Assembly (NCBI RefSeq): GCF_037042905.1
Contig: NC_087250.1
Coordinates: 5,892,001 to 5,956,000, forward strand
Direction: 5' to 3'
Length of the DNA stretch: 64,000 bases
Source of the DNA: Lytechinus pictus
Taxonomy: Eukaryota
A program made the translations under genes and the position numbers. Below are positions 1 through 64,000 of this stretch, in pieces. A model generated the notes under the pieces. It was not told the origin of the DNA. It searched no databases and worked only from the letters and a program-made list of their open reading frames with translations. How positions within the stretch are numbered: position 1 is the first letter of the stretch; every line of letters begins with the position of its first letter.

Positions 1-180
1 TTGTCATAATTTACTTATCCAGTTGCCAATTTGAAATCTACATAGTATTAGTGATCTCAATTTTAAAGCAGCTATAACTTTTTGATTGCTTGTCTGATTT
101 CTTTCAAACTTTCACCATTCTGTTAAATTTATTTTTCTCCTTCCCAACACAACATTTTATGGCAAAGGCTGGATTCCCCT
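1..180. mobile_element. End of a TTAA-flanked MITE (Kolobok-like), same family as 44721-45633
   Basis: Ends ggctggattcccct-TTAA; reverse complement of 44721-44900. Confidence 0.75.
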
Positions 181-202
181 TTAAGGGCCTTATGTGAGCC
201 CC

Positions 203-491
203 GGGCCCCGTCTTACAAAGAGTTACGATTGATCCAATCAATATCATTGTAACTGTATGGAAATCCATCAGTGTCATATTTTTTTCTGCAGGAAATGTGC
301 ACAATGTCAATGCCCTTTGTAAACAAAGAAAAGCACAGTGAATTTTCAAGACAACAATAAATGCATGAACACATACATCTTAGCTAGAAAATATTTTGAA
401 CAAGCATGCATAATAGATGTTGACATTGCTGGCCGTCCATAGTTACGATCGATCGATCGGATCAGTCGCAACTCTTTGTGAGACGGGGCCC
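203..491. mobile_element. ~290-bp MITE family (PIF/Harbinger-like)
   Basis: TIR gggccccgtcttacaaagagtt / aactctttgtgagacggggccc; further copies at ~21808, 23085, 36202, 38522 and 39583. Confidence 0.8.
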
Positions 492-852
492 TGAGGTTTG
501 TGACTATCGCATACTGGAATGGAAGGAGATATGACTGGTCAGAAACCATAAACAGTAGCGACTGATTCATGCCAGACCAGCCCTGAATAGGCAACCTAAA
601 TAGGCATTTGTTCACCAGTAGGTACGAGCTTTAAAGACAGACATTTTTCCCTACTTGTAATGTGCCTCATTTTCCTGTTCTTCTTTCTATAAATTTTGTT
701 TTTGTTTTCTAAGCGCCTTGAGCATCTAATCATACTGAAAATCATGGTAATCTTTTAAAGGCTTAATCGTCATGGCCGTGGGTAGATGTGTGTGTGTGTG
801 TTTGAGTTTTGTCAGACGTGTATCAATCAGTGTTATAACCCTTAGGCAGCAC

Positions 853-1107
853 CAGTGGCGTACCTAGGATTTTCCACAGGGGGGGGGGGCAAACAAAATC
901 GGCCGCCAAAAAAATTGACAAGCAAAAAAAAAAAAAAAAAAAAAGGTCTTCAAGTTCGTCAGGGGGGGGGGGGGGGGGGCAATAAAGGTCTTAAAGCTCG
1001 TCAGGGGGGGGGGGCAAAAAAGGTATTTCAAGCTCGTCAGGGGGGGCAGGGATATGTTTTTGGTATGGGTTGTGGCTACCCCCCCCCCCCCCGTAGGTAC
1101 GCCAGTG
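853..1107. mobile_element. hAT-like MITE
   Basis: TIR cagtggcgtacc / ggtacgccagtg; exact 8-bp TSD GGCAGCAC (845-852, 1108-1115). Confidence 0.88.
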
Positions 1108-1292
1108 GGCAGCACCCCCTGGAAACGTGTAGTGACATGCTGAATAGCAATAATACAACAAAAATCATCTTAATTTTTTCACGATTTTTTTATGCTTGTC
1201 ATTTTTTGATAATTTCATAATTGAACTCAGCGCACCCCCTGTTAAAAAAAAAAAAATCGTTTCCAGGGTACTGTTCTATGAATTACTTATGT

Positions 1293-1806
1293 GGAGTGTT
1301 GTGGCCCAGTGGATTAGTCTCCGGACTTTGAAACAGAGGGTCGTGGGTTCGTATCCAAGCCATGGCGTAATTTCCTTCAACAAGAAATTTATCCACACTG
1401 TGCTGCACTCAACCCAGGTGAGGTGAATGCAGTAGCGTACCTAGGATTTTCCACAGGGGCGGCAAAATCGTCCGCCAAAAAATTTGACAAGCACAAAAAA
1501 GGTCTTCAACCACAAATAAATGATTTCGTACCAGAAAAAAAATTGACAAGCCAAAAAAAATAAAAATAAAAAAGGTCCTCAACAGGATATAAAGGACATT
1601 TCGCACCAGAAAAAAAAAATTCAAAGGAAGGGGCCACTGGTGGCTCGTAAGGAGGGGGGGGGGGCAGGGATACGTCATTTGCATGGGTTGTGACTCGTCG
1701 GGGGGGCAGTCTGCCCCCCTGCGTGAATGGATACCTGGCAGGAATTTATTCCTTGAAATGCAATAAGAGCTGGAAGGCTGTTCGAGCTACAGCTGGGGTA
1801 ATAATA
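1293..1806 (+). mobile_element. tRNA-derived SINE interrupted by a hAT-like MITE (1430-~1721)
   Basis: A-box (tggcccagtgg) and B-box-like (ggttcgtatcc) head; body shared with copies at 17.6, 25.2 and 34.4 kb; gtgaatg duplicated around the insert. Confidence 0.8.
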
Positions 1807-2221
1807 TCAAGAAGATTCTATGACTGGAGTTCCAACAGGCAATAAATTTGTTCAAGCAGCTGTTCATTTCTAAAGAAGCACAAAAGGAAGAACGGCAATA
1901 AGGACCCTTTTAATGTCCACCTTCGAAGCCGCCAGTTTCAGTGAAGAAATCCGATGGGTGAAATTTTACGAATATTCATTTGTATCAATTTTCCATCTTT
2001 CATATCAATAAACAAACTAAAATTCAAATGCATGACAAAACATCAATAACCAAACACTATTAAGACAAGATATTTGCCCAGACTATATTAGTTAACCTTT
2101 AAATTGTGAAAAAAGAAAGAATTTGACCTTTACTGAAACCAGATTTTAACACTTTTCCGATCGTTTGCGGCGAATAAAAATTTCAAATGTGGTCGGTGGA
2201 ATATTGTTGTTCATTACTGTA

Positions 2222-3271
2222 CAGCGCGTCCCCAAAAAAATGTCCCTCTGACAAACGGCTGAATTAATTCTAAAATTACGTATTATTCTGAATTAAATGT
2301 GCAGAGCTAAAAAGTTCATTTCATATTCTAACTTCTGTAAAAAATTTAATTGGTTTCGCTTCAGCGGTTTTGAATACACAATCTAGTATGTAACAGTCGT
2401 GCTTTTCAGCCCATTCCAAGTTTGCATGCAGCAATGCTGTATGTTCTGCACTGTCTAGCATATCAATTCCCTTTGACCCTCCAAAAATCTGACAAGGGAA
2501 TTCCCTAATCTGACCAGGGAAGTCCCCATGAACCCCATGATCAAACCTAGCTCATCAAATCGCAACCTTGAGCATGTTTAGTAGGTCAAGAAATGTTACA
2601 CCAATGCTGGACAGTCCATTGCAAGTTTGATAATGTTAAATGCAACACTGGTGGAGACAATAGGTCATGCCTTTTTCAGGCCTTGTTCAATGTTTCACTC
2701 ATTTCAACTACATGTACTGCATTCTTGTTGCATTGATAATTTGTTATTAAGTTACTGAGGTCAAGTTAATATACCTATTTGATAAAAAAGTCAATTTCCA
2801 CTGGTAATGTTCGAATTTGCAAAGTTACACTTGTGATTTGTCCGTCATTGTTTAGCTTATTGTACTCATCCATTTTTTTCAGGTTGATACATCTATTCCC
2901 CATATCAATCATACAAAAATCTTCATGATGGATATTTCATTCCCTTCTGAACATGCTCATATTTGTGATTTGATCAGCCTGGTCAGATCAGGGAATTGTC
3001 CCTGCCCAGATCCTGGATGTTAAATGGGGGTTAACATGCTAGAGGCAGTGCATAAATACTGCATTGCTGCTAACTTGGAATGGGCTGAAATTTACCACTG
3101 TTACATAACAGAATGTGTATTCAAAACCGCTGAAGCGAGACCGATGAAATTTTTATAGAAGTTAGGTTATGAAATGAGCTTTCTAGTTCTGTTCATTTGA
3201 TTGAATATGATACTATATTTTGGAAATAATTCAGCCGTATGTCAGAGGGACATTTTTTTTGGGACGCGCTG
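2222..3271. mobile_element. Tc1/mariner-like non-autonomous element with long imperfect TIRs
   Basis: TA-cagcgcgtccccaaaaaaatgtccctctgac ... gtcagagggacattttttttgggacgcgctg-TA; inverted similarity extends ~300 bp. Confidence 0.85.
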
Positions 3272-4073
3272 TATATGCCAGATGAATGCCTGCACATGCC
3301 CAGTCGAGCAAATTTGAGTCATATTTCAGGACATATTGCAAAGTTTATTTTCGCATGGCTCCGAATTATGTACTACACATATAACCAGACCAAGATCATG
3401 AAGATGCCGCGAAAAAGTAATTATCATCACAAAAGCATATTTCCCTTTATGTATGACCTATATAGCTGCGAGTCATGCGGGAATCATTTGTCTACAAAAT
3501 TGCAAGAGATGTTGAGCAAAGTGCATGCCTGACATACTTTCTGCTGGCGGCTTTTAACCTTGTTCAAAGAGGTTTTAGATGATGTTACTCCATCTCATTT
3601 GAAACCTCCTTGATAATATCTAAGTCCTATGGAAGCGCATGATAGAGACGTAATTCATAAGGTGATATGAAAAAGGCTTTATACAAGAACCTTTTGTATT
3701 ATTATTATCATTATTATTATTTGACTGAGACTCTATATACTCAAAATGCCAATTTATGCAAAATATCCTCCAAATCAAATTCTTTCATTTATCATGGAAT
3801 AAAAAAAGGCATCATCTTTTGCTAATTATATACTTTTAAATAGAATATCGGTTTCGGACGTGGTCCCGTGAAATTGGTGACTGTGATTCTTATTGGGATT
3901 CTTATTTATGCAAATTATATTAAAATTGCATATACATTGCAAAAACATGAAATCAAATTTAATTATTTGCAAATTATATTCAAATTATATCATTATACGG
4001 TGTGCCCCACAAAAAGGAAGCCCAACAGATGTCACAATTATTAAATATGTTTCTACTATTATTTTGATATGTA

Positions 4074-4312
4074 CACAGCAAAAACTGTGGTGTTAACCGG
4101 TGTACATAGAGGACCACACCAGTTATTTTACAGCGGTGTTAAATTGGTGGTGTTAGTTTTACACCTATAGGTGTTATTACAGCACCTATGGTTGTTACAT
4201 TTACACTCTTTGGTGTTATGTTCAACCTCTAGGGTGTTATTTTAACACCTCTGGGTGTGGTCCTCTATTAACACCAATTGGTGTCAGTTTTAACACCACA
4301 GTTTTTACAGTG
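4074..4312. mobile_element. CAC-terminal MITE with 2-bp TSD (CMC/EnSpm-like)
   Basis: Ends cacagcaaaaactgtggtgttaa / aacaccacagtttttacagtg; TSD TA. Other copies carry TSD CA (10191) and TG (13594). Confidence 0.8.
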
Positions 4313-5814
4313 TATGGTAAGAGTAAAAATCTCATCTTCAGTATGAGCCAGCCATCGTAGCAAATCGCAAAATTCAAACTCGTCTTGCTCATTAATGCGT
4401 GAAGTGTTTTTACATATTCGGTATCAAAATATAGAAGAATGAATGTATGGTATGATGATGATTCCCCTCATTTCCATTTATGCTCTACATTAAACTTTTT
4501 TTTGTTTTACGAAGTAAGAATGCTCTTCTGTAAAATTGTACTTGATTGTATTACTTTATATTACTTTGTATTATGTTTTGAGTGGAAATGAAATAAAATA
4601 ATTGAATTGAATGATGTAAATAAGATATCATGAGTCATTTTCCAATGAGGAGTAAAGACATGGAACCCCTTTTTTTTTCTTTTACACACTGTATAAGCAT
4701 AAACATAGAACAACAATATAATTGTGGTTACAATGGATTTTATTTGATTCATTTTTTCTTCTGCATTCATAACATTCGTATACAATACAATTTTCATTAC
4801 GTAACAAACATAATATATTGGGTAACTGATTTTTGTATGAATCATAACGAAAAAAATATATATGATCTACTACCAACAAAGAAAATTTAACATTTACAGT
4901 TTGCAGGAGAAGGATTGTCATTATAAGCAGATTGCTTGACATGAATGACAACCCCATTAAATTAGTACATACATTATTTCATAAAGCAGAATGGAAATGT
5001 TATTTTGTTCATAATTTCATCAAGATGAAGATGGAGATGAAAGAGGATGATGGTGATAACGGTGAAAGTGAAGGCCATGATGGAGATGATGATGATGGTG
5101 GTGGTGGTGGTGGTCATGGGAGAGTATTGTGATGATGAAATGACAGGAAAAGTGATTTACTAATTAACTGAAATACTGACTATGACTCAAATATAAATGA
5201 CTCTATTATCTTTCTTTATCTCTTTTCTCTTTTTATTTTCATTTCCCTTGTGTGTGCTTCCATGTTTTCTTGTTTCTTGTTCTTCATTATTTTTTTTTTT
5301 GCTGTTCCCTGTTTTGTCATCTTCGTGTCTGTCGTCGTAGGCAATTCTAAAATAATTATTTAGAGGGGTCCACACAATACAAGCACTGCTTTTTAGTGGA
5401 TCCCTCCATTTTCTCAGAATTTTATTTTAAAATGGTTATGATATTTTGCTTATATATAATACTCTGTTTTGTTTTGCTTTTACTTATAGATAAATATCAT
5501 ATACTGTACATGCCAGAATTCATTTTGTCTGTATAAGTTCACTGTAACAATTTTGACCACATTACTTTGTTCTGTTGAAAATGAAATAAAAATAAATTGA
5601 AATGAATTGAAATTGACTATTGATAAAGGTTCCTAGAAATTGGTGTCTGGCAGTACTGCACCGTATATTAAAAGAATATAGAAAGTATACAAAAATACAA
5701 ATATTTGAAATCTTGACTATTTTCATTCAAGTAATTCATGCATTATTTTGTTAATTTATGTATTAAGTCATTTATTTATTCATTTATATATTTATTCTGT
5801 TTCTGTTTGGTAAC

Positions 5815-6034
5815 TCCCGTAGGAGATTGCTCGACAGGGTCGTTTTTAGCTGGTAAAAGCCAAACTGGCATTTTACGTCTAGCTAGGTTAGTCAGTCATA
5901 GTGGCTGACGTTATAGACGGCATAAGTTACCCTCGGGTTTTGTTTATCAAAGTTGAGACAATGGCAGAGTGGTTATTCGAACTCACAACCTTGCTATTAC
6001 GAGTCCAATGCTATAACCACTGGACCACACGACC
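5815..6034 (-). mobile_element. Second tRNA-derived SINE family
   Basis: Minus-strand head ggtcgtgtggtccagtggttatagcattggactcg...gagttcgaat; similar to 40481-40720. Confidence 0.65.
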
Positions 6035-6848
6035 CGTGTTATGTCTATCCATTATTCTTTCTTCATGTGTCAGGAAGTGAGAAAAAAAAACAATATTCCT
6101 CGAAATTTAGAACCAGCATTCGTATATAATACTGTCAATGATACGTGGGCAAACAGCCCCACCCCACTCCTTCTTTGTTGATCACGTGCTGATGACGTCA
6201 CAGCCGATGCTGATCACACTTATTATATTTTCCGGGCGTCATTTCCCATCAAGACTTCATTGTTCTTGAATAAGCCTATACAAAGGAAATAAATCGATGA
6301 ATAAAAACGTGAAAATAAAAATTCATGGGATTGAGAGGAGAAAGAGAAAAAAAAACTTATGGCATTGTGTTTCCACAGATCCAAAACAAATTTCCTGAAA
6401 CTGAATCCCAAATTTCTCGAAATTCAAAGACATTTCCTGAAATTTTCAAGTTTAATTTTCAACAACAAAAAAATCGGCTCATAATACAGCGAGCCTAAAT
6501 TTGGCCCAAATGATTAAAATCAAGGAATTTAACCATTATTTTCACGCCCTCCTTAAAAATAGGACCAAAAGTACGTAATGCGAGCGCGGAGCGCGAGCGG
6601 AAAATTGCGAGCAACATATCGAGGTAAACAATTCTTTAAATGTAACATGGATATCAAAAGTTGAAACTTTTAATTGTTGTTTGATTGTTTTTTCCGATTA
6701 TCCGGAATTACTTGGACTTTTTTCATTACCCGAAAATTAAATGAAAATTATCCGGTTTACCCGAAATTCGGGCAATTTCCTTCAAAGTGGAAACACTGCA
6801 CCTCTCGGTGATAATAGAAGCAATATATTTCCGTTTTAATGAAATTAA

Positions 6849-6944
6849 AGGGGAAGTTCACCCTAAAAGTTTATTGTAAAAATAGCTGTATAATAATAAT
6901 AATAAATCGCTGAAAGTTTGAGTTTTGCGTGGTAAACTTCCCCT
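6849..6944. mobile_element. Very short TTAA-flanked MITE
   Basis: TTAA-aggggaagtt...aacttcccct-TTAA; the right TTAA is shared with the next element. Confidence 0.7.
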
Positions 6945-6948
6945 TTAA

Positions 6949-7495
6949 AGGTCAAGTCCACCCCAGAAAAATGTAGATTTGAATAAATAAAGAAAAATCT
7001 AACTAGCATATCACTGAAAATTTCATCAAAATTGGATGTAAAATAAGAAAGTTATGACATTTTAAAGTGTCTCTTATTTTTCACATAACAGTGATATGCA
7101 CAACTAGGTGAGTCAGTCGATGATGTCCATCACTCACTATTTCTTTTGTTTTTTATTGTTTGAATTATACAATATATCATTTTTATAGATTTGATAATAA
7201 GTACCAACTTGAATGAACCATTATAGTTTTAAACTATCAATGATAATTCCACATGTTCACGAATTAATCGTATCACTTGACAATGATGAGAAAATGAGAA
7301 TATTTCATATCATAAATTACAAAAGAAATAGTGAGTGGGTGACGTCATCAGTCCCCTCATTTACATACCAGCCAGGATGTGCATATAACTGTCTTGTGAA
7401 ATTAAGCGAAACTTAAAATGTCATAAATTTCTTACTTTACATCCGATTTTGATGAAATTTGCAGTGTTATGCATATTGGATTTTTTTTGGGTGAA
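6949..7495. mobile_element. ~600-bp TTAA-flanked MITE (Kolobok-like), 3'-truncated copy
   Basis: Starts TTAA-aggtcaagtccacccc; body matches 22348-22950. Confidence 0.8.
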
Positions 7496-8323
7496 AATCC
7501 GTTGTTTTGATACCCGTGACGAGTGCACGCGAGGCCCGTGTCCAAAACTGAAACAAAAACCTATCCCGTAAACGCGCATATGTAAAGCAATATATTTGAT
7601 TGACCCCCTCCCCCCCCCCCCCCCGGGCGTAGTCCCCTCATTATCGCCGTACCGTCGGAAGAGGTCAATAGAGAGTTTTCGCATTTACTATACCGTACGG
7701 AGACACTCTCTGCAATGAATCGATTTCTTTGAAAATGCAATAAAAATCACTATAGATAGCCAAAAGGCTTTTTCTCGAAAGTTGGGGTACAGGGACAGCA
7801 TCGGAATCTCTTGAATCTGGACAACGACATACTTACAATTAGTTCGTCCGGTGCAAATCTTCGGAAGATCTGCTGTCCAAGTCAACCAACTTTCCACAAA
7901 AGCCTCTCAGCTCTCCATTGTGATTTGACTTGCATTTTCAAAAGAATTGATGCGTTGTAGAGAGTGTGCTCCGTAGCTAAATGAGAAAAGTTCGGATTAT
8001 TGTATTGTAGCATCTTCTTACTAGACGCTTTCTACAACGCATCAATTCATTTGAAAATGCGAGTCGATCGAATTGGTAGATTAGAGGTCATTGTCAAAAC
8101 CATGATGGTCCAGGGCGTACAGCACATCATCGTAAAATTGGAACCGGACAAAAAATTGCAAAATAATTGTCAAGAGATTTGGACGAATCCCCACTGCTTC
8201 ACCGATTATCGACAAAGGCTGCCTAAGGCTCCTTTAATTAACAGAAATTAACGTTAAATGAAATTAACCGTCCGCAAAAAGATTGCAAAAATAGGGCCTA
8301 CACTAGCTACTACTCTACTTACT

Positions 8324-8812
8324 CTAGCATATATATTCGCTATCCTCATCGGCGGATTCTTCTGAGCATGGAACTTCTAAAGGTTCTTCTTCTGAGCAAT
8401 CAGCTGCAGATGAGAGAAGGTACGTTGGGTCAGGGTGCGCTTGATCAATAATAGTGTAATTATCATCCTGCCTTCTGATAATGAAACTACGATCTGGTAA
8501 AGAGGAGGTCAAGGACGCAACAACGTCTCCTCGTACATATGAATACCGTTTGTGGTGTATCTCGTAGACGTTAATTGTTACGCTACCTTCACCCGATAGG
8601 CCCAAGTACCGGCTGGTTCGATGAGGAAGGATGCACTCGGAAATCATTGCATGGCCGCCGCCCGCACCACTCATGATCAGTTCCATTTCTAAGGATGCAC
8701 TATTCGTGTCGTTTGTGACGTACGTGTGGTGACAAAGCGTTAGCTCTCGAATCGTGTAAAACACGTTTCTCAGTATGTCTTTAATAATGCTGGTATAACG
8801 TGAAGGTACCAT
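8324..8812 (-). CDS. Uncharacterised small protein, paralog A (162 aa from first ATG; the ORF track extends to a GTG at 8875)
   Basis: Shares HHTYVTNDTN, VTINVY and DRSFIIRR..IIDQ with the ORFs at 15396 and 18556; ATG in GAAATGG context; acidic C-terminal tail. Confidence 0.75.
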   Translation of the reverse strand: MVPSRYTSIIKDILRNVFYTIRELTLCHHTYVTNDTNSASLEMELIMSGAGGGHAMISECILPHRTSRYLGLSGEGSVTINVYEIHHKRYSYVRGDVVASLTSSLPDRSFIIRRQDDNYTIIDQAHPDPTYLLSSAADCSEEEPLEVPCSEESADEDSEYIC

Positions 8813-10190
8813 TTCTTTGTCATGCACTTTGTTGACATTCTCACATGATACAATGGTTATTCCCTGATCCGCCACATGATACTATACAGCCAGGATTCAC
8901 ACTTAATTTCATTATCTTTTTGTTTGATAAGGTATAGTAATTAATGTTCTTCCGCATACCTACGTAATCTTGCAACTGCGTGCTTAGACGAAGAGGACTT
9001 TGAACAGCTACCGTAATCTTGGGTGCTTTTTCCAACATGTATTAGGCCAGAGTGTACCCACAAAATATTCCCTAATCATGTATTACTTTTATTAGTTCAT
9101 TGCAAATTGGCTTAATATAAGGGTTGGAGCCGGGAGCACCAAGTCATTTATTCAGCTCGGTCCACAAGCTGACCACCCGGACCCCCCTCCAAAAAAAGAC
9201 TGGTCAATTGTCAATTGCGGGGTTAAACGTATTTAATATACTTTTTCCAAAGCTGTTTTTTAGACTCTATATAGCCAAACGTCTTTAGGGTATGTTTTCC
9301 CCAAGCTTATTCACCGGGGCTTTTCTCTCCTCGTTTCTGAAGTGTTTGGGCCCGAGACAAAACATAGGGGTCATATTCTGGCGACAACTTGTTTAGGGGC
9401 CAAAATGTGTTAATGAAGCCCTCCAAAAAATGTTTAGGGGGTTATTTTGCATACAGAGAAAAACTTGTTAAGGGGGTGTTTGAAAATAATCTGGTCACGC
9501 ATGTGTACAGCAATATATTTTGTCTGGCCCCCGGTTGTACAACCGTCGCGACGGTTGTACAACTGGGATCGCCGAGAGCGTGAAACGGCGACATGCCGCC
9601 ATGCCTCAGCTAGCTAGTTTTGTTTAGGGGGTTATTTTGCACACAGAGAAAAAAAACTCGTTTCTGGGGTGTTTGAAAATAATTTTGGTCGCAAGAAATT
9701 TGACAAGCAAAAAAGAAAAAAAAAGGTTTCACTACAAAATGAAGGTATTTTTTCACATTTAATTGCCATTTACTCACACCTCATTCTAGGGGGTGTTGTC
9801 TATGGAGAATTGTACAAGCAGTACCCCTCCGCGGAAAATCTTGGTAAACTTTATATTTCTTAGAACCTATTCGTTATCCCTTATATTGTTCTGCCCTTTA
9901 GACTGTACTACAGTATAGAATGACTCCCCCCTTAGAATTCTATCTACTAAATGGCGACATCAATATGCGGTCTTTGTACATTATTATTATTGATAAATTC
10001 ATTGTAACATAATGCGTGTTTCCACTTGATATCTTAACGCGGCACTCGAGGAGATAAAAGTGTGAAAATTAAGAAGAATTCTTGCGCTAATTTTTAAGTT
10101 GCATCGATTGCATTTATTCTGCAAATATTGTAGGACAGGTACACAGTAAAAAAAAATTGTTCAAAATTTTATACAATGCTGTTAACTACA

Positions 10191-10433
10191 CACAGCAAAA
10201 AGTGTGGTGTTAACCGGTGTATTTAAATAGAGGACCACACCAGTTATTTTACACCGGTGTTAAATTGGTGGTGTTAGTTTTACACCTATAGGTGTTATTA
10301 CAACACCTATGGTTGTTACATTTACACCCGTTGGTGTTATGTTCAATCTCTAGTGTGTTATTTTAACACCTCAGGGTGTGGTCCTCTATTAACACCAAAT
10401 GGTGTCAGTTTTAACACCACAGTTTTAACAGTG
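10191..10433. mobile_element. CAC-terminal MITE, 2-bp TSD CA
   Basis: Near-identical to 4074-4312. Confidence 0.8.
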
Positions 10434-10492
10434 CATGAAACAGTGTATGAAACTTACAGCAGTTGTTTATGAGATAAAACAATCATTCTTAA

Positions 10493-11349
10493 AGGTCAAG
10501 TCCCCCCAGAAAAATGTTTAAATAGAGAAAAATCAAACTAGCATAACACTAAAAACTTTATCAAAATCGGATGTAGAGCAGTCGCGTACCTAGGATTTTC
10601 CACAGGGGGGGGGGGGCAAAACCGTCCGCCAAAAAATCTGACAAGCAAAAAAAAGGTCTTTAATCACAAATAAATCGTACCAGAACAAAAATTGACAAGG
10701 AAAAAAAAAAGGTCTTCAACCTCGTCAGGGGGGGGGGGGGCAAAAAAGGTCTTTCGAGCTCGTCAGGGGGGCAGGTATACGTCCTTTGCATGGGTTGTGA
10801 CTCGTCAGGGGGGGGGGGCAGAGTGCCCCCCGGAGGTACGCTAGTGATGTAGAGTAAGAAAGTTAAGACATTTTAAAGTTTCACTTATTTTTCAAAAAAC
10901 AGTGATACTCAGTGGCATGCAAATAAGACAGTCAATTATGTCTGTCACTCACTATTTCTTTTGTTTTTTCAATTATACAATATTTCGGTTTTTTTTTACA
11001 CATTTGACAATATAGGGACCAACTTGACTGAATCAAATAGTCAAGCAATATTACTTTCACATGTTCATGGAGGAATCAATCGTTGTTTCACTTGACAATG
11101 AGGAGAAAATTGGAATATTTCATATTTCGTGTAATAGAATACAAAGGAAATAGTGAGTGGATGAGTGGATTATCAGTCTCCTCATTGCATACCGACCACA
11201 ATGTGCACTGTTTTGTGAAATTAAGCAACATTTTAAAATGTCATAACTTTCTTATTTTACATCCGATTTTGATGAAGTTTTCAGTGTTTTGCTTGTTGGA
11301 TTTTTCTCTTTTTATTCAAATCAATTTTTTGATGGGGTGAACTTGTCCT
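10493..11349. mobile_element. Kolobok-like MITE interrupted by a hAT-like MITE
   Basis: TTAA-agg...cct-TTAA ends; insert at 10579-10846. Confidence 0.85.
10579..10846. mobile_element. hAT-like MITE (family of 853-1107)
   Basis: Exact 8-bp TSD ATGTAGAG (10571-10578, 10847-10854); imperfect TIR cagtcgcgtacc / ggtacgctagtg. Confidence 0.88.
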
Positions 11350-13593
11350 TTAATTCACTAAAAATTAAATATTAAAAATATTATAAACTCTTAAAACTAC
11401 TACTGCAAGTTGTTTTTTTTTACATTGTAATCAGCGTTGTATCATGCACTCTTAAAACAAATTAGTCAAATTGACTAGACTAGTAGTCAGCTGCCGAGTG
11501 GGTGCAACTGATATGATAATCACTAATTATCACATTTCTTGTGTATATTCTACTCAGAATTAACTCTGTTCTAGTAAAATACGACTAGAAAATATAATAA
11601 GCTGTAAAAACTGCATAATGGTTAGTCGCGTGCATTTGAGTGCCCGAAAGTCCACACACACAGCTTCAACACAGGGAACAGTGGTTTTCATGGACGTGAT
11701 AATGCAGATATCCGGGTATATCTTTATAATTATTAATAATCTCACACCAGATTGATAATAGTGTGAAAATGTTATCCAATTCCATTAATTTGATGCAAAT
11801 ATTATTACAATTAATTCACTATTTACTTATCGCTGTTCATTTGAAAGTGTCCATGTTCACGAACGCTGGATATGGCAAACGGTCTGAAATCACCCATATT
11901 CGAGACCCTGGCATCTTTGTTTTCCCAATGGAATATTCCTAAGGGTCAAAGAGGTCGAGATTGATTGTCATCTCAATGCTAAATAGATTACCTCCAGTTT
12001 GATGTATAATACTTTATGACTGGCATAATGGTTACATCTCATTTTCCCCCCAAACTTTGAGATCGAGCAGGCAGAACATGGCATATATCTGTGTACAACG
12101 TCACGTGACTAACGTATGATAGTTTCCCTTCCTAGAACCTTTTCATTTGAAACAATTAATACAGTCCAAATAAACTTAATTAAAGCATTTAATGTTGTAA
12201 GTAAAATGTTTTTCTACTATAAAACTTTGCCTGCTGATATTTATAATATAGCTACAGTTTGAGGAAGCAAGTATCGAGTCCGGAATTGATTTTGATTTGC
12301 AATAGGGTCTGCGTAAATATACTATATACTAGCAGGCTAGCATCGTCTGCTACGTAAACCAAATGAGCGATAATGACCGAAACTAACCATTATGTGGAGT
12401 TAAAACTGACACGAAATGGTGTTAATAGATCGAGGACCACACCCTGAGGTGTCAGAATTACACCCTGTAGAGATGGGAAATAACACCGTGAGTGTAAATA
12501 TTACAACCAAATGTGTTGCAATGACATGCACCTATAGGTGTTAAACTAAAACTGTCAACTTAACACCGTTGTAAAATAACTGGTGTGGCTCTCTATGTAT
12601 ACCGCCTGTGCAGTTGCACCCAGCTGACCCTATTAACTAGTCACTTTCGACTGATTCGTTTTTAAAGTGTTATTTTAGTGTTGATCAGAGGGTGTAATAT
12701 TAACACCCCAGGGTGTGGACAGGTGTTTAGTTGGGGACACCAACTGGTGTCACTTTATTACCCAAGAAAAAATGTAACTGTATGTTTAGTTTTCTAGTTT
12801 GCAGTGAAGTGTCTTACTCTGAAAATATGTTTTTGATCATGAAAGTATAGGCCTTCATTATAAAATCATCAAAAAAGAAAGATGCTAATTATGCCTTTAC
12901 GGAAGCATCATTATTTTTCTTTTTTTTTTATTGTTGAAAGTTAAAGCTTCGGCGAAACGGCGGGCCTATCTCTTGAACGTATGTAGTCTGCCAAACGGGA
13001 TGATGCATTACTGAAAATTAAAGGTCCATCTGATTGGTGTGTAGACATGAGAAATAAGTTCACAATCACGAAAATATATCTGCTAAAAAAAAAAAAAAAC
13101 TTTCACTTGCAAGGCTGCATGCTTCGTCAGACATTCGTCGTAGCTGGCGATGCAGTTGACGATGCAGCACGACGGATGATGCCTCTCCCCCCCCCCCAAA
13201 AAAAAAAAAAAAAATAAATAAATAAATAAATGCTGCATTATTCTATTCATTCACTTTTAAATTAAACACACAAAATAGACATTCCTTGACCCAAGATTTG
13301 AAGAGTGCTCCTAATTTCTAAAATTTCGATAGCTAAATTAAAGTATAACACAAACAACATGAGGTATGAGAAGTATGCCACAGAAACAACAAGCACCTTT
13401 GAGACACATATTCTTTTTTAATTACACTATCGCTGAAAGACACCCGTTTTTTGTCAAGCTTTTTGCCTATAGCAAGCGAAAACTTATTTTAAAAAAACGA
13501 AGTAATTTTCCGTGATTGTGTAATTAAGAATGTTTTCCCTATGTCTACACAGTTCACAGGGCTAGATTTACGGTTTTAAAGTGTGTGTGTGTG

Positions 13594-14017
13594 CACTGTA
13601 AAAACTGTGGTGTTAAAACTGACACCAATTGGTGTTAATAGAGGACCACACCCTGAGGTGTTAAAATAACACCCTAGATATTGAACATAATACCAAAGTG
13701 TCTAAATGTAACAACCATAGGTGTAAATAACTAACACCACCAATTTAACACTGGTGTAAAATAACTGGTGTGGTCCTCTATGTACACCGGTTAACACCAC
13801 ACACTGTAAAAACTGTGGTGTTAAAACTGACACCAGTTGGTGTTAATAGAGGACCACACCCTGAGGTGTTAAAATAACACCCTAGAGATTTAGTAACAAC
13901 TAAAGGTGTTGTAATAACACCTATGGGTGTAAAACTAACACCACCAATTTAACACCGGTGTAAAATAACTGGTATGGTCCTCTATGTACACCGGTTAACA
14001 CCACAGTTTTTGCTGTG
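13594..14017. mobile_element. Head-to-tail dimer of the CAC-terminal MITE
   Basis: cactgtaaaaactgtggtg starts at 13594 and ~13802; 2-bp TG flanks. Confidence 0.8.
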
Positions 14018-15052
14018 TGTACAATTAACAATCACAATCAGATGATACTCCTTACATTTTTTACGTTTTTGGAAAAAAGAGAGGGCAGCTAAGTAGCCCC
14101 TGATGCACACCAATCAGATGAACTTTTTAAAATACCAAAATTCACATCATAAGAATACAAACAAAAATGAGATTTTGCTTTTCTCAATTTGAATCGATCT
14201 TTGAATTATTCCATGCTGTCAATAAGTCATTGCTGCCAAGCTGTTTTCTCCATAGTGGCCTTGTTTTGCTTCCACTCTTTCCACACAACATGTTTGTTTC
14301 TTTGGTGTCCAGGTTGCACATGCTAATGAGGCAAAGAGAGAGAGAGAGAGAACCACGCATTAAGAAGCTTACGATCAATTGCAACTTAATTTTGGATCCC
14401 AAGATCAATCATTAATCTTGCAATCAATATATTTATTGAAACTCTATCAACTCAATAACTGGTCATATTTTTGGACAAAAATTTGGATTGATTTATCTAT
14501 TATTAATTGCCAATTATTATCATTAATTGCCAATTTGATTATTGCCAATTTGCAATAGATATTTGCAACTGAAAGCATTTTTTTCTTCTATTTTTTATAA
14601 CTTTATATGAGACATTACCATGCGCAGCAGGTGGGGGCCGTTGAGTTTTTCCTCATGCAGATTTAAACGAAATTAGTCTGAGAAGGCCGTGCATACAGAT
14701 CCTTCAAATTCATTGCTATCTTATAAATCCGACTGAAACACATTTGAAACAGCTTGGTGTTCTTACTCTCTTACACATTAGTTTTAAGAAAATAAAGTTT
14801 TGTTTTACCTCATCTGTATTTGTCTGCATAGGATCATGACCGTTAACAAAAAAATATACAAGAGGAGAACGGATTGAAAAATGCTTCGCTGTTAATTCCA
14901 TACACCATTCGAATGACTGAATTCATCCATGGTTTTAACGCGACACCCTAGTCTTAACAGCTAACCCTATACCCCTAACAGTATTTTGTCTTGACGAAAA
15001 TAAAAAGCAAGCTAGAAGCAATTGCCGGATAGCAATTGACGCTAAAGCAAAT

Positions 15053-15359
15053 GGCCCGTATTCTGAAGTCAGGTTTAACTTAGACCATGGTCTATGTGCT
15101 GAAAATATGCTGGGAAGCCAAAAGTGTCAACATTTTTATTATGTTGTATGTTTCTTATGTTTACTGTGCTTTTTCCTGCAGTGGTTCCTCGATGATGGTG
15201 AGGACAATCATCTACTTATACTTCCTAGACAATTATTAATGATTTGAGAGCCAAATGAGCTGAAATATGATATCTCTATATATACTGTTAGTGATTTATG
15301 CAACAATTGGCTATCCATACTTAAACCACAGCTTTAAACCTGACTTCAGAATATGGACC
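15053..15359. mobile_element. ~300-bp MITE
   Basis: TIR ggcccgtattctgaagtcagg / cctgacttcagaatatggacc; an interrupted copy lies at 37424-38152. Confidence 0.78.
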
Positions 15360-15395
15360 AATGTGTCTAGGTCCTAGGAGCCATTACTTACCCAG

Positions 15396-15815
15396 TTAGC
15401 CTCCTCTACAGGTGGAGCTGATCCTCCTCTCCGTATCTTCTACGAAAGGATTTGCCCCATATTTCTGATCTACGAGAATCAGATTGCCGCTCCGCCGCTT
15501 GACGATGAAACTACGGTCCGAATTATCGTTCCTGGTCGCCGCAACCCCGCCCGACGAATCGAAGACGGTCACCGTGATATCTTCGTGGTCCGTTGGAAAG
15601 CGCTCGAACCGACGAGGGTTGATTCCACGCCTTTCAACACGATTGCCAGAGTGTTTTAGTTCAACTACCACGCGTTCATTTGTATCGTTTGCAATGTGGG
15701 TGTTGTGTTGCTGAAAGAGAGATACTAGTTTTACGATATCTTTCCGATCTACGCCAGATAGTTTTGCCGCCAAATCAATTAATTCTGACTCTCTTGCCCT
15801 CCCCCAAAATGACAT
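15396..15815 (-). CDS. Uncharacterised small protein, paralog B (139 aa)
   Basis: GC-richer ORF with HNTHIANDTN...ITVTV...SDRSFIVKRR..LILVDQKYG..F.EDTER, shared with paralog C. Confidence 0.85.
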   Translation of the reverse strand: MSFWGRARESELIDLAAKLSGVDRKDIVKLVSLFQQHNTHIANDTNERVVVELKHSGNRVERRGINPRRFERFPTDHEDITVTVFDSSGGVAATRNDNSDRSFIVKRRSGNLILVDQKYGANPFVEDTERRISSTCRGG

Positions 15816-16620
15816 TTTATACGATACTTTCTTTTACCAATTGGAGCGGCGATAATCTCGTTCGGTATATACCGGAAAATAATGTGAACTTCCTAATTAG
15901 TAGCGTCATGCACCGATCGAGTGTCTCGGTTTCTGGTGGCACCAGAGGCGGTGCCTGCGGCGGGGGGGGGGGGGGGGGGGGGGGCAGGGGAATTATGACC
16001 GCCCCAATTCATTTGAGAGGTACAAGAGGGGGGGGGGGGGGTTAAATCGTAAAAAGGGGAAACGTACATGTCAGAGGTAGGCCTATTAATAGCTCGATCA
16101 ATCGTATTGTGTGTGAAAATTTTCACATTCATCGTTTATTACTATTTTGCATGGGATAAAGGTAAATGATGGTGACCCCCCCCAAAAAAAAAAAACCTAA
16201 ACAAAAAAAAATCAACGGAAACACTCAGTTACAAAAAAACAAAAGCAAACAACAAACTGATCACACTTGGAAAATGTATTATAAAATTTCATCAGATTTC
16301 TTTTAATAGGCCTATATAAGAATTTAACTGCCATATGACCATTCCTGTTGCACTCTTTTTCTTTCGTTCCTCCTTTTATTCCCAATTTCCCAGTTATCCA
16401 CGGCACTGTAATCATGACATGCATTAACATATTCGAAACACTGAACAAACATATTCTTTCTCATATAGATAAGAATTATGTTGACCCAATTTACCCTGAT
16501 GAATCATTGCATTTTGGTGATAAAGTGTCATTAAAAAATAAAGGCTCGGGACTTTAATAATAATTTGATCATTTGAAATTTGTCCTTCGGTTGCTTTTAC
16601 CTCCCTATTTAGGTAGATCA

Positions 16621-16820
16621 GGGAGGCGCGATAGCTCAGTCGGTAGAGCGGGGGTTTCGGATTCCGGTGACCCGGGTTCGATTCCGAAGTGGTGCGCTAG
16701 TGCCCTTTGGTAAGGCATTTATCCTCATTACCAGGTCCCTCGGAGAGGACCTTAAGCCGTCGGTCCCCTGGTTGCTTGCTCACAGGCATTTGTGCGTTCT
16801 TAGCAGTCAGGTAAAAACCT
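16621..16820 (+). mobile_element. tRNA-derived SINE (third family)
   Basis: A box tagctcagtcgg and B box ggttcgattcc; no closable acceptor stem; continues into a non-tRNA body. Confidence 0.65.
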
Positions 16821-17580
16821 CGATATAACATAACATGAACTCTTCAGGATTATGGGATTTCCATGTATTATTTACCCATATATGTGCAAACGTAGTTGTA
16901 ATTACAATAGGCCTACCAAATGACGGTTATTAACATTGAACTTTGCTGTCAGACTATATAGCTAGCCTATTTACTGAACTAAGCTAGACTCATGCTTACA
17001 CACTGAGATTACATTAAACAAAATTAATATCATCTGTATAATGTTAGTACTTATAAGATAACGATTGTGAGTTCGAAGTCCTATTCACTGGATTTCATTT
17101 TTATTTTACGTGATCATAACATGACACCAAAGTATGACAAATGTACAGATAAACATGTCTATTTTTTTTGCTCCAAAAAGAAAGAAATGAGATCAATATG
17201 CTGCGTAATTAAAATAAAAGTGAAATGTAGTACAGTATAGTAAATAAAGTGTAAATAGGTGCTAGGCCTTTTCTAAGCCTGTGTTCGTAATGATATTCTT
17301 GCAAAAGGTTGCGATCATCTTTGAAAATTCTAGTTTTAATTTAAAGTTTTCAGAATTAAGCGACATCGACCAGTCCGTCCGAATCGTATTGTCGAAAGTT
17401 ACAAAGTGGTTGCAAATGTTTGTTTTCCGGGCTCTTTTACTCATGGCGATATAAATCTTCTGCCCAAGTTTAGTGACGTTTTCTCGACTAAATCGTTCCA
17501 CGTGTGTAGATCAATATCACATTTATCTGAAAAATACACAAAAAATACGAGATATTTGGTAAAAGGAACGTATGATATGT

Positions 17581-17875
17581 AATAATAATAATAATTATAC
17601 TTGCTTATATAGCGCTTAATACTTACTTTGTTAGAAGTCTCTAAGCGCTCTACAGTATATGCAGCATAATTACCCTGGCTTTAGCAGTGCAGCTGTTACG
17701 AGCGCTGCGTTCCAAGGAATAAATTCCTGCCAGGTACCCATTTACCTCACCTGGGTTGAGTGCAGCACATTGTGGATAAATTTCTTGCTGAAGGAAATTA
17801 CGCCATGGCTGGGATTCGAACCCACGACCCTCTGTTTCAAAGTCCGGAGACTAATCCACTGGGCCACAACGCTCC
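17581..17875 (-). mobile_element. tRNA-derived SINE, near full length with (TAT)n tail
   Basis: Reverse complement of the 1293-1806 SINE without the insert. Confidence 0.82.
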
Positions 17876-18555
17876 ACGTTGTATATGTATGACATGATAA
17901 AGGAAGAAAATGAGAAGGAAAAGAATTAGCAATATCTGAAGATGAACGAATGAAGAAACTAAAAGAAAACATTTTTTTAAATACCTCTGTAAAGTATTGC
18001 AATTATTCTTACGGGTATATTGAGTTCATCGATAATCTATACAAAATTTAAACATTGCTTTGTCAAATAATATATGTATATCATGAATATAGAAAATAAC
18101 AGAAATTGAAATGTTTCAGCAGATATGATTGATTTCAGTATTCAGTGGTCGGGCAATGTAGAATCTAGAATTTTTCAACAGGATTAATTCGATAGGTGTC
18201 ATAGAATTGGTATATGGTTCACATAACTGAATTAAAGGATAATTAGGGGCACGGCGCAGCTAGATGTTTTGATAACGGGGGAGAGGTGGATAGGGATGGG
18301 GCTATACACCCGGGAATATGACTTTAAAAAATGTGTATATATAGATTTACAACCAACACCTCTCCTTATACTATGCTAATTCCTTCTTTGCTGCTTTCTT
18401 TTGAAAATGATGACTTTTTTGCTTAATTGTCATTTTTTCGAGGACGAAATACCCTTAATTTTAGGTTAAATAAATTTTTTGCTTGTCATTTTTTTCCTTG
18501 GGAAAATGTGCCCCCCGGGCCCCTTGGAATATCCTGGATCCGCCCCTGGCTTACC

Positions 18556-18951
18556 CTATGATGTAGTTGTCTGACTTTTATGTCGTTCTGTATCTTCCGT
18601 GAAGGCAGTCGCTCCATATTTCTGATCTACAAGAGTCAGTTTCCTATTTCGCTTCTTGACGATGAAACTACGATCCGATTCGTCCCTCCTCGTAGCGATA
18701 ACCTGCTCCGACGCGTAATCAAGGAGAGAAACCGTGATCCTGCCGTTCTTCGTTTCATACCGCACGTACTGATGAGGAGCAATTGTACACCTTTCTTCGC
18801 GGGTTTCTTCGCAGTCTTTGGGGTGTACTTCAAGTTTGATTTTTACAGGTTTATTCGTATCGTTTGCAATATGGGTGTGATGCTTTGGACTATTTCGTAT
18901 ATCTCCAACTTGCCCGCCGGAATCTGAGCCGCCTGCCCCCGAATCAGACAT
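18556..18951 (-). CDS. Uncharacterised small protein, paralog C (131 aa)
   Basis: HHTHIANDTN...ITVSL...SDRSFIVKKR..LTLVDQKYG..F.EDTER; motif blocks and frame conserved with paralog B while the flanks are unrelated. Confidence 0.85.
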   Translation of the reverse strand: MSDSGAGGSDSGGQVGDIRNSPKHHTHIANDTNKPVKIKLEVHPKDCEETREERCTIAPHQYVRYETKNGRITVSLLDYASEQVIATRRDESDRSFIVKKRNRKLTLVDQKYGATAFTEDTERHKSQTTTS

Positions 18952-19296
18952 ATTCTATGTGCATGTGCGTGATCGATATGCCTAAATATTATTTAGTTAA
19001 GCAATGTTTTTATCTTATTATCTGTCATGACGGTAAGCTGTATGATGACCGATATATTCGTGAGAGTATCAGTTATTACCTGGGATTACTCTGGTAATCG
19101 CACTTTGTTCATGTTTGCATATTATGCCGGCCCTTTTCGCTGGAAATTAAGTTTTATATGGTCTTTTCATGAGTATAGGGCCTAAGGCAACACAATGAGA
19201 CTTACGAGAGCACTGGAGTTCATTCCAAGAAAGTTATTATATTGGATATTGCATCGCACATACACACCCTCACACACAGACGCATACATGTATTAA

Positions 19297-19825
19297 AGGT
19301 CAAATCCACCCCAGAAAAATAATGATCTGAATAGAGAAATATTAACAAGAATAACCCTGAAACTTTCATCAAACTCGGATGTAAAATAAGATGATATTTT
19401 ACAAGTTATTTGCACAACTCATGACATGCAAATGAGAGATGTCCCTCACTATTTTTCTTTTTTTTAAATGTTACTTTGAATTATACAATATTTCAATCGG
19501 ACCAACTTGACTGAACCATAAAATGCTATAACAATGGCAATTCCACATATTCAGGGAAAGATAAACTACTTTCACATTACCATCAGGAGAATATTAGAAT
19601 ATCTAATATTTCAATAATAAAATATAAAAGAAATTGTGAGTGACGTCATCAGTCCCCTCATTGGCATACCTACTGCAGGATAAGCATAACTGTTTGTGAA
19701 GTTAAGCGAAACTGAAATGTCATAACTTTGTTTTAAACTTGATTTTGATGAAATTTTCAGTGATATGCTTGTTGGATTTTTCTCTTTTCAGTCAAATCAG
19801 CTCTTTGATGGAGTGGACTTGTCCG
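19297..19825. mobile_element. Kolobok-like MITE, diverged copy
   Basis: TTAA flanks; body matches 22348-22950. Confidence 0.8.
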
Positions 19826-19963
19826 TTAATCTTTAAAAAAACCCAAAACGCAAAATGAAAAACACAACCAACAATATTCAACCTCTATCATTCCAATTTG
19901 TGTCATAATCATGTTCTAATATTCCTTTTCCATCATCATTATCATTATTTCCACCACCACTAT

Positions 19964-19995
<32 letters not shown>

Positions 19996-21807
19996 TCATC
20001 ACCATCATCGTTAGCATTTTTTTTGCTTACTATGGCAATCCATCTTCTGCTATTAATTTTATGCTAAATGATTTATACCTAATTTACTGTCAATATATGT
20101 TTGTTATATCTACGTTATATCGTTATGTAGAAGAAAAATAAATTCAAATCAAATCAAATTTGGCGTATGATATATACTACATAGTATGATTCAATCAAGA
20201 TCTTTATTTCATACATGTGAAATATTACATCTACATGTTCACCTAATTATATTTTTCTACATAATATGGCACATGAATTCTTCTGACGTATTTACAAAGG
20301 TAGAGTCACTCCATATATATGATATGCAGATATAATGGCATATAATTGTGATTTATTTATTGGGTTCATTAACCCATTGCCCGCTGATGTTGCAATCATG
20401 CACATTCGTACAATTAAATTCAACAATCGTAATAATTAGTTTTCTCCCCAAATCTTCAAATCAGATAAGCTAATAACAGGCAATAATTCTTGGGTAACAT
20501 CTATAGTCATATATCAATCTATATCAATTAAGGAAATTGGAAATCTTGAATTAAAGAAAATAACATGGAAACAAATGTCATCATAATCCCGCCAAAATTA
20601 ACTCAGCGTGCAAAAAGTTAAGAAATAATGAACAAGCCCAATATGATAAAAGGGTGACCAATTCAAACCTGCTGCTACAGTAACATACTAGAGGGGAAAA
20701 AAATCACACGGGGCGGGGGTGATTTAGCTCCCCCCAATTGCTCGAAAGAGCCCTGGAAATCCCCACTCATTGCGATGTAAAAGCCAGTGGCAGATCAGAT
20801 GGGGGGGGGGGGGGAGGTGGGAGCACTGCCGGCCGGTGCCCACAATCAAAATTTGTAATGTAAATATAATGTTTCTACCCTTTTCTACCTTTTTTATCCC
20901 TGTCATATCTCTCTAAGTTCCCGCCCATCTTTTCGGATGCAAACCAATCAAAATCTCCATAGCATTTAGTGATCGCAAATGCTCATAACTTTTTCATTAT
21001 TTGTCTGATTTTTCTCAACTTTCTTTGATCTTTTGTTTCTTTGATTTTTCTGTTTCTACACAAGCCCACTTGTTTCAAAGCTTTCATTTCCCTTTAATAA
21101 GATTAAATCGTGTTTGTGAATCCAATGCAGCCTTTGCAAAATTAAGGCCCTGTCTTACAAATGGTGGTGACAGATTAATTTCAAATTTAAATTATGATTG
21201 ACTTTAATTCAATTTGAGATCAATCCCAATATGATTTCAAATTCAAATTATGATTGACTTTAATTTAATTTGAGATCAATCCCAATATGATTTCAATTTG
21301 AATCGAGTATAATAACTCTTTGTAAAACATGCCCCAGATCTTTTCAATCATAAAACTGGGAGAAAAACATATCACACACATGTAAACAGAAGTACGTACT
21401 CCAGTAAATAATGTTAATTCTCAAAATCAAATACAAATTTCAAATTCACAGGGAAATGTCATATACAATCATACATACATGTATATAATTTGTGAAGAAG
21501 CAAACCATGAATTAAAAAAATATATCTATAATTGATAATTGTGATGTAATAATGTACATAACCAACCATTGATGAATCTATCATAAAAAATATCATTGTA
21601 AAACCAGCACCACCCTATGTTATTAACAAAAAAAAAGAAAGAAAAAAGAATGAGTTATCTAATTTCTCGAAGTCATTAGTGCATTGGCTTTTTGGGGGGA
21701 GTGGATTTATATTTGCTGACCCCATACTTTGTGAAAAACACTTGAAAAACGTGTAACAGAGACATCTTTGCGGAAAGCAAAGTCGTGTACAAGCAAGAAA
21801 TTCTTCA

Positions 21808-22061
21808 GGGCCCCGTCTTACAAAGAGTTACAATTGATCAGATCAATCACAACTATGGACGGCCAGCAACGTCAACATCTAAGATGCAAAATTTTGTTCA
21901 AAATATTTTCTAGATAAGATCATTCTCTTGAAGATTCAGTGTGATTCTCTTTGCTTACTATAAAGGAGATTGTGCAAATTTCCTGTAGAAAATTTTATGG
22001 TGTGGATGGATTTCAATACAGTTGAGATTGATTGGATCAATGGTAACTCTTTGTAAGACGG
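21808..22061. mobile_element. Harbinger-like MITE of the ~290-bp family
   Basis: gggccccgtcttacaaagagtt...aactctttgtaagacgg. Confidence 0.78.
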
Positions 22062-22347
22062 TCTAATCATCCTAGGACAACTGCACGGTCAGGGAAAGTG
22101 AGACAATGACTTCCACATAAGGCATTAACAAAATTCTTGAATGATAAATACAATAGTTTTCTTCCCCAATGAACCATGCGAAGGAACACAAGAAGAATTA
22201 CAGTTAAACAAATTCTTGACACTCTGATTGCTTCCCATAATTTTAAGCCAGACTTAGACCATAGACCTCCAAGCCCTCCATGTATGTATATACACTTGTG
22301 CTTTATACCTGTATGCCAGTCAAATTCACAAATACCCATCTTTTTAA

Positions 22348-22950
22348 AGGTCAAGTCCACTCCAGAAAAATGTAGATTTGAATAAATAGAGAAAAATCAA
22401 ACTAACATAACGCTGAAAATTTCATCAAAATCAGATGTAAAATGAGAAAGTTATGACACTTTAAAGTTTCGCTTATTTTTCACAAAACAGTGATATGCAC
22501 AATTCAGTGACATGCAAATGAGGCAGTCGATGATGTCCCTCACTCACTATTTCTTTTGTTTTTTATTGTTTGAATTATATAATATTTCATTTTTTACAGA
22601 TTTGACAATAAGGACAAACTTGACTGAACCATATAATATTAAACAATGCTAATTGCACGTGTTCAGGGAGGAATTAATCTTTGTTTCACTTGACAACCAG
22701 GAGAAAATTAGAATATTTCATATTTCACATAATAAAATACAAAAGAAATAGTGAGTGGATGACGTCATCAGTCTCCTCATTTGCATACCGGCAAGGATGT
22801 GCATATAACAATTTTGTGAAATTAAGCGAAACTTTAAAATGTCATAACTTTCTTATTTTACATCCGATTTTGATGAAATTTGTAGTGTTATGTTTGTTGG
22901 ATTTTTGTCTTTTTATTCAAATCAACTTTTTTTGGGGGTGGACTTGTCCT
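22348..22950. mobile_element. Kolobok-like MITE, full length (603 bp)
   Basis: TTAA-aggtcaagtccac ... gtggacttgtcct-TTAA. Confidence 0.88.
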
Positions 22951-23084
22951 TTAATAGTTTCCAAGTGTATTTGACTGAGAGATGTATGACACACATGCAC
23001 ATGTTTTGTTTGTCTGATACCAGTAAATACATCCACAATAAAAATCCAGAAAGTGTGACAGATGCCATCCAATGCCTTGTCATA

Positions 23085-23352
23085 CAAAGGGGTGTGATTT
23101 ATATGATCAACCTCAACTACTGTATATGGAAATCTATCAGTGTCATAATTTTTGTTACAATAAATTTGCACAACGTCTATTGTAAACAAAAGAGGAGCAT
23201 ACTGAATTTAAAGAAAAACAGTGAATCATATCATGTCGCATTATACCTAGAAAATATTTTGAACAAACATGCATATGTTGATGTTGCTTGCCGTCCATAG
23301 TTGTGGTTGATCAGATCAGATCAAATCGCAGCTCTTTGTAAAACAGGGCCCA
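23085..23352. mobile_element. Harbinger-like MITE just downstream of the Bora stop codon
   Basis: Body matches 203-491; ends ctctttgtaaaacagggccc. Confidence 0.72.
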
Positions 23353-23380
23353 GATGTGTCAATGCATTGTTTCGTCGCCA

Positions 23381-25143
23381 TCAAGTGCTGTTCTCGACAT
23401 CTCCAAGATCCATAGAGACATTTGCACAGTGTGTATTGTACCCACTATCAACTCCTGTCCTGGTTACCTGAGCAAGGAGATTCACCGATATAGGCCTTAG
23501 AGGTGTTGCTTCCGCTTTGCTGATATCGCCTGAGATGTCTTCTTCATGCCTGTTTGCGTCATTCAAGAGTTTCTGATGGGAACGAAGGTTGGTTAGATTA
23601 CCATTTTCCGTGGCCGGACTGGAGAGAGGAGTCTTATTTTGGAGGCTTACACTTCTTGCAGGAACATCCTGGGCAGAATGACTATGTGGAAGGTCCAAAG
23701 AGATAGGGCCTTCCTGCATGTCAGCCTCTTGGTATTGGAGTGGATCTGAGGTACTTCTTTGAAAGACGGGATGGGAGATATGACCTTGTGGCATGGTAGG
23801 ACAATGTTCCGTATCTTCACGCTGATGGAGCAAGCTTGATGAATGCGTTCCGACAGAGTCCCTTCTATGGCTCTGCAGATCTGCCTCGGATAAAGACAGC
23901 ATTAGCCAATCTTCCTGGACATCTGTGTTCTCTCTCTCCTCTGCATACTTCCTCAAAGAGTCATAGCTCCGGCTTGTTGTCATAGAGCTCGGGGCGGACT
24001 TCTTTGTAAAAGACGTCTGCATCCGACAATCCTCAACCCTGTCAAAGAATTGCACTTCATCAAACCTAAGATTTTTGGAAGACTCTTGTTGGAATTGCCC
24101 ATGGGTCAAGTCACAGGACTGACCTATACCTTTGCACATTTCAGTGGTCTCCTTTTTGGGAGATGCATTCGCTATCAAGGATACAGAACTAAGGTCCATT
24201 CCTGAGATGGCACTTCGATCACCCTTGACAGGCATTCCAAATGGTGGATTGAAAGATAGTGTGCCGTATCGCATGGTCGATGTCAGACACGTTGCTGGTA
24301 CCGTTGGGCTCTGGAATTGATAAGACTGTTCTCCTGAACGCGTCCCATGCTTCAAAGACGAGGAACAGGTATTCCCTACCCAGGATACACTGGATTGATC
24401 ACATGACTCGGTCGACCTGCAGGAGTTGGACACAGCACCGTCCAGAGCACTTGAAGTTCTCAAGAACATCTTTGGCTTTGCAGGATAATGGGAGGCGATG
24501 TCTTCAGAAAAAGAAGTGAAATTGTCCTTGCAGTCCGAACCATCCTCTTTTATCCCACCATGTTTAGAAGCTTTGATAAGGTTTTCCCTAAGCTCTTCAC
24601 AACCTGACTCAAAATGTTTCTCTCTCTCTGGAACATCGCCAGTCCCTGCTGATGATACATCGTCCACCGATTCTAACCCTGTAGCATCTTCCTGAGGACC
24701 TGCCCGAAAGAACTTTGTTACCTTACCACCTGCATCGGCTTCAAGATTCTCCACTCTCTCTGGCCGATCACCCGCAACCTCTTCTCGTCCATCCAGGGAA
24801 AACAGACTGGTTTCCATCAACAGTTCCGTGTTGCTATCGTGCACTCGTGACGACGTGATCGGCATGCTTTGCCCCGAGAAAGGATCACCACCGCTTTCCG
24901 GATACCTAATAGGGCTGAATTCTGTCCCGATGTGGAAGGAGACCATCTTGTGGCGTGCCTTGGATCTGAAAGACTGGACATTGACCCTGTCTTTGGATAC
25001 GCCTTCTTCGGTCCTGACAGGAGAGATTGGTAGGTCACCAGTCTTTGGTATAGGGCTGAGGGCAGTACTGGCTTCCAGCGAGAAGTCACATGGTATGTTC
25101 TGCCTCGGTGGACTGCTTGCATGAATGTCCTCCTGAATGTGAT
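23381..25143 (-). CDS. BORA: Bora terminal coding exon 9 (DHIQED...[24 protein letters not shown])
   Basis: Acceptor ttcttcaaacag in frame with the 603-aa ORF; DSGYNT phosphodegron near the C-terminus; TGA stop. Confidence 0.9.
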
Positions 25144-28100
25144 CTGTTTGAAGAAAAGCAATAAAAGAATAATACGAAGAACAATACAGCATTTATGAGT
25201 TGCTGATTATCTAGTTGCCTATTCGAAGGCACACTATATATTATCCTGGCTATAGCTCCAGCTGCTAAAGGCTCTTGGTGCATTCATGGAATTAATCCTG
25301 CCGGGTACCCATTCATCTCACCTGGGTTGAGTGCAGTACAACGTGGGTTAATTTCTTGCTGAAGGGAAAACACGCCATGGCTGGGCATCGAACCCATGTC
25401 CCTCTGATTGAAACACAAGAGCCCTAACCACTAGACTACGATGCCCTAAGAACAGCTTGATGATACATGTATGTCAATACTTATAATACTGATAGGCTTT
25501 GAGGGAGATAACATAGCCTATATATCCCAAATTAGTCTCATATTGTCCTAAGCTATGATGAGGGCAATATGAATCTACTAAGGGAAATACTAGTAGATGT
25601 GGTATAGAAAATAAATGTCAGTCAATATTATTATCACCTAGAGCTGTGTAATGAGCAATCAAGCTATATATGCGTGTTCGGCTGTCAGTACTTCTGATTT
25701 GAGGTTACTCACGAAGTAATACCTTGTAAAGCAATTCTGACGTATGTTTTTCATCGCGCAGGCACGCACCAAGGCACATTCATACACAACCTTGCGCCTG
25801 CATTTGATTAGTTGGAAATCTTGCGCCTGGATTTTATTACTTGGAAAATATGGATATTAAGGATTGGACCGATATTTCAGTTTAAGAGGGACAATAGGAA
25901 AATGACAAATTTCACCGAGGAGAGTGTATATTTTAGTCCCTAATCATATAGCTAAGCCCTGGCTGGGTAATTGTACATATTTTCTGTTGATTTTCATCAA
26001 TTAGACAGAGAATATAGGTGTTTATATATTGTCTCCACCATGCTTCATTCAGGCAATAACAAATGAATATCCTCACATATTGTAATAGAACTGTTTCTAA
26101 TAAAAAACATCTAATAAAAAAGAGAAGAATAACCAGTCAGAAAACAATTTTCCTGGTTTTGAATCCCCATATGCTGCTACACAAAATCCTTTGGTGTCAA
26201 ACTGATCAAAACTTAGTTGAAAACTTTGCTCTTATAACCCACAATGCTAATCAAATTTGGTTAGCAAATTTGCTCCTTCAAGAAAAATCTAAATATTTCC
26301 TTAAGACGGCTTATTGTTTGTGTGGGGGTTGCTGTCACATACATGTATCTCCTTGTGTTACACGCTATTGCCTGATAGCAAATTTCTGTTATTAAAATAA
26401 ACACCATTTAAGAACAAATCAAAGGAAACCAAAACCCAAGAAGAAAAGCAATCTCATTGGAGTAAAATGAGAGGAACTCGAACTCGATTATGAAATGAGC
26501 AAGTTATAGACATTTTAAATCTTGTTGTTCTTTCTATGAGGATTGGCCACCATGCTTCAGAATCATAGAATTTGTAGACAATTCTCCATTTGATTTCCCC
26601 ATTATCTTTCATATTGCATCTTGCCTGCTTCTGAGCATAACATATGTCATGAGAAAATGAAATTCACATAAGATATGTCAAGGTCAGGAGGAGATAATGT
26701 GAAATACAGGGTATGTAGAATAAAGGGGACAATCTGTAAACTTGTGTACAAAACAAATGGAGAGTTGTCCACGAAATCAGCCATTTTGAATCATGTTTGC
26801 CAATTTGAGGATCCCCATAGAAAGTACAACACTTTTCAAACTTCCATAACTCGCTTATTCTACAACCAATTTTGATGAAACTAGTTTTAGATTGCTCCTC
26901 TCATTTTATTTTTTCTGATAAGTTGGATTCTCTCCTTGTTGTTGTATTTTGGTTTCCTTGAACAAATTAGCATCCACCAAACAGGTAAGGACCTACCCCT
27001 GTTACTCATAAGACTGGTATCCATACTAATCTCTTCTTGAGTACCATGTAGCCTTGATGAGCAACCTGGTTCATTTCGCATTGAGATATGGTCACCAATC
27101 CTCTGTATGGGGCTCAACTCTCTGGTCAAGCCAAGCGTGAAATCCTTCCTTCTCTCCATCGCATCTCCATCTCCTCCTCCATCGTTCTCATCAAATTCTT
27201 CTATCGATCCGTGAGCGAATTCTTCCGCTCCGTCACTCCTATCACCAAATTCGTCGATCCCCTTGTGAGGAGACTCTTTCCTTCGGTCAATCTGTCTGTC
27301 CCCTTCGCTTCTATTCTCGTCCGTTCCGCTAAATTCTTGAGAGAAGTCTCTCCTTCCCTCCATCCCTATATTTTCATCTCCTACCTCAGCCATGTGGGGT
27401 CTGAATTCGAGAATATCAGGTTTGGAGAGACTGGTTTCCATCATGTTATCGGAAGGCTTTGTGGATTGGTAGAGTGAGTTGCCCTTGATGATTAAGGGTG
27501 AGATATGGTCACCATTACTGAGAGACTCCACTGGGCTGGGTGCAATAATAGGGCTTGGTGGTAGACCTGTGGGACAACAAAAGAGGAAAGAAAGAAAGGA
27601 AAAACAAAGAGGAAGGAAGGAAAGGTAGAAAGGATTGAAGGAAGGAAGAAAGAATGAAAGAAGAAAGGGAGGAAAAGAAGGAAGGAAGAAGGGAAGGAAT
27701 AAAGAATAAAGAAGGAAGAGAAGGAGAATTAGGAGCAGTATAAGAAAGAGTGAAAAAAAGAAGCAGAATAAGAAAACAAATTAATTGTAAATTTATGTTC
27801 ACATAATATCCCTTTTTTCAGCTGCTTAAGACTAAGACAATGTAAGACAGGGAATGAAATATTGCTATCCTTTCCTTAAGACACCTGTGAAATGGGGAAA
27901 ATCTGTTTTATGGCATTTCAAGGCATATTCATTGTCTGATAGACAAAACAACCTCGTTTCTTTACAATACCATGACATTTGCGGTATCAAGGACCAAATA
28001 TCATCAAAGTTTCAACGTCATGATATTTCAATATATTCAACATACATGTACTGTAAATCCAAGGCAAGTGACATACCTTTGCTATGTGGGGCTTCTCTTA

Positions 28101-31100
28101 TTGGCGACATCAAGGGAGAATCCATTTTCCCAGACAGGGGTGATGCTTGGAGTTGTACATGAGGGACTGGTCTAATTGGGGTGGTCCTGTAACGAGCTAT
28201 TGGACTGGACGAAAACTGGCTCTGTTTGGATAGATGAGAAGACAAGGGTAAAGCAGAGCTGCCAAGTTGTATTTTGCATTTTCAGTATTCTTATCCCCCA
28301 AAATCAGTATTTTGACAGAAAAAAATCAGTATTTTTACCGTGTGAGATAAATATTTTGTATTTTTCCCCAAAAAAGTGTACTTCATAATAAATTGCTTGG
28401 CGCACTCGCCCATCACGGCGCTCAAGCTGCATGCAAGCTAAAATGTGCACTGCTCTTGCAGATGAAAAAAACAAAAACATTGAAACTTGTGTATATCTCA
28501 CCCTGGTTTTTACAAAATGATTGGAAAAAAAAAAAAGTTACCTGAAATTACATTGATCTAATAACCATATTTGTGTACTTTTAATGAAATAGAGACATAT
28601 AGAGATGATTTTTCTCAATAAATCTCGATTTTGAAAAAAAAAAAAAAAAAAAAAAAAAAATACGGAAAAATCGTACTACTTGGCAGCTCTGGTTAAGGCA
28701 AGGGTTTGAAGCTAGAAAGAGAGTTTTGAAAAGAGCTCTGCTGAAGGAATTGATGGCTGGTGCTTTGTAGCTGTTCTGTCTGCAGCCATCGCCTTTATTG
28801 CCACCGCCACCCCCTTCGTTATCACCATGCTCATCATCTCCAATCTTCATCAAAATGATGATGATGATGATCAACATCATAATGATCATCATCACCACCA
28901 CCACCTTCATCATCATAAACATGATCATGAAACATCATCATCTTCATTGTCATCACCATCCTCATCACCATGATGAAGATGATAATCATCATCAAGAGCA
29001 CCATCATCAATATCATCTTCATCACCATTATCATCATCATCAACACCACCACCTTCATCATGATCATCACAGCCATCTATATCATTATCACACCATCATC
29101 ATCACTGCCACCATCATCATCATCTCCACCATCATCATCATCTCCACCACCATCCTCATCACCATCACCATCGTCATCACTAATACCAACACCACCATCA
29201 TCATCATCACCTCCATCATCGTCATCCATCCATAAATGAAAGAAACATAACTGCAACTATATCAATGACTAAATTTTACTAATCATAATATTCCCTGAAA
29301 AGGACACACACACACCAACAACCCAACTGACACAGAAAACGCCCCCCCCCCCCGGCCCCCGACTAAAATCATGAAAGAATAATGAACGACCCACTTCCCC
29401 CTTATCTCACCTCAACTGAATTAGGGGTCTTCGGCATACGTCCGTAGTCTGTTGGACTGCACTCCTGGCTGGACTTGATCGGTGAGATGGAGGGGGAGAA
29501 CGGTCCGCTCTCCCTGCTACTAGCCGATAGAGGGCTGGCAGAGGGCACTCCATTGGAGCTGGACTCGCTCTGTGTGAAGAGTTTGCGCCTCAGGGGAGCG
29601 ACGGGGAACGATTCCACGCTGGATTTGGTGTACATGAAGCGACCCTTTCCTACGATATGAAATGAGAGCTAAGCCTTGTTAAAGGGCATACGACCAGCAG
29701 CCTTAAAGATAAATACCAGGGGCCTGTTTTATAAAGGACTTGCAACTGTTGAAACTTTGCCATTATGGCAACTACCATGGAAACCTTGATTCTGATTGGC
29801 TGATGAGCCCTGTTACCATGGAAGTTGCCATTATAACAAAGTTACAACAGTTGCAAGTCCATTATGAAACAGGCCCCAGGAGTGATAACGATCTCAAAAT
29901 GAGTTTGAACAGGATCCTATGAAATTACGACCAAAGTGCTTGTATGTATACATAAAAAATATGTGCCAAATATCTTTGGAAAAAAATGCTTAATTGTTGA
30001 GAAGTCAGCAAAATAAGCAAGGAATTCCATTAAATGTCGGGTATTTTTCGAAGCAATATTATTAGACTATCCCAGATATGCATTTCTGAGTAGGTGATCA
30101 TCAGAATTATCAATTTTGAGCTAAGATATTTTACAAAGATAAGTCCAGAAATAGATGTATGATAATATTTTGACAATTAACCTTGATTTAAAAGACTTTC
30201 TAGTGAAAAAAATTGTTTGCTGCAACTACTGATTTTCAACTTTAATAGCTCATTTCAGGTCCTCAAGACCTCAACTACTTAAGGCGACCGCACACCTTAC
30301 GACTGGTCTGCGACCCGATTTTGGAACAAATCGCATTTTGCTCATTTTTTTAAGATGTGAATGGAACATATCATTTTATTTGAGGTTAAAATTAATTGAA
30401 ATAATAATATTATAACCATTTTGAAAGATTGCAAGCCCTTATTTTGGAGTAAAGTCCAAATTGGTTTCAAATCGTAGCCAATCGTACGACTGCTATGACG
30501 TCATTACAACTAGATATCAAATTCGCTTTTATTTTAAGAAGGATGATAGCATAGTCACAAACAACCAAAAAATTACACGGGGGCGGCGGGCGAATTTGCC
30601 CCGGAAAGTCCTAAAAGAGCCCCGGAAAAGGGCTAAAAACATTCACACGAGGGCGACTGCAAAACTCATAATCGCCCCCGTCAACTAGGCTTGGGAGCCA
30701 GCGCCGGGTAATCGAGTCTACCCGATTCTCAATGCCAGAGTCGGGGAGTCGACCCTGATCTCTGGAGACTCGAGTACCAAGCGGCGGCGGTTCTGAGATA
30801 AAGGGACTCTAGTCTTTGCCATGCTCTCTCATTCATGGACGAAAATCGGCCCCAGCGCCGACTCCAAGCACTGAGATAAAATAAATGTAGAATTTGGAGC
30901 CGAGGAGTCATACACTTCGAGCAGAACGTTTCTCTGCGCTGCTTGTGTGCTTTAGGCTCAGTGTGACTGCATGTGGTATGGGGATGCATCGTGTGCATTG
31001 TGTGTAGTGTGTATTTCTGTGTGTGTGACTGTAAAATGCCAGTATAGAGACCACGTGCGCATGTGTTGAGCGACACTTGTGATTGTATCATGAACTGGGA

Positions 31101-34100
31101 TTTGTGTGTGGATTGTGTGAGAAGTTTGAAGGTGTAAGATTTTGGGCGACTTGATAGATGATTGCTCCCCCCCCCCTCCCATTTATGTACACTCTCTAGC
31201 CCCATGTCGAGCTGCAGCCACCCATCTTGATCCTTCCCCCCAAGCTTGTCTCTCCTCATTCCTTCTTTTCTTCCAAACTTTATTTCCCTATTATTCTTGT
31301 TAATTTCTCCTTTTACAAGTTGTAATTCACTACGAACTTCATTATAATTTTAATGAAGTGTTTATCACCTCTTGTTTGTTTTTAAATATTTTTATATCTC
31401 TGTTCAAAACAAGAGTCTCGTCTATCCCTTTTAAAAAAATCACGCTTTGATTTTTTTTTTCTTTCATTAAAAAATCCCATTGATAACGTTTGCTTGCTAG
31501 TCTTAAATGGGAGTCTTGCCTTATTGGAATATTGGCAAGAAGTTAATAAAAAAAATGATGTTATTGTTCTGTCAGTAATAAAAGTAGAGATTCAACTATG
31601 GATATTTTTCAGTCATATTTCATTTAATCTTCGTTATTTTAATCCAAACATTCATTTTTTTTTCAATGATGTATTTCACCTTTGGCCAGTTCGCCATTTT
31701 CTTAAGTGACTGAAAACGTAGACTAGCCCCTTAATTCAGGGACATCAACCCTCGGCAATTTGTTTACATAACTTTCTTTGTCTCCGTCATGTATTGCACA
31801 ATCTTGAGAAGCACATGTTTGGAAATCTGATATTCTTGTGGTGGTGGGGGGGGGGGTACGAGATTGCCGCCCTTTTCATTCTGTTTTGGTTTGGCTGCCA
31901 AATGGCCTCTCTCGGGCCTCTCTCACTGTGTGGAGAAATTAGGTCAGGTAAAATTTGCAAAGACGTGGATAAGTTCATTTCAATTAGAGGCCGTGCAAGG
32001 CTAGGCATTCATGATGGATGATGGAAATTGCCAGTTTTGGTTCTGGTAGGCCTTTTTGTCATGAATCTGTGTAACTGATACGAACGCTTAACAATTCAAT
32101 GACCTTTATGACTTATATCATTATTTTGTATGAATAATTTTAAGTCTTTTTTAAAAAGTGTCATTTAATAACTTTCAGTCAAATATGTACGAAGGATATT
32201 TGTTCAACTTCATAACATTTGCAGGTACCTATATTGTATGATAAAATAAATTACCTCAGAATTGTACAAATTCAGAACTTTCTTTTTCTTTTACATTGTC
32301 TTTAGACACGAATACAGATCTTTCTAGATTAATTTAGCAAATGGGCTATAACACTAAATAGTAAACACGCAAAGCTCACGTCAACCAAGTATCAAACATT
32401 CAAACTTGGATTAATTCATGGAGGTTCTACCTCCATGATTTAATCTGAATAGGTCTGTATTAGGTCCATGAATCAACTCAGATATCGTTCAAGCATCAAA
32501 ATCAATCTATCATCACAACACTAAAATCATAAACAATCACTTGAAGAAACAATGCGAAGGTCAAATCAGGGAAGTGTTATACTTCCCTGGTATATGCTAG
32601 CTACCGTGTATATATATACACACACACACATACACACACACACAAACGCAAAAAAGCCGCGAAATAGCTCCAGAAATTGTAGCCCTGGAAAGTGGAAAAA
32701 GAGCCCTGGAAAATGAAAAAGTAGCCCTGGAAAATGTTTAAGTTTCTCCAAAAAGAGCCCTGGAAAGAAAAAAAGTAATTTTTTGGTTGGTCACAAATTT
32801 GATCATAGGTATTCGTAAGATAATTAAGAACATTACACAGTAAGATATTCCAAGTCTTAATATTAGCATCAAATACTACTACATTTTATTCAAAAATCGG
32901 GTCGCAGACCAGTCGTAAGGTGTGCGGTCGCCTTTACATCTGGCCAGGTTCATTACAAATGATGTGGAACATTCTGTGCCGAGTAGACTTGTGATATAGT
33001 AGGTCCATTGGAATAAATACACTAAATCACTCCTCAATACATTCATCTTGGAATAATTGTACCCTACCTCTCAAGAACATTTTAGTTTCTCAACACACAT
33101 AATATCACAGGCTAATTTATCCACTGTATTACTACTAGTTATCTAAACAGGTATATTTTAAGACCAGCTATTTATAACACATAGTCAACGAGAGACAACA
33201 CACAAACTGTTGGTTAGATTACCCTCCCTTTAAAGTCTGACAAATAAAATATCAACTTCGTGTTCAAAGGAGCAAACTGACCAACAAAATGTGAGTGGGC
33301 CTCTCATTGACTGTGACAGGCTAGCTAGATTTTAACAATTAGCAGTACAGAGCATGAATTAGCCTATGATTTCATTCGTAAAGAGAAACTAACATGTTTC
33401 AAGAGGAAAAGTACCTACCTCTCAAGAACATTTTAGTTTCTAAACACACATAAAATCACAGGCTAATTTATCCACTGTATTTACTACTAGTTAAAAGAGG
33501 TATATTTTAAAAGGACAAGTCCACCCCAACAAAAAATTGATTTGAATAAAAAGAGAAAAATCCAACAAACATAACACTGAAAATTTCATCAAAATCGGAT
33601 GTAAAATATGAAAGTTATGACGTTTTAAAGTTTTGCTTAATTTCATAAAACAGTTATATGCACATCCTGATCGGTATGCAAATAAGGAGACTGATGACGT
33701 CATCCACTCACTATTTATTTTGTATTTTATTGTATGAAATGTGAAATATTCTAATTTTCTCCTGATTGTCAAGTGAAACAACGATTTATTCCCCCCTGAA
33801 CATGTGGAATAAGCATTGTTCAATACGATATGGTTCAGTCAAGTCGGTCTTTATTGTCAAATCTGTAAAAAATGAAATATTGTATCATTCAAACAATAAA
33901 AAACAAAAGAAATAGTGAGTTAGGGACATCATCGACTTTCTCATTTGCATGTCACCAAGTTGTGCATATCAATGATTTGTGAAAAATAAACAAAACTTTA
34001 AAATGTCATAACTTTCTTATTTCACATCCGATTTTGAAGAAATTTTCAGTGTTATGCTAGTTTGATTTTTCTCTATTTATTCAAATCTACTTTTTTCTGC

Positions 34101-37100
34101 ATTGGACTTGACCTTTAAGACCAGCTATTCATAACACTTTATAGTCAATGAGAGACAACACACAAACTGTTGGTTAGATTACCCTCCCTTTAAAGTCTGA
34201 CAAATATCAACTTCGTGTTTAAAGGAGCAAACTGACCAACAAAATGTGAGTCGGCCTCTCATTGACTGTGACAGGCTAGCTAGATCTTAACAATTAGCAG
34301 TACAGAGCATGAATTAGCCTATGATTTCATTTGTAAAGAGAAACTAACATGTTTCAAGAGAAAAAGTACCTTTTTGCTCCTTGGTAATATAATTACTGTG
34401 GTATAAATAATAATAATAATAGCTGGATTTATATAGCGCTTTTTGCCTGAGGATACAAAGCACTGCTATTATTACCCCGGCTTTAGCTCGAGCTACCATC
34501 ACCGGCGCTCAGTGCATTCAAGGAAATAATCCTGCCGGGTACCCATTCACCTCACCTGGATCGAGTGCAGCACATTGTGGATAAATTTCTTGCTGAAGGA
34601 AAATACGCCATGGCTAGGATTCGAACCCACGACCCTCTGTTTGAAAGGCGAGAGTCAGAACCACTAGACCATGGCGCGCCCACATACATGTATAATATAT
34701 AATATAATATGAAATATAAATGTGTTGAGTAGTGAATTTGTGTTATTCTTGGGCCTCTATTACAAGACTACACTGCATAGAATGTTGCATTATGGGTTAG
34801 GAATCTGGCCAGATTTGAGTCGTTGAGGGCTTGTGGTGGTGCTATTTATAAAGGCTGTTGGTCTGTACTGGCTTTAAAACTTTCTGTCAATCTTATCTGT
34901 ATTTTTTGATGTTTTATAATAATTCTTCGAAAAGTGTCCAGACCAAAATCTAGCAGTTTTGGGGCTATACTGAAAAGATTTACAGCCAAATTATGATTTT
35001 ATGAATTAGCATTTGTATAGTTAAACATGAATATAAATAATTTGGGCACAAGTGACAATCGAATTTGGGAGATTACGGCATGGGTGACATTCGTGCCATT
35101 CGTGATTGCACGATCAATAGTCAAGATCTGAGGGGGGGCAAAAACAGCACCCCCCTTGGGCTATGCAATTTAAAAATAGCCCTAGCCCATATAGGGTTAA
35201 GATAGCTACACAGGGATATATCAGTTTTATGAAACACCACCCCAACATAAGATAGAACTATGATGCCCCCACCCACCCTCATAAAGTTAGAATTGTGTTG
35301 TACTTACCAAGAAAAGCTTCCAAATCAAAATTGAGTGGAAGAGTAATGGCCGTCTGACAGCTCACTACAGAAAGATAAGATTTTATAAAAATATTATTAA
35401 TCATTCACAGAATTGATTGAATGTTTATTGTTATGGAAAGAGATGGGAAATAAATAGGACTGAATAAAAGATGTTCCTCCATCAATCAATCTATCCACTC
35501 GTCTACTTGTTTATTCATTCATTTATTCTTTCTTGCATTGATTGATTGATTCATTCATTCATTTATTCATTCATCCATTCCTCCACCTACCCATCCATCC
35601 ATTCATTTTTTTATTCATCCATCAATCCATTCGTTTTTTTATTCATTCATTCATCCATTCATTCATCCATCCATTCCTCCCTCCCTCCCTCCATCCACCC
35701 ATCCATCCATCCATTGTGCTAACATTATAGGAAGCTGAAAAATGTATTGCTAACATTGCATGTGTCCTGAGTACTGTGATCTCGCATCATGCTAAAATGG
35801 TGAAAGAAACTGTTTGTTATTATTTCTAGATGATCATGAACTATTACAGGTTGAGGTTTGTATCGTAACTGGCTCTCCGTAGTTAAACCACAACCACAGT
35901 TTAAATCAGTCCCGACTACAGAATACTGGCCATTGAGTATTTGAGTTGAAACAAGGCAAAAGAGAACCAAGAAAAAAAAGATAGAAATAAGGAAAAAAAA
36001 AGTGCAACAATATTAACAATTTTTTTCTTACCATCTACCTTTCCCGACACGCTCCCAAAGAAGGATCCATTGGTTGAGGAACAAATGGAATTGTCTGCTG
36101 AGTGCTCACTTAAAACTGCAAGAAAAGATATGATATAAGAGTAGCAGGGGAAAAATTACACAGGGACTTCGATTTCACCCCAGAAATGCTCGACAGAGAC
36201 CTGGGCCCCGTCTTACAAAGAGTTACTTTGATCCAATCAATCGTAACTCTATGGAAATCCATCAGTGTCATAATTTTTTCTACAGGAAATTTGCAAAATG
36301 TCCTTTGTAAACAATGGAAAACACACCAAATTGTCAAGAAATCAATGACTTTATGGAGAAACAATCATATCTAGAATTTTTTTTGAACAAACATGCATTC
36401 AATATGTAAACGTTGCTGGCCGTCCATTAGTTACGATTGATCTGATCAAGACAGTGTAAGACAGGGCCCTGGAAAATCCCCATTCACTGCAATGCAAACG
36501 CTTATCCAATGTTGCAGATTTAGGCAGTTGTTGTGAAAAGTTGCCCTCCGAAATGAAAAAAAATATACTTATATTCAAATACTTAATACTCAAATGAAAT
36601 GTAAACTGAAACACATACTGCTAACTTTTGGCGGTTTTGGTTGAGAACATGACCTACTTCACATGTTAACAATCTGACCAGGGGAGTGAAACAATATACC
36701 AACATTTACATACTTGACACCTGAATAAAACGTAATTGAAACGTTTAATTACTCATAGTACTGCTAACTGTTGGCATTTTGGTAAGAATTTACCTGTTCA
36801 CACTCTGACCAGGGGAGTGGAACAATATACCAATATTTACATACTTGACACCTGAATGAAACGTAATTGAAACGTTGAATTACTCATACCTACTGCTAAC
36901 TGTTGGCATTTTGGTAAGAATTTACCTGTTCACACTCTGACCAGGGGAGTGGAACAATATACCAACATTTACATACTTGACACCTGAATAAAACATAATT
37001 GAAACGTTGAATTACTCATACTTACTGCTAACTGTTGGCATTTTGGTAAGAAATTAACTGTTCACACTCTGACCAGGGGAGTGGAACAATATACCAACAT

Positions 37101-40100
37101 TTACATACAAAATAGTTTGACACCTGAATGAAACGTAATTAAAACTTTGAATTACTCATACTTATTGCTAACTGCTGGCATTTTGGTAAGAAATTAACTG
37201 TTCACACTCTGACCAAGAGAATCAAATACGTACTACCCCAAATGAAACGTTAAATTGCTTATACTTACTGCTAACGGTTGGTGGTTTGGGTGAGAACGTG
37301 ACCTGTTTCATCGGCTTGGATTGTGACCAGGGAGAAGGGACGACTACTTTCTGTGAGAAGAACTGAAGAATAGGAAGAAAATATTATTAAAGGAATGGTT
37401 ACTGTGATCAGCAAAAACTCTATGGCGCGTATTCTGAAGTCAGGTTTAACTTAGACCATGATCTAAAGGCCACCGCACACCTTACGACTGTTCGCGATCC
37501 GATTTTTGGAACATATCGCATTTTGCTCATTTTCTGAAAATGTGATGGAACATATCATTTTATTTGAGGTTAAAATTAATTGAAAGAATACTAATACAAC
37601 AATTTTGAAAGATTGCAAGCCTTTTTTTTTTAGTAAAGGCCAAATTAGTTTCAAATCATAGCCAATCGTACGACTGCTATGACGTCACTATGACTAGATA
37701 TTAAATTCGCTTTTATTCTCATAAGGATGAGAGCATAGTCACAGATATGAACATAGGTATTCGTATGATAATTTAGAACATTACACATTAAGATATTCCA
37801 AGTCTCGATATTAGCATCAAATTCTATCACATTTTATTCTGAAATCGGGTCGCAGACCAATCATAAGGTGTGCAGTCGCCTCACCTCTGCTAAAATTAGG
37901 GGAAGCCAAAAGTGTCAAAATTGTCATTAAGTTGTATGTTTCTGATGTTTACTACAGGTGCTCTTTCCTGATTCACCAATGGTGCAGACAATAGTCTATT
38001 TATACTTCCTACACAATTATGAATGATTTGAGAGCCAAATGAGGTGAAATATCATCTCTACTGTTAGTGATTTATGAAACAATTGGCTATCCATACTTGA
38101 ACCACAACTTTAAACCTGAGTTTAAGTTAAACCCGACTTCAGAATACGGGCCTATCAATTCAGTTCAATGTGAAAACAGAAATCTTATGTCAGAAAAAAT
38201 AGGGGAAAGTTCTATTATATAAAGTGGATTTTCTAAAGGAGATAGTCATGTCAACTCAACCCTAAAGTCTAATTACCTGCAAAATAATGACAATGCATTG
38301 AAGATAATTTTTTTTCATAGAGTCCTGGGGGCCGTTCCATAAAGCTGTTCGTAAGTTAAAAGCAACTTTAAGAACGACTGATGATCCTTTCTTACGCGCT
38401 AAATCATCGCCAATTAATATACCATTTGCCACTAGAAAGGATCACCAGTCGTTCGCTCTTAACTTACGAACAGCTTTATGAAACACCCACCTGGGACCTG
38501 TTTCATAAAGAGTTACAACTGGGTCCCGTCTTACAAAAATTGGCGATTGATCCGATCAATCATAGCTATGGACGGCCAGCAACATCAACATCTAAAATGC
38601 AAATTTGTTCTAAACATATTCTCGATATGATCATTCACTTGCAGATTCAGTGTGATTCTCTTTGTTTAATATAAGGAGATTGTGCAAATTTCCTGTAGAA
38701 AAATTATGGTACGGATGGATTTCCATAAAGTTGAGATTGATTGGATCAATTGTAACTCTTTGTAAGACGGGGACCCTGTTGTAACTTTGCCAATATGGCA
38801 ACTGTCATGGCAACAGGGCTCAGCAGCCAATCAAAATCAAGGTTATCATGGTAGTTGTCATAATGGCAATGTTACAACAGTTGTTACTCTTTATGAAACA
38901 GGCCCCTGATGATGGTAACTACAATTTGGTGACGTGGCTCAGCAGCCAATCAAAATCAAGGTTCCATGGTAGCTGCCATTACAATTGTGGCAAATTTATC
39001 CTGCAAATCTTTGACACATTATAATTATATAACGATTCTAGGACATCTACCCCCCGGACATCCACCTCCTTAGGACAAGTACCCCCTTAGGACAAGTACC
39101 CTCTATGACATCTACCCCCCAGACATTTACCCCCCGGACATCTACCCCCCGGACATCCACCCTCCGGACATCTACCCCCCGGACATCCACCCCCGGACAT
39201 CTATCCCCCGGACATCTACCCCGGACATCCACCCCATTAGGACAAGTACCCCCTAGGACAATTACCCTCTAGGACATCATCCCCCTGGACATCTACCCCG
39301 GACGGGGGGTAGATGTCCGGGGGGTGGATGTCCTAAGGGGGTGGATGTCCGGGGGGTAGATGTCCGAGGGGTGGATGTCCAGGGGGTAGATCTCCTGATA
39401 CGTTATATAACATCACTATGCACTTTCAAAGGAGTAAAGATACCCAATCTTATAGCACACAAGCATTATAAGTATTGAATCTTGCCAGGTAACCGTTTAC
39501 TACCCTGAGTTGAATGAAGCACAACGTGGACAAAGTTCCGGCTATAAAAGGAAATTAACGCCATGGGCGGAAATCAAACCCTGGGCCCCCTTTACAAAGA
39601 GTTACGATCGATCCAATCAATTGTAACTCTATGGAAATCCATCAGTGTCATAATCATTTATACAGGAAACTCGAAAATGTCCTGTGTAAAAAAAGGAGAA
39701 CACACCAAATTGTCAAGAAATCAATGCATTTATGGATACAAACATTCATATCTAGAATTAAAAAACAAACAAACATGCATTTTATATGTAGACTTTGCTG
39801 GCTTTCCATAGTTGTGATCGATCGGATCAATCGCAACTCTTTGTAAGATGGGCCCCATGACTATCTGATTGCAAGGTGAGGGTGAGAACCACAAAACCAG
39901 GGATGGCGACCCCGTATAAGAATCGCAGGGTTTTGAGGGATTACAAAAAGGGATTTGGGGTTGAAAAAGAGCAATTTAACCATTCGCCAACAGACATGTG
40001 TGGACACATAATACAAGTTTGAGAGTTGACAATATTTTTCATATCATTAAACCTGCAATACTTAAAAAGAAATAGAATACTGTGGAAATGGGGGAAAATG

Positions 40101-41486
40101 AAATCTCACCTGATTTATTGCTTGTTGGACCTGTTCCTCTTTCTCTTTTGGGATGAATGATGCATCCTGTTGCTGGGGTAACTCGTCTATATCAGCCGGG
40201 AAGAGCAGAGACATCTGATCGATGGACCACCGAAAGCCACTCTTCTGTTTAAAGCAGAAAAAACATTTGCCTAAATGAATACCAGGTATCATCATCATTT
40301 ATTATTATTAATACTTTAATAGGAATACATTCCTTCTAGGTTTTGATTTATATCACCTGGGTTGAGTGCAGCACAAAATGGATAAATTTCTTGCTGAAGG
40401 ATATTGACGCCTGGAGTAGGATTTAAAAACACAAGAGTGATGAGACGGGAGTCATAACCACTATATATTTCTGTATATACTCCTGTAGGAACTCGGCAGG
40501 ACAGCATTTTGCTGGTAAACACCAAGCTGGTATATAACCTATTACCTACAATGTAGGAAACATTTTACGTCTAGGTTAATCAGTCATAATGGCTGACCTT
40601 ATAGATAGCAGATATTACTCTCTGGCCTTTTTATTGAAGTGGAAACAATGGCAAAGTGGGGATTCAAACTCACCAACTTGCGATTATGAGTCCAATGCTC
40701 TAACCACTGGACCACGCGACCATACATCTGCGAAGGCCTTGACAAGGGTCACCATTGACAAGGGTCACAACACAATAACGTTTGAATTGATCGGCTGAAA
40801 GCACCCTTAGTTCGTACATGAATTTACCTTCTTGCTACCAGGTGTGTTCTGACTAGAGTTGAATTCACTTTCTTTTAAACTATTAAGCAGGGTCACATAA
40901 TAACATTTGTATTGATCGCCTGAAAGCACCCTTAATTCCTACACAAATTTACCTTTTTGCTACAGGGTGTGTTCTGACTAGACTTGAATTCACCTTCTTT
41001 TAAACTATTAAGCAGGGTCACATAATAACATTTGTATTGATCGCCTGAAAGCACCCTTAATTCCTACACAAATTTACCTTTTTGCTACAGGGTGTGTTCT
41101 AACTAGACTTGAATTCACCTTCCTTTAAACTATCAAGTAGGGTCACATAATAACGCTTGAATTCATCACCTGAAAGCACCCTTAATTCCTACATGAATTT
41201 ACCTTCTTGCTACAAGTACAGGGCGTGTCCTGACTAGACTTGAATTCACCTTCCTTTAAACTATTAAGTAGGGTCACATAATAACGCTTGAATTCATCAC
41301 CTGAAAGCATCCTTAATTCCTACATGAATTTACCTTCTTGCTACAGGGCGTGTCCTGACTAGACTTGAACACAGATGGGCTGAATGCAGGTAGATGCATG
41401 CTGTCCAGACTAGCAGTATCAAATGGATTCACAGTCAAGTTCGCTGATGATGTCATCGACAGATGCCCCTCTTCCTCCTCTGCCAT
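23381..41486 (-). CDS. BORA: Protein aurora borealis (Aurora A/Plk1 activator); join complement(41334..41486,40110..40244,37269..37362,36032..36115,35308..35364,29411..29649,28077..28221,26997..27566,23381..25143), 1079 aa
   Basis: Manual splicing gives GT-AG introns with compatible phases (0,0,1,1,1,0,1,1). Exon lengths 153+135+94+84+57+239+145+570+1763=3240 nt, with no internal stop seen. Bora-like motifs occur in the expected order: [67 protein letters not shown] and C-terminal DSGYNT. Confidence 0.95.
25225..25446 (-). mobile_element. tRNA-derived SINE
   Basis: Matches the body and head of 17581-17875. Confidence 0.75.
26997..27566 (-). CDS. BORA: Bora coding exon 8 ([19 protein letters not shown]...LMSNR)
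   Basis: Acceptor gtcccacag, donor G/GTAGGT; phase 1-1; lies in the frame of ORF 26887..27531. Confidence 0.82.
27580..27780. repeat. Purine-rich (GAAG/GAAA) low-complexity tract; pyrimidine-rich on the Bora strand before the exon 8 acceptor
   Basis: Direct reading. Confidence 0.85.
28077..28221 (-). CDS. BORA: Bora coding exon 7 (SQFSSSPI...APHSK)
   Basis: Acceptor tccaaacag, donor G/GTATGT; SSP polo-box docking-type motif. Confidence 0.9.
28820..29232. repeat. Degenerate (CAT/CAC)n microsatellite
   Basis: Direct reading. Confidence 0.92.
29411..29649 (-). CDS. BORA: Bora coding exon 6 (GKGRFMYTK...LRRKLF...PNSVE)
   Basis: Acceptor catatcgtag, donor GAG/GTGAGA; LRRKLF cyclin-docking (Cy/RxL) motif. 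Confidence 0.9.
29719..29877. mobile_element. Short palindromic MITE
   Basis: cag-gggcctgttttataa...ttatgaaacaggccc-cag; a related copy at 38492-38909. Confidence 0.75.
30282..32933. mobile_element. Harbinger-like MITE (TTA TSD) split by a 2.2-kb insertion
   Basis: Long TIR aggcgaccgcacaccttacgactggtctgcgacccgatttt; TTA on both sides; uninterrupted relative at 37467-37881. Confidence 0.88.
30562..32789. mobile_element. Non-autonomous DNA transposon, 15-bp TIR, 8-bp TSD (hAT- or P-like)
   Basis: TIR CAACCAAAAAATTAC / GTAATTTTTTGGTTG; TSD GTCACAAA; subterminal gccc(c/t)ggaaa repeats at both ends. Confidence 0.88.
33063..34370. repeat. ~350-bp tandem duplication; second copy carries a MITE
   Basis: 33063-33412 matches 33413-33510 joined to 34115-34370. 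Confidence 0.9.
33512..34114. mobile_element. Kolobok-like MITE, reverse orientation
   Basis: aggacaagtccac...tggacttgacct-TTAA; the empty site is present in the duplicate copy. Confidence 0.9.
34408..34680 (-). mobile_element. tRNA-derived SINE
   Basis: Matches 17581-17875; (AAT)n tail on the + strand. Confidence 0.8.
35308..35364 (-). CDS. BORA: Bora coding exon 5 ([19 protein letters not shown])
   Basis: Acceptor ctttctgtag, donor G/GTAAGT; resembles the Bora CQT-L-LP-F-LE block. Confidence 0.9.
35500..35713. repeat. (CATT/CATC)n tetranucleotide microsatellite
   Basis: Direct reading. Confidence 0.9.
36032..36115 (-). CDS. BORA: Bora coding exon 4 ([28 protein letters not shown])
   Basis: Acceptor ttttcttgcag, donor G/GTAAGA; 84 nt, phase 1-1, open frame. 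It has no strong motif and is frame-neutral, so it is less certain than the others. Confidence 0.75.
36202..36469. mobile_element. Harbinger-like MITE of the ~290-bp family
   Basis: gggccccgtcttacaaag ... gtaagacagggccc, with CTG flanks. Confidence 0.8.
36590..37340 (-). repeat. ~132-bp tandem array containing degenerate copies of the 3' part of Bora exon 3 plus its donor
   Basis: tactgctaac anchor at ~36616, 36759, 36891, 37023, 37163 (mutated) and the true site at 37266; tgaccaggg recurs in most units. Confidence 0.88.
37269..37362 (-). CDS. BORA: Bora coding exon 3 ([31 protein letters not shown])
   Basis: Acceptor cctattcttcag, donor A/GTAAGT; FF..VPSPW motif. Confidence 0.92.
37424..38152. 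mobile_element. MITE of the 15053 family containing a nested MITE (37467-37881)
   Basis: Outer TIR gtattctgaagtc / gacttcagaatac; the inner element matches the 30282 TIR family. Confidence 0.82.
38326..38909. mobile_element. Cluster of adjacent/nested palindromic MITEs (38326-38490; 38492-38909 hosting 38522-38775)
   Basis: Inverted ends cataaagctgttcgtaagttaa / ttaacttacgaacagctttatg; the nested insert is flanked by a CTG duplication. Confidence 0.8.
39041..39395. repeat. ~15-bp minisatellite (GGACATCTACCCCCC) that switches orientation at ~39300
   Basis: Direct units up to ~39303, then reverse-complement units (GGGGGTAGATGTCC). Confidence 0.9.
39583..39856. mobile_element. Harbinger-like MITE of the ~290-bp family, inserted in a SINE remnant
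   Basis: Matches 203-491; flanks resemble SINE body (39480-39582) and head (39857-39910). Confidence 0.75.
40110..40244 (-). CDS. BORA: Bora coding exon 2 ([26 protein letters not shown]...QQAINQ)
   Basis: Acceptor ttaaacag, donor CAG/GTGAGA; conserved FRWSIDQ motif. Confidence 0.93.
40758..41369 (-). repeat. 125-bp tandem array containing the last 36 nt of Bora exon 1 plus its splice donor
   Basis: Donor copies (aatttacc on +) at ~40826, 40951, 41076, 41201 and the true site at 41332; spacings 125, 125, 125 and 131. Confidence 0.92.
41334..41486 (-). CDS. BORA: Bora coding exon 1 ([10 protein letters not shown]...[32 protein letters not shown])
   Basis: Acceptor ctgcag (exon starts 41522, 36 nt of 5'UTR); ATG in CAGCATGG context; donor AAG/GTAAAT. 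Confidence 0.9.
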
Positions 41487-43169
41487 GCTGATGGCGGATC
41501 AATGAACAGGTCAGGAATGAATCTGCAGAGTAGGCCTACATGTATATAGACTTCAACCTAATTTTAAATTTCCATGCAAAAAGAGAAGCATGCGGATTGT
41601 TGTAACTTTAATACATGAATATGGGTCATTCCATGGGGTTGGGGCAATTTTTGTGACATACACATACCAAACTCCAAAACCGTGTCTTATGTTCATGTGT
41701 AAAGAGGGCAAATGTATGCGTAAAATTAGCAGCAAAAATAAATGGTGTCTCACAAAGTTTTACTTCTAAAGCATCATGATGTATTGCAGATTCACACCTG
41801 AGATTTTATTGCCAATATGATGTTCATGTAACGGAGGTAAAACTTTGTATTTGTTTTGCTGCAAATCCATTAAAGATCCCCAATTTCCAACTGAATTACT
41901 ATGATTGGACATCATCATTATTATGGACACATCAAAACTTAACCCCATTTGAACGGAACTTCTTTGTGAAATGAAAAAGCCGATAAGTACTACCGTTACA
42001 TGGTCATGATGAACACCACATGATTTTGTTGCCCCAACCCTATGGAATGAACCATAGTGCCATATGCACAATAAGTACAACCACAAACTCTAAAACGGGA
42101 ACCTAGTTCTAATCTTAAACCTATATTAAACAGATTCATTCAAAAATCTGAGTCGAAATGGCAAATTAATATTTGATTTTATTGCATAAAAGGGGAAGTC
42201 ACCCTGACAAAAAAGTCAATAAAAAAATAACAGAAAACGAATAATTAAAATTATTGGGGAAAATTTAGGGAAAAACATTCAAGAACTGGAAAGTTATTTG
42301 AATTTCATTATTTATATTTGTGATGTATGCAAACAGCCTCCCATTTATCATGAATAAAAAAAAAATCAATAAAAAAAATCACACTGCTATAAAGATACCT
42401 AACTAACGAGAAGGATGAAGGACTTGAACCGGAAGCACGACTGCTGGGATCATCAGCATTCTTCCAGAATCTCGGGTAAAGGTAAATTATGTTACTTTCT
42501 CAAAAAGCTGCAAATGGACCTAAAATTCAGTATATATCAACAGTCAAATCATTTCACACCTGCTCCCGAATGATTTTATTTAGTCATTTTATGTATGATA
42601 AAAAAATTGAAATGTAGGCCTATGCATTTTTATATCACATGATAGGGGCCTAACATATGGGGCACCTGCAATGACATCACAAATAAAAAAAACTTGAAAT
42701 TCTAAATCTAATAGTTCTTTCTATTCTAAATCTTCAACAGATTTTCTTCAAACTGGCTGAACACACAACTCTAGTTATGGCTTGATTTTTCTGTGCGCGG
42801 CGGCATAAATGTCTAATGGACCCTTGAGTGGGCCAGGCCAAGCGCTAGTCTGCACGTCTGTCTGGGCCTGATCTGATCAAGCCAGGCCGGCAAGCGCCAG
42901 GCGGCTAATCTGAGCTCCCCCGGCCGCGCCCCGTCGAACGAAGGCAGCCGGCGGAGATCGGAGGAGCCCCCGGCCGCCCCACCCAAGGCCAAGCTCTTTC
43001 CTTTTTTGTCAACAAATCAAACGACCGAGAAAATGCCCAACAAATATTAATAGAATGATTAGATTTGATGTGTTTATGATAAAGAAAGTATGAGCATACT
43101 ATACATAATCTCTATGCTCTCTCAAAACTACGCGTAAAGTCATCAAATAAAAGAAATTGAGTTATTTAC

Positions 43170-43230
43170 CTCAGATAGCCTAGCTCCTAGCTTGTTAGTT
43201 GAACTCTTCAATTTTTGAAAGCGGCGCCGA
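43170..43230 (-). other. BORA: Probable non-coding first exon of Bora (5' end approximate)
   Basis: Donor GAG/GTAAAT at 43169 in a CpG-rich region. Coding exon 1 has an acceptor upstream of its ATG, which implies an upstream exon. Confidence 0.55.
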
Positions 43231-43372
43231 TCGATTGCATGCATATGCCACCGGAATGGCAATAGAGGGCGCATGTAGCATAATATCGGAGACCGTCGAC
43301 CGCCAAAATCCAATCCGATTCCGAGAGACTGAGGAAAAATCAGCTGTAAAATTTGGCTTTTCAAAACCCGAA
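43200..43372. promoter_or_regulatory. Candidate bidirectional cell-cycle promoter (CHR-like, CCAAT, E2F-like motifs)
   Basis: TTTGAA at 43214-43219, TTCAAA at 43360-43365, CCAAT at 43310-43314 and CCGCCAAAA (rc TTTTGGCGG) at ~43300-43308. A GC/CpG-rich patch lies at 42795-43000. The region sits between two divergent first exons. Confidence 0.55.
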
Positions 43373-43427
43373 ATGGACGAGAAAACAGGATCTGCTTCCG
43401 TAGCATCTGCTAGAGAAGTGCTAGACA
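43373..43427 (+). CDS. MZT1: Probable first coding exon of mitotic-spindle organizing protein 1 (MDEKTGSASVASAREVLD + 1 nt); later exons not found in window
   Basis: ATG in GAAATGG context; strong donor A/GTGAGT in phase 1. AREVLD resembles MZT1 (A/V)RETMD, and the exon lies head-to-head with Bora. Only 18 codons are visible. Confidence 0.6.
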
Positions 43428-43604
43428 GTGAGTAAATTTAATCTAAATATGCTGTGACGCTATGAAAAGTTATTTTATTCGAGTGTAGCATTCACAGCTC
43501 TCAGCAGCAGACTTACCGTAACGCTCAATGATTTTCGGCCGGGTTTAGCGGCATCGGTATGCCAGGTTCAATCAATACATTCAGCTCGGCAGGGCGTAGA
43601 CCAA

Positions 43605-43915
43605 GGGCCGATTGCACGAAAGGGTCTTTCCAAGGACCGTCTTTCGTGTCGCCCATCTTTTATGGTGCGCTATAAGCGGGGTGTTTCTGAAATTTATGAT
43701 AAACAAATAAAATTCGTAAGCTTGCTTTTAAATCAAATTTTATACAATTTTATGAGATATCACATCATTTTATAAACAAATATTTTGTTTATTTTAACGG
43801 ACAAATAAAATATATTTGCAGATAATTTATTTGAAATGCGTTTTACATGGCGTATCATAAAAGATGGGCGACACGAAAGACGTTCCTTGGAAAGACCCTT
43901 TCGTGCAATCGGCCC
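43605..43915. mobile_element. Palindromic MITE with ~60-bp TIRs
   Basis: gggccgattgcacgaaagggtctttccaagga / tccttggaaagaccctttcgtgcaatcggccc. Confidence 0.85.
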
Positions 43916-44241
43916 CAGAAGCTTCGGTCTCTGTTATGTTCGTTCAGCTGAACTCCGTTGGCTTCACTCACCAAATACAGAGACCGAAGTTCTAGCGCGA
44001 TCTGTACAGGGGACTCAATGGCCATATGTTTATGTACTTAAGATCGGATAAAACGGGGAAGTGAATTTGCGCGACAGCCGAGGTAAGTCACTGTTTTTGT
44101 TCCTTTTAACTTGATTTTTCTCCGTTTTTTGGCGATTAATGCCAAGAGGGCATATTAATTTGCATTTTGGTCGCGTTAATTTTCAAAATTTCTATTCATT
44201 AAAGACAAAAATTGAAGAGCCCCGACGGGGGGATTTTGCAT

Positions 44242-44480
44242 TGCAAGTCCCCTAATGGTGGCTGCACGCTAGCGAGCCGTCTGTGTACGAGGAGAAATTA
44301 AAAAAAAAAAAAAGTTAAAAAACTCCTCGAAACAGACGGCTGCCAGCTGTCTAGGCAGGGCGGGGCCGTGGCTAGACAGCTGGCAGCTGTCTGTTTCGAG
44401 GAGTTTTTTTTTTTTTTTTTTAAATTTCTCCTCGTACACAGACGGCTCGCTATCGTGCAGCCACCATTAGGGGACTTACA
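44242..44480. mobile_element. Near-perfect ~240-bp hairpin MITE
   Basis: aagtcccctaatggtggctgcacg...cgtgcagccaccattaggggactt with a short central loop. Confidence 0.85.
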
Positions 44481-44720
44481 GTTACAACAGTAGAGGCGCA
44501 CGGCCAATATCATAATATGGGAGACTCTCTCCAATAGGGGAGACAATCTCCCACATTGGAGACTTGCTTTGCAAAACAAAGGACAAAAGAAACAACACCA
44601 ACAAAAGCATGATTTTTTCCACCCAAAATTTTGTCTCACTGAGGTCCGAAGCCCATTTGTTTTGTGTGTGATTGACAACAAAAATCCTTATCAAAACAAA
44701 AGTAGACGGTGAATATTTAA

Positions 44721-45633
44721 AGGGGAATCCAGCTTTGGCCATAAAATGTTGTGTTGGAAAGGAGAAAAATAAATTAAACAGAATGATGAAAGTTTGAAAG
44801 AAATCGGACAAGCAATAAGAAAGTTATAGCTGCTTTAAAATTGAGATCACTAATAGTATGTAGATTTCAAATTGGCAACTGGGAAAGTAAATTTTGACAA
44901 GGGGCAAGGACAACTTTCCCATAGGCATAGGCCATGTACTTTATTATCAGGGATTTGTGGTTTTCTCCTAAGTACCCATTCCCCTGGGGCAGTAATCTAA
45001 ATATAACCCAGGTAGTGTATTGTTTTATGTCCTCATGAAAGAAAAATATAATTTGAAATAAAACTTTTGGGAAAAATTACATTTTAGCCATAATATGTAT
45101 TGGAGTACATAGAAGAGTAGTCCTTGCCTTACATCACCATGACATCCCATATATGGCCAATTTGAAGTCTCCATGGGTAGGCCTATAGTGATTACCAATA
45201 TTTACAACTTTTAAAAATTCATAACTTTTTTGTTGTTTGTCCAATATTGTTATCAGGGATTTGTGGTTTTCTCCTAAGTACCCATTCCCCTGGGGCAGTA
45301 ATCTAAATATAACCCAGGTAGTATATTGTTTTATGTCCTCATGAAAGAAAAATATAATTTGAAATAAAACTTTTGGGAAAAATTACATTTTAGCCATAAT
45401 ATGTATTGGAGTACATAGAAGAGTAGTCCTTGCCTTACATCACCATGACATCCCATATACGGCCAATTTGAAGTCTCCATGGGTAGGCCTATAGTGATTA
45501 CCAATATTTACAACTTTTAAAAATTCATAACTTTTTTGTTGTTTGTCCAATATTGTTCAAACTTTCACCTATCAACTTGTCTGATTTTTCTCTTTCTTAT
45601 AAAAACAAGTTTTTATTTGGGTTGGATTCCCCT
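44721..45633. mobile_element. TTAA-flanked (Kolobok-like) MITE with an internal ~306-bp tandem duplication
   Basis: TTAA-aggggaatcca...tggattcccct-TTAA; empty site at ~49946; 44944-45250 is repeated at 45250-45556. Confidence 0.88.
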
Positions 45634-45823
45634 TTAAAGTAGATGGTGAAAAGGGGTAATTTTTCATAAGGAATCTGCTTGTCACATTTTTATTTGCCGC
45701 CAAGGTAATCCTTTTGCAGCAAATGTAAACAAAGGAAATTGGACTCCAAAACTGGAGACTGTCTCTGAAATTGGATACCCAAATTCTTTACAAAAGTCTT
45801 TGATATTGGAGATAATCTCCCAC

Positions 45824-48800
45824 TAGGCACTTCAGTCGGGCGGGCGATCGCGCGGACACAGCGCTAGACGTAGATTTTTGCATTGCAGTGAATGGCGAGC
45901 GCCTATCTAACACACACAGTTCGCTCCGCTCGGCACTTTGGCCGAGCGCTGGAGTTGCATTCGGCATTGCTCGAAAAGACAGAGTCAGTTTCTTCCTTTA
46001 TTCCGCTGATTTTGATTGGTCGAAAATTCCCGCGGTTGCTTCGTACATCTTCGGTAAACATCGGAAATATACAAGACGGAGTCTCACTTACCTTCATGCG
46101 AGGGAAGGACCTAATATTCAGGTATTTATTTTTCTTTGCTTGAAATCACCTTCTTGTAATCATCGGATCCCTTGTAAACTCGGTCAGTAATAAAATTGTA
46201 TATTTGAGAACATTTTGTGAAATTCTAATCAAATTTGGTCCGTAGAGAGTTTGCGAATATGAGCTTCAGTTTTGAGAGTCATGAGGTATTTGTGAATCTG
46301 ACTCGGCCGATCGAGCAGGGTTGTTTTGAGCGTATACGAACAGCTGTGAGTGACGTCATCCCCACTGCGTTGGGCCTGAGATTAGTCTTGGTATTCAGAC
46401 ACAGTATGTTTCAGCCGTTGTATATTTTTTTAAATTACGATTTGAGCTCTGTTAATTATGAAAATCAAATTGTTATTTTGAAAATAATTTTGTAGAATTC
46501 GTGTGAAATAAGTATTAAGAGAGCAAAACTGCAAGTAAACTTCAAGAATTTTGTTTGATATGTGATTTTTTGTTGGAATGCGTCTGAATGTCTAGAATAT
46601 GGTATTGTTAATGAAAGTCGTATTTTTTAATGGCACAGAAAGCTCCTTGCATGAATTTAATTTAGAAATAGGTTTACATACATGAGATGTGTTTCATGAA
46701 TTTGATATCTGATTTATGGACCTTTGTTATGGTGTTAATTATTAATTTGAAGATATTATGAAAAAGTAAGAGAAGACAATAATGAGGCAATTAACAGTGA
46801 TGATGAGACATTAATAATATGAGACAATAAACATTGAGACAATTATAATAATTATTATGATTATAATGATAACAATTATAATTATAATGATAATAATTAT
46901 AATTGTAATAATTATTGAGACATCAATTCTAGTATTTATTGACAATAATAATTATTACAGTAATCATTATTATAATAAAATAATTGTAATGATAACAATT
47001 ATAATGATGTACTTTGAATTGTAATAATTACTGAGACAATAATATTAATGAGATATCAATAATAATCATTATAATAATAATACTTATAATTAAAATAAAT
47101 ATAATTGTAGAAACAATTATAATTATAGTAATTATAATTATAGGCCTTATAATTAATGAGACAATAATAACTATTATTACAATAATACTAATTATTATAA
47201 AATAATTATAATGATAACAATTATAATGAAAGTAATTATAATTGTAATAATTACTGAGACAGTAATATTGAAAGGTCATCAATAAGTATTATAAATATTA
47301 TTATGATTATAAAAATAATCATAATTATAATTAAAGGCCTTATAATTATTGAGACAAATAACTATTATTACAATAATAATTATAAAATAATTATAATGAT
47401 AACAATTATAATGAAAGTAATTGTACTTGTAATAATTACTGAGACAGTAATATTGATAAGTCATCAATAATTATTATTATTATAAAAATTATTATAATTA
47501 TAATTATAGGCCTTATAATTATTGAGACAATAATAATTATTATTTCAATAATAATTATCATTATGAAATAATAAATATTAAAAATAAATAACTATTATTA
47601 CAATAATACTAATTATTATAAAATAATTATAATGATAACAATTATAATGAAAGTAATTATAATTGTAATAATTACTGAGACAGTAATATTGAAAGGTCAT
47701 CAATAAGTATTATAAATATTATTATGATTATAAAAATAATCATAATTATAATTAAAGGCCTTATAATTATTGAGACAAATAACTATTATTACAATAATAA
47801 TTATAAAATAATTATAATGATAACAATTATAATGAAAGTAATTGTACTTGTAATAATTACTGAGACAGTAATATTGATAAGTCATCAATAATTATTATTA
47901 TTATAAAAATTATTATAATTATAATTATAATCATAATTATAATTATAGGCCTTATAATTATTGAGACAATAATAATTATTATTTCAATAATAATTATCAT
48001 TATGAAATAATTATAACAATAATTACTATGATAGTAATTATAATTGTAATAATTATTTAGAAAATAATATTAATGAAACAAAAATAATTATCATGATAAT
48101 AATTATTATAATTATAATACTAATTGGGACAATAATGAAACGATGATGAGACAATAATAATATCAACAATTTTATTGAGACCATAATAACAAGACAATAA
48201 TGAGATAATAGACAATTGAAATCAATCTGTTTTTATTTTTTTCTAGAAATCCTAAGATTATTATTTTAATTCTCTTTCCTTGATTACAAATTATATTCAT
48301 TGAAAACTTAATTTCTAATGTTCAAGCAAAGAAAATCAATATCAAGTCATGTTTACCCTGTGCACAAACCAACCACAGGGCAATTACCCCCGAAATAGGG
48401 TTAGGTTAGGTGTAGATTTTTGGATAGGGGTACAGTGTAGTTGTCCGGGGGGGGGGGGGGGTAATTGTCCAGGGTGGGTGGGGGGTGGGGGGAAGGGGAA
48501 TTGTCCGAGGGTGGGGAGTGGGGGGTTATCGTCCAGGGGTAGTTGCCCTTGAACCAAAGAAATCATATGCCAATATGTCAAATCAATCTGAGTACTTTAA
48601 GATTTAAATAAAAAGCTTGTACAATTCCCCATATGATATGTATTATAAATGTGCCATGCCCAAAACAAAGAGAATAATAAGATTTCGCAATCTTCTTTTG
48701 TCCACAAAAAGGCCTGTTTTTTCATCACAAAGATGACAATAACTCGACTTCTAGATATCGGAATTTGAAAATTCAAACAGTTTTGTGAATCGTAGATATT

Positions 48801-48866
48801 GAGCCTCATTGACAGCCCATCAAATATGCTGGAACAGCCTTTCCTAATTTTCACCTGAAGTGCCTA
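45824..48866. mobile_element. 3.0-kb non-autonomous DNA transposon, 12-bp TIR, 7-bp TSD
   Basis: TAGGCACTTCAG / CTGAAGTGCCTA; CTCCCAC duplicated; single copy of the site in the intact host at ~50127. Confidence 0.85.
46790..48215. repeat. Extremely AT-rich (AAT/ATT) satellite with a recurring GAGACAAT motif and a ~421-bp internal duplication
   Basis: Identical 62-aa ORF translations at 47279 and 47700 mark the duplication. Confidence 0.9.
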
Positions 48867-49714
48867 CTCCCACATTGGAGACAGTCTCCAATATTGGCCG
48901 TGCGCCTCTACTGTACAATGCAAAATCCCCCCGTCGGGGCTCTTCAATTTTTTTCTTTAAAAAAATTAAGGAATAAAAGTTGAAAATTAACGCGACCGAA
49001 ATGGAAATGCAAATTAATATTCCCTCTTGGCATAAATTGCCCCAAAACGGGGGAAAAATCAAGTTAAAAGGAACAAAAACAGTGACTTACCTCCTGTTTT
49101 ATCCGAACTTAGTAAGTTAGGATGGGGGGTCGGGTGTCCGTACACTATGATTTTGAAGCCTTCTTTTTTGTCTTTGGATTACACTAAAAATATGAATTCA
49201 ATAAAAAAAACTAGTTGTAATCATCTTCCATTTTGTTCTCTATAATATTTCCTTACATTTTGCACTAAAAGTAAAAATTGATGAAACTTCGCTTGTAAAT
49301 TTTTCCAAATGACTTTCTAAAATTGATCTTCCGGACACACAACCTGTCCGGACACACAACAACTGGGTATACATAAACATATGGCCATTGAGTCCCTGTA
49401 CAGATGGCGCTAGAACTTTGGTCTCTGTATTTGGTGAGTGAAGCCGACAGAGTTCAGCTGAACAACCAACATAACAAAAACAGAGACCGAAGCTTTTGGT
49501 CTAGGCTGTGGCTAGACCAAAAGCTTCAGACTCTGTCTGTATTTTGGTTGTTCCGCTGAACTGCGTTGGCTCACTCACCAATGTTATGAATGGGTGAATG
49601 GGGATGATAGTAAAATGTCAGAAATTGTTGAATAAATCCCAGAAACAACGGTTATTCCTGTCTAGGCCGTGGCATGGCCATGTTTGCAAAAACTTAAGTA
49701 ATGTTGTCGTTAGG

Positions 49715-50173
49715 CAGTAGAGGCGCACGGCCAATATGGGAGACTCTCTCCAAGGCAATAGGGGAGACAATCTCCCAAATTGGAGACTTGCTTTGCAAAA
49801 GGACAAAAGAAACAACACCAACAAAAGCTTGTTTTTTTCCACCCAAAATTTTGTCTCACTGAGGTCAGAAGCCCGTTTGTTTTGTGTGTGATTTACATGT
49901 ACAACAAAAATCCTTATCAAAACAAAAGTATATACGGTGAATTTTTAAAGTAGACGGTGAAAAGGGGTAATTTTGCACGAGGAATCAGCTTATCACATTT
50001 TTATTTGCCGCCAAGGTAATCCTTTTGCAGCAAATGTAAATAAAGGAAATTGGTCTCCAAAACTGGAGACCGTCTCTGAAATCGGATACCCAAATTCTTT
50101 ACAAAAGTCTCTGATATTGGAGATATCTCCCACATTGGGGACAGTCTCCAATATTGGCATTGCGCCTCTACTG
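49715..50173. mobile_element. Intact 459-bp MITE with 5-bp TSD
   Basis: cagtagaggcgca...tgcgcctctactg; TSD TTAGG. Confidence 0.88.
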
Positions 50174-52070
50174 TTAGGTATAGCATAGGCCTACATTAAA
50201 ATTGAACTGAAGACAAGCGAAGATTAAATATGATTGAATAGATATTGAATTAAAAAAGAAGTGCATGCCAAATTTGCACAGGTACTGTACGGCAACGGTG
50301 ATGTCTGTAGTGTTGACTGTTGTCATGTCTGGTGGCGATGCAACAAAATTCTTGAAATGACGATGTTGATGATCATGATATGACCGAGGGGGGGGGGGGG
50401 TACTCAGTATAAATGTATGATACGTATGTGCCGTGGTTGAGACCCCCTTTTTCAGCCTAAATTTCCATTCCATATTCCAGAGCATCACCAATTCAGGCAG
50501 CCAGAGCTGAGCCTGAGATGTTCCCATTTTTTCCTGTTCCGGAGACCCTCAAATTTGTAATTTCTCACTCCAGGAAGCACCCGTCATGACTGATCTACTC
50601 AGCCGGTCAGAGCGCGGAGCCCTTATATCGGCCTGGCCCGCCGCTAGCTTGCGCTGGTCTGATATGAATCTCGCAAGATCATGAAGATGTCAGCGCGTCT
50701 AGCCGCTACCGATTACGCCTACGTATGAGTTTCGGAGACCCCTGTTTTTGATGTGATCCAAGAGCCGCTCCGGAGACTTTCATTTTAAAACCAAGATTTA
50801 GTTCCAGAGCCCCCTATTTTTTTTTTTTTGGCGTAGCACAAAGGTATCATGTAATAATTTGAGTACCCACCGCCCCCCCCCCCCCCCCCCCCGCGGGATC
50901 ATGATTATGAATGAATGAAGATGGTGATGATGACATTGATCACTCACAGTTAGTAACCTCGCACACAGAACCGTGTTTGGCAGTGGATCCCGCGTGCTGC
51001 GACGCCACTTCTGGCATCCACAATATGCGACTTCTATGGCTTTATGTTTCTGTGCGCGGCAGCATGTAATTAACCCTTTCATTGGATGTTGATTTGATAA
51101 TTATGCCTTTAAAATCTAATTGTCATATGCACTTAACATCCGACTTCCAGTATCGTTTCCATGGAGATGGGAATAATAAAAATGAACAGAATGATGAAGA
51201 TTTTTCGCTTAGTCTGCTATTCACTGCACTTACACTAGTGATTCAACTAACTTTTACATGTGCATGTATGGTAAGGGACCGTATTTTTATTATTGAGGTC
51301 CGTTCGCATGCAGGAGAACGCTGGACAGTTTCAAGAACGGGTTCCGACGATTTGTGGGCGTGGCAATGAACTTGTGGGTGTGGCAATGAACTTATCAGGC
51401 GGAACGAAGCGGAATGGTGATCGGCGGAATGCAGGAGAATGGTACCCAGTCACATCCTGGCGTCAGAGATGTGAGAATCGCGGAACGAAGCGGAATAGGA
51501 CCTAGTCACAGCGCACGAGCAAAACTGGTGCGCCGAGGATCTCGGCGCCGGCCGGTATAGAATGCTCGCTCAGCTTAGCTCTCAAGAAAACAGCGGCATG
51601 AGTACAAGTGCGCTTGCTTTAATTTAATCTAGAAGTAAATTATCAGTTGATGCTTTACCACCATTATCAATATCCTTTCTTCCCTTATTCCCTTTCTCGT
51701 GCATGTGATATGTGTGACACTTGACTGAGGCCCGTATTTTGTTTTGGATTCGAGTACTAGTATGGAGGCGAAGTGTGTTCGAACATCCAACCTCCATGGT
51801 TCAAAGTAACTACCGGTAGTTGTGTCGCGTCGGACGTGATTTTGGTTGGTTGATTGATATTATTTTTTGCAGAGGGGGGGGGGGGGTCATTAATTTTTTT
51901 TCTCCCATTGCCTGCATTGTGATATGAAATGATTTTGTTACAATTATTTTCTGCATTTGATGAATCATTGTATGCCTTTCTTCAATTATTATTTTGACAT
52001 GAATTCATGAATTCTAGATTTACTGTACTCCAACGGGTATGAATTGAATTAATTACCGTAAGATGAAAAT

Positions 52071-55000
52071 GGGCCATTCCGGTTAAGGAGAGAAAACGGC
52101 AAGGTCAAAATCGAGCCCCTCCCCCAAAAATATATATCAACATAAGAAATTTGTAGTGAGTGAATTATTATTCACCAGTCCTGTAGAGATAGCAGTGATA
52201 ACTTCAAGACGGAAATTTTTTTCATTGTTGAGAATTTTACGATTTAAGTATGAATTTCTCCCCAAAAATGTACTGAAAATTTGGACAAACAGAATATATA
52301 CTTAAACAAACTGGAATAAAACAAAATTAAAGACAAACGTGATGGAGTTGGATTACCATAAAGAAGTCTGATGTGTATGTTTGTTGATAATTCCAACTAA
52401 ATTGTTGACATGTTTTACGTTTCAGAAATATTGCCGTTTGAAAAACTAGTATTGAGACGTTACCATGTCCGTCCCCTGATATTAGATTCATTAATCTCTT
52501 ATTATATCGAGCCTGTAAATCATCTTGTCTTTCTTAACCTTATCATATTATACACTCATGAGGACTCTTTCAATCCCATATGGTATGATCAGATATTCCA
52601 TGTACGAGAGATATGAAAATGTACTTTCAAAAATCTGATATTTTTGTCCGTCCCCTTCGTAACGTCCCAACTTTCAAGTTTCTACCACACACACGATACG
52701 AGATTCATCTCAAAAGTTCTTGAGCACGTGCGCCGGTCAACCCTGTTCATACACATACAAAATTTTCCATGTGTGTTTTCAGTCACGTAGTCCCAGGGAG
52801 AAAAAAAGCTTGTCCGTCCCTTCAATATGTTTGCCGTAACGTCTAAACTTTCGTGCTTTGTCTTGGGTGATTGTTATGTTTTGGTGTTGATTTCTCGTAT
52901 TTTGTCGCGGTGTGTTGATTGATTAGTGATATTTTTCCGTACTACCCTCATTTCTAAACGTATTTGTAAAGATATCCAATGATTTTCTTTCTTTATTAGA
53001 ATATAATTTGCATTTACTTGAATATATGTTATCAAATTACGACGACCTAAATATTGATGATTATTACAAATATTAAGGAAAAATCTACGTAATTCTAAAA
53101 ATGGCCGGGAATGTAGTAATCAAGAGATGTAGTCTTGTTGGGAGTTTCATTCTGAACAAACAAATAAAAAGAATATATATAGTTAAGGAGATAATCCGGA
53201 CAATTATATAGATATCATGACGACGTTACTCATTTGATGTGGACATGATTTGAGGGTGTCCACCGTCGCGTCTCAAACTAAAAAAGTTTACTTACATGCA
53301 TAATCGATACTTTTATTTAATTCTGATCTACAATCATATCTAGTTGGCAAGATTATCGAATTCTTATTCTTCATAATGCTGCAAAATAAAGCAAGAAGTT
53401 TTCTTACCTTTTTGCCATGCTTCACCTTCGCTAGGACGTTATTCTGAATCACAAAGACATGTCCAATATTTTATCCAATGACGTCCAAATTGTAAAAACG
53501 GCACATCGTACATTATCTACTCTTTTATAGATAAAATGTGTATTTCCATAATAAATCTTACGACTGCCCATACCTTCCGAGACACTTAAAAAGGTTTTAT
53601 AAATTTTACATGTAAACAAAATGATGTAAAAGGCACTAGAACAGACTAGACGTTATGATCTCCATGAGGACACTGTAGAATTAAATGTCCGCAATAACGT
53701 CCTCGTAACAATTATGTATTTTACCATATTTAGTTTTATATTTATTTCAAAAACATATCAAAATCTTCTAATCGTTCTCAGAAAAAACGTTTAAATCACA
53801 GTCAGGCTTTACGTTTATAAAGTGATCACCGTATGAGATGTTTATGGCTGCTCTCTTTACTTCAGACGTTATGATTTTAAACGACAATGTCTTCCGTAAC
53901 GTCGCACGACTTTTACACCATAATTTGTTGCTGGTGATTCTTTAGATTTAGGTGGTTGTTTTATTCACATGAATTCATGAAATAGTGCTTTCAAGCAACT
54001 TTGATTTTCTGTTCTAGAATTAAAAAAAACAATCGAAAGATATAAAAACTACAAATTAGACGTTACGACTTTGACGATGGACATTGCCAAAAATGTGTCG
54101 CATATATAATTTTAATAATGCTTGAAATTGTCTTTATTTTCATTTGTTTTACCTCGCAATAAACTAGTATTCAAGAGTTGAAAAAAAAAGTTAATTTAGG
54201 CATACAGTATCAAGCGATGCACGATGTGACAAGTGTCCTTTTAAGACGTTATTTATTCTTTTTAATATTCCACAATGTCTCATATAAAATTCAGGATTTT
54301 TGGAAAGTGGCGGCTAAATTTTTTGACATCGAGGGCTGCGAAACGGGATGAAAGTCGGGGGGGGGGGGGTGGTCGACCATGCAAAAAAAAATCAAAATCA
54401 GATGTTTTTTTCTGATGGGATAAAGCCATCCCAGCGCCCCCCCCCCCGTTCTGGGACCCCTGGTATCAGCGGCGGTTTGGATTTAGGTGCCCAAATTATG
54501 TCAATGTTGTGTGGCCAATGTTGTAATTCGAATTGTGACAGAATTCCATTTTCTTCTCTTTTGACAATAAAATTATAATCTTGCTTTAATCAAATGTATT
54601 TTATTTTATTTTATTTTGGATTCTGAAACAAATGTATTGAATAAACATATTTTAATGGTTCGCTACCTAAAAAGATATTTTATACGGTTTCATTTGTTCC
54701 TGAATGTACCATGCGGCGGATCCGGATATGACAAGGGGCTCAAACTGATGACTTCCCAACAAAATTGATATTTTTTTATGTTCTAAAACTATTCAAGTTG
54801 GTTTTTGGACGTTTTGTGTAAACATTTTATGGAAGTCAACATGTGGTAGGTTTTAGACGTTTTAACACCTTTTTTTAAACGTCAAAATAACCCCCTCCCC
54901 CAAAAAAAACATTTAAAAAACTTTCGGAAGTTCGATGAGATGATGATGGTGATGATAATGATGATTGATGGTGATGATGATGATAATGACAATGAAGGTA

Positions 55001-56449
55001 ACAATTTTGCACAATGGAGATCCGATTAATGGTCGTAATGACAAGAATGATGTGAAATCATTTTAACAAGCTTTCTGCCTTTTTATTGCATCCCCGATTT
55101 CCTATCAATTATCTTTCAATTTGTATGAAATATGTGCCAACAAATAATATCACTTTTGTTTAAATTTATTAGATTTTTATTCTCATTGTTATATTCTCGA
55201 TCTTTGTCTGATGATTATTTTATCACCCAGTACTTTTAATGAATTTGAAATAAATGCTGAATTGATATTGACAACTCATTGTAGCATGAATAATCGGCAT
55301 TATAGGCCTACGCAATAAAAAAGATGGTTCATTGAGGGCAGAAATTCTGTCAAAGGATGCATTTATAAACGATACAAGACACAAAATTGTTTTTTTAAAG
55401 ACACATCACGCGAGACTTTTTACCTTTTATTATTTTCTTTTCCAATTTCATTCAAGGATTTCATCACGAAATTGTTATTTAAAAAAAAGACACATCACGC
55501 GAGACTTTTTTCCTTTTATTATTCTCTTTTCCATAATTTCATCACAGCATCAATCAATCAAAACATTCACAACCTAAATTATAAAAAAATAAAAATAATT
55601 CTTATCAGGCGCTTTTCCAAAAGTTGAAAAGTGATATACATCAGCCATTAAAAACAAATTGATTGCATGGATGTAACCACGTTATTTTGATATTGTTCCT
55701 ATTTTCAATCAAATTTATTTGTTTATTCTATACATTATATTTCATTAGTTACTTTTAGTTCTTTCGTTAGAATTTATCTATTTCAATTTTATGATTATCA
55801 ATTCTCCCCCCCCCGTAATGTTACCGTGTCATTAATTTGCGTTGAAACAGTCACATCGTTTGTAAAGCCGAGAAAATTTCCTTTTCTTTTTTTTTGTTGA
55901 AAATTTGTTCCTTCATTAGCACCGTAACGTTTCAACTGGGGACACGCGAATTGTCTTCGCCAAAGCGAAGAATTGCTGCACAAAACTCGATGTTTCTGTC
56001 TTTTATTTACTGGTATTTCATCAAATATCAGAGATGTTTGTCATTTAAAGGCACTTTCAAGTCATATTTTGGAATTATGCAATTTATTTCGATATCGCTT
56101 AGAGTAACGTCCCAACATACCGGCGTATCGAAGATTGCGCTTGCTACTGAGCTTGGCAGCGCAAACTAGTGCTTCGATCACCTCCGAGTTTCTTCTATGA
56201 TCGACTTTATGCGTAAAAACAACGAAAATTTTCCTTATTTATTCATTTTTATGCATGTCCACTCGGGAAGAGTAACGTCCCAACATTTTTAGAAATCAGG
56301 TGATATTGTGAAATAGACATGCCAGCTTATCTTTTCCTTATCTGAACCAGTTTACCGATGTGTTGGCCTATCTAAAACACATGAAAAACCAAGCCTAGCG
56401 AGTACTTTATTTTTCGACCCCTTTGTCCAAGTCTTAACCGGAATGGCCC
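52071..56449. mobile_element. 4.4-kb non-autonomous DNA transposon, 17-bp TIR, 4-bp AAAT TSD (Sola1-like by TSD pattern)
   Basis: GGGCCATTCCGGTTAAG / CTTAACCGGAATGGCCC; AAAT on both sides; no long ORF. Confidence 0.82.
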
Positions 56450-59086
56450 AAATACGAATTGGAATATAGCGAAATTCCATAAAGATTTGACCCAACATAC
56501 CGGTACTAAGAATATCTGGCTTCCAATGCCTAGAAATGGGCCACATCACGCGTCTTCCAAATGAGTGCCAGTTGGTAAACTGTCATAAAGTCATTTTCAT
56601 AAGGTGTTAATTATTTTGAAGTCCACCTATATGTTTTAAGCAACCTCATAATAGAATAGCCTTTAATTAAAAAAAAACCCAAAACAAACAAACCGTTCGG
56701 CAGGAGGCAAGGTCATGCAGGGCGACCTGACGGAGGGAGAGAGATTAGAAGAGGGAGACGGGTGGAATCGACTAGAAGTGGTGTGATTTATTGATTAAAA
56801 AGTGAACTTTTCTGATTTATTATATTTTGTGTGTGTGTGTGTTGGGGGGGGGGGGGGTGACTGAGGTTGACCAACGAGTATTAGACCCTTGTACTATTTT
56901 CGTTAAAACGTAGTCCAACACAACTGCAGGCAAAAAAAGGATATCTACGTATAACTCGACAATGAAAAAAACACCAAAGAATAAGTAATTTCACAGAAGG
57001 TTTAATGGCAATTTGACAGATTTATTAATTTCCTGATAGCATACATTATCCCATCAAATGACAATGTGTTTATTTTTTTCAACTGTTGAACATGTCGCTC
57101 ACAACCCATGAACGAGGCATGAAGACGGCATATCATATATCAAGCCATTTTCCAGTATAATCTGCTCATCCCCACTCTCTTTCTCTCTCCCATCCCTCCA
57201 TGGTTTGGAGATCGAGAGGCTCTTGTAATCACCTTTGCATTACTAACTTACGCTCCAGTGGGACTTAGAATTTGCACAAAAGACTACTCTGGGATATCGG
57301 AGGTTGACTAGAATTTTGTCAACCTGGGGGGGGGGGGGGGGGCTGGGGTTCATAGGCTTATTTTGTCTTACATGTAGAAATCAATTTACATCGCCAGAAT
57401 GTAATCCAACGAGAATAGGGGAACGGAGCTTTAAGAAAAGATTCCTTCGTGATATTAAACAAAATTATTTATTCCTTGATAGCAAATTTAACGTTTCTAG
57501 TAGTTCCAGCATAACCATGGAGTAAAAGTAGTTTTATGAAGACATCTCGAGTGGGAATTTCCACCCCGGCCCCCTCTCTTTAATACATCTTCAGCTCGCC
57601 CCTTGGAGTACGGCTGGGGGTGTGTATTGACGCAAAAACTCTTCCACACTCCGTCATGAAAAAGAGAATCAATGATACAGGTTTGTGTCGAATGAACAAA
57701 ACAAAAATAAACATTATTCGGCCGATCGGTCAGACCATAGATAAGCATAGCAACATACATTTAACAATACTAAATCATATTCAAGAAATGCATGCAAATG
57801 AAAAAAAAATTGACAAAGCGTCACTCAATTATTATGACAGCAGCAGCCGGGGGGGGTACCCATTCTGCTGTGTCCGAAATTCGTCGAAAAGTCAGTTATA
57901 GAATTGATCATATTCTGTCAAATGAATCTAAAACTTCGAGATAATATATTCAAAACGCGACAAAACCCGAGTGATCACAATGAGAGGTGAAGAGGTGGGG
58001 GGGGGGGGGGGGTACGTGAGATCGAGTATCAACGAGAAATTAACCCCTGCGAGTGTGCTCCACATGCATTACTAATAGTATGCATTACACGTATCGTGTG
58101 TGTGTGCATACAGCATGCAAAGCTGTGTATACGCGCTCTATCTATAAATAGAAAATATGAATACTAATTAGGTGAAATCGTATGCGCGTACACCGTATAC
58201 GTGCATGCTATGATTGCATACATAAATGCATACACGTAGATATTCTATATGGAGCTAGGGCCAGGGGTTTGATTTTAGTGCCCATGTATATATGGGCATG
58301 GCCTGCATGTATTCGCCCTAAATTTAATCATCTATTATATTTTGTGTTACCCTCATACACTACATTTCCTAGTTTTGCAATAACCAAGACGTGCCATTTC
58401 ACTAAATAAGACCTTTGTATATTTTCCCTTTATTCATTCATTGAATTAATTAGCTTAATGCAAGTTTTATTACCCCTACAAACTGACACTAAATAATGTT
58501 CCTGTAACATGATCATTAATTTATGCATTCTGCTCTTGCTTCGCTCTCGCATTATTTATTTGAGGCTATATTTTTTGGGAGGGCAGTTCAAATCTCAAAT
58601 TTTCATAAGACATAACAAAAAGCCTTATATGCTTCCCACTTGATCATTAATTTACTTTCTTAGACTTTCTTTAATTAATGCACTGTATGCACAAACGTAT
58701 TCATGTTTACCGTTTTTCAATGCATGTGAATAAAAATGATTTAGAATTTATATTTCATTAATCAGGAATGTTGCACGAACAGTCCATCTACATTTCAACC
58801 TTCATTCATCGTCACTCCTGTATAATTGGAAAATATGTCAAATGGTTCAGTTGTCATTTTAAAAGATGTAAAACTAAAATTAAGGACAACCCAGGGCCTT
58901 AGGCCCTATCTTTATTTGCATACTTGTTCTTATTGATTTAATTCATTTTCGATTCTTGTGAGATCTCATTTCATACCATTATCATTGTTGCCATTATTAC
59001 ACGATGGATCATTGGTCTTAACTAAGGCCCGTCGATGGATCATGAACTAAAGGCCCGACGAGTTAAGGATCATTGGTCTTTTATAA

Positions 59087-61116
59087 AGCCCCAGTCACAT
59101 ATAGACACGGATCATCCCGGATCAACACGGCAATGCCGGCATGATCCGGGGAGGTCCGGGATAGCTTTGCCCCGGATGACTGTAAACACGGCATCAACAC
59201 GGCAGCTTCACACGGATCTACACGGACCATGCCGGCAGAGCATGTCGTCAACACGGACCGACACGTCAGCAACACGGACCTACACGTCAGCTACACGGAC
59301 CAACACGTCAGCAACACGGACCAACACGTCAGCAACACGGACCATCACGTCAGCTACACGGACCAACACGTCAGCAACACGGACCAACACGTCAGCTACA
59401 AGGACCAACACGGACCAACGCGTCAGCAACACGGACCATCACGTCAGCTACACGGACCAACACGTCAGCTACACGGACCAACACGTCAGCTCAAGGACCA
59501 ACACGGCAGCTATATTGACCAGCACGGCAAATGAAAATCTGTTCATAATAATGAGCTGATATTTATTAATTTAATTTTTTATTTATTTATTTATCTATTT
59601 ATTTATTTTTTTCTCATCCTTGTCGCAACATTATATTATGTTGTTTTTAAAAAATATATCAAAACTCAAAACTTCCTTAACCAGTAAAAACGCTGCTTTT
59701 TTATACAACACAGTTTACTGTTTTAAAAGTAGTTGTCAAGTACTTTAAATCTTGAACGACAAATTTAATTTTGATTTGATTTGATATCACTTTATTGAAA
59801 TCACAATAAAGGAAAGAAATTTACAAAGTCAATAGAAAACATAATAAAAATTAAGATAGGCCCAGGTCATGACGAATAACTGTCGATGCAGGGCAGTAGT
59901 ACAAACTTAATGTACAATTTCGATGTAACAGGTACATTACATAAATTATATACATATATTACATAGGTTATGTAGATTCGAATCAGTGATAGGTCAATAC
60001 ACCATCACGTGACCATAACTGCGAGGATCGCATTTGTTATATTCTAGGTTTTGACGTCACCTCAGGGAATATACTGCGTTGTATTGTCAATTGCGGCGTT
60101 ATATTCACTAAGGTGACGTCACTCGCTGCATACAAGTTGCGTAACAAGGTAGTTTATTTGATGTACGCGCTAATGTAAACGCGTCGATTGCATGAAGTAC
60201 GCGCTTGATGTATTTTCAAAAAATATATATATTATATTATGACGTAGATGGATTAGAGCTGTTGCAAGAATTTCGGGTTTGAGCCAGATGATGAATGCAA
60301 TTTCTGATGGCGAATCCACATAGACTATATAATATAACAGATATTGCAAGGACTATCGTTTTAATAAATAACATTTCAACTCCCCTCCGAAGCTATATTT
60401 TTCCCTCGGGATAATATTTTCCCTCAGCGCTGCGCACTTCGGGCAAAATATAATCCCTTGGGAAAAATATAACTCCGTCAGGGAGAGGAAATGTTATATT
60501 CAAACTCTAGGTAGGCAATATCTGTATAATAACATATTTTTTAAAAATAAAATGTGAAATAATAATAACAGACAAAGTTGGGGTAAATATTAGAAAAAAA
60601 AAGAGAGAAAAAAAATATTCATACATGCACTAAGTTTACAAATATTAGGTTGGGGCCAATATCCAAAGCGTAAGAAAATATCCTGAATCATTCAATCATC
60701 CATTTAATCATAAATAAATTGAGCATGTTTGTGTCAACTGTTTAACAACTACTGAAAAGTTCATAAAGTAAATAGCGTTGTAAAGATTTGATGGGAAAAA
60801 AGAACACGGACTGCCAAGGATACTCCAGGCAGCCACACGGACTTACACGGCAGCTACACGGCAGCCACACGGACCTACACGGCAGCTACACGGACCATCC
60901 CGGATGGCTTTGCCAACCCGGCAGTCCACGGATGACGCCGGATGTTTTTGACAGTCAAAAACTGCCGTGTTGGCCTCCCGGACGTTCAAGGACCAACACG
61001 GACCACCCCGGACCTCCAAGGATGCCCAAGGCGCCAACACGGATCTCTCCCCGGACCACCCCGGATCAGATCCGGGATGGTCCGGGGTGGTCCGGGGTCT
61101 ATATGTGACTGGGGCT
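59087..61116. mobile_element. 2-kb non-autonomous element (Harbinger-like TWA flanks) with ACACGG-rich subterminal repeats
   Basis: TIR agccccagtcacatatagac / gtctatatgtgactggggct; flanks TAA/TTA. Confidence 0.82.
59250..59510 (+). repeat. 21-bp minisatellite ACACGGACCAACACGTCAGC(A/T)
   Basis: About 12 tandem units, by direct reading. Confidence 0.92.
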
Positions 61117-61430
61117 TTAGGCCTGACGAAGGATCAGATTGCCATTGATAAAGTAAGTACATGTACCAAAGGGTGGGGGGCTGGGGGTGACATTTGTGTA
61201 ATAAGAATTCACGTACGTTTTAGGGGGCAAGATGGCATATAAAGGGCAAGATCTGGAAGCTTGGAGCGCGCGATCATGAACATCATCAAAATGGAGATTC
61301 ACGATCGACAGTAAATTATAATTGGGGGGCCGGGGGGGGGGGGGGGGTATGATAGCGCAGGCCTTTCCCCGGCCCCTATAAGATCGGAGGGTCGTTAGTC
61401 GTAAAAGTAGAGGGTCGTATCGTTCGTTTA

Positions 61431-62005
61431 AGGACAAGCCTACCCCAACTAAAAAAAATATTTGAAAAAAGAGAAAAATCTAAAAGCATAACATTGAAAA
61501 TGACATCAAAATCGGATATAAAATAGTTATGAAATTTCAAAGTTTCGCTTAATTTCACATAACACTTGTATGCACATCCTGGTCGGTATGCAAACGACGA
61601 GACTGATGACGTCATCCACTCACTATTTCTTTTGTATTTTATTATACGAAATATGAAATATTCTAAATTTCTCCTCATTGTCAAGTGAAACAGTGATCAA
61701 TTCCTCCCATGTGGAATTTGCATTGTTTATTACAATATGGTTCGGTCAAGTCGGTCAAATCTGTAAAAAAAAAAAAAATTATTGTATAATTATTCAAACC
61801 ATTTAGTGAGTGATGGACATCATGGACTGACCCATTTGCATGTCACCGAGTTGTGCACATCACCGTTTTGTGAAAAATAAGCGAAATTTTAAAATACCAC
61901 AACTTTCTTATTTTACATCCAATTTTGATGAAATTTTCAGTGTTAGGCTAGTTTGATTTTTCTCTATTTATTAAAATCAACATTTTGCTGGGGTGGACTT
62001 CACCT
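61431..62005. mobile_element. Kolobok-like MITE, reverse orientation
   Basis: Reverse complement of 22348-22950 with degraded ends. Confidence 0.8.
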
Positions 62006-63443
62006 TCAATTATAAGGAAAGGAGTGTCGCTAAACAAATAGTAGAGGGTCGCCGGTCATAAGAGTGTCGCTATAAAGTACGAGAAGACTGTTACATAGTC
62101 ATCATCATGTTAAAGGGGGTCGCTATTCATAATCAAAGAAGAGGATCGCTAGCATACAGTTATAACATGGAAAAGCTTAGCTAGGTTTAATATTCATAAG
62201 GGTCGCCAGTAGTAAAACATAGACACGATAGACTCGTAATATATAGTCATAACAGAAGAGGGTCGCAAGTCATTAAAGCAGAAGGGGATCGCAGGTCATT
62301 AATAGTATTAGTAATGCCAGAGGTCACCAGTCACAATATTTATGGGGGTGACTTAAACTATATTTTCCCCAATAAGACATCTCAAAAGGTCTAAGTTAAT
62401 TACAAATGCAAGGTCAAAGCGCGAGCTCTTTTTGGATACTTCATTTATTCAGACCTGAAAATTTGAAACAACGCAATTGGCCGTAAATTCTTATTCATAG
62501 ACTTAAAGACATTATGAAGAGAATAACTTGGCCATTGATATGAGCATTAAGAATAATTAGGGATGCACCATTAGATATCCAGGGGGGCTGGAAGTTAAAA
62601 AACAAAACTTGTTAAATGAGCAAAAAAAATCTTGACTCGCCATCAGAGTAAAAAAAAAATTGGTCCACTGATAAATCATATGAAAGGGGCAAAAACTGCT
62701 CGTGCTTCGCGCTCGCATTATTCATTTATTTGAGCCTAGTATTTCGGGGGGGGGGGGGAGGGGGTTACTCAGTGTGTTCCTTATGTAAAGGCGCTTAAAA
62801 TCTCAAATTTTCATATCACATAAAAATCGTCTTATAGGCTTCCCATCACTTGCATCAAGATATCAATCCTTTTCATTACAAAAAGTACATAGAATGTCCT
62901 GTTTGGGGGTCTAAACCTTAAAAAATAGCACACACTTTCCGCTCATATTAGATCATGGTTACAAAACTAAGTGTTTAGAATGTCCGGTCATGAAATCGAG
63001 TTTTCAAAGGAGGTAAAAAAAAAGGTAAATTGCCGATTCGTCCATTGCCAACACATCTTCTCACGTCCATCAACATTACGTCTAACAATCATTATAGGTC
63101 AATGACCATAATGTGCTATCAACATTTAGTCTAATCACCAGTTAGTCTATGACCATTTCGTCTAACCAGTTGGATTAATACTCGTTGATTTCCATTTGTT
63201 TTGCCGAATAAACATTTTAGACCAATTGTATAAAGAAATGACTTTTGGACCAACTGGTTATTAGACGAAATGGCAATTATACCATGCGTATATTTTGACA
63301 ACTGATGGTAGACAAACTTCTATTATACGAGTTGGTAATTTGACGAACTAGTATTTGACTTAATGAAAAATTTTTTTGACTAAAGCTACTTAGCGCCCCT
63401 CTTAGTATAATGAGCAGTGACCCTCTTCATTGATTATTATTAA

Positions 63444-63994
63444 AGGTCAAGTCCACCCCAGAAAATGTTGATTTGAATAAATAGAGAAAAATCGAACGAG
63501 CACAACGCTGAAATTTCATCAAAATCAGATGTTAAATAAGAAAGTAATGACATATTAAGGTTTCGCTTATTTTCACAAAATATAGTGATATGCACAATTA
63601 AGTGACATGCAAATGAGACAGACGATGGTGTCCATCACTGTTTTTTTATTGTTTGAATTATACAATATTTATTTTTTAAACAGATTTGGCAATAAGGACC
63701 AACCATATAGTATTAATCAATGCTAACTCCACATGTTCAGAGAGGAATTGATTGCTGTTTCAGTTGACAATGAGGAAAATAGTTCATATAATGAAATACA
63801 AAATAGTGAGTGGATGACGTCATCAGTCTTCTCATTTGCATATCGACCAGGATATTTTTTTCGTAAAATTAAGTGTAACTATAAAATGCCACAACTTTTT
63901 TTTTACATCCGATTTCGAGGAAATTTTCAGTGCTATGCTTGTTTGAATTTTCTCTTTTTATTCAAACCAACTTTTGTTGTGGTGGACTTCTCCT
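63444..63994. mobile_element. Kolobok-like MITE
   Basis: TTAA-aggtcaagtccacccc...gtggacttctcct. Confidence 0.8.
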
Positions 63995-64000
63995 TTGAAT

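Follow-up and report, generated by a model that had tools for sequence, protein, structure and literature searches.

The window, a 64-kb stretch of DNA, contains three paralogous genes, A, B, and C, on the minus strand, as are all features described below. The list of open reading frames (ORFs) places the coding sequence of gene A at 8324..8812 in one exon (162 aa), with a putative start codon and six further ATGs within 200 nt upstream of the ORF start, that of gene B at 15396..15815 (139 aa), and that of gene C at 18556..18951 (131 aa). B and C were related at 52% over 106 aa, and A to the others at 25–28%. No fourth copy was detected in the 64-kb window by tblastn. A TATA-like TATAAAA was observed at 19158, upstream of gene C.

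The three proteins share the motifs of an unnamed metazoan family of small beta-sandwich proteins (QQHNTH..N..SDRSFIVK..YG), and their C-terminal tails are longer than those of other family members. A family profile search among 1.84 billion proteins gave 43 matches at E ≤1e-3, 31 of which were aligned with A, B, and C. The family occurs in sea urchin, clam, and eel, with Strongylocentrotus purpuratus LOC105446948, Ruditapes philippinarum LOC132725596, and Gymnothorax javanicus GJAV_G00088630 as named members. B was 37% identical to the sea urchin protein (P0022) over 99 aa (E 4e-12). Single-sequence homolog searches with C and with A returned no match, and none of the three exact sequences was present in the protein collection searched. 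The domain is also found in fusions, namely P0040 (450 aa), P0012 (285 aa), and P0022, in which it lies behind a Death domain; a likeness of the B N-terminus to this Death domain was considered and was not recovered by BLASTP. In an AlphaFold2 model, the core of C formed eight strands (mean pLDDT 82.7). The best E-value in a PDB sequence search was 0.059, and Foldseek with the structure model gave no match at E ≤0.001. The best VIA-align hit had a Z of 8.5 (rmsd 3.0, 87 aligned) and unrelated beta-sandwiches tied, so no family was assigned. ESM Atlas feature scores for DUF7748 (PF24928) were 0.89 for C and 0.91 for family member P0002; these Atlas leads are plant clusters given without alignment or E-value, and kinship with DUF7748 is a lead only. 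The copy of Pfam searched, which may lack PF24928, gave no match for the domain, and a literature search found no paper on DUF7748, PF24928, LOC105446948, or LOC132725596. The family has no known function, a question separate from that of the splice sites.

The original prediction held that each gene carries a consensus splice donor 1–4 nt after its stop codon, and this was the case in all three. In gene A, TAG (8326-8324) is followed by A and then GTAAGT (8317..8322, with GT at 8322-8321); in gene B, TAA (15398-15396) is followed by CTGG and GTAAGT (15386..15391, with GT at 15391-15390); and in gene C, TAG (18558-18556) is followed by G and GTAAGC (18549..18554, with GT at 18554-18553). The stop-to-donor distances are 1, 4, and 1 nt, respectively, all below 50 nt, and all three donors are in phase 1, an agreement expected in 1 of 9 cases by chance given the first. 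The predicted persistence of the donor despite differing C-terminal tails was likewise borne out, as GTAAG is invariant and the tails past a conserved DQ comprise 38 (A), 22 (B), and 21 (C) aa. Over both strands of the whole window, GTAAG[TC] occurs 0–4 nt past 15 of 7,525 stop triplets (0.2%), a figure that includes the three sites, whose paralogous copies are not independent of each other. The last 40 exon nucleotides before the donors were identical at 7, 15, and 10 of 40 positions, and intron positions +7 to +40 at 10, 6, and 10 of 34, both of which correspond to background. The shuffle control for the flank alignments was too lenient, and scores of 30–45 were taken as short low-complexity matches. 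Because the flanks are at background identity, the common GTAAG is not passive sequence likeness. Together with the phase 1 position of all donors, this suggests, from the sequence, that the donors derive from an intron of the founder gene and have been maintained by selection. In the three homologous family loci with DNA, an acceptor-like site precedes the ATG by 2–28 nt and the stop is followed by no donor (0 of 3), indicating that the stop-adjacent donor is not family-wide.

Use of the donors was evaluated in 4 of 24 matching sequencing runs (X1, X2, X4, and X21) aligned to the stretch 5200-19900, with 15 of 926 joints listed. None of the matching runs listed was on record as RNA, and X2 was only guessed to be RNA. 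In X2, a 709-nt contig (record 11) aligned in two pieces, 8700-8323 and 6275-5945 (378 + 331 nt), with no mismatch or gap, and covered the coding sequence of A from 8700 to 8323 with zero differences. The junction joining 8323 to 6275 was thus provided by one contig and was present in one of the four runs. It delimits a 3′UTR intron of 2,047 nt (6276..8322, GT..AG), whose acceptor AG at 6277-6276 is preceded by a T-rich tract. The depth remaining for the first 176 nt of this intron was at most ~1.3, compared with 22.5 for the spliced contig, contig depth being a rough measure. Contig 11 is not considered to stem from a DNA retrocopy, since the coverage pattern of X2, with depth 0 in the unique bins 15511-16001 and 14529-15019, is unlike that of a genomic run. 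These results show that the gene A donor is used and that the intron is removed from the untranslated tail. Of the two designs originally proposed, a 3′UTR intron in each gene or a cassette of alternative whole-CDS exons, contig 11 shows the former for A, and it is spliced where unspliced read-through would have spoken against both.

Exon 2 of gene A (5366..6275) is a non-coding 3′UTR exon defined by X2 contigs, with a provisional 3′ end. Records 10 (5761-5562) and 9 (5591-5366) form contigs of their own, located farther downstream in this exon, and 5944-5762 was unbridged by any listed X2 piece. An interspersed repeat is located at 5869-6034, and AATAAA was found in or near the exon at 5796, 5780, 5776, 5426, and 5237. 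Pieces of X1, X4, and X21 at 5348-5563 were discounted as support, since the zero depth of X21 in bin 8146-8636 indicates that this stretch may be repeated elsewhere. The sequence of exon 2 also bears on whether the donors mark a phase 1 junction within the coding sequence of a formerly longer, fused gene, or serve stop read-through or a joined C-B-A message. The common phase and the occurrence of the domain in P0040, P0012, and P0022 are in keeping with such an origin. However, since every donor is preceded by a stop, a fused protein could arise only by read-through, and read-through of the A stop in the spliced frame would add just 17 codons. The longest stop-free frame of exon 2 is 54 codons, and the C-terminal part of P0040 had no tblastn match in the window. 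We regard these readings as highly improbable.

In contrast to gene A, the coding sequences of B and C were covered by no listed piece in any of the four runs, and bin 15511-16001 (gene B) had a depth of 0 in all four. Small shares of the B-C stretch, mostly from interspersed repeats, were present in 20 of the 24 matching runs listed. In X2, record 15 (18561-18382, depth 4.7) contains 7 exon nt and continues without splicing past the C donor into the intron side, short of the 31 exon letters required for bridging a donor. Behind B, an AATAAA lies 251 nt past the donor, within a repeat. Such a pattern would arise if only A were spliced and the donors of B and C were leftover or partly used, with the genes silent, decaying, or ending unspliced at a nearby signal. 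However, X1, X4, and X21 showed many differences from the window and resemble a related species, and coverage holes prove nothing. In addition, the ORFs of B and C are intact with family motifs retained, and GTAAG persists amid flanks at background level. Splicing confined to A is thus unlikely in our estimation, with little probability assigned to it.

We also searched for terminal exons downstream of B and C. For B, a candidate exon chosen by eye (14415..14824) has an AG at 14825-14824, outside the 12 best-ranked acceptor sites of the scan, and an AATAAA at 14437; further candidate acceptors are located at 15110, 14323, and 13083, and 14022-15050 contains no repeat within the window. For C, the acceptor and hexamer scan gave a candidate exon at 17085..17527 (acceptor G at 17527, AATAAA at 17105), with further candidate acceptors at 17936 and 18227. 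The acceptor earlier proposed at ~17988 exists as a site, but it did not rank among the top 12 YAG sites of the B-C interval and was supported by no listed piece or joint. AT-rich DNA frequently contains an acceptor paired with an AATAAA, and such pairs are no proof. X2 depths of 0.28 (16984-17474) and 0.64 (14038-14528) in the bins of the candidate exons were treated as noise. A transposon inserted directly behind the C donor was considered and dropped, as neither a second copy nor a distinct inverted end was found in the window. An acceptor-like site at 15711 inside B probably represents only the codons of S-L-F-Q-Q-H, as P0028 has the same N-terminal run. No Rfam match was obtained in 4500-21000.

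Apart from repeats and short matches, exon 2 of A resembled nothing in the DNA behind B or C, which leaves separate, duplicated last exons putative. This result is compatible with A, B, and C being alternative first exons, each comprising a whole CDS and driven by its own promoter, all splicing to one non-coding 3′UTR exon at 6275 across introns of 2.0, 9.1, and 12.3 kb, with the promoter and coding exon alone having been duplicated. This would be the layout of UGT1A or the protocadherins with a non-coding constant part. The sole demonstrated last exon does lie downstream of all three genes, the donors are conserved, and no canonical poly(A) hexamer was found for 1,214 nt past the C donor. On the other hand, 3′UTRs of genes so divergent are not expected to align anyway, and transcripts from B or C could reach 6275 only by skipping multiple strong acceptors as well as AATAAA sites. 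Contig 11 has no break or branch at the junction, which fits with 6275 having no other splice partner in X2; this is weak evidence, as no expression of B or C was observed in that run. A non-coding constant exon would also give less reason for such a design. We consider a shared last exon rather unlikely.

Taken together, A, B, and C are likely separately transcribed tandem paralogs, each with a stop-proximal 3′UTR intron and its own non-coding last exon. Counting against this are the presence of the junction in only one of four runs, as a single contig, the detection of splicing in A alone, the unspliced record 15 at the C donor, and the lack of the donor at all three homologous loci. In each gene, a single exon would hold the entire coding sequence and end 1–4 nt past the stop, followed by the intron and a last exon with a poly(A) site. 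We infer that this layout was already present in the founder of the cluster and was copied by duplication, and that the donors of B and C are used with separate last exons. Splicing may have been retained because the poly(A) signal sits in the last exon and spliced mRNA would be better processed and exported. The EJC sits ~20–24 nt before a junction, and a stop-proximal junction generally escapes NMD. In A, B, and C, the EJC would lie inside the last codons and be removed by the ribosome, so these introns probably escape NMD and would carry no cost. The original statement that a junction less than ~50 nt past the stop escapes NMD holds as a rule, although PMC7310861 describes some NMD-sensitive cases among introns lying under 50 nt from the stop.

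The likely arrangement matters little in itself, introns just past the stop being the commonest kind of 3′UTR intron. The A junction fixes the gene model of A, and the cluster would be a tidy example of an intron kept through two duplications while its flanks were fully replaced. If B and C did share the last exon of A, duplicating only a promoter and coding exon could build a multi-protein locus, with three different complete proteins under one 3′UTR and a purely regulatory constant part, which would be unusual. Among the literature matches listed, there was no clear precedent for a last exon that is both shared and non-coding, although published cases may exist.

UGT1A and the clustered protocadherins consist of tandem large exons, each with a terminal donor, upstream of a downstream exon, and the reading frame of each variable exon continues into shared coding exons. 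A, B, and C likewise are large exons in tandem that terminate in a donor and have a further exon downstream. Unlike those systems, every exon here ends in a stop, the sole demonstrated downstream exon (that of A) is non-coding, and the spliced frame of A closes without opening into shared coding sequence. Splicing to 6275 was seen only for A, in X2, with no listed piece over the B or C coding sequence. The closer comparison is with proximal 3′UTR introns, as covered in a zebrafish rbm8a/magoh study (PMC7310861). Introns within 50 nt past the stop are reported there for 861 zebrafish and 1,239 human genes, compared with 582 and 489 genes, respectively, for other 3′UTR introns, and the proximal position is kept in fish, mouse, and human in 167 genes. 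As in that study, the intron of A and the putative introns of B and C lie within 50 nt past a normal stop, precede a non-coding last exon, and keep their position between related genes; they differ in their stop-to-donor distance of 1–4 nt and in belonging to three divergent invertebrate paralogs arranged in tandem, with the whole coding sequence in one exon. The stop-proximal 3′UTR intron is thus an already known class, found in about a thousand vertebrate genes.

Re-reading of the sequence placed a splice donor directly behind the stop codon of each of the three tandem paralogous ORFs, as the original prediction had it. On the minus strand, the GTAAG donor starts after 1 nt behind the stops of ORF A (8812-8324) and ORF C (18951-18556), and after 4 nt behind that of ORF B (15815-15396). 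B and C are 52% identical over 106 aa, A is 25-28% identical to both, and no fourth copy was found in the window. For comparison with chance, GTAAG[TC] lies 0-4 nt behind 15 of the 7,525 stop triplets of the window. The C-terminal tails are indeed unlike (38, 22, and 21 aa after the conserved DQ in A, B, and C, respectively). Because of this, and because identity among the three is at background level over the last 40 nt ahead of the donors and from +7 to +40 past them, common descent alone is insufficient to explain the donor match. All three donors are in phase 1 relative to the ORF, a point absent from the original prediction. Donor position is tied to the stop, not to the domain, and the stop-adjacent donors are a real, non-random feature whose function was demonstrated in one of the three genes.

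That gene is A. Four of 24 listed sequencing runs were aligned on window 5200-19900. As 3′UTR intron usage would have it, a minus-strand contig of run X2 (record 11; 709 nt, depth 22.5) joins the coding exon to a downstream exon across the donor. Its alignment splits into two blocks (8700-8322 and 6274-5945) without mismatches or gaps. One G at the junction is assignable to either side; placed canonically, it ends exon 1 at 8323 and starts exon 2 at 6275 (378 + 331 = 709), giving a GT..AG intron of 2,047 nt at 8322-6276 on the minus strand. Further X2 contigs were found downstream (5761-5562 and 5591-5366). Depth over the first 176 intron bases was at most ~1.3, compared with 22.5 for the spliced contig, contig depth being a rough measure; from this low leftover depth, the spliced form seems dominant in X2. 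The spliced frame closes 17 codons past the stop and no exon 2 frame exceeds 54 codons; exon 2 is non-coding. Beside this structure, it is hardly probable at all that the donors are left over from a coding junction, work together with stop read-through, or join one ORF to the next. X2 was taken as RNA by guess, but a genomic DNA source is disfavoured by its lack of depth (0) in unique bins. The junction was present in one of the four runs; the other three carry many differences from the window and look like a related species. An ATTAAA at window 8238, 84 nt inside the intron and with little X2 depth, could be the end of an unspliced A isoform.

No piece covering the B or C coding sequence was found among the 24 of ~46,500 pieces listed, mostly repeats, and no B or C junction among the 15 of 926 joints listed for the four runs. 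Depth was 0 in all four runs in bin 15511-16001. At C's donor a single piece is listed: X2 record 15 (18561-18382; depth 4.7, 0 differences) carries 7 exon letters and continues unspliced into the intron side. Pre-mRNA or read-through may be its source, and it weighs mildly against splicing at C. It is quite improbable that the donors of B and C are unused. A GC-rich stretch (18548-18250) begins at +6 of C's donor; judged by its depth across the four runs it may be a repeat, but no second copy was found within the window. On the minus strand, candidate acceptor and poly(A) pairs lie at 17527 with AATAAA at 17105 for C, and at 14824 with AATAAA at 14437 for B, such pairs being common in AT-rich DNA. 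The acceptor originally proposed at 17988 fell outside the top 12 ranked between C and B. The last exon at 6275, joined to A in X2, could instead be common to all three genes, which appears rather unlikely. Probably, A, B, and C are three genes copied from one founder; in each, the coding exon would be followed by an intron just behind the stop and then by a separate last exon. A founder of this structure would have been duplicated into the three. The exon junction complex (EJC) sits ~20-24 nt before a junction; here it would fall inside the last codons, the ribosome would clear it, and NMD would not be triggered. In-frame tail changes would shift stop and donor together, and phase and spacing would thereby stay constant.

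A profile of the three cores retrieved 43 proteins at E ≤ 0.001, of which 34 were kept; the 9 left out (292-2,423 aa) gave mostly short repeated matches. Members are mostly 100-170 aa, with the consensus QQHNTHVAN..SDRSFIVK..KYG. Two of the 20 clusters looked up were named (S. purpuratus LOC105446948 and an eel hypothetical protein), and an additional named protein is from a clam. In LOC105446948, the family domain follows a putative Death domain that fell short of the Pfam cut-off (E 0.0045), a hint that the family may have an immune or signalling role. Judged by the nearest named homolog and by its repeat sequences, the window is probably sea urchin DNA. The family domain itself had no Pfam match. 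AlphaFold2 models the C core as an all-beta domain of eight strands (pLDDT 82.7); its best structural matches are unrelated beta-sandwiches (Z ≤ 8.5), so no function is assignable from structure.

A metagenome scan yielded three homologous loci (L001-L003) out of 63 pattern matches. None has a donor-like site within 55 nt of the stop, the best donor consensus scores being 4-5 of 11 compared with 6-8 for the window sites. All three, by reading, have an acceptor-like site 2-28 nt before the ATG. These TTGTAG sites (L001:3996, L002:3379, and L003:585) suggest a putative 5′UTR intron in the family. Taken together, in this small sample of three, the family CDS seems to be kept in a single exon and the stop-adjacent intron looks peculiar to the lineage of the A/B/C cluster. 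At L002:3409-4394, the domain ORF is followed ~30 nt past its stop by a second ORF of 215 aa, whose ATG is closely preceded by an acceptor-like site. This ORF had no Pfam match. It shares 36% identity (E 6e-37) with the segment that P0040, a family protein with a glycine zipper at its end, carries fused after the domain; the pair thus exists both fused and split.

Upstream of the cluster, a multi-exon minus-strand gene (23381-29649; last coding exon ~590 codons) had no Pfam match; LRRKLF and SPSISPIK runs in its exon 29649-29411 are reminiscent of Bora. A ~550-nt element with inverted ends occurs in many copies (6944-7485, 10846-11354, 19290-19830, 22338-22956, and others), as do shorter SINE-like repeats (1291-1429, 17666-17877, and 5869-6034). 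About one-third of intergenic DNA is repeated within the window.

One report counts the genes whose intron lies <50 nt past the stop: 861 in zebrafish, 921 in mouse, and 1,239 in human. This proximal class outnumbers the distal one in all three species, and intron position is kept in 167 genes (PMC7310861). The same report describes an NMD-sensitive minority of proximal-intron genes, mostly from 36 nt on, and cites a reporter in which a stop placed 6 nt upstream of the final junction did not set off NMD (PMC7310861). In another, most annotated 3′UTR junctions lie less than 55 nt away, and in one cell line the 55-nt threshold made no difference to UPF1 sensitivity (PMC13223760). At the coding level, the A/B/C locus differs from a UGT1A/protocadherin-type locus in that its ORFs close with a stop ahead of the donor rather than running on in frame. 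Gene A is a member of the stop-proximal 3′UTR intron class, and the A/B/C feature is best filed as a case of this already known class.
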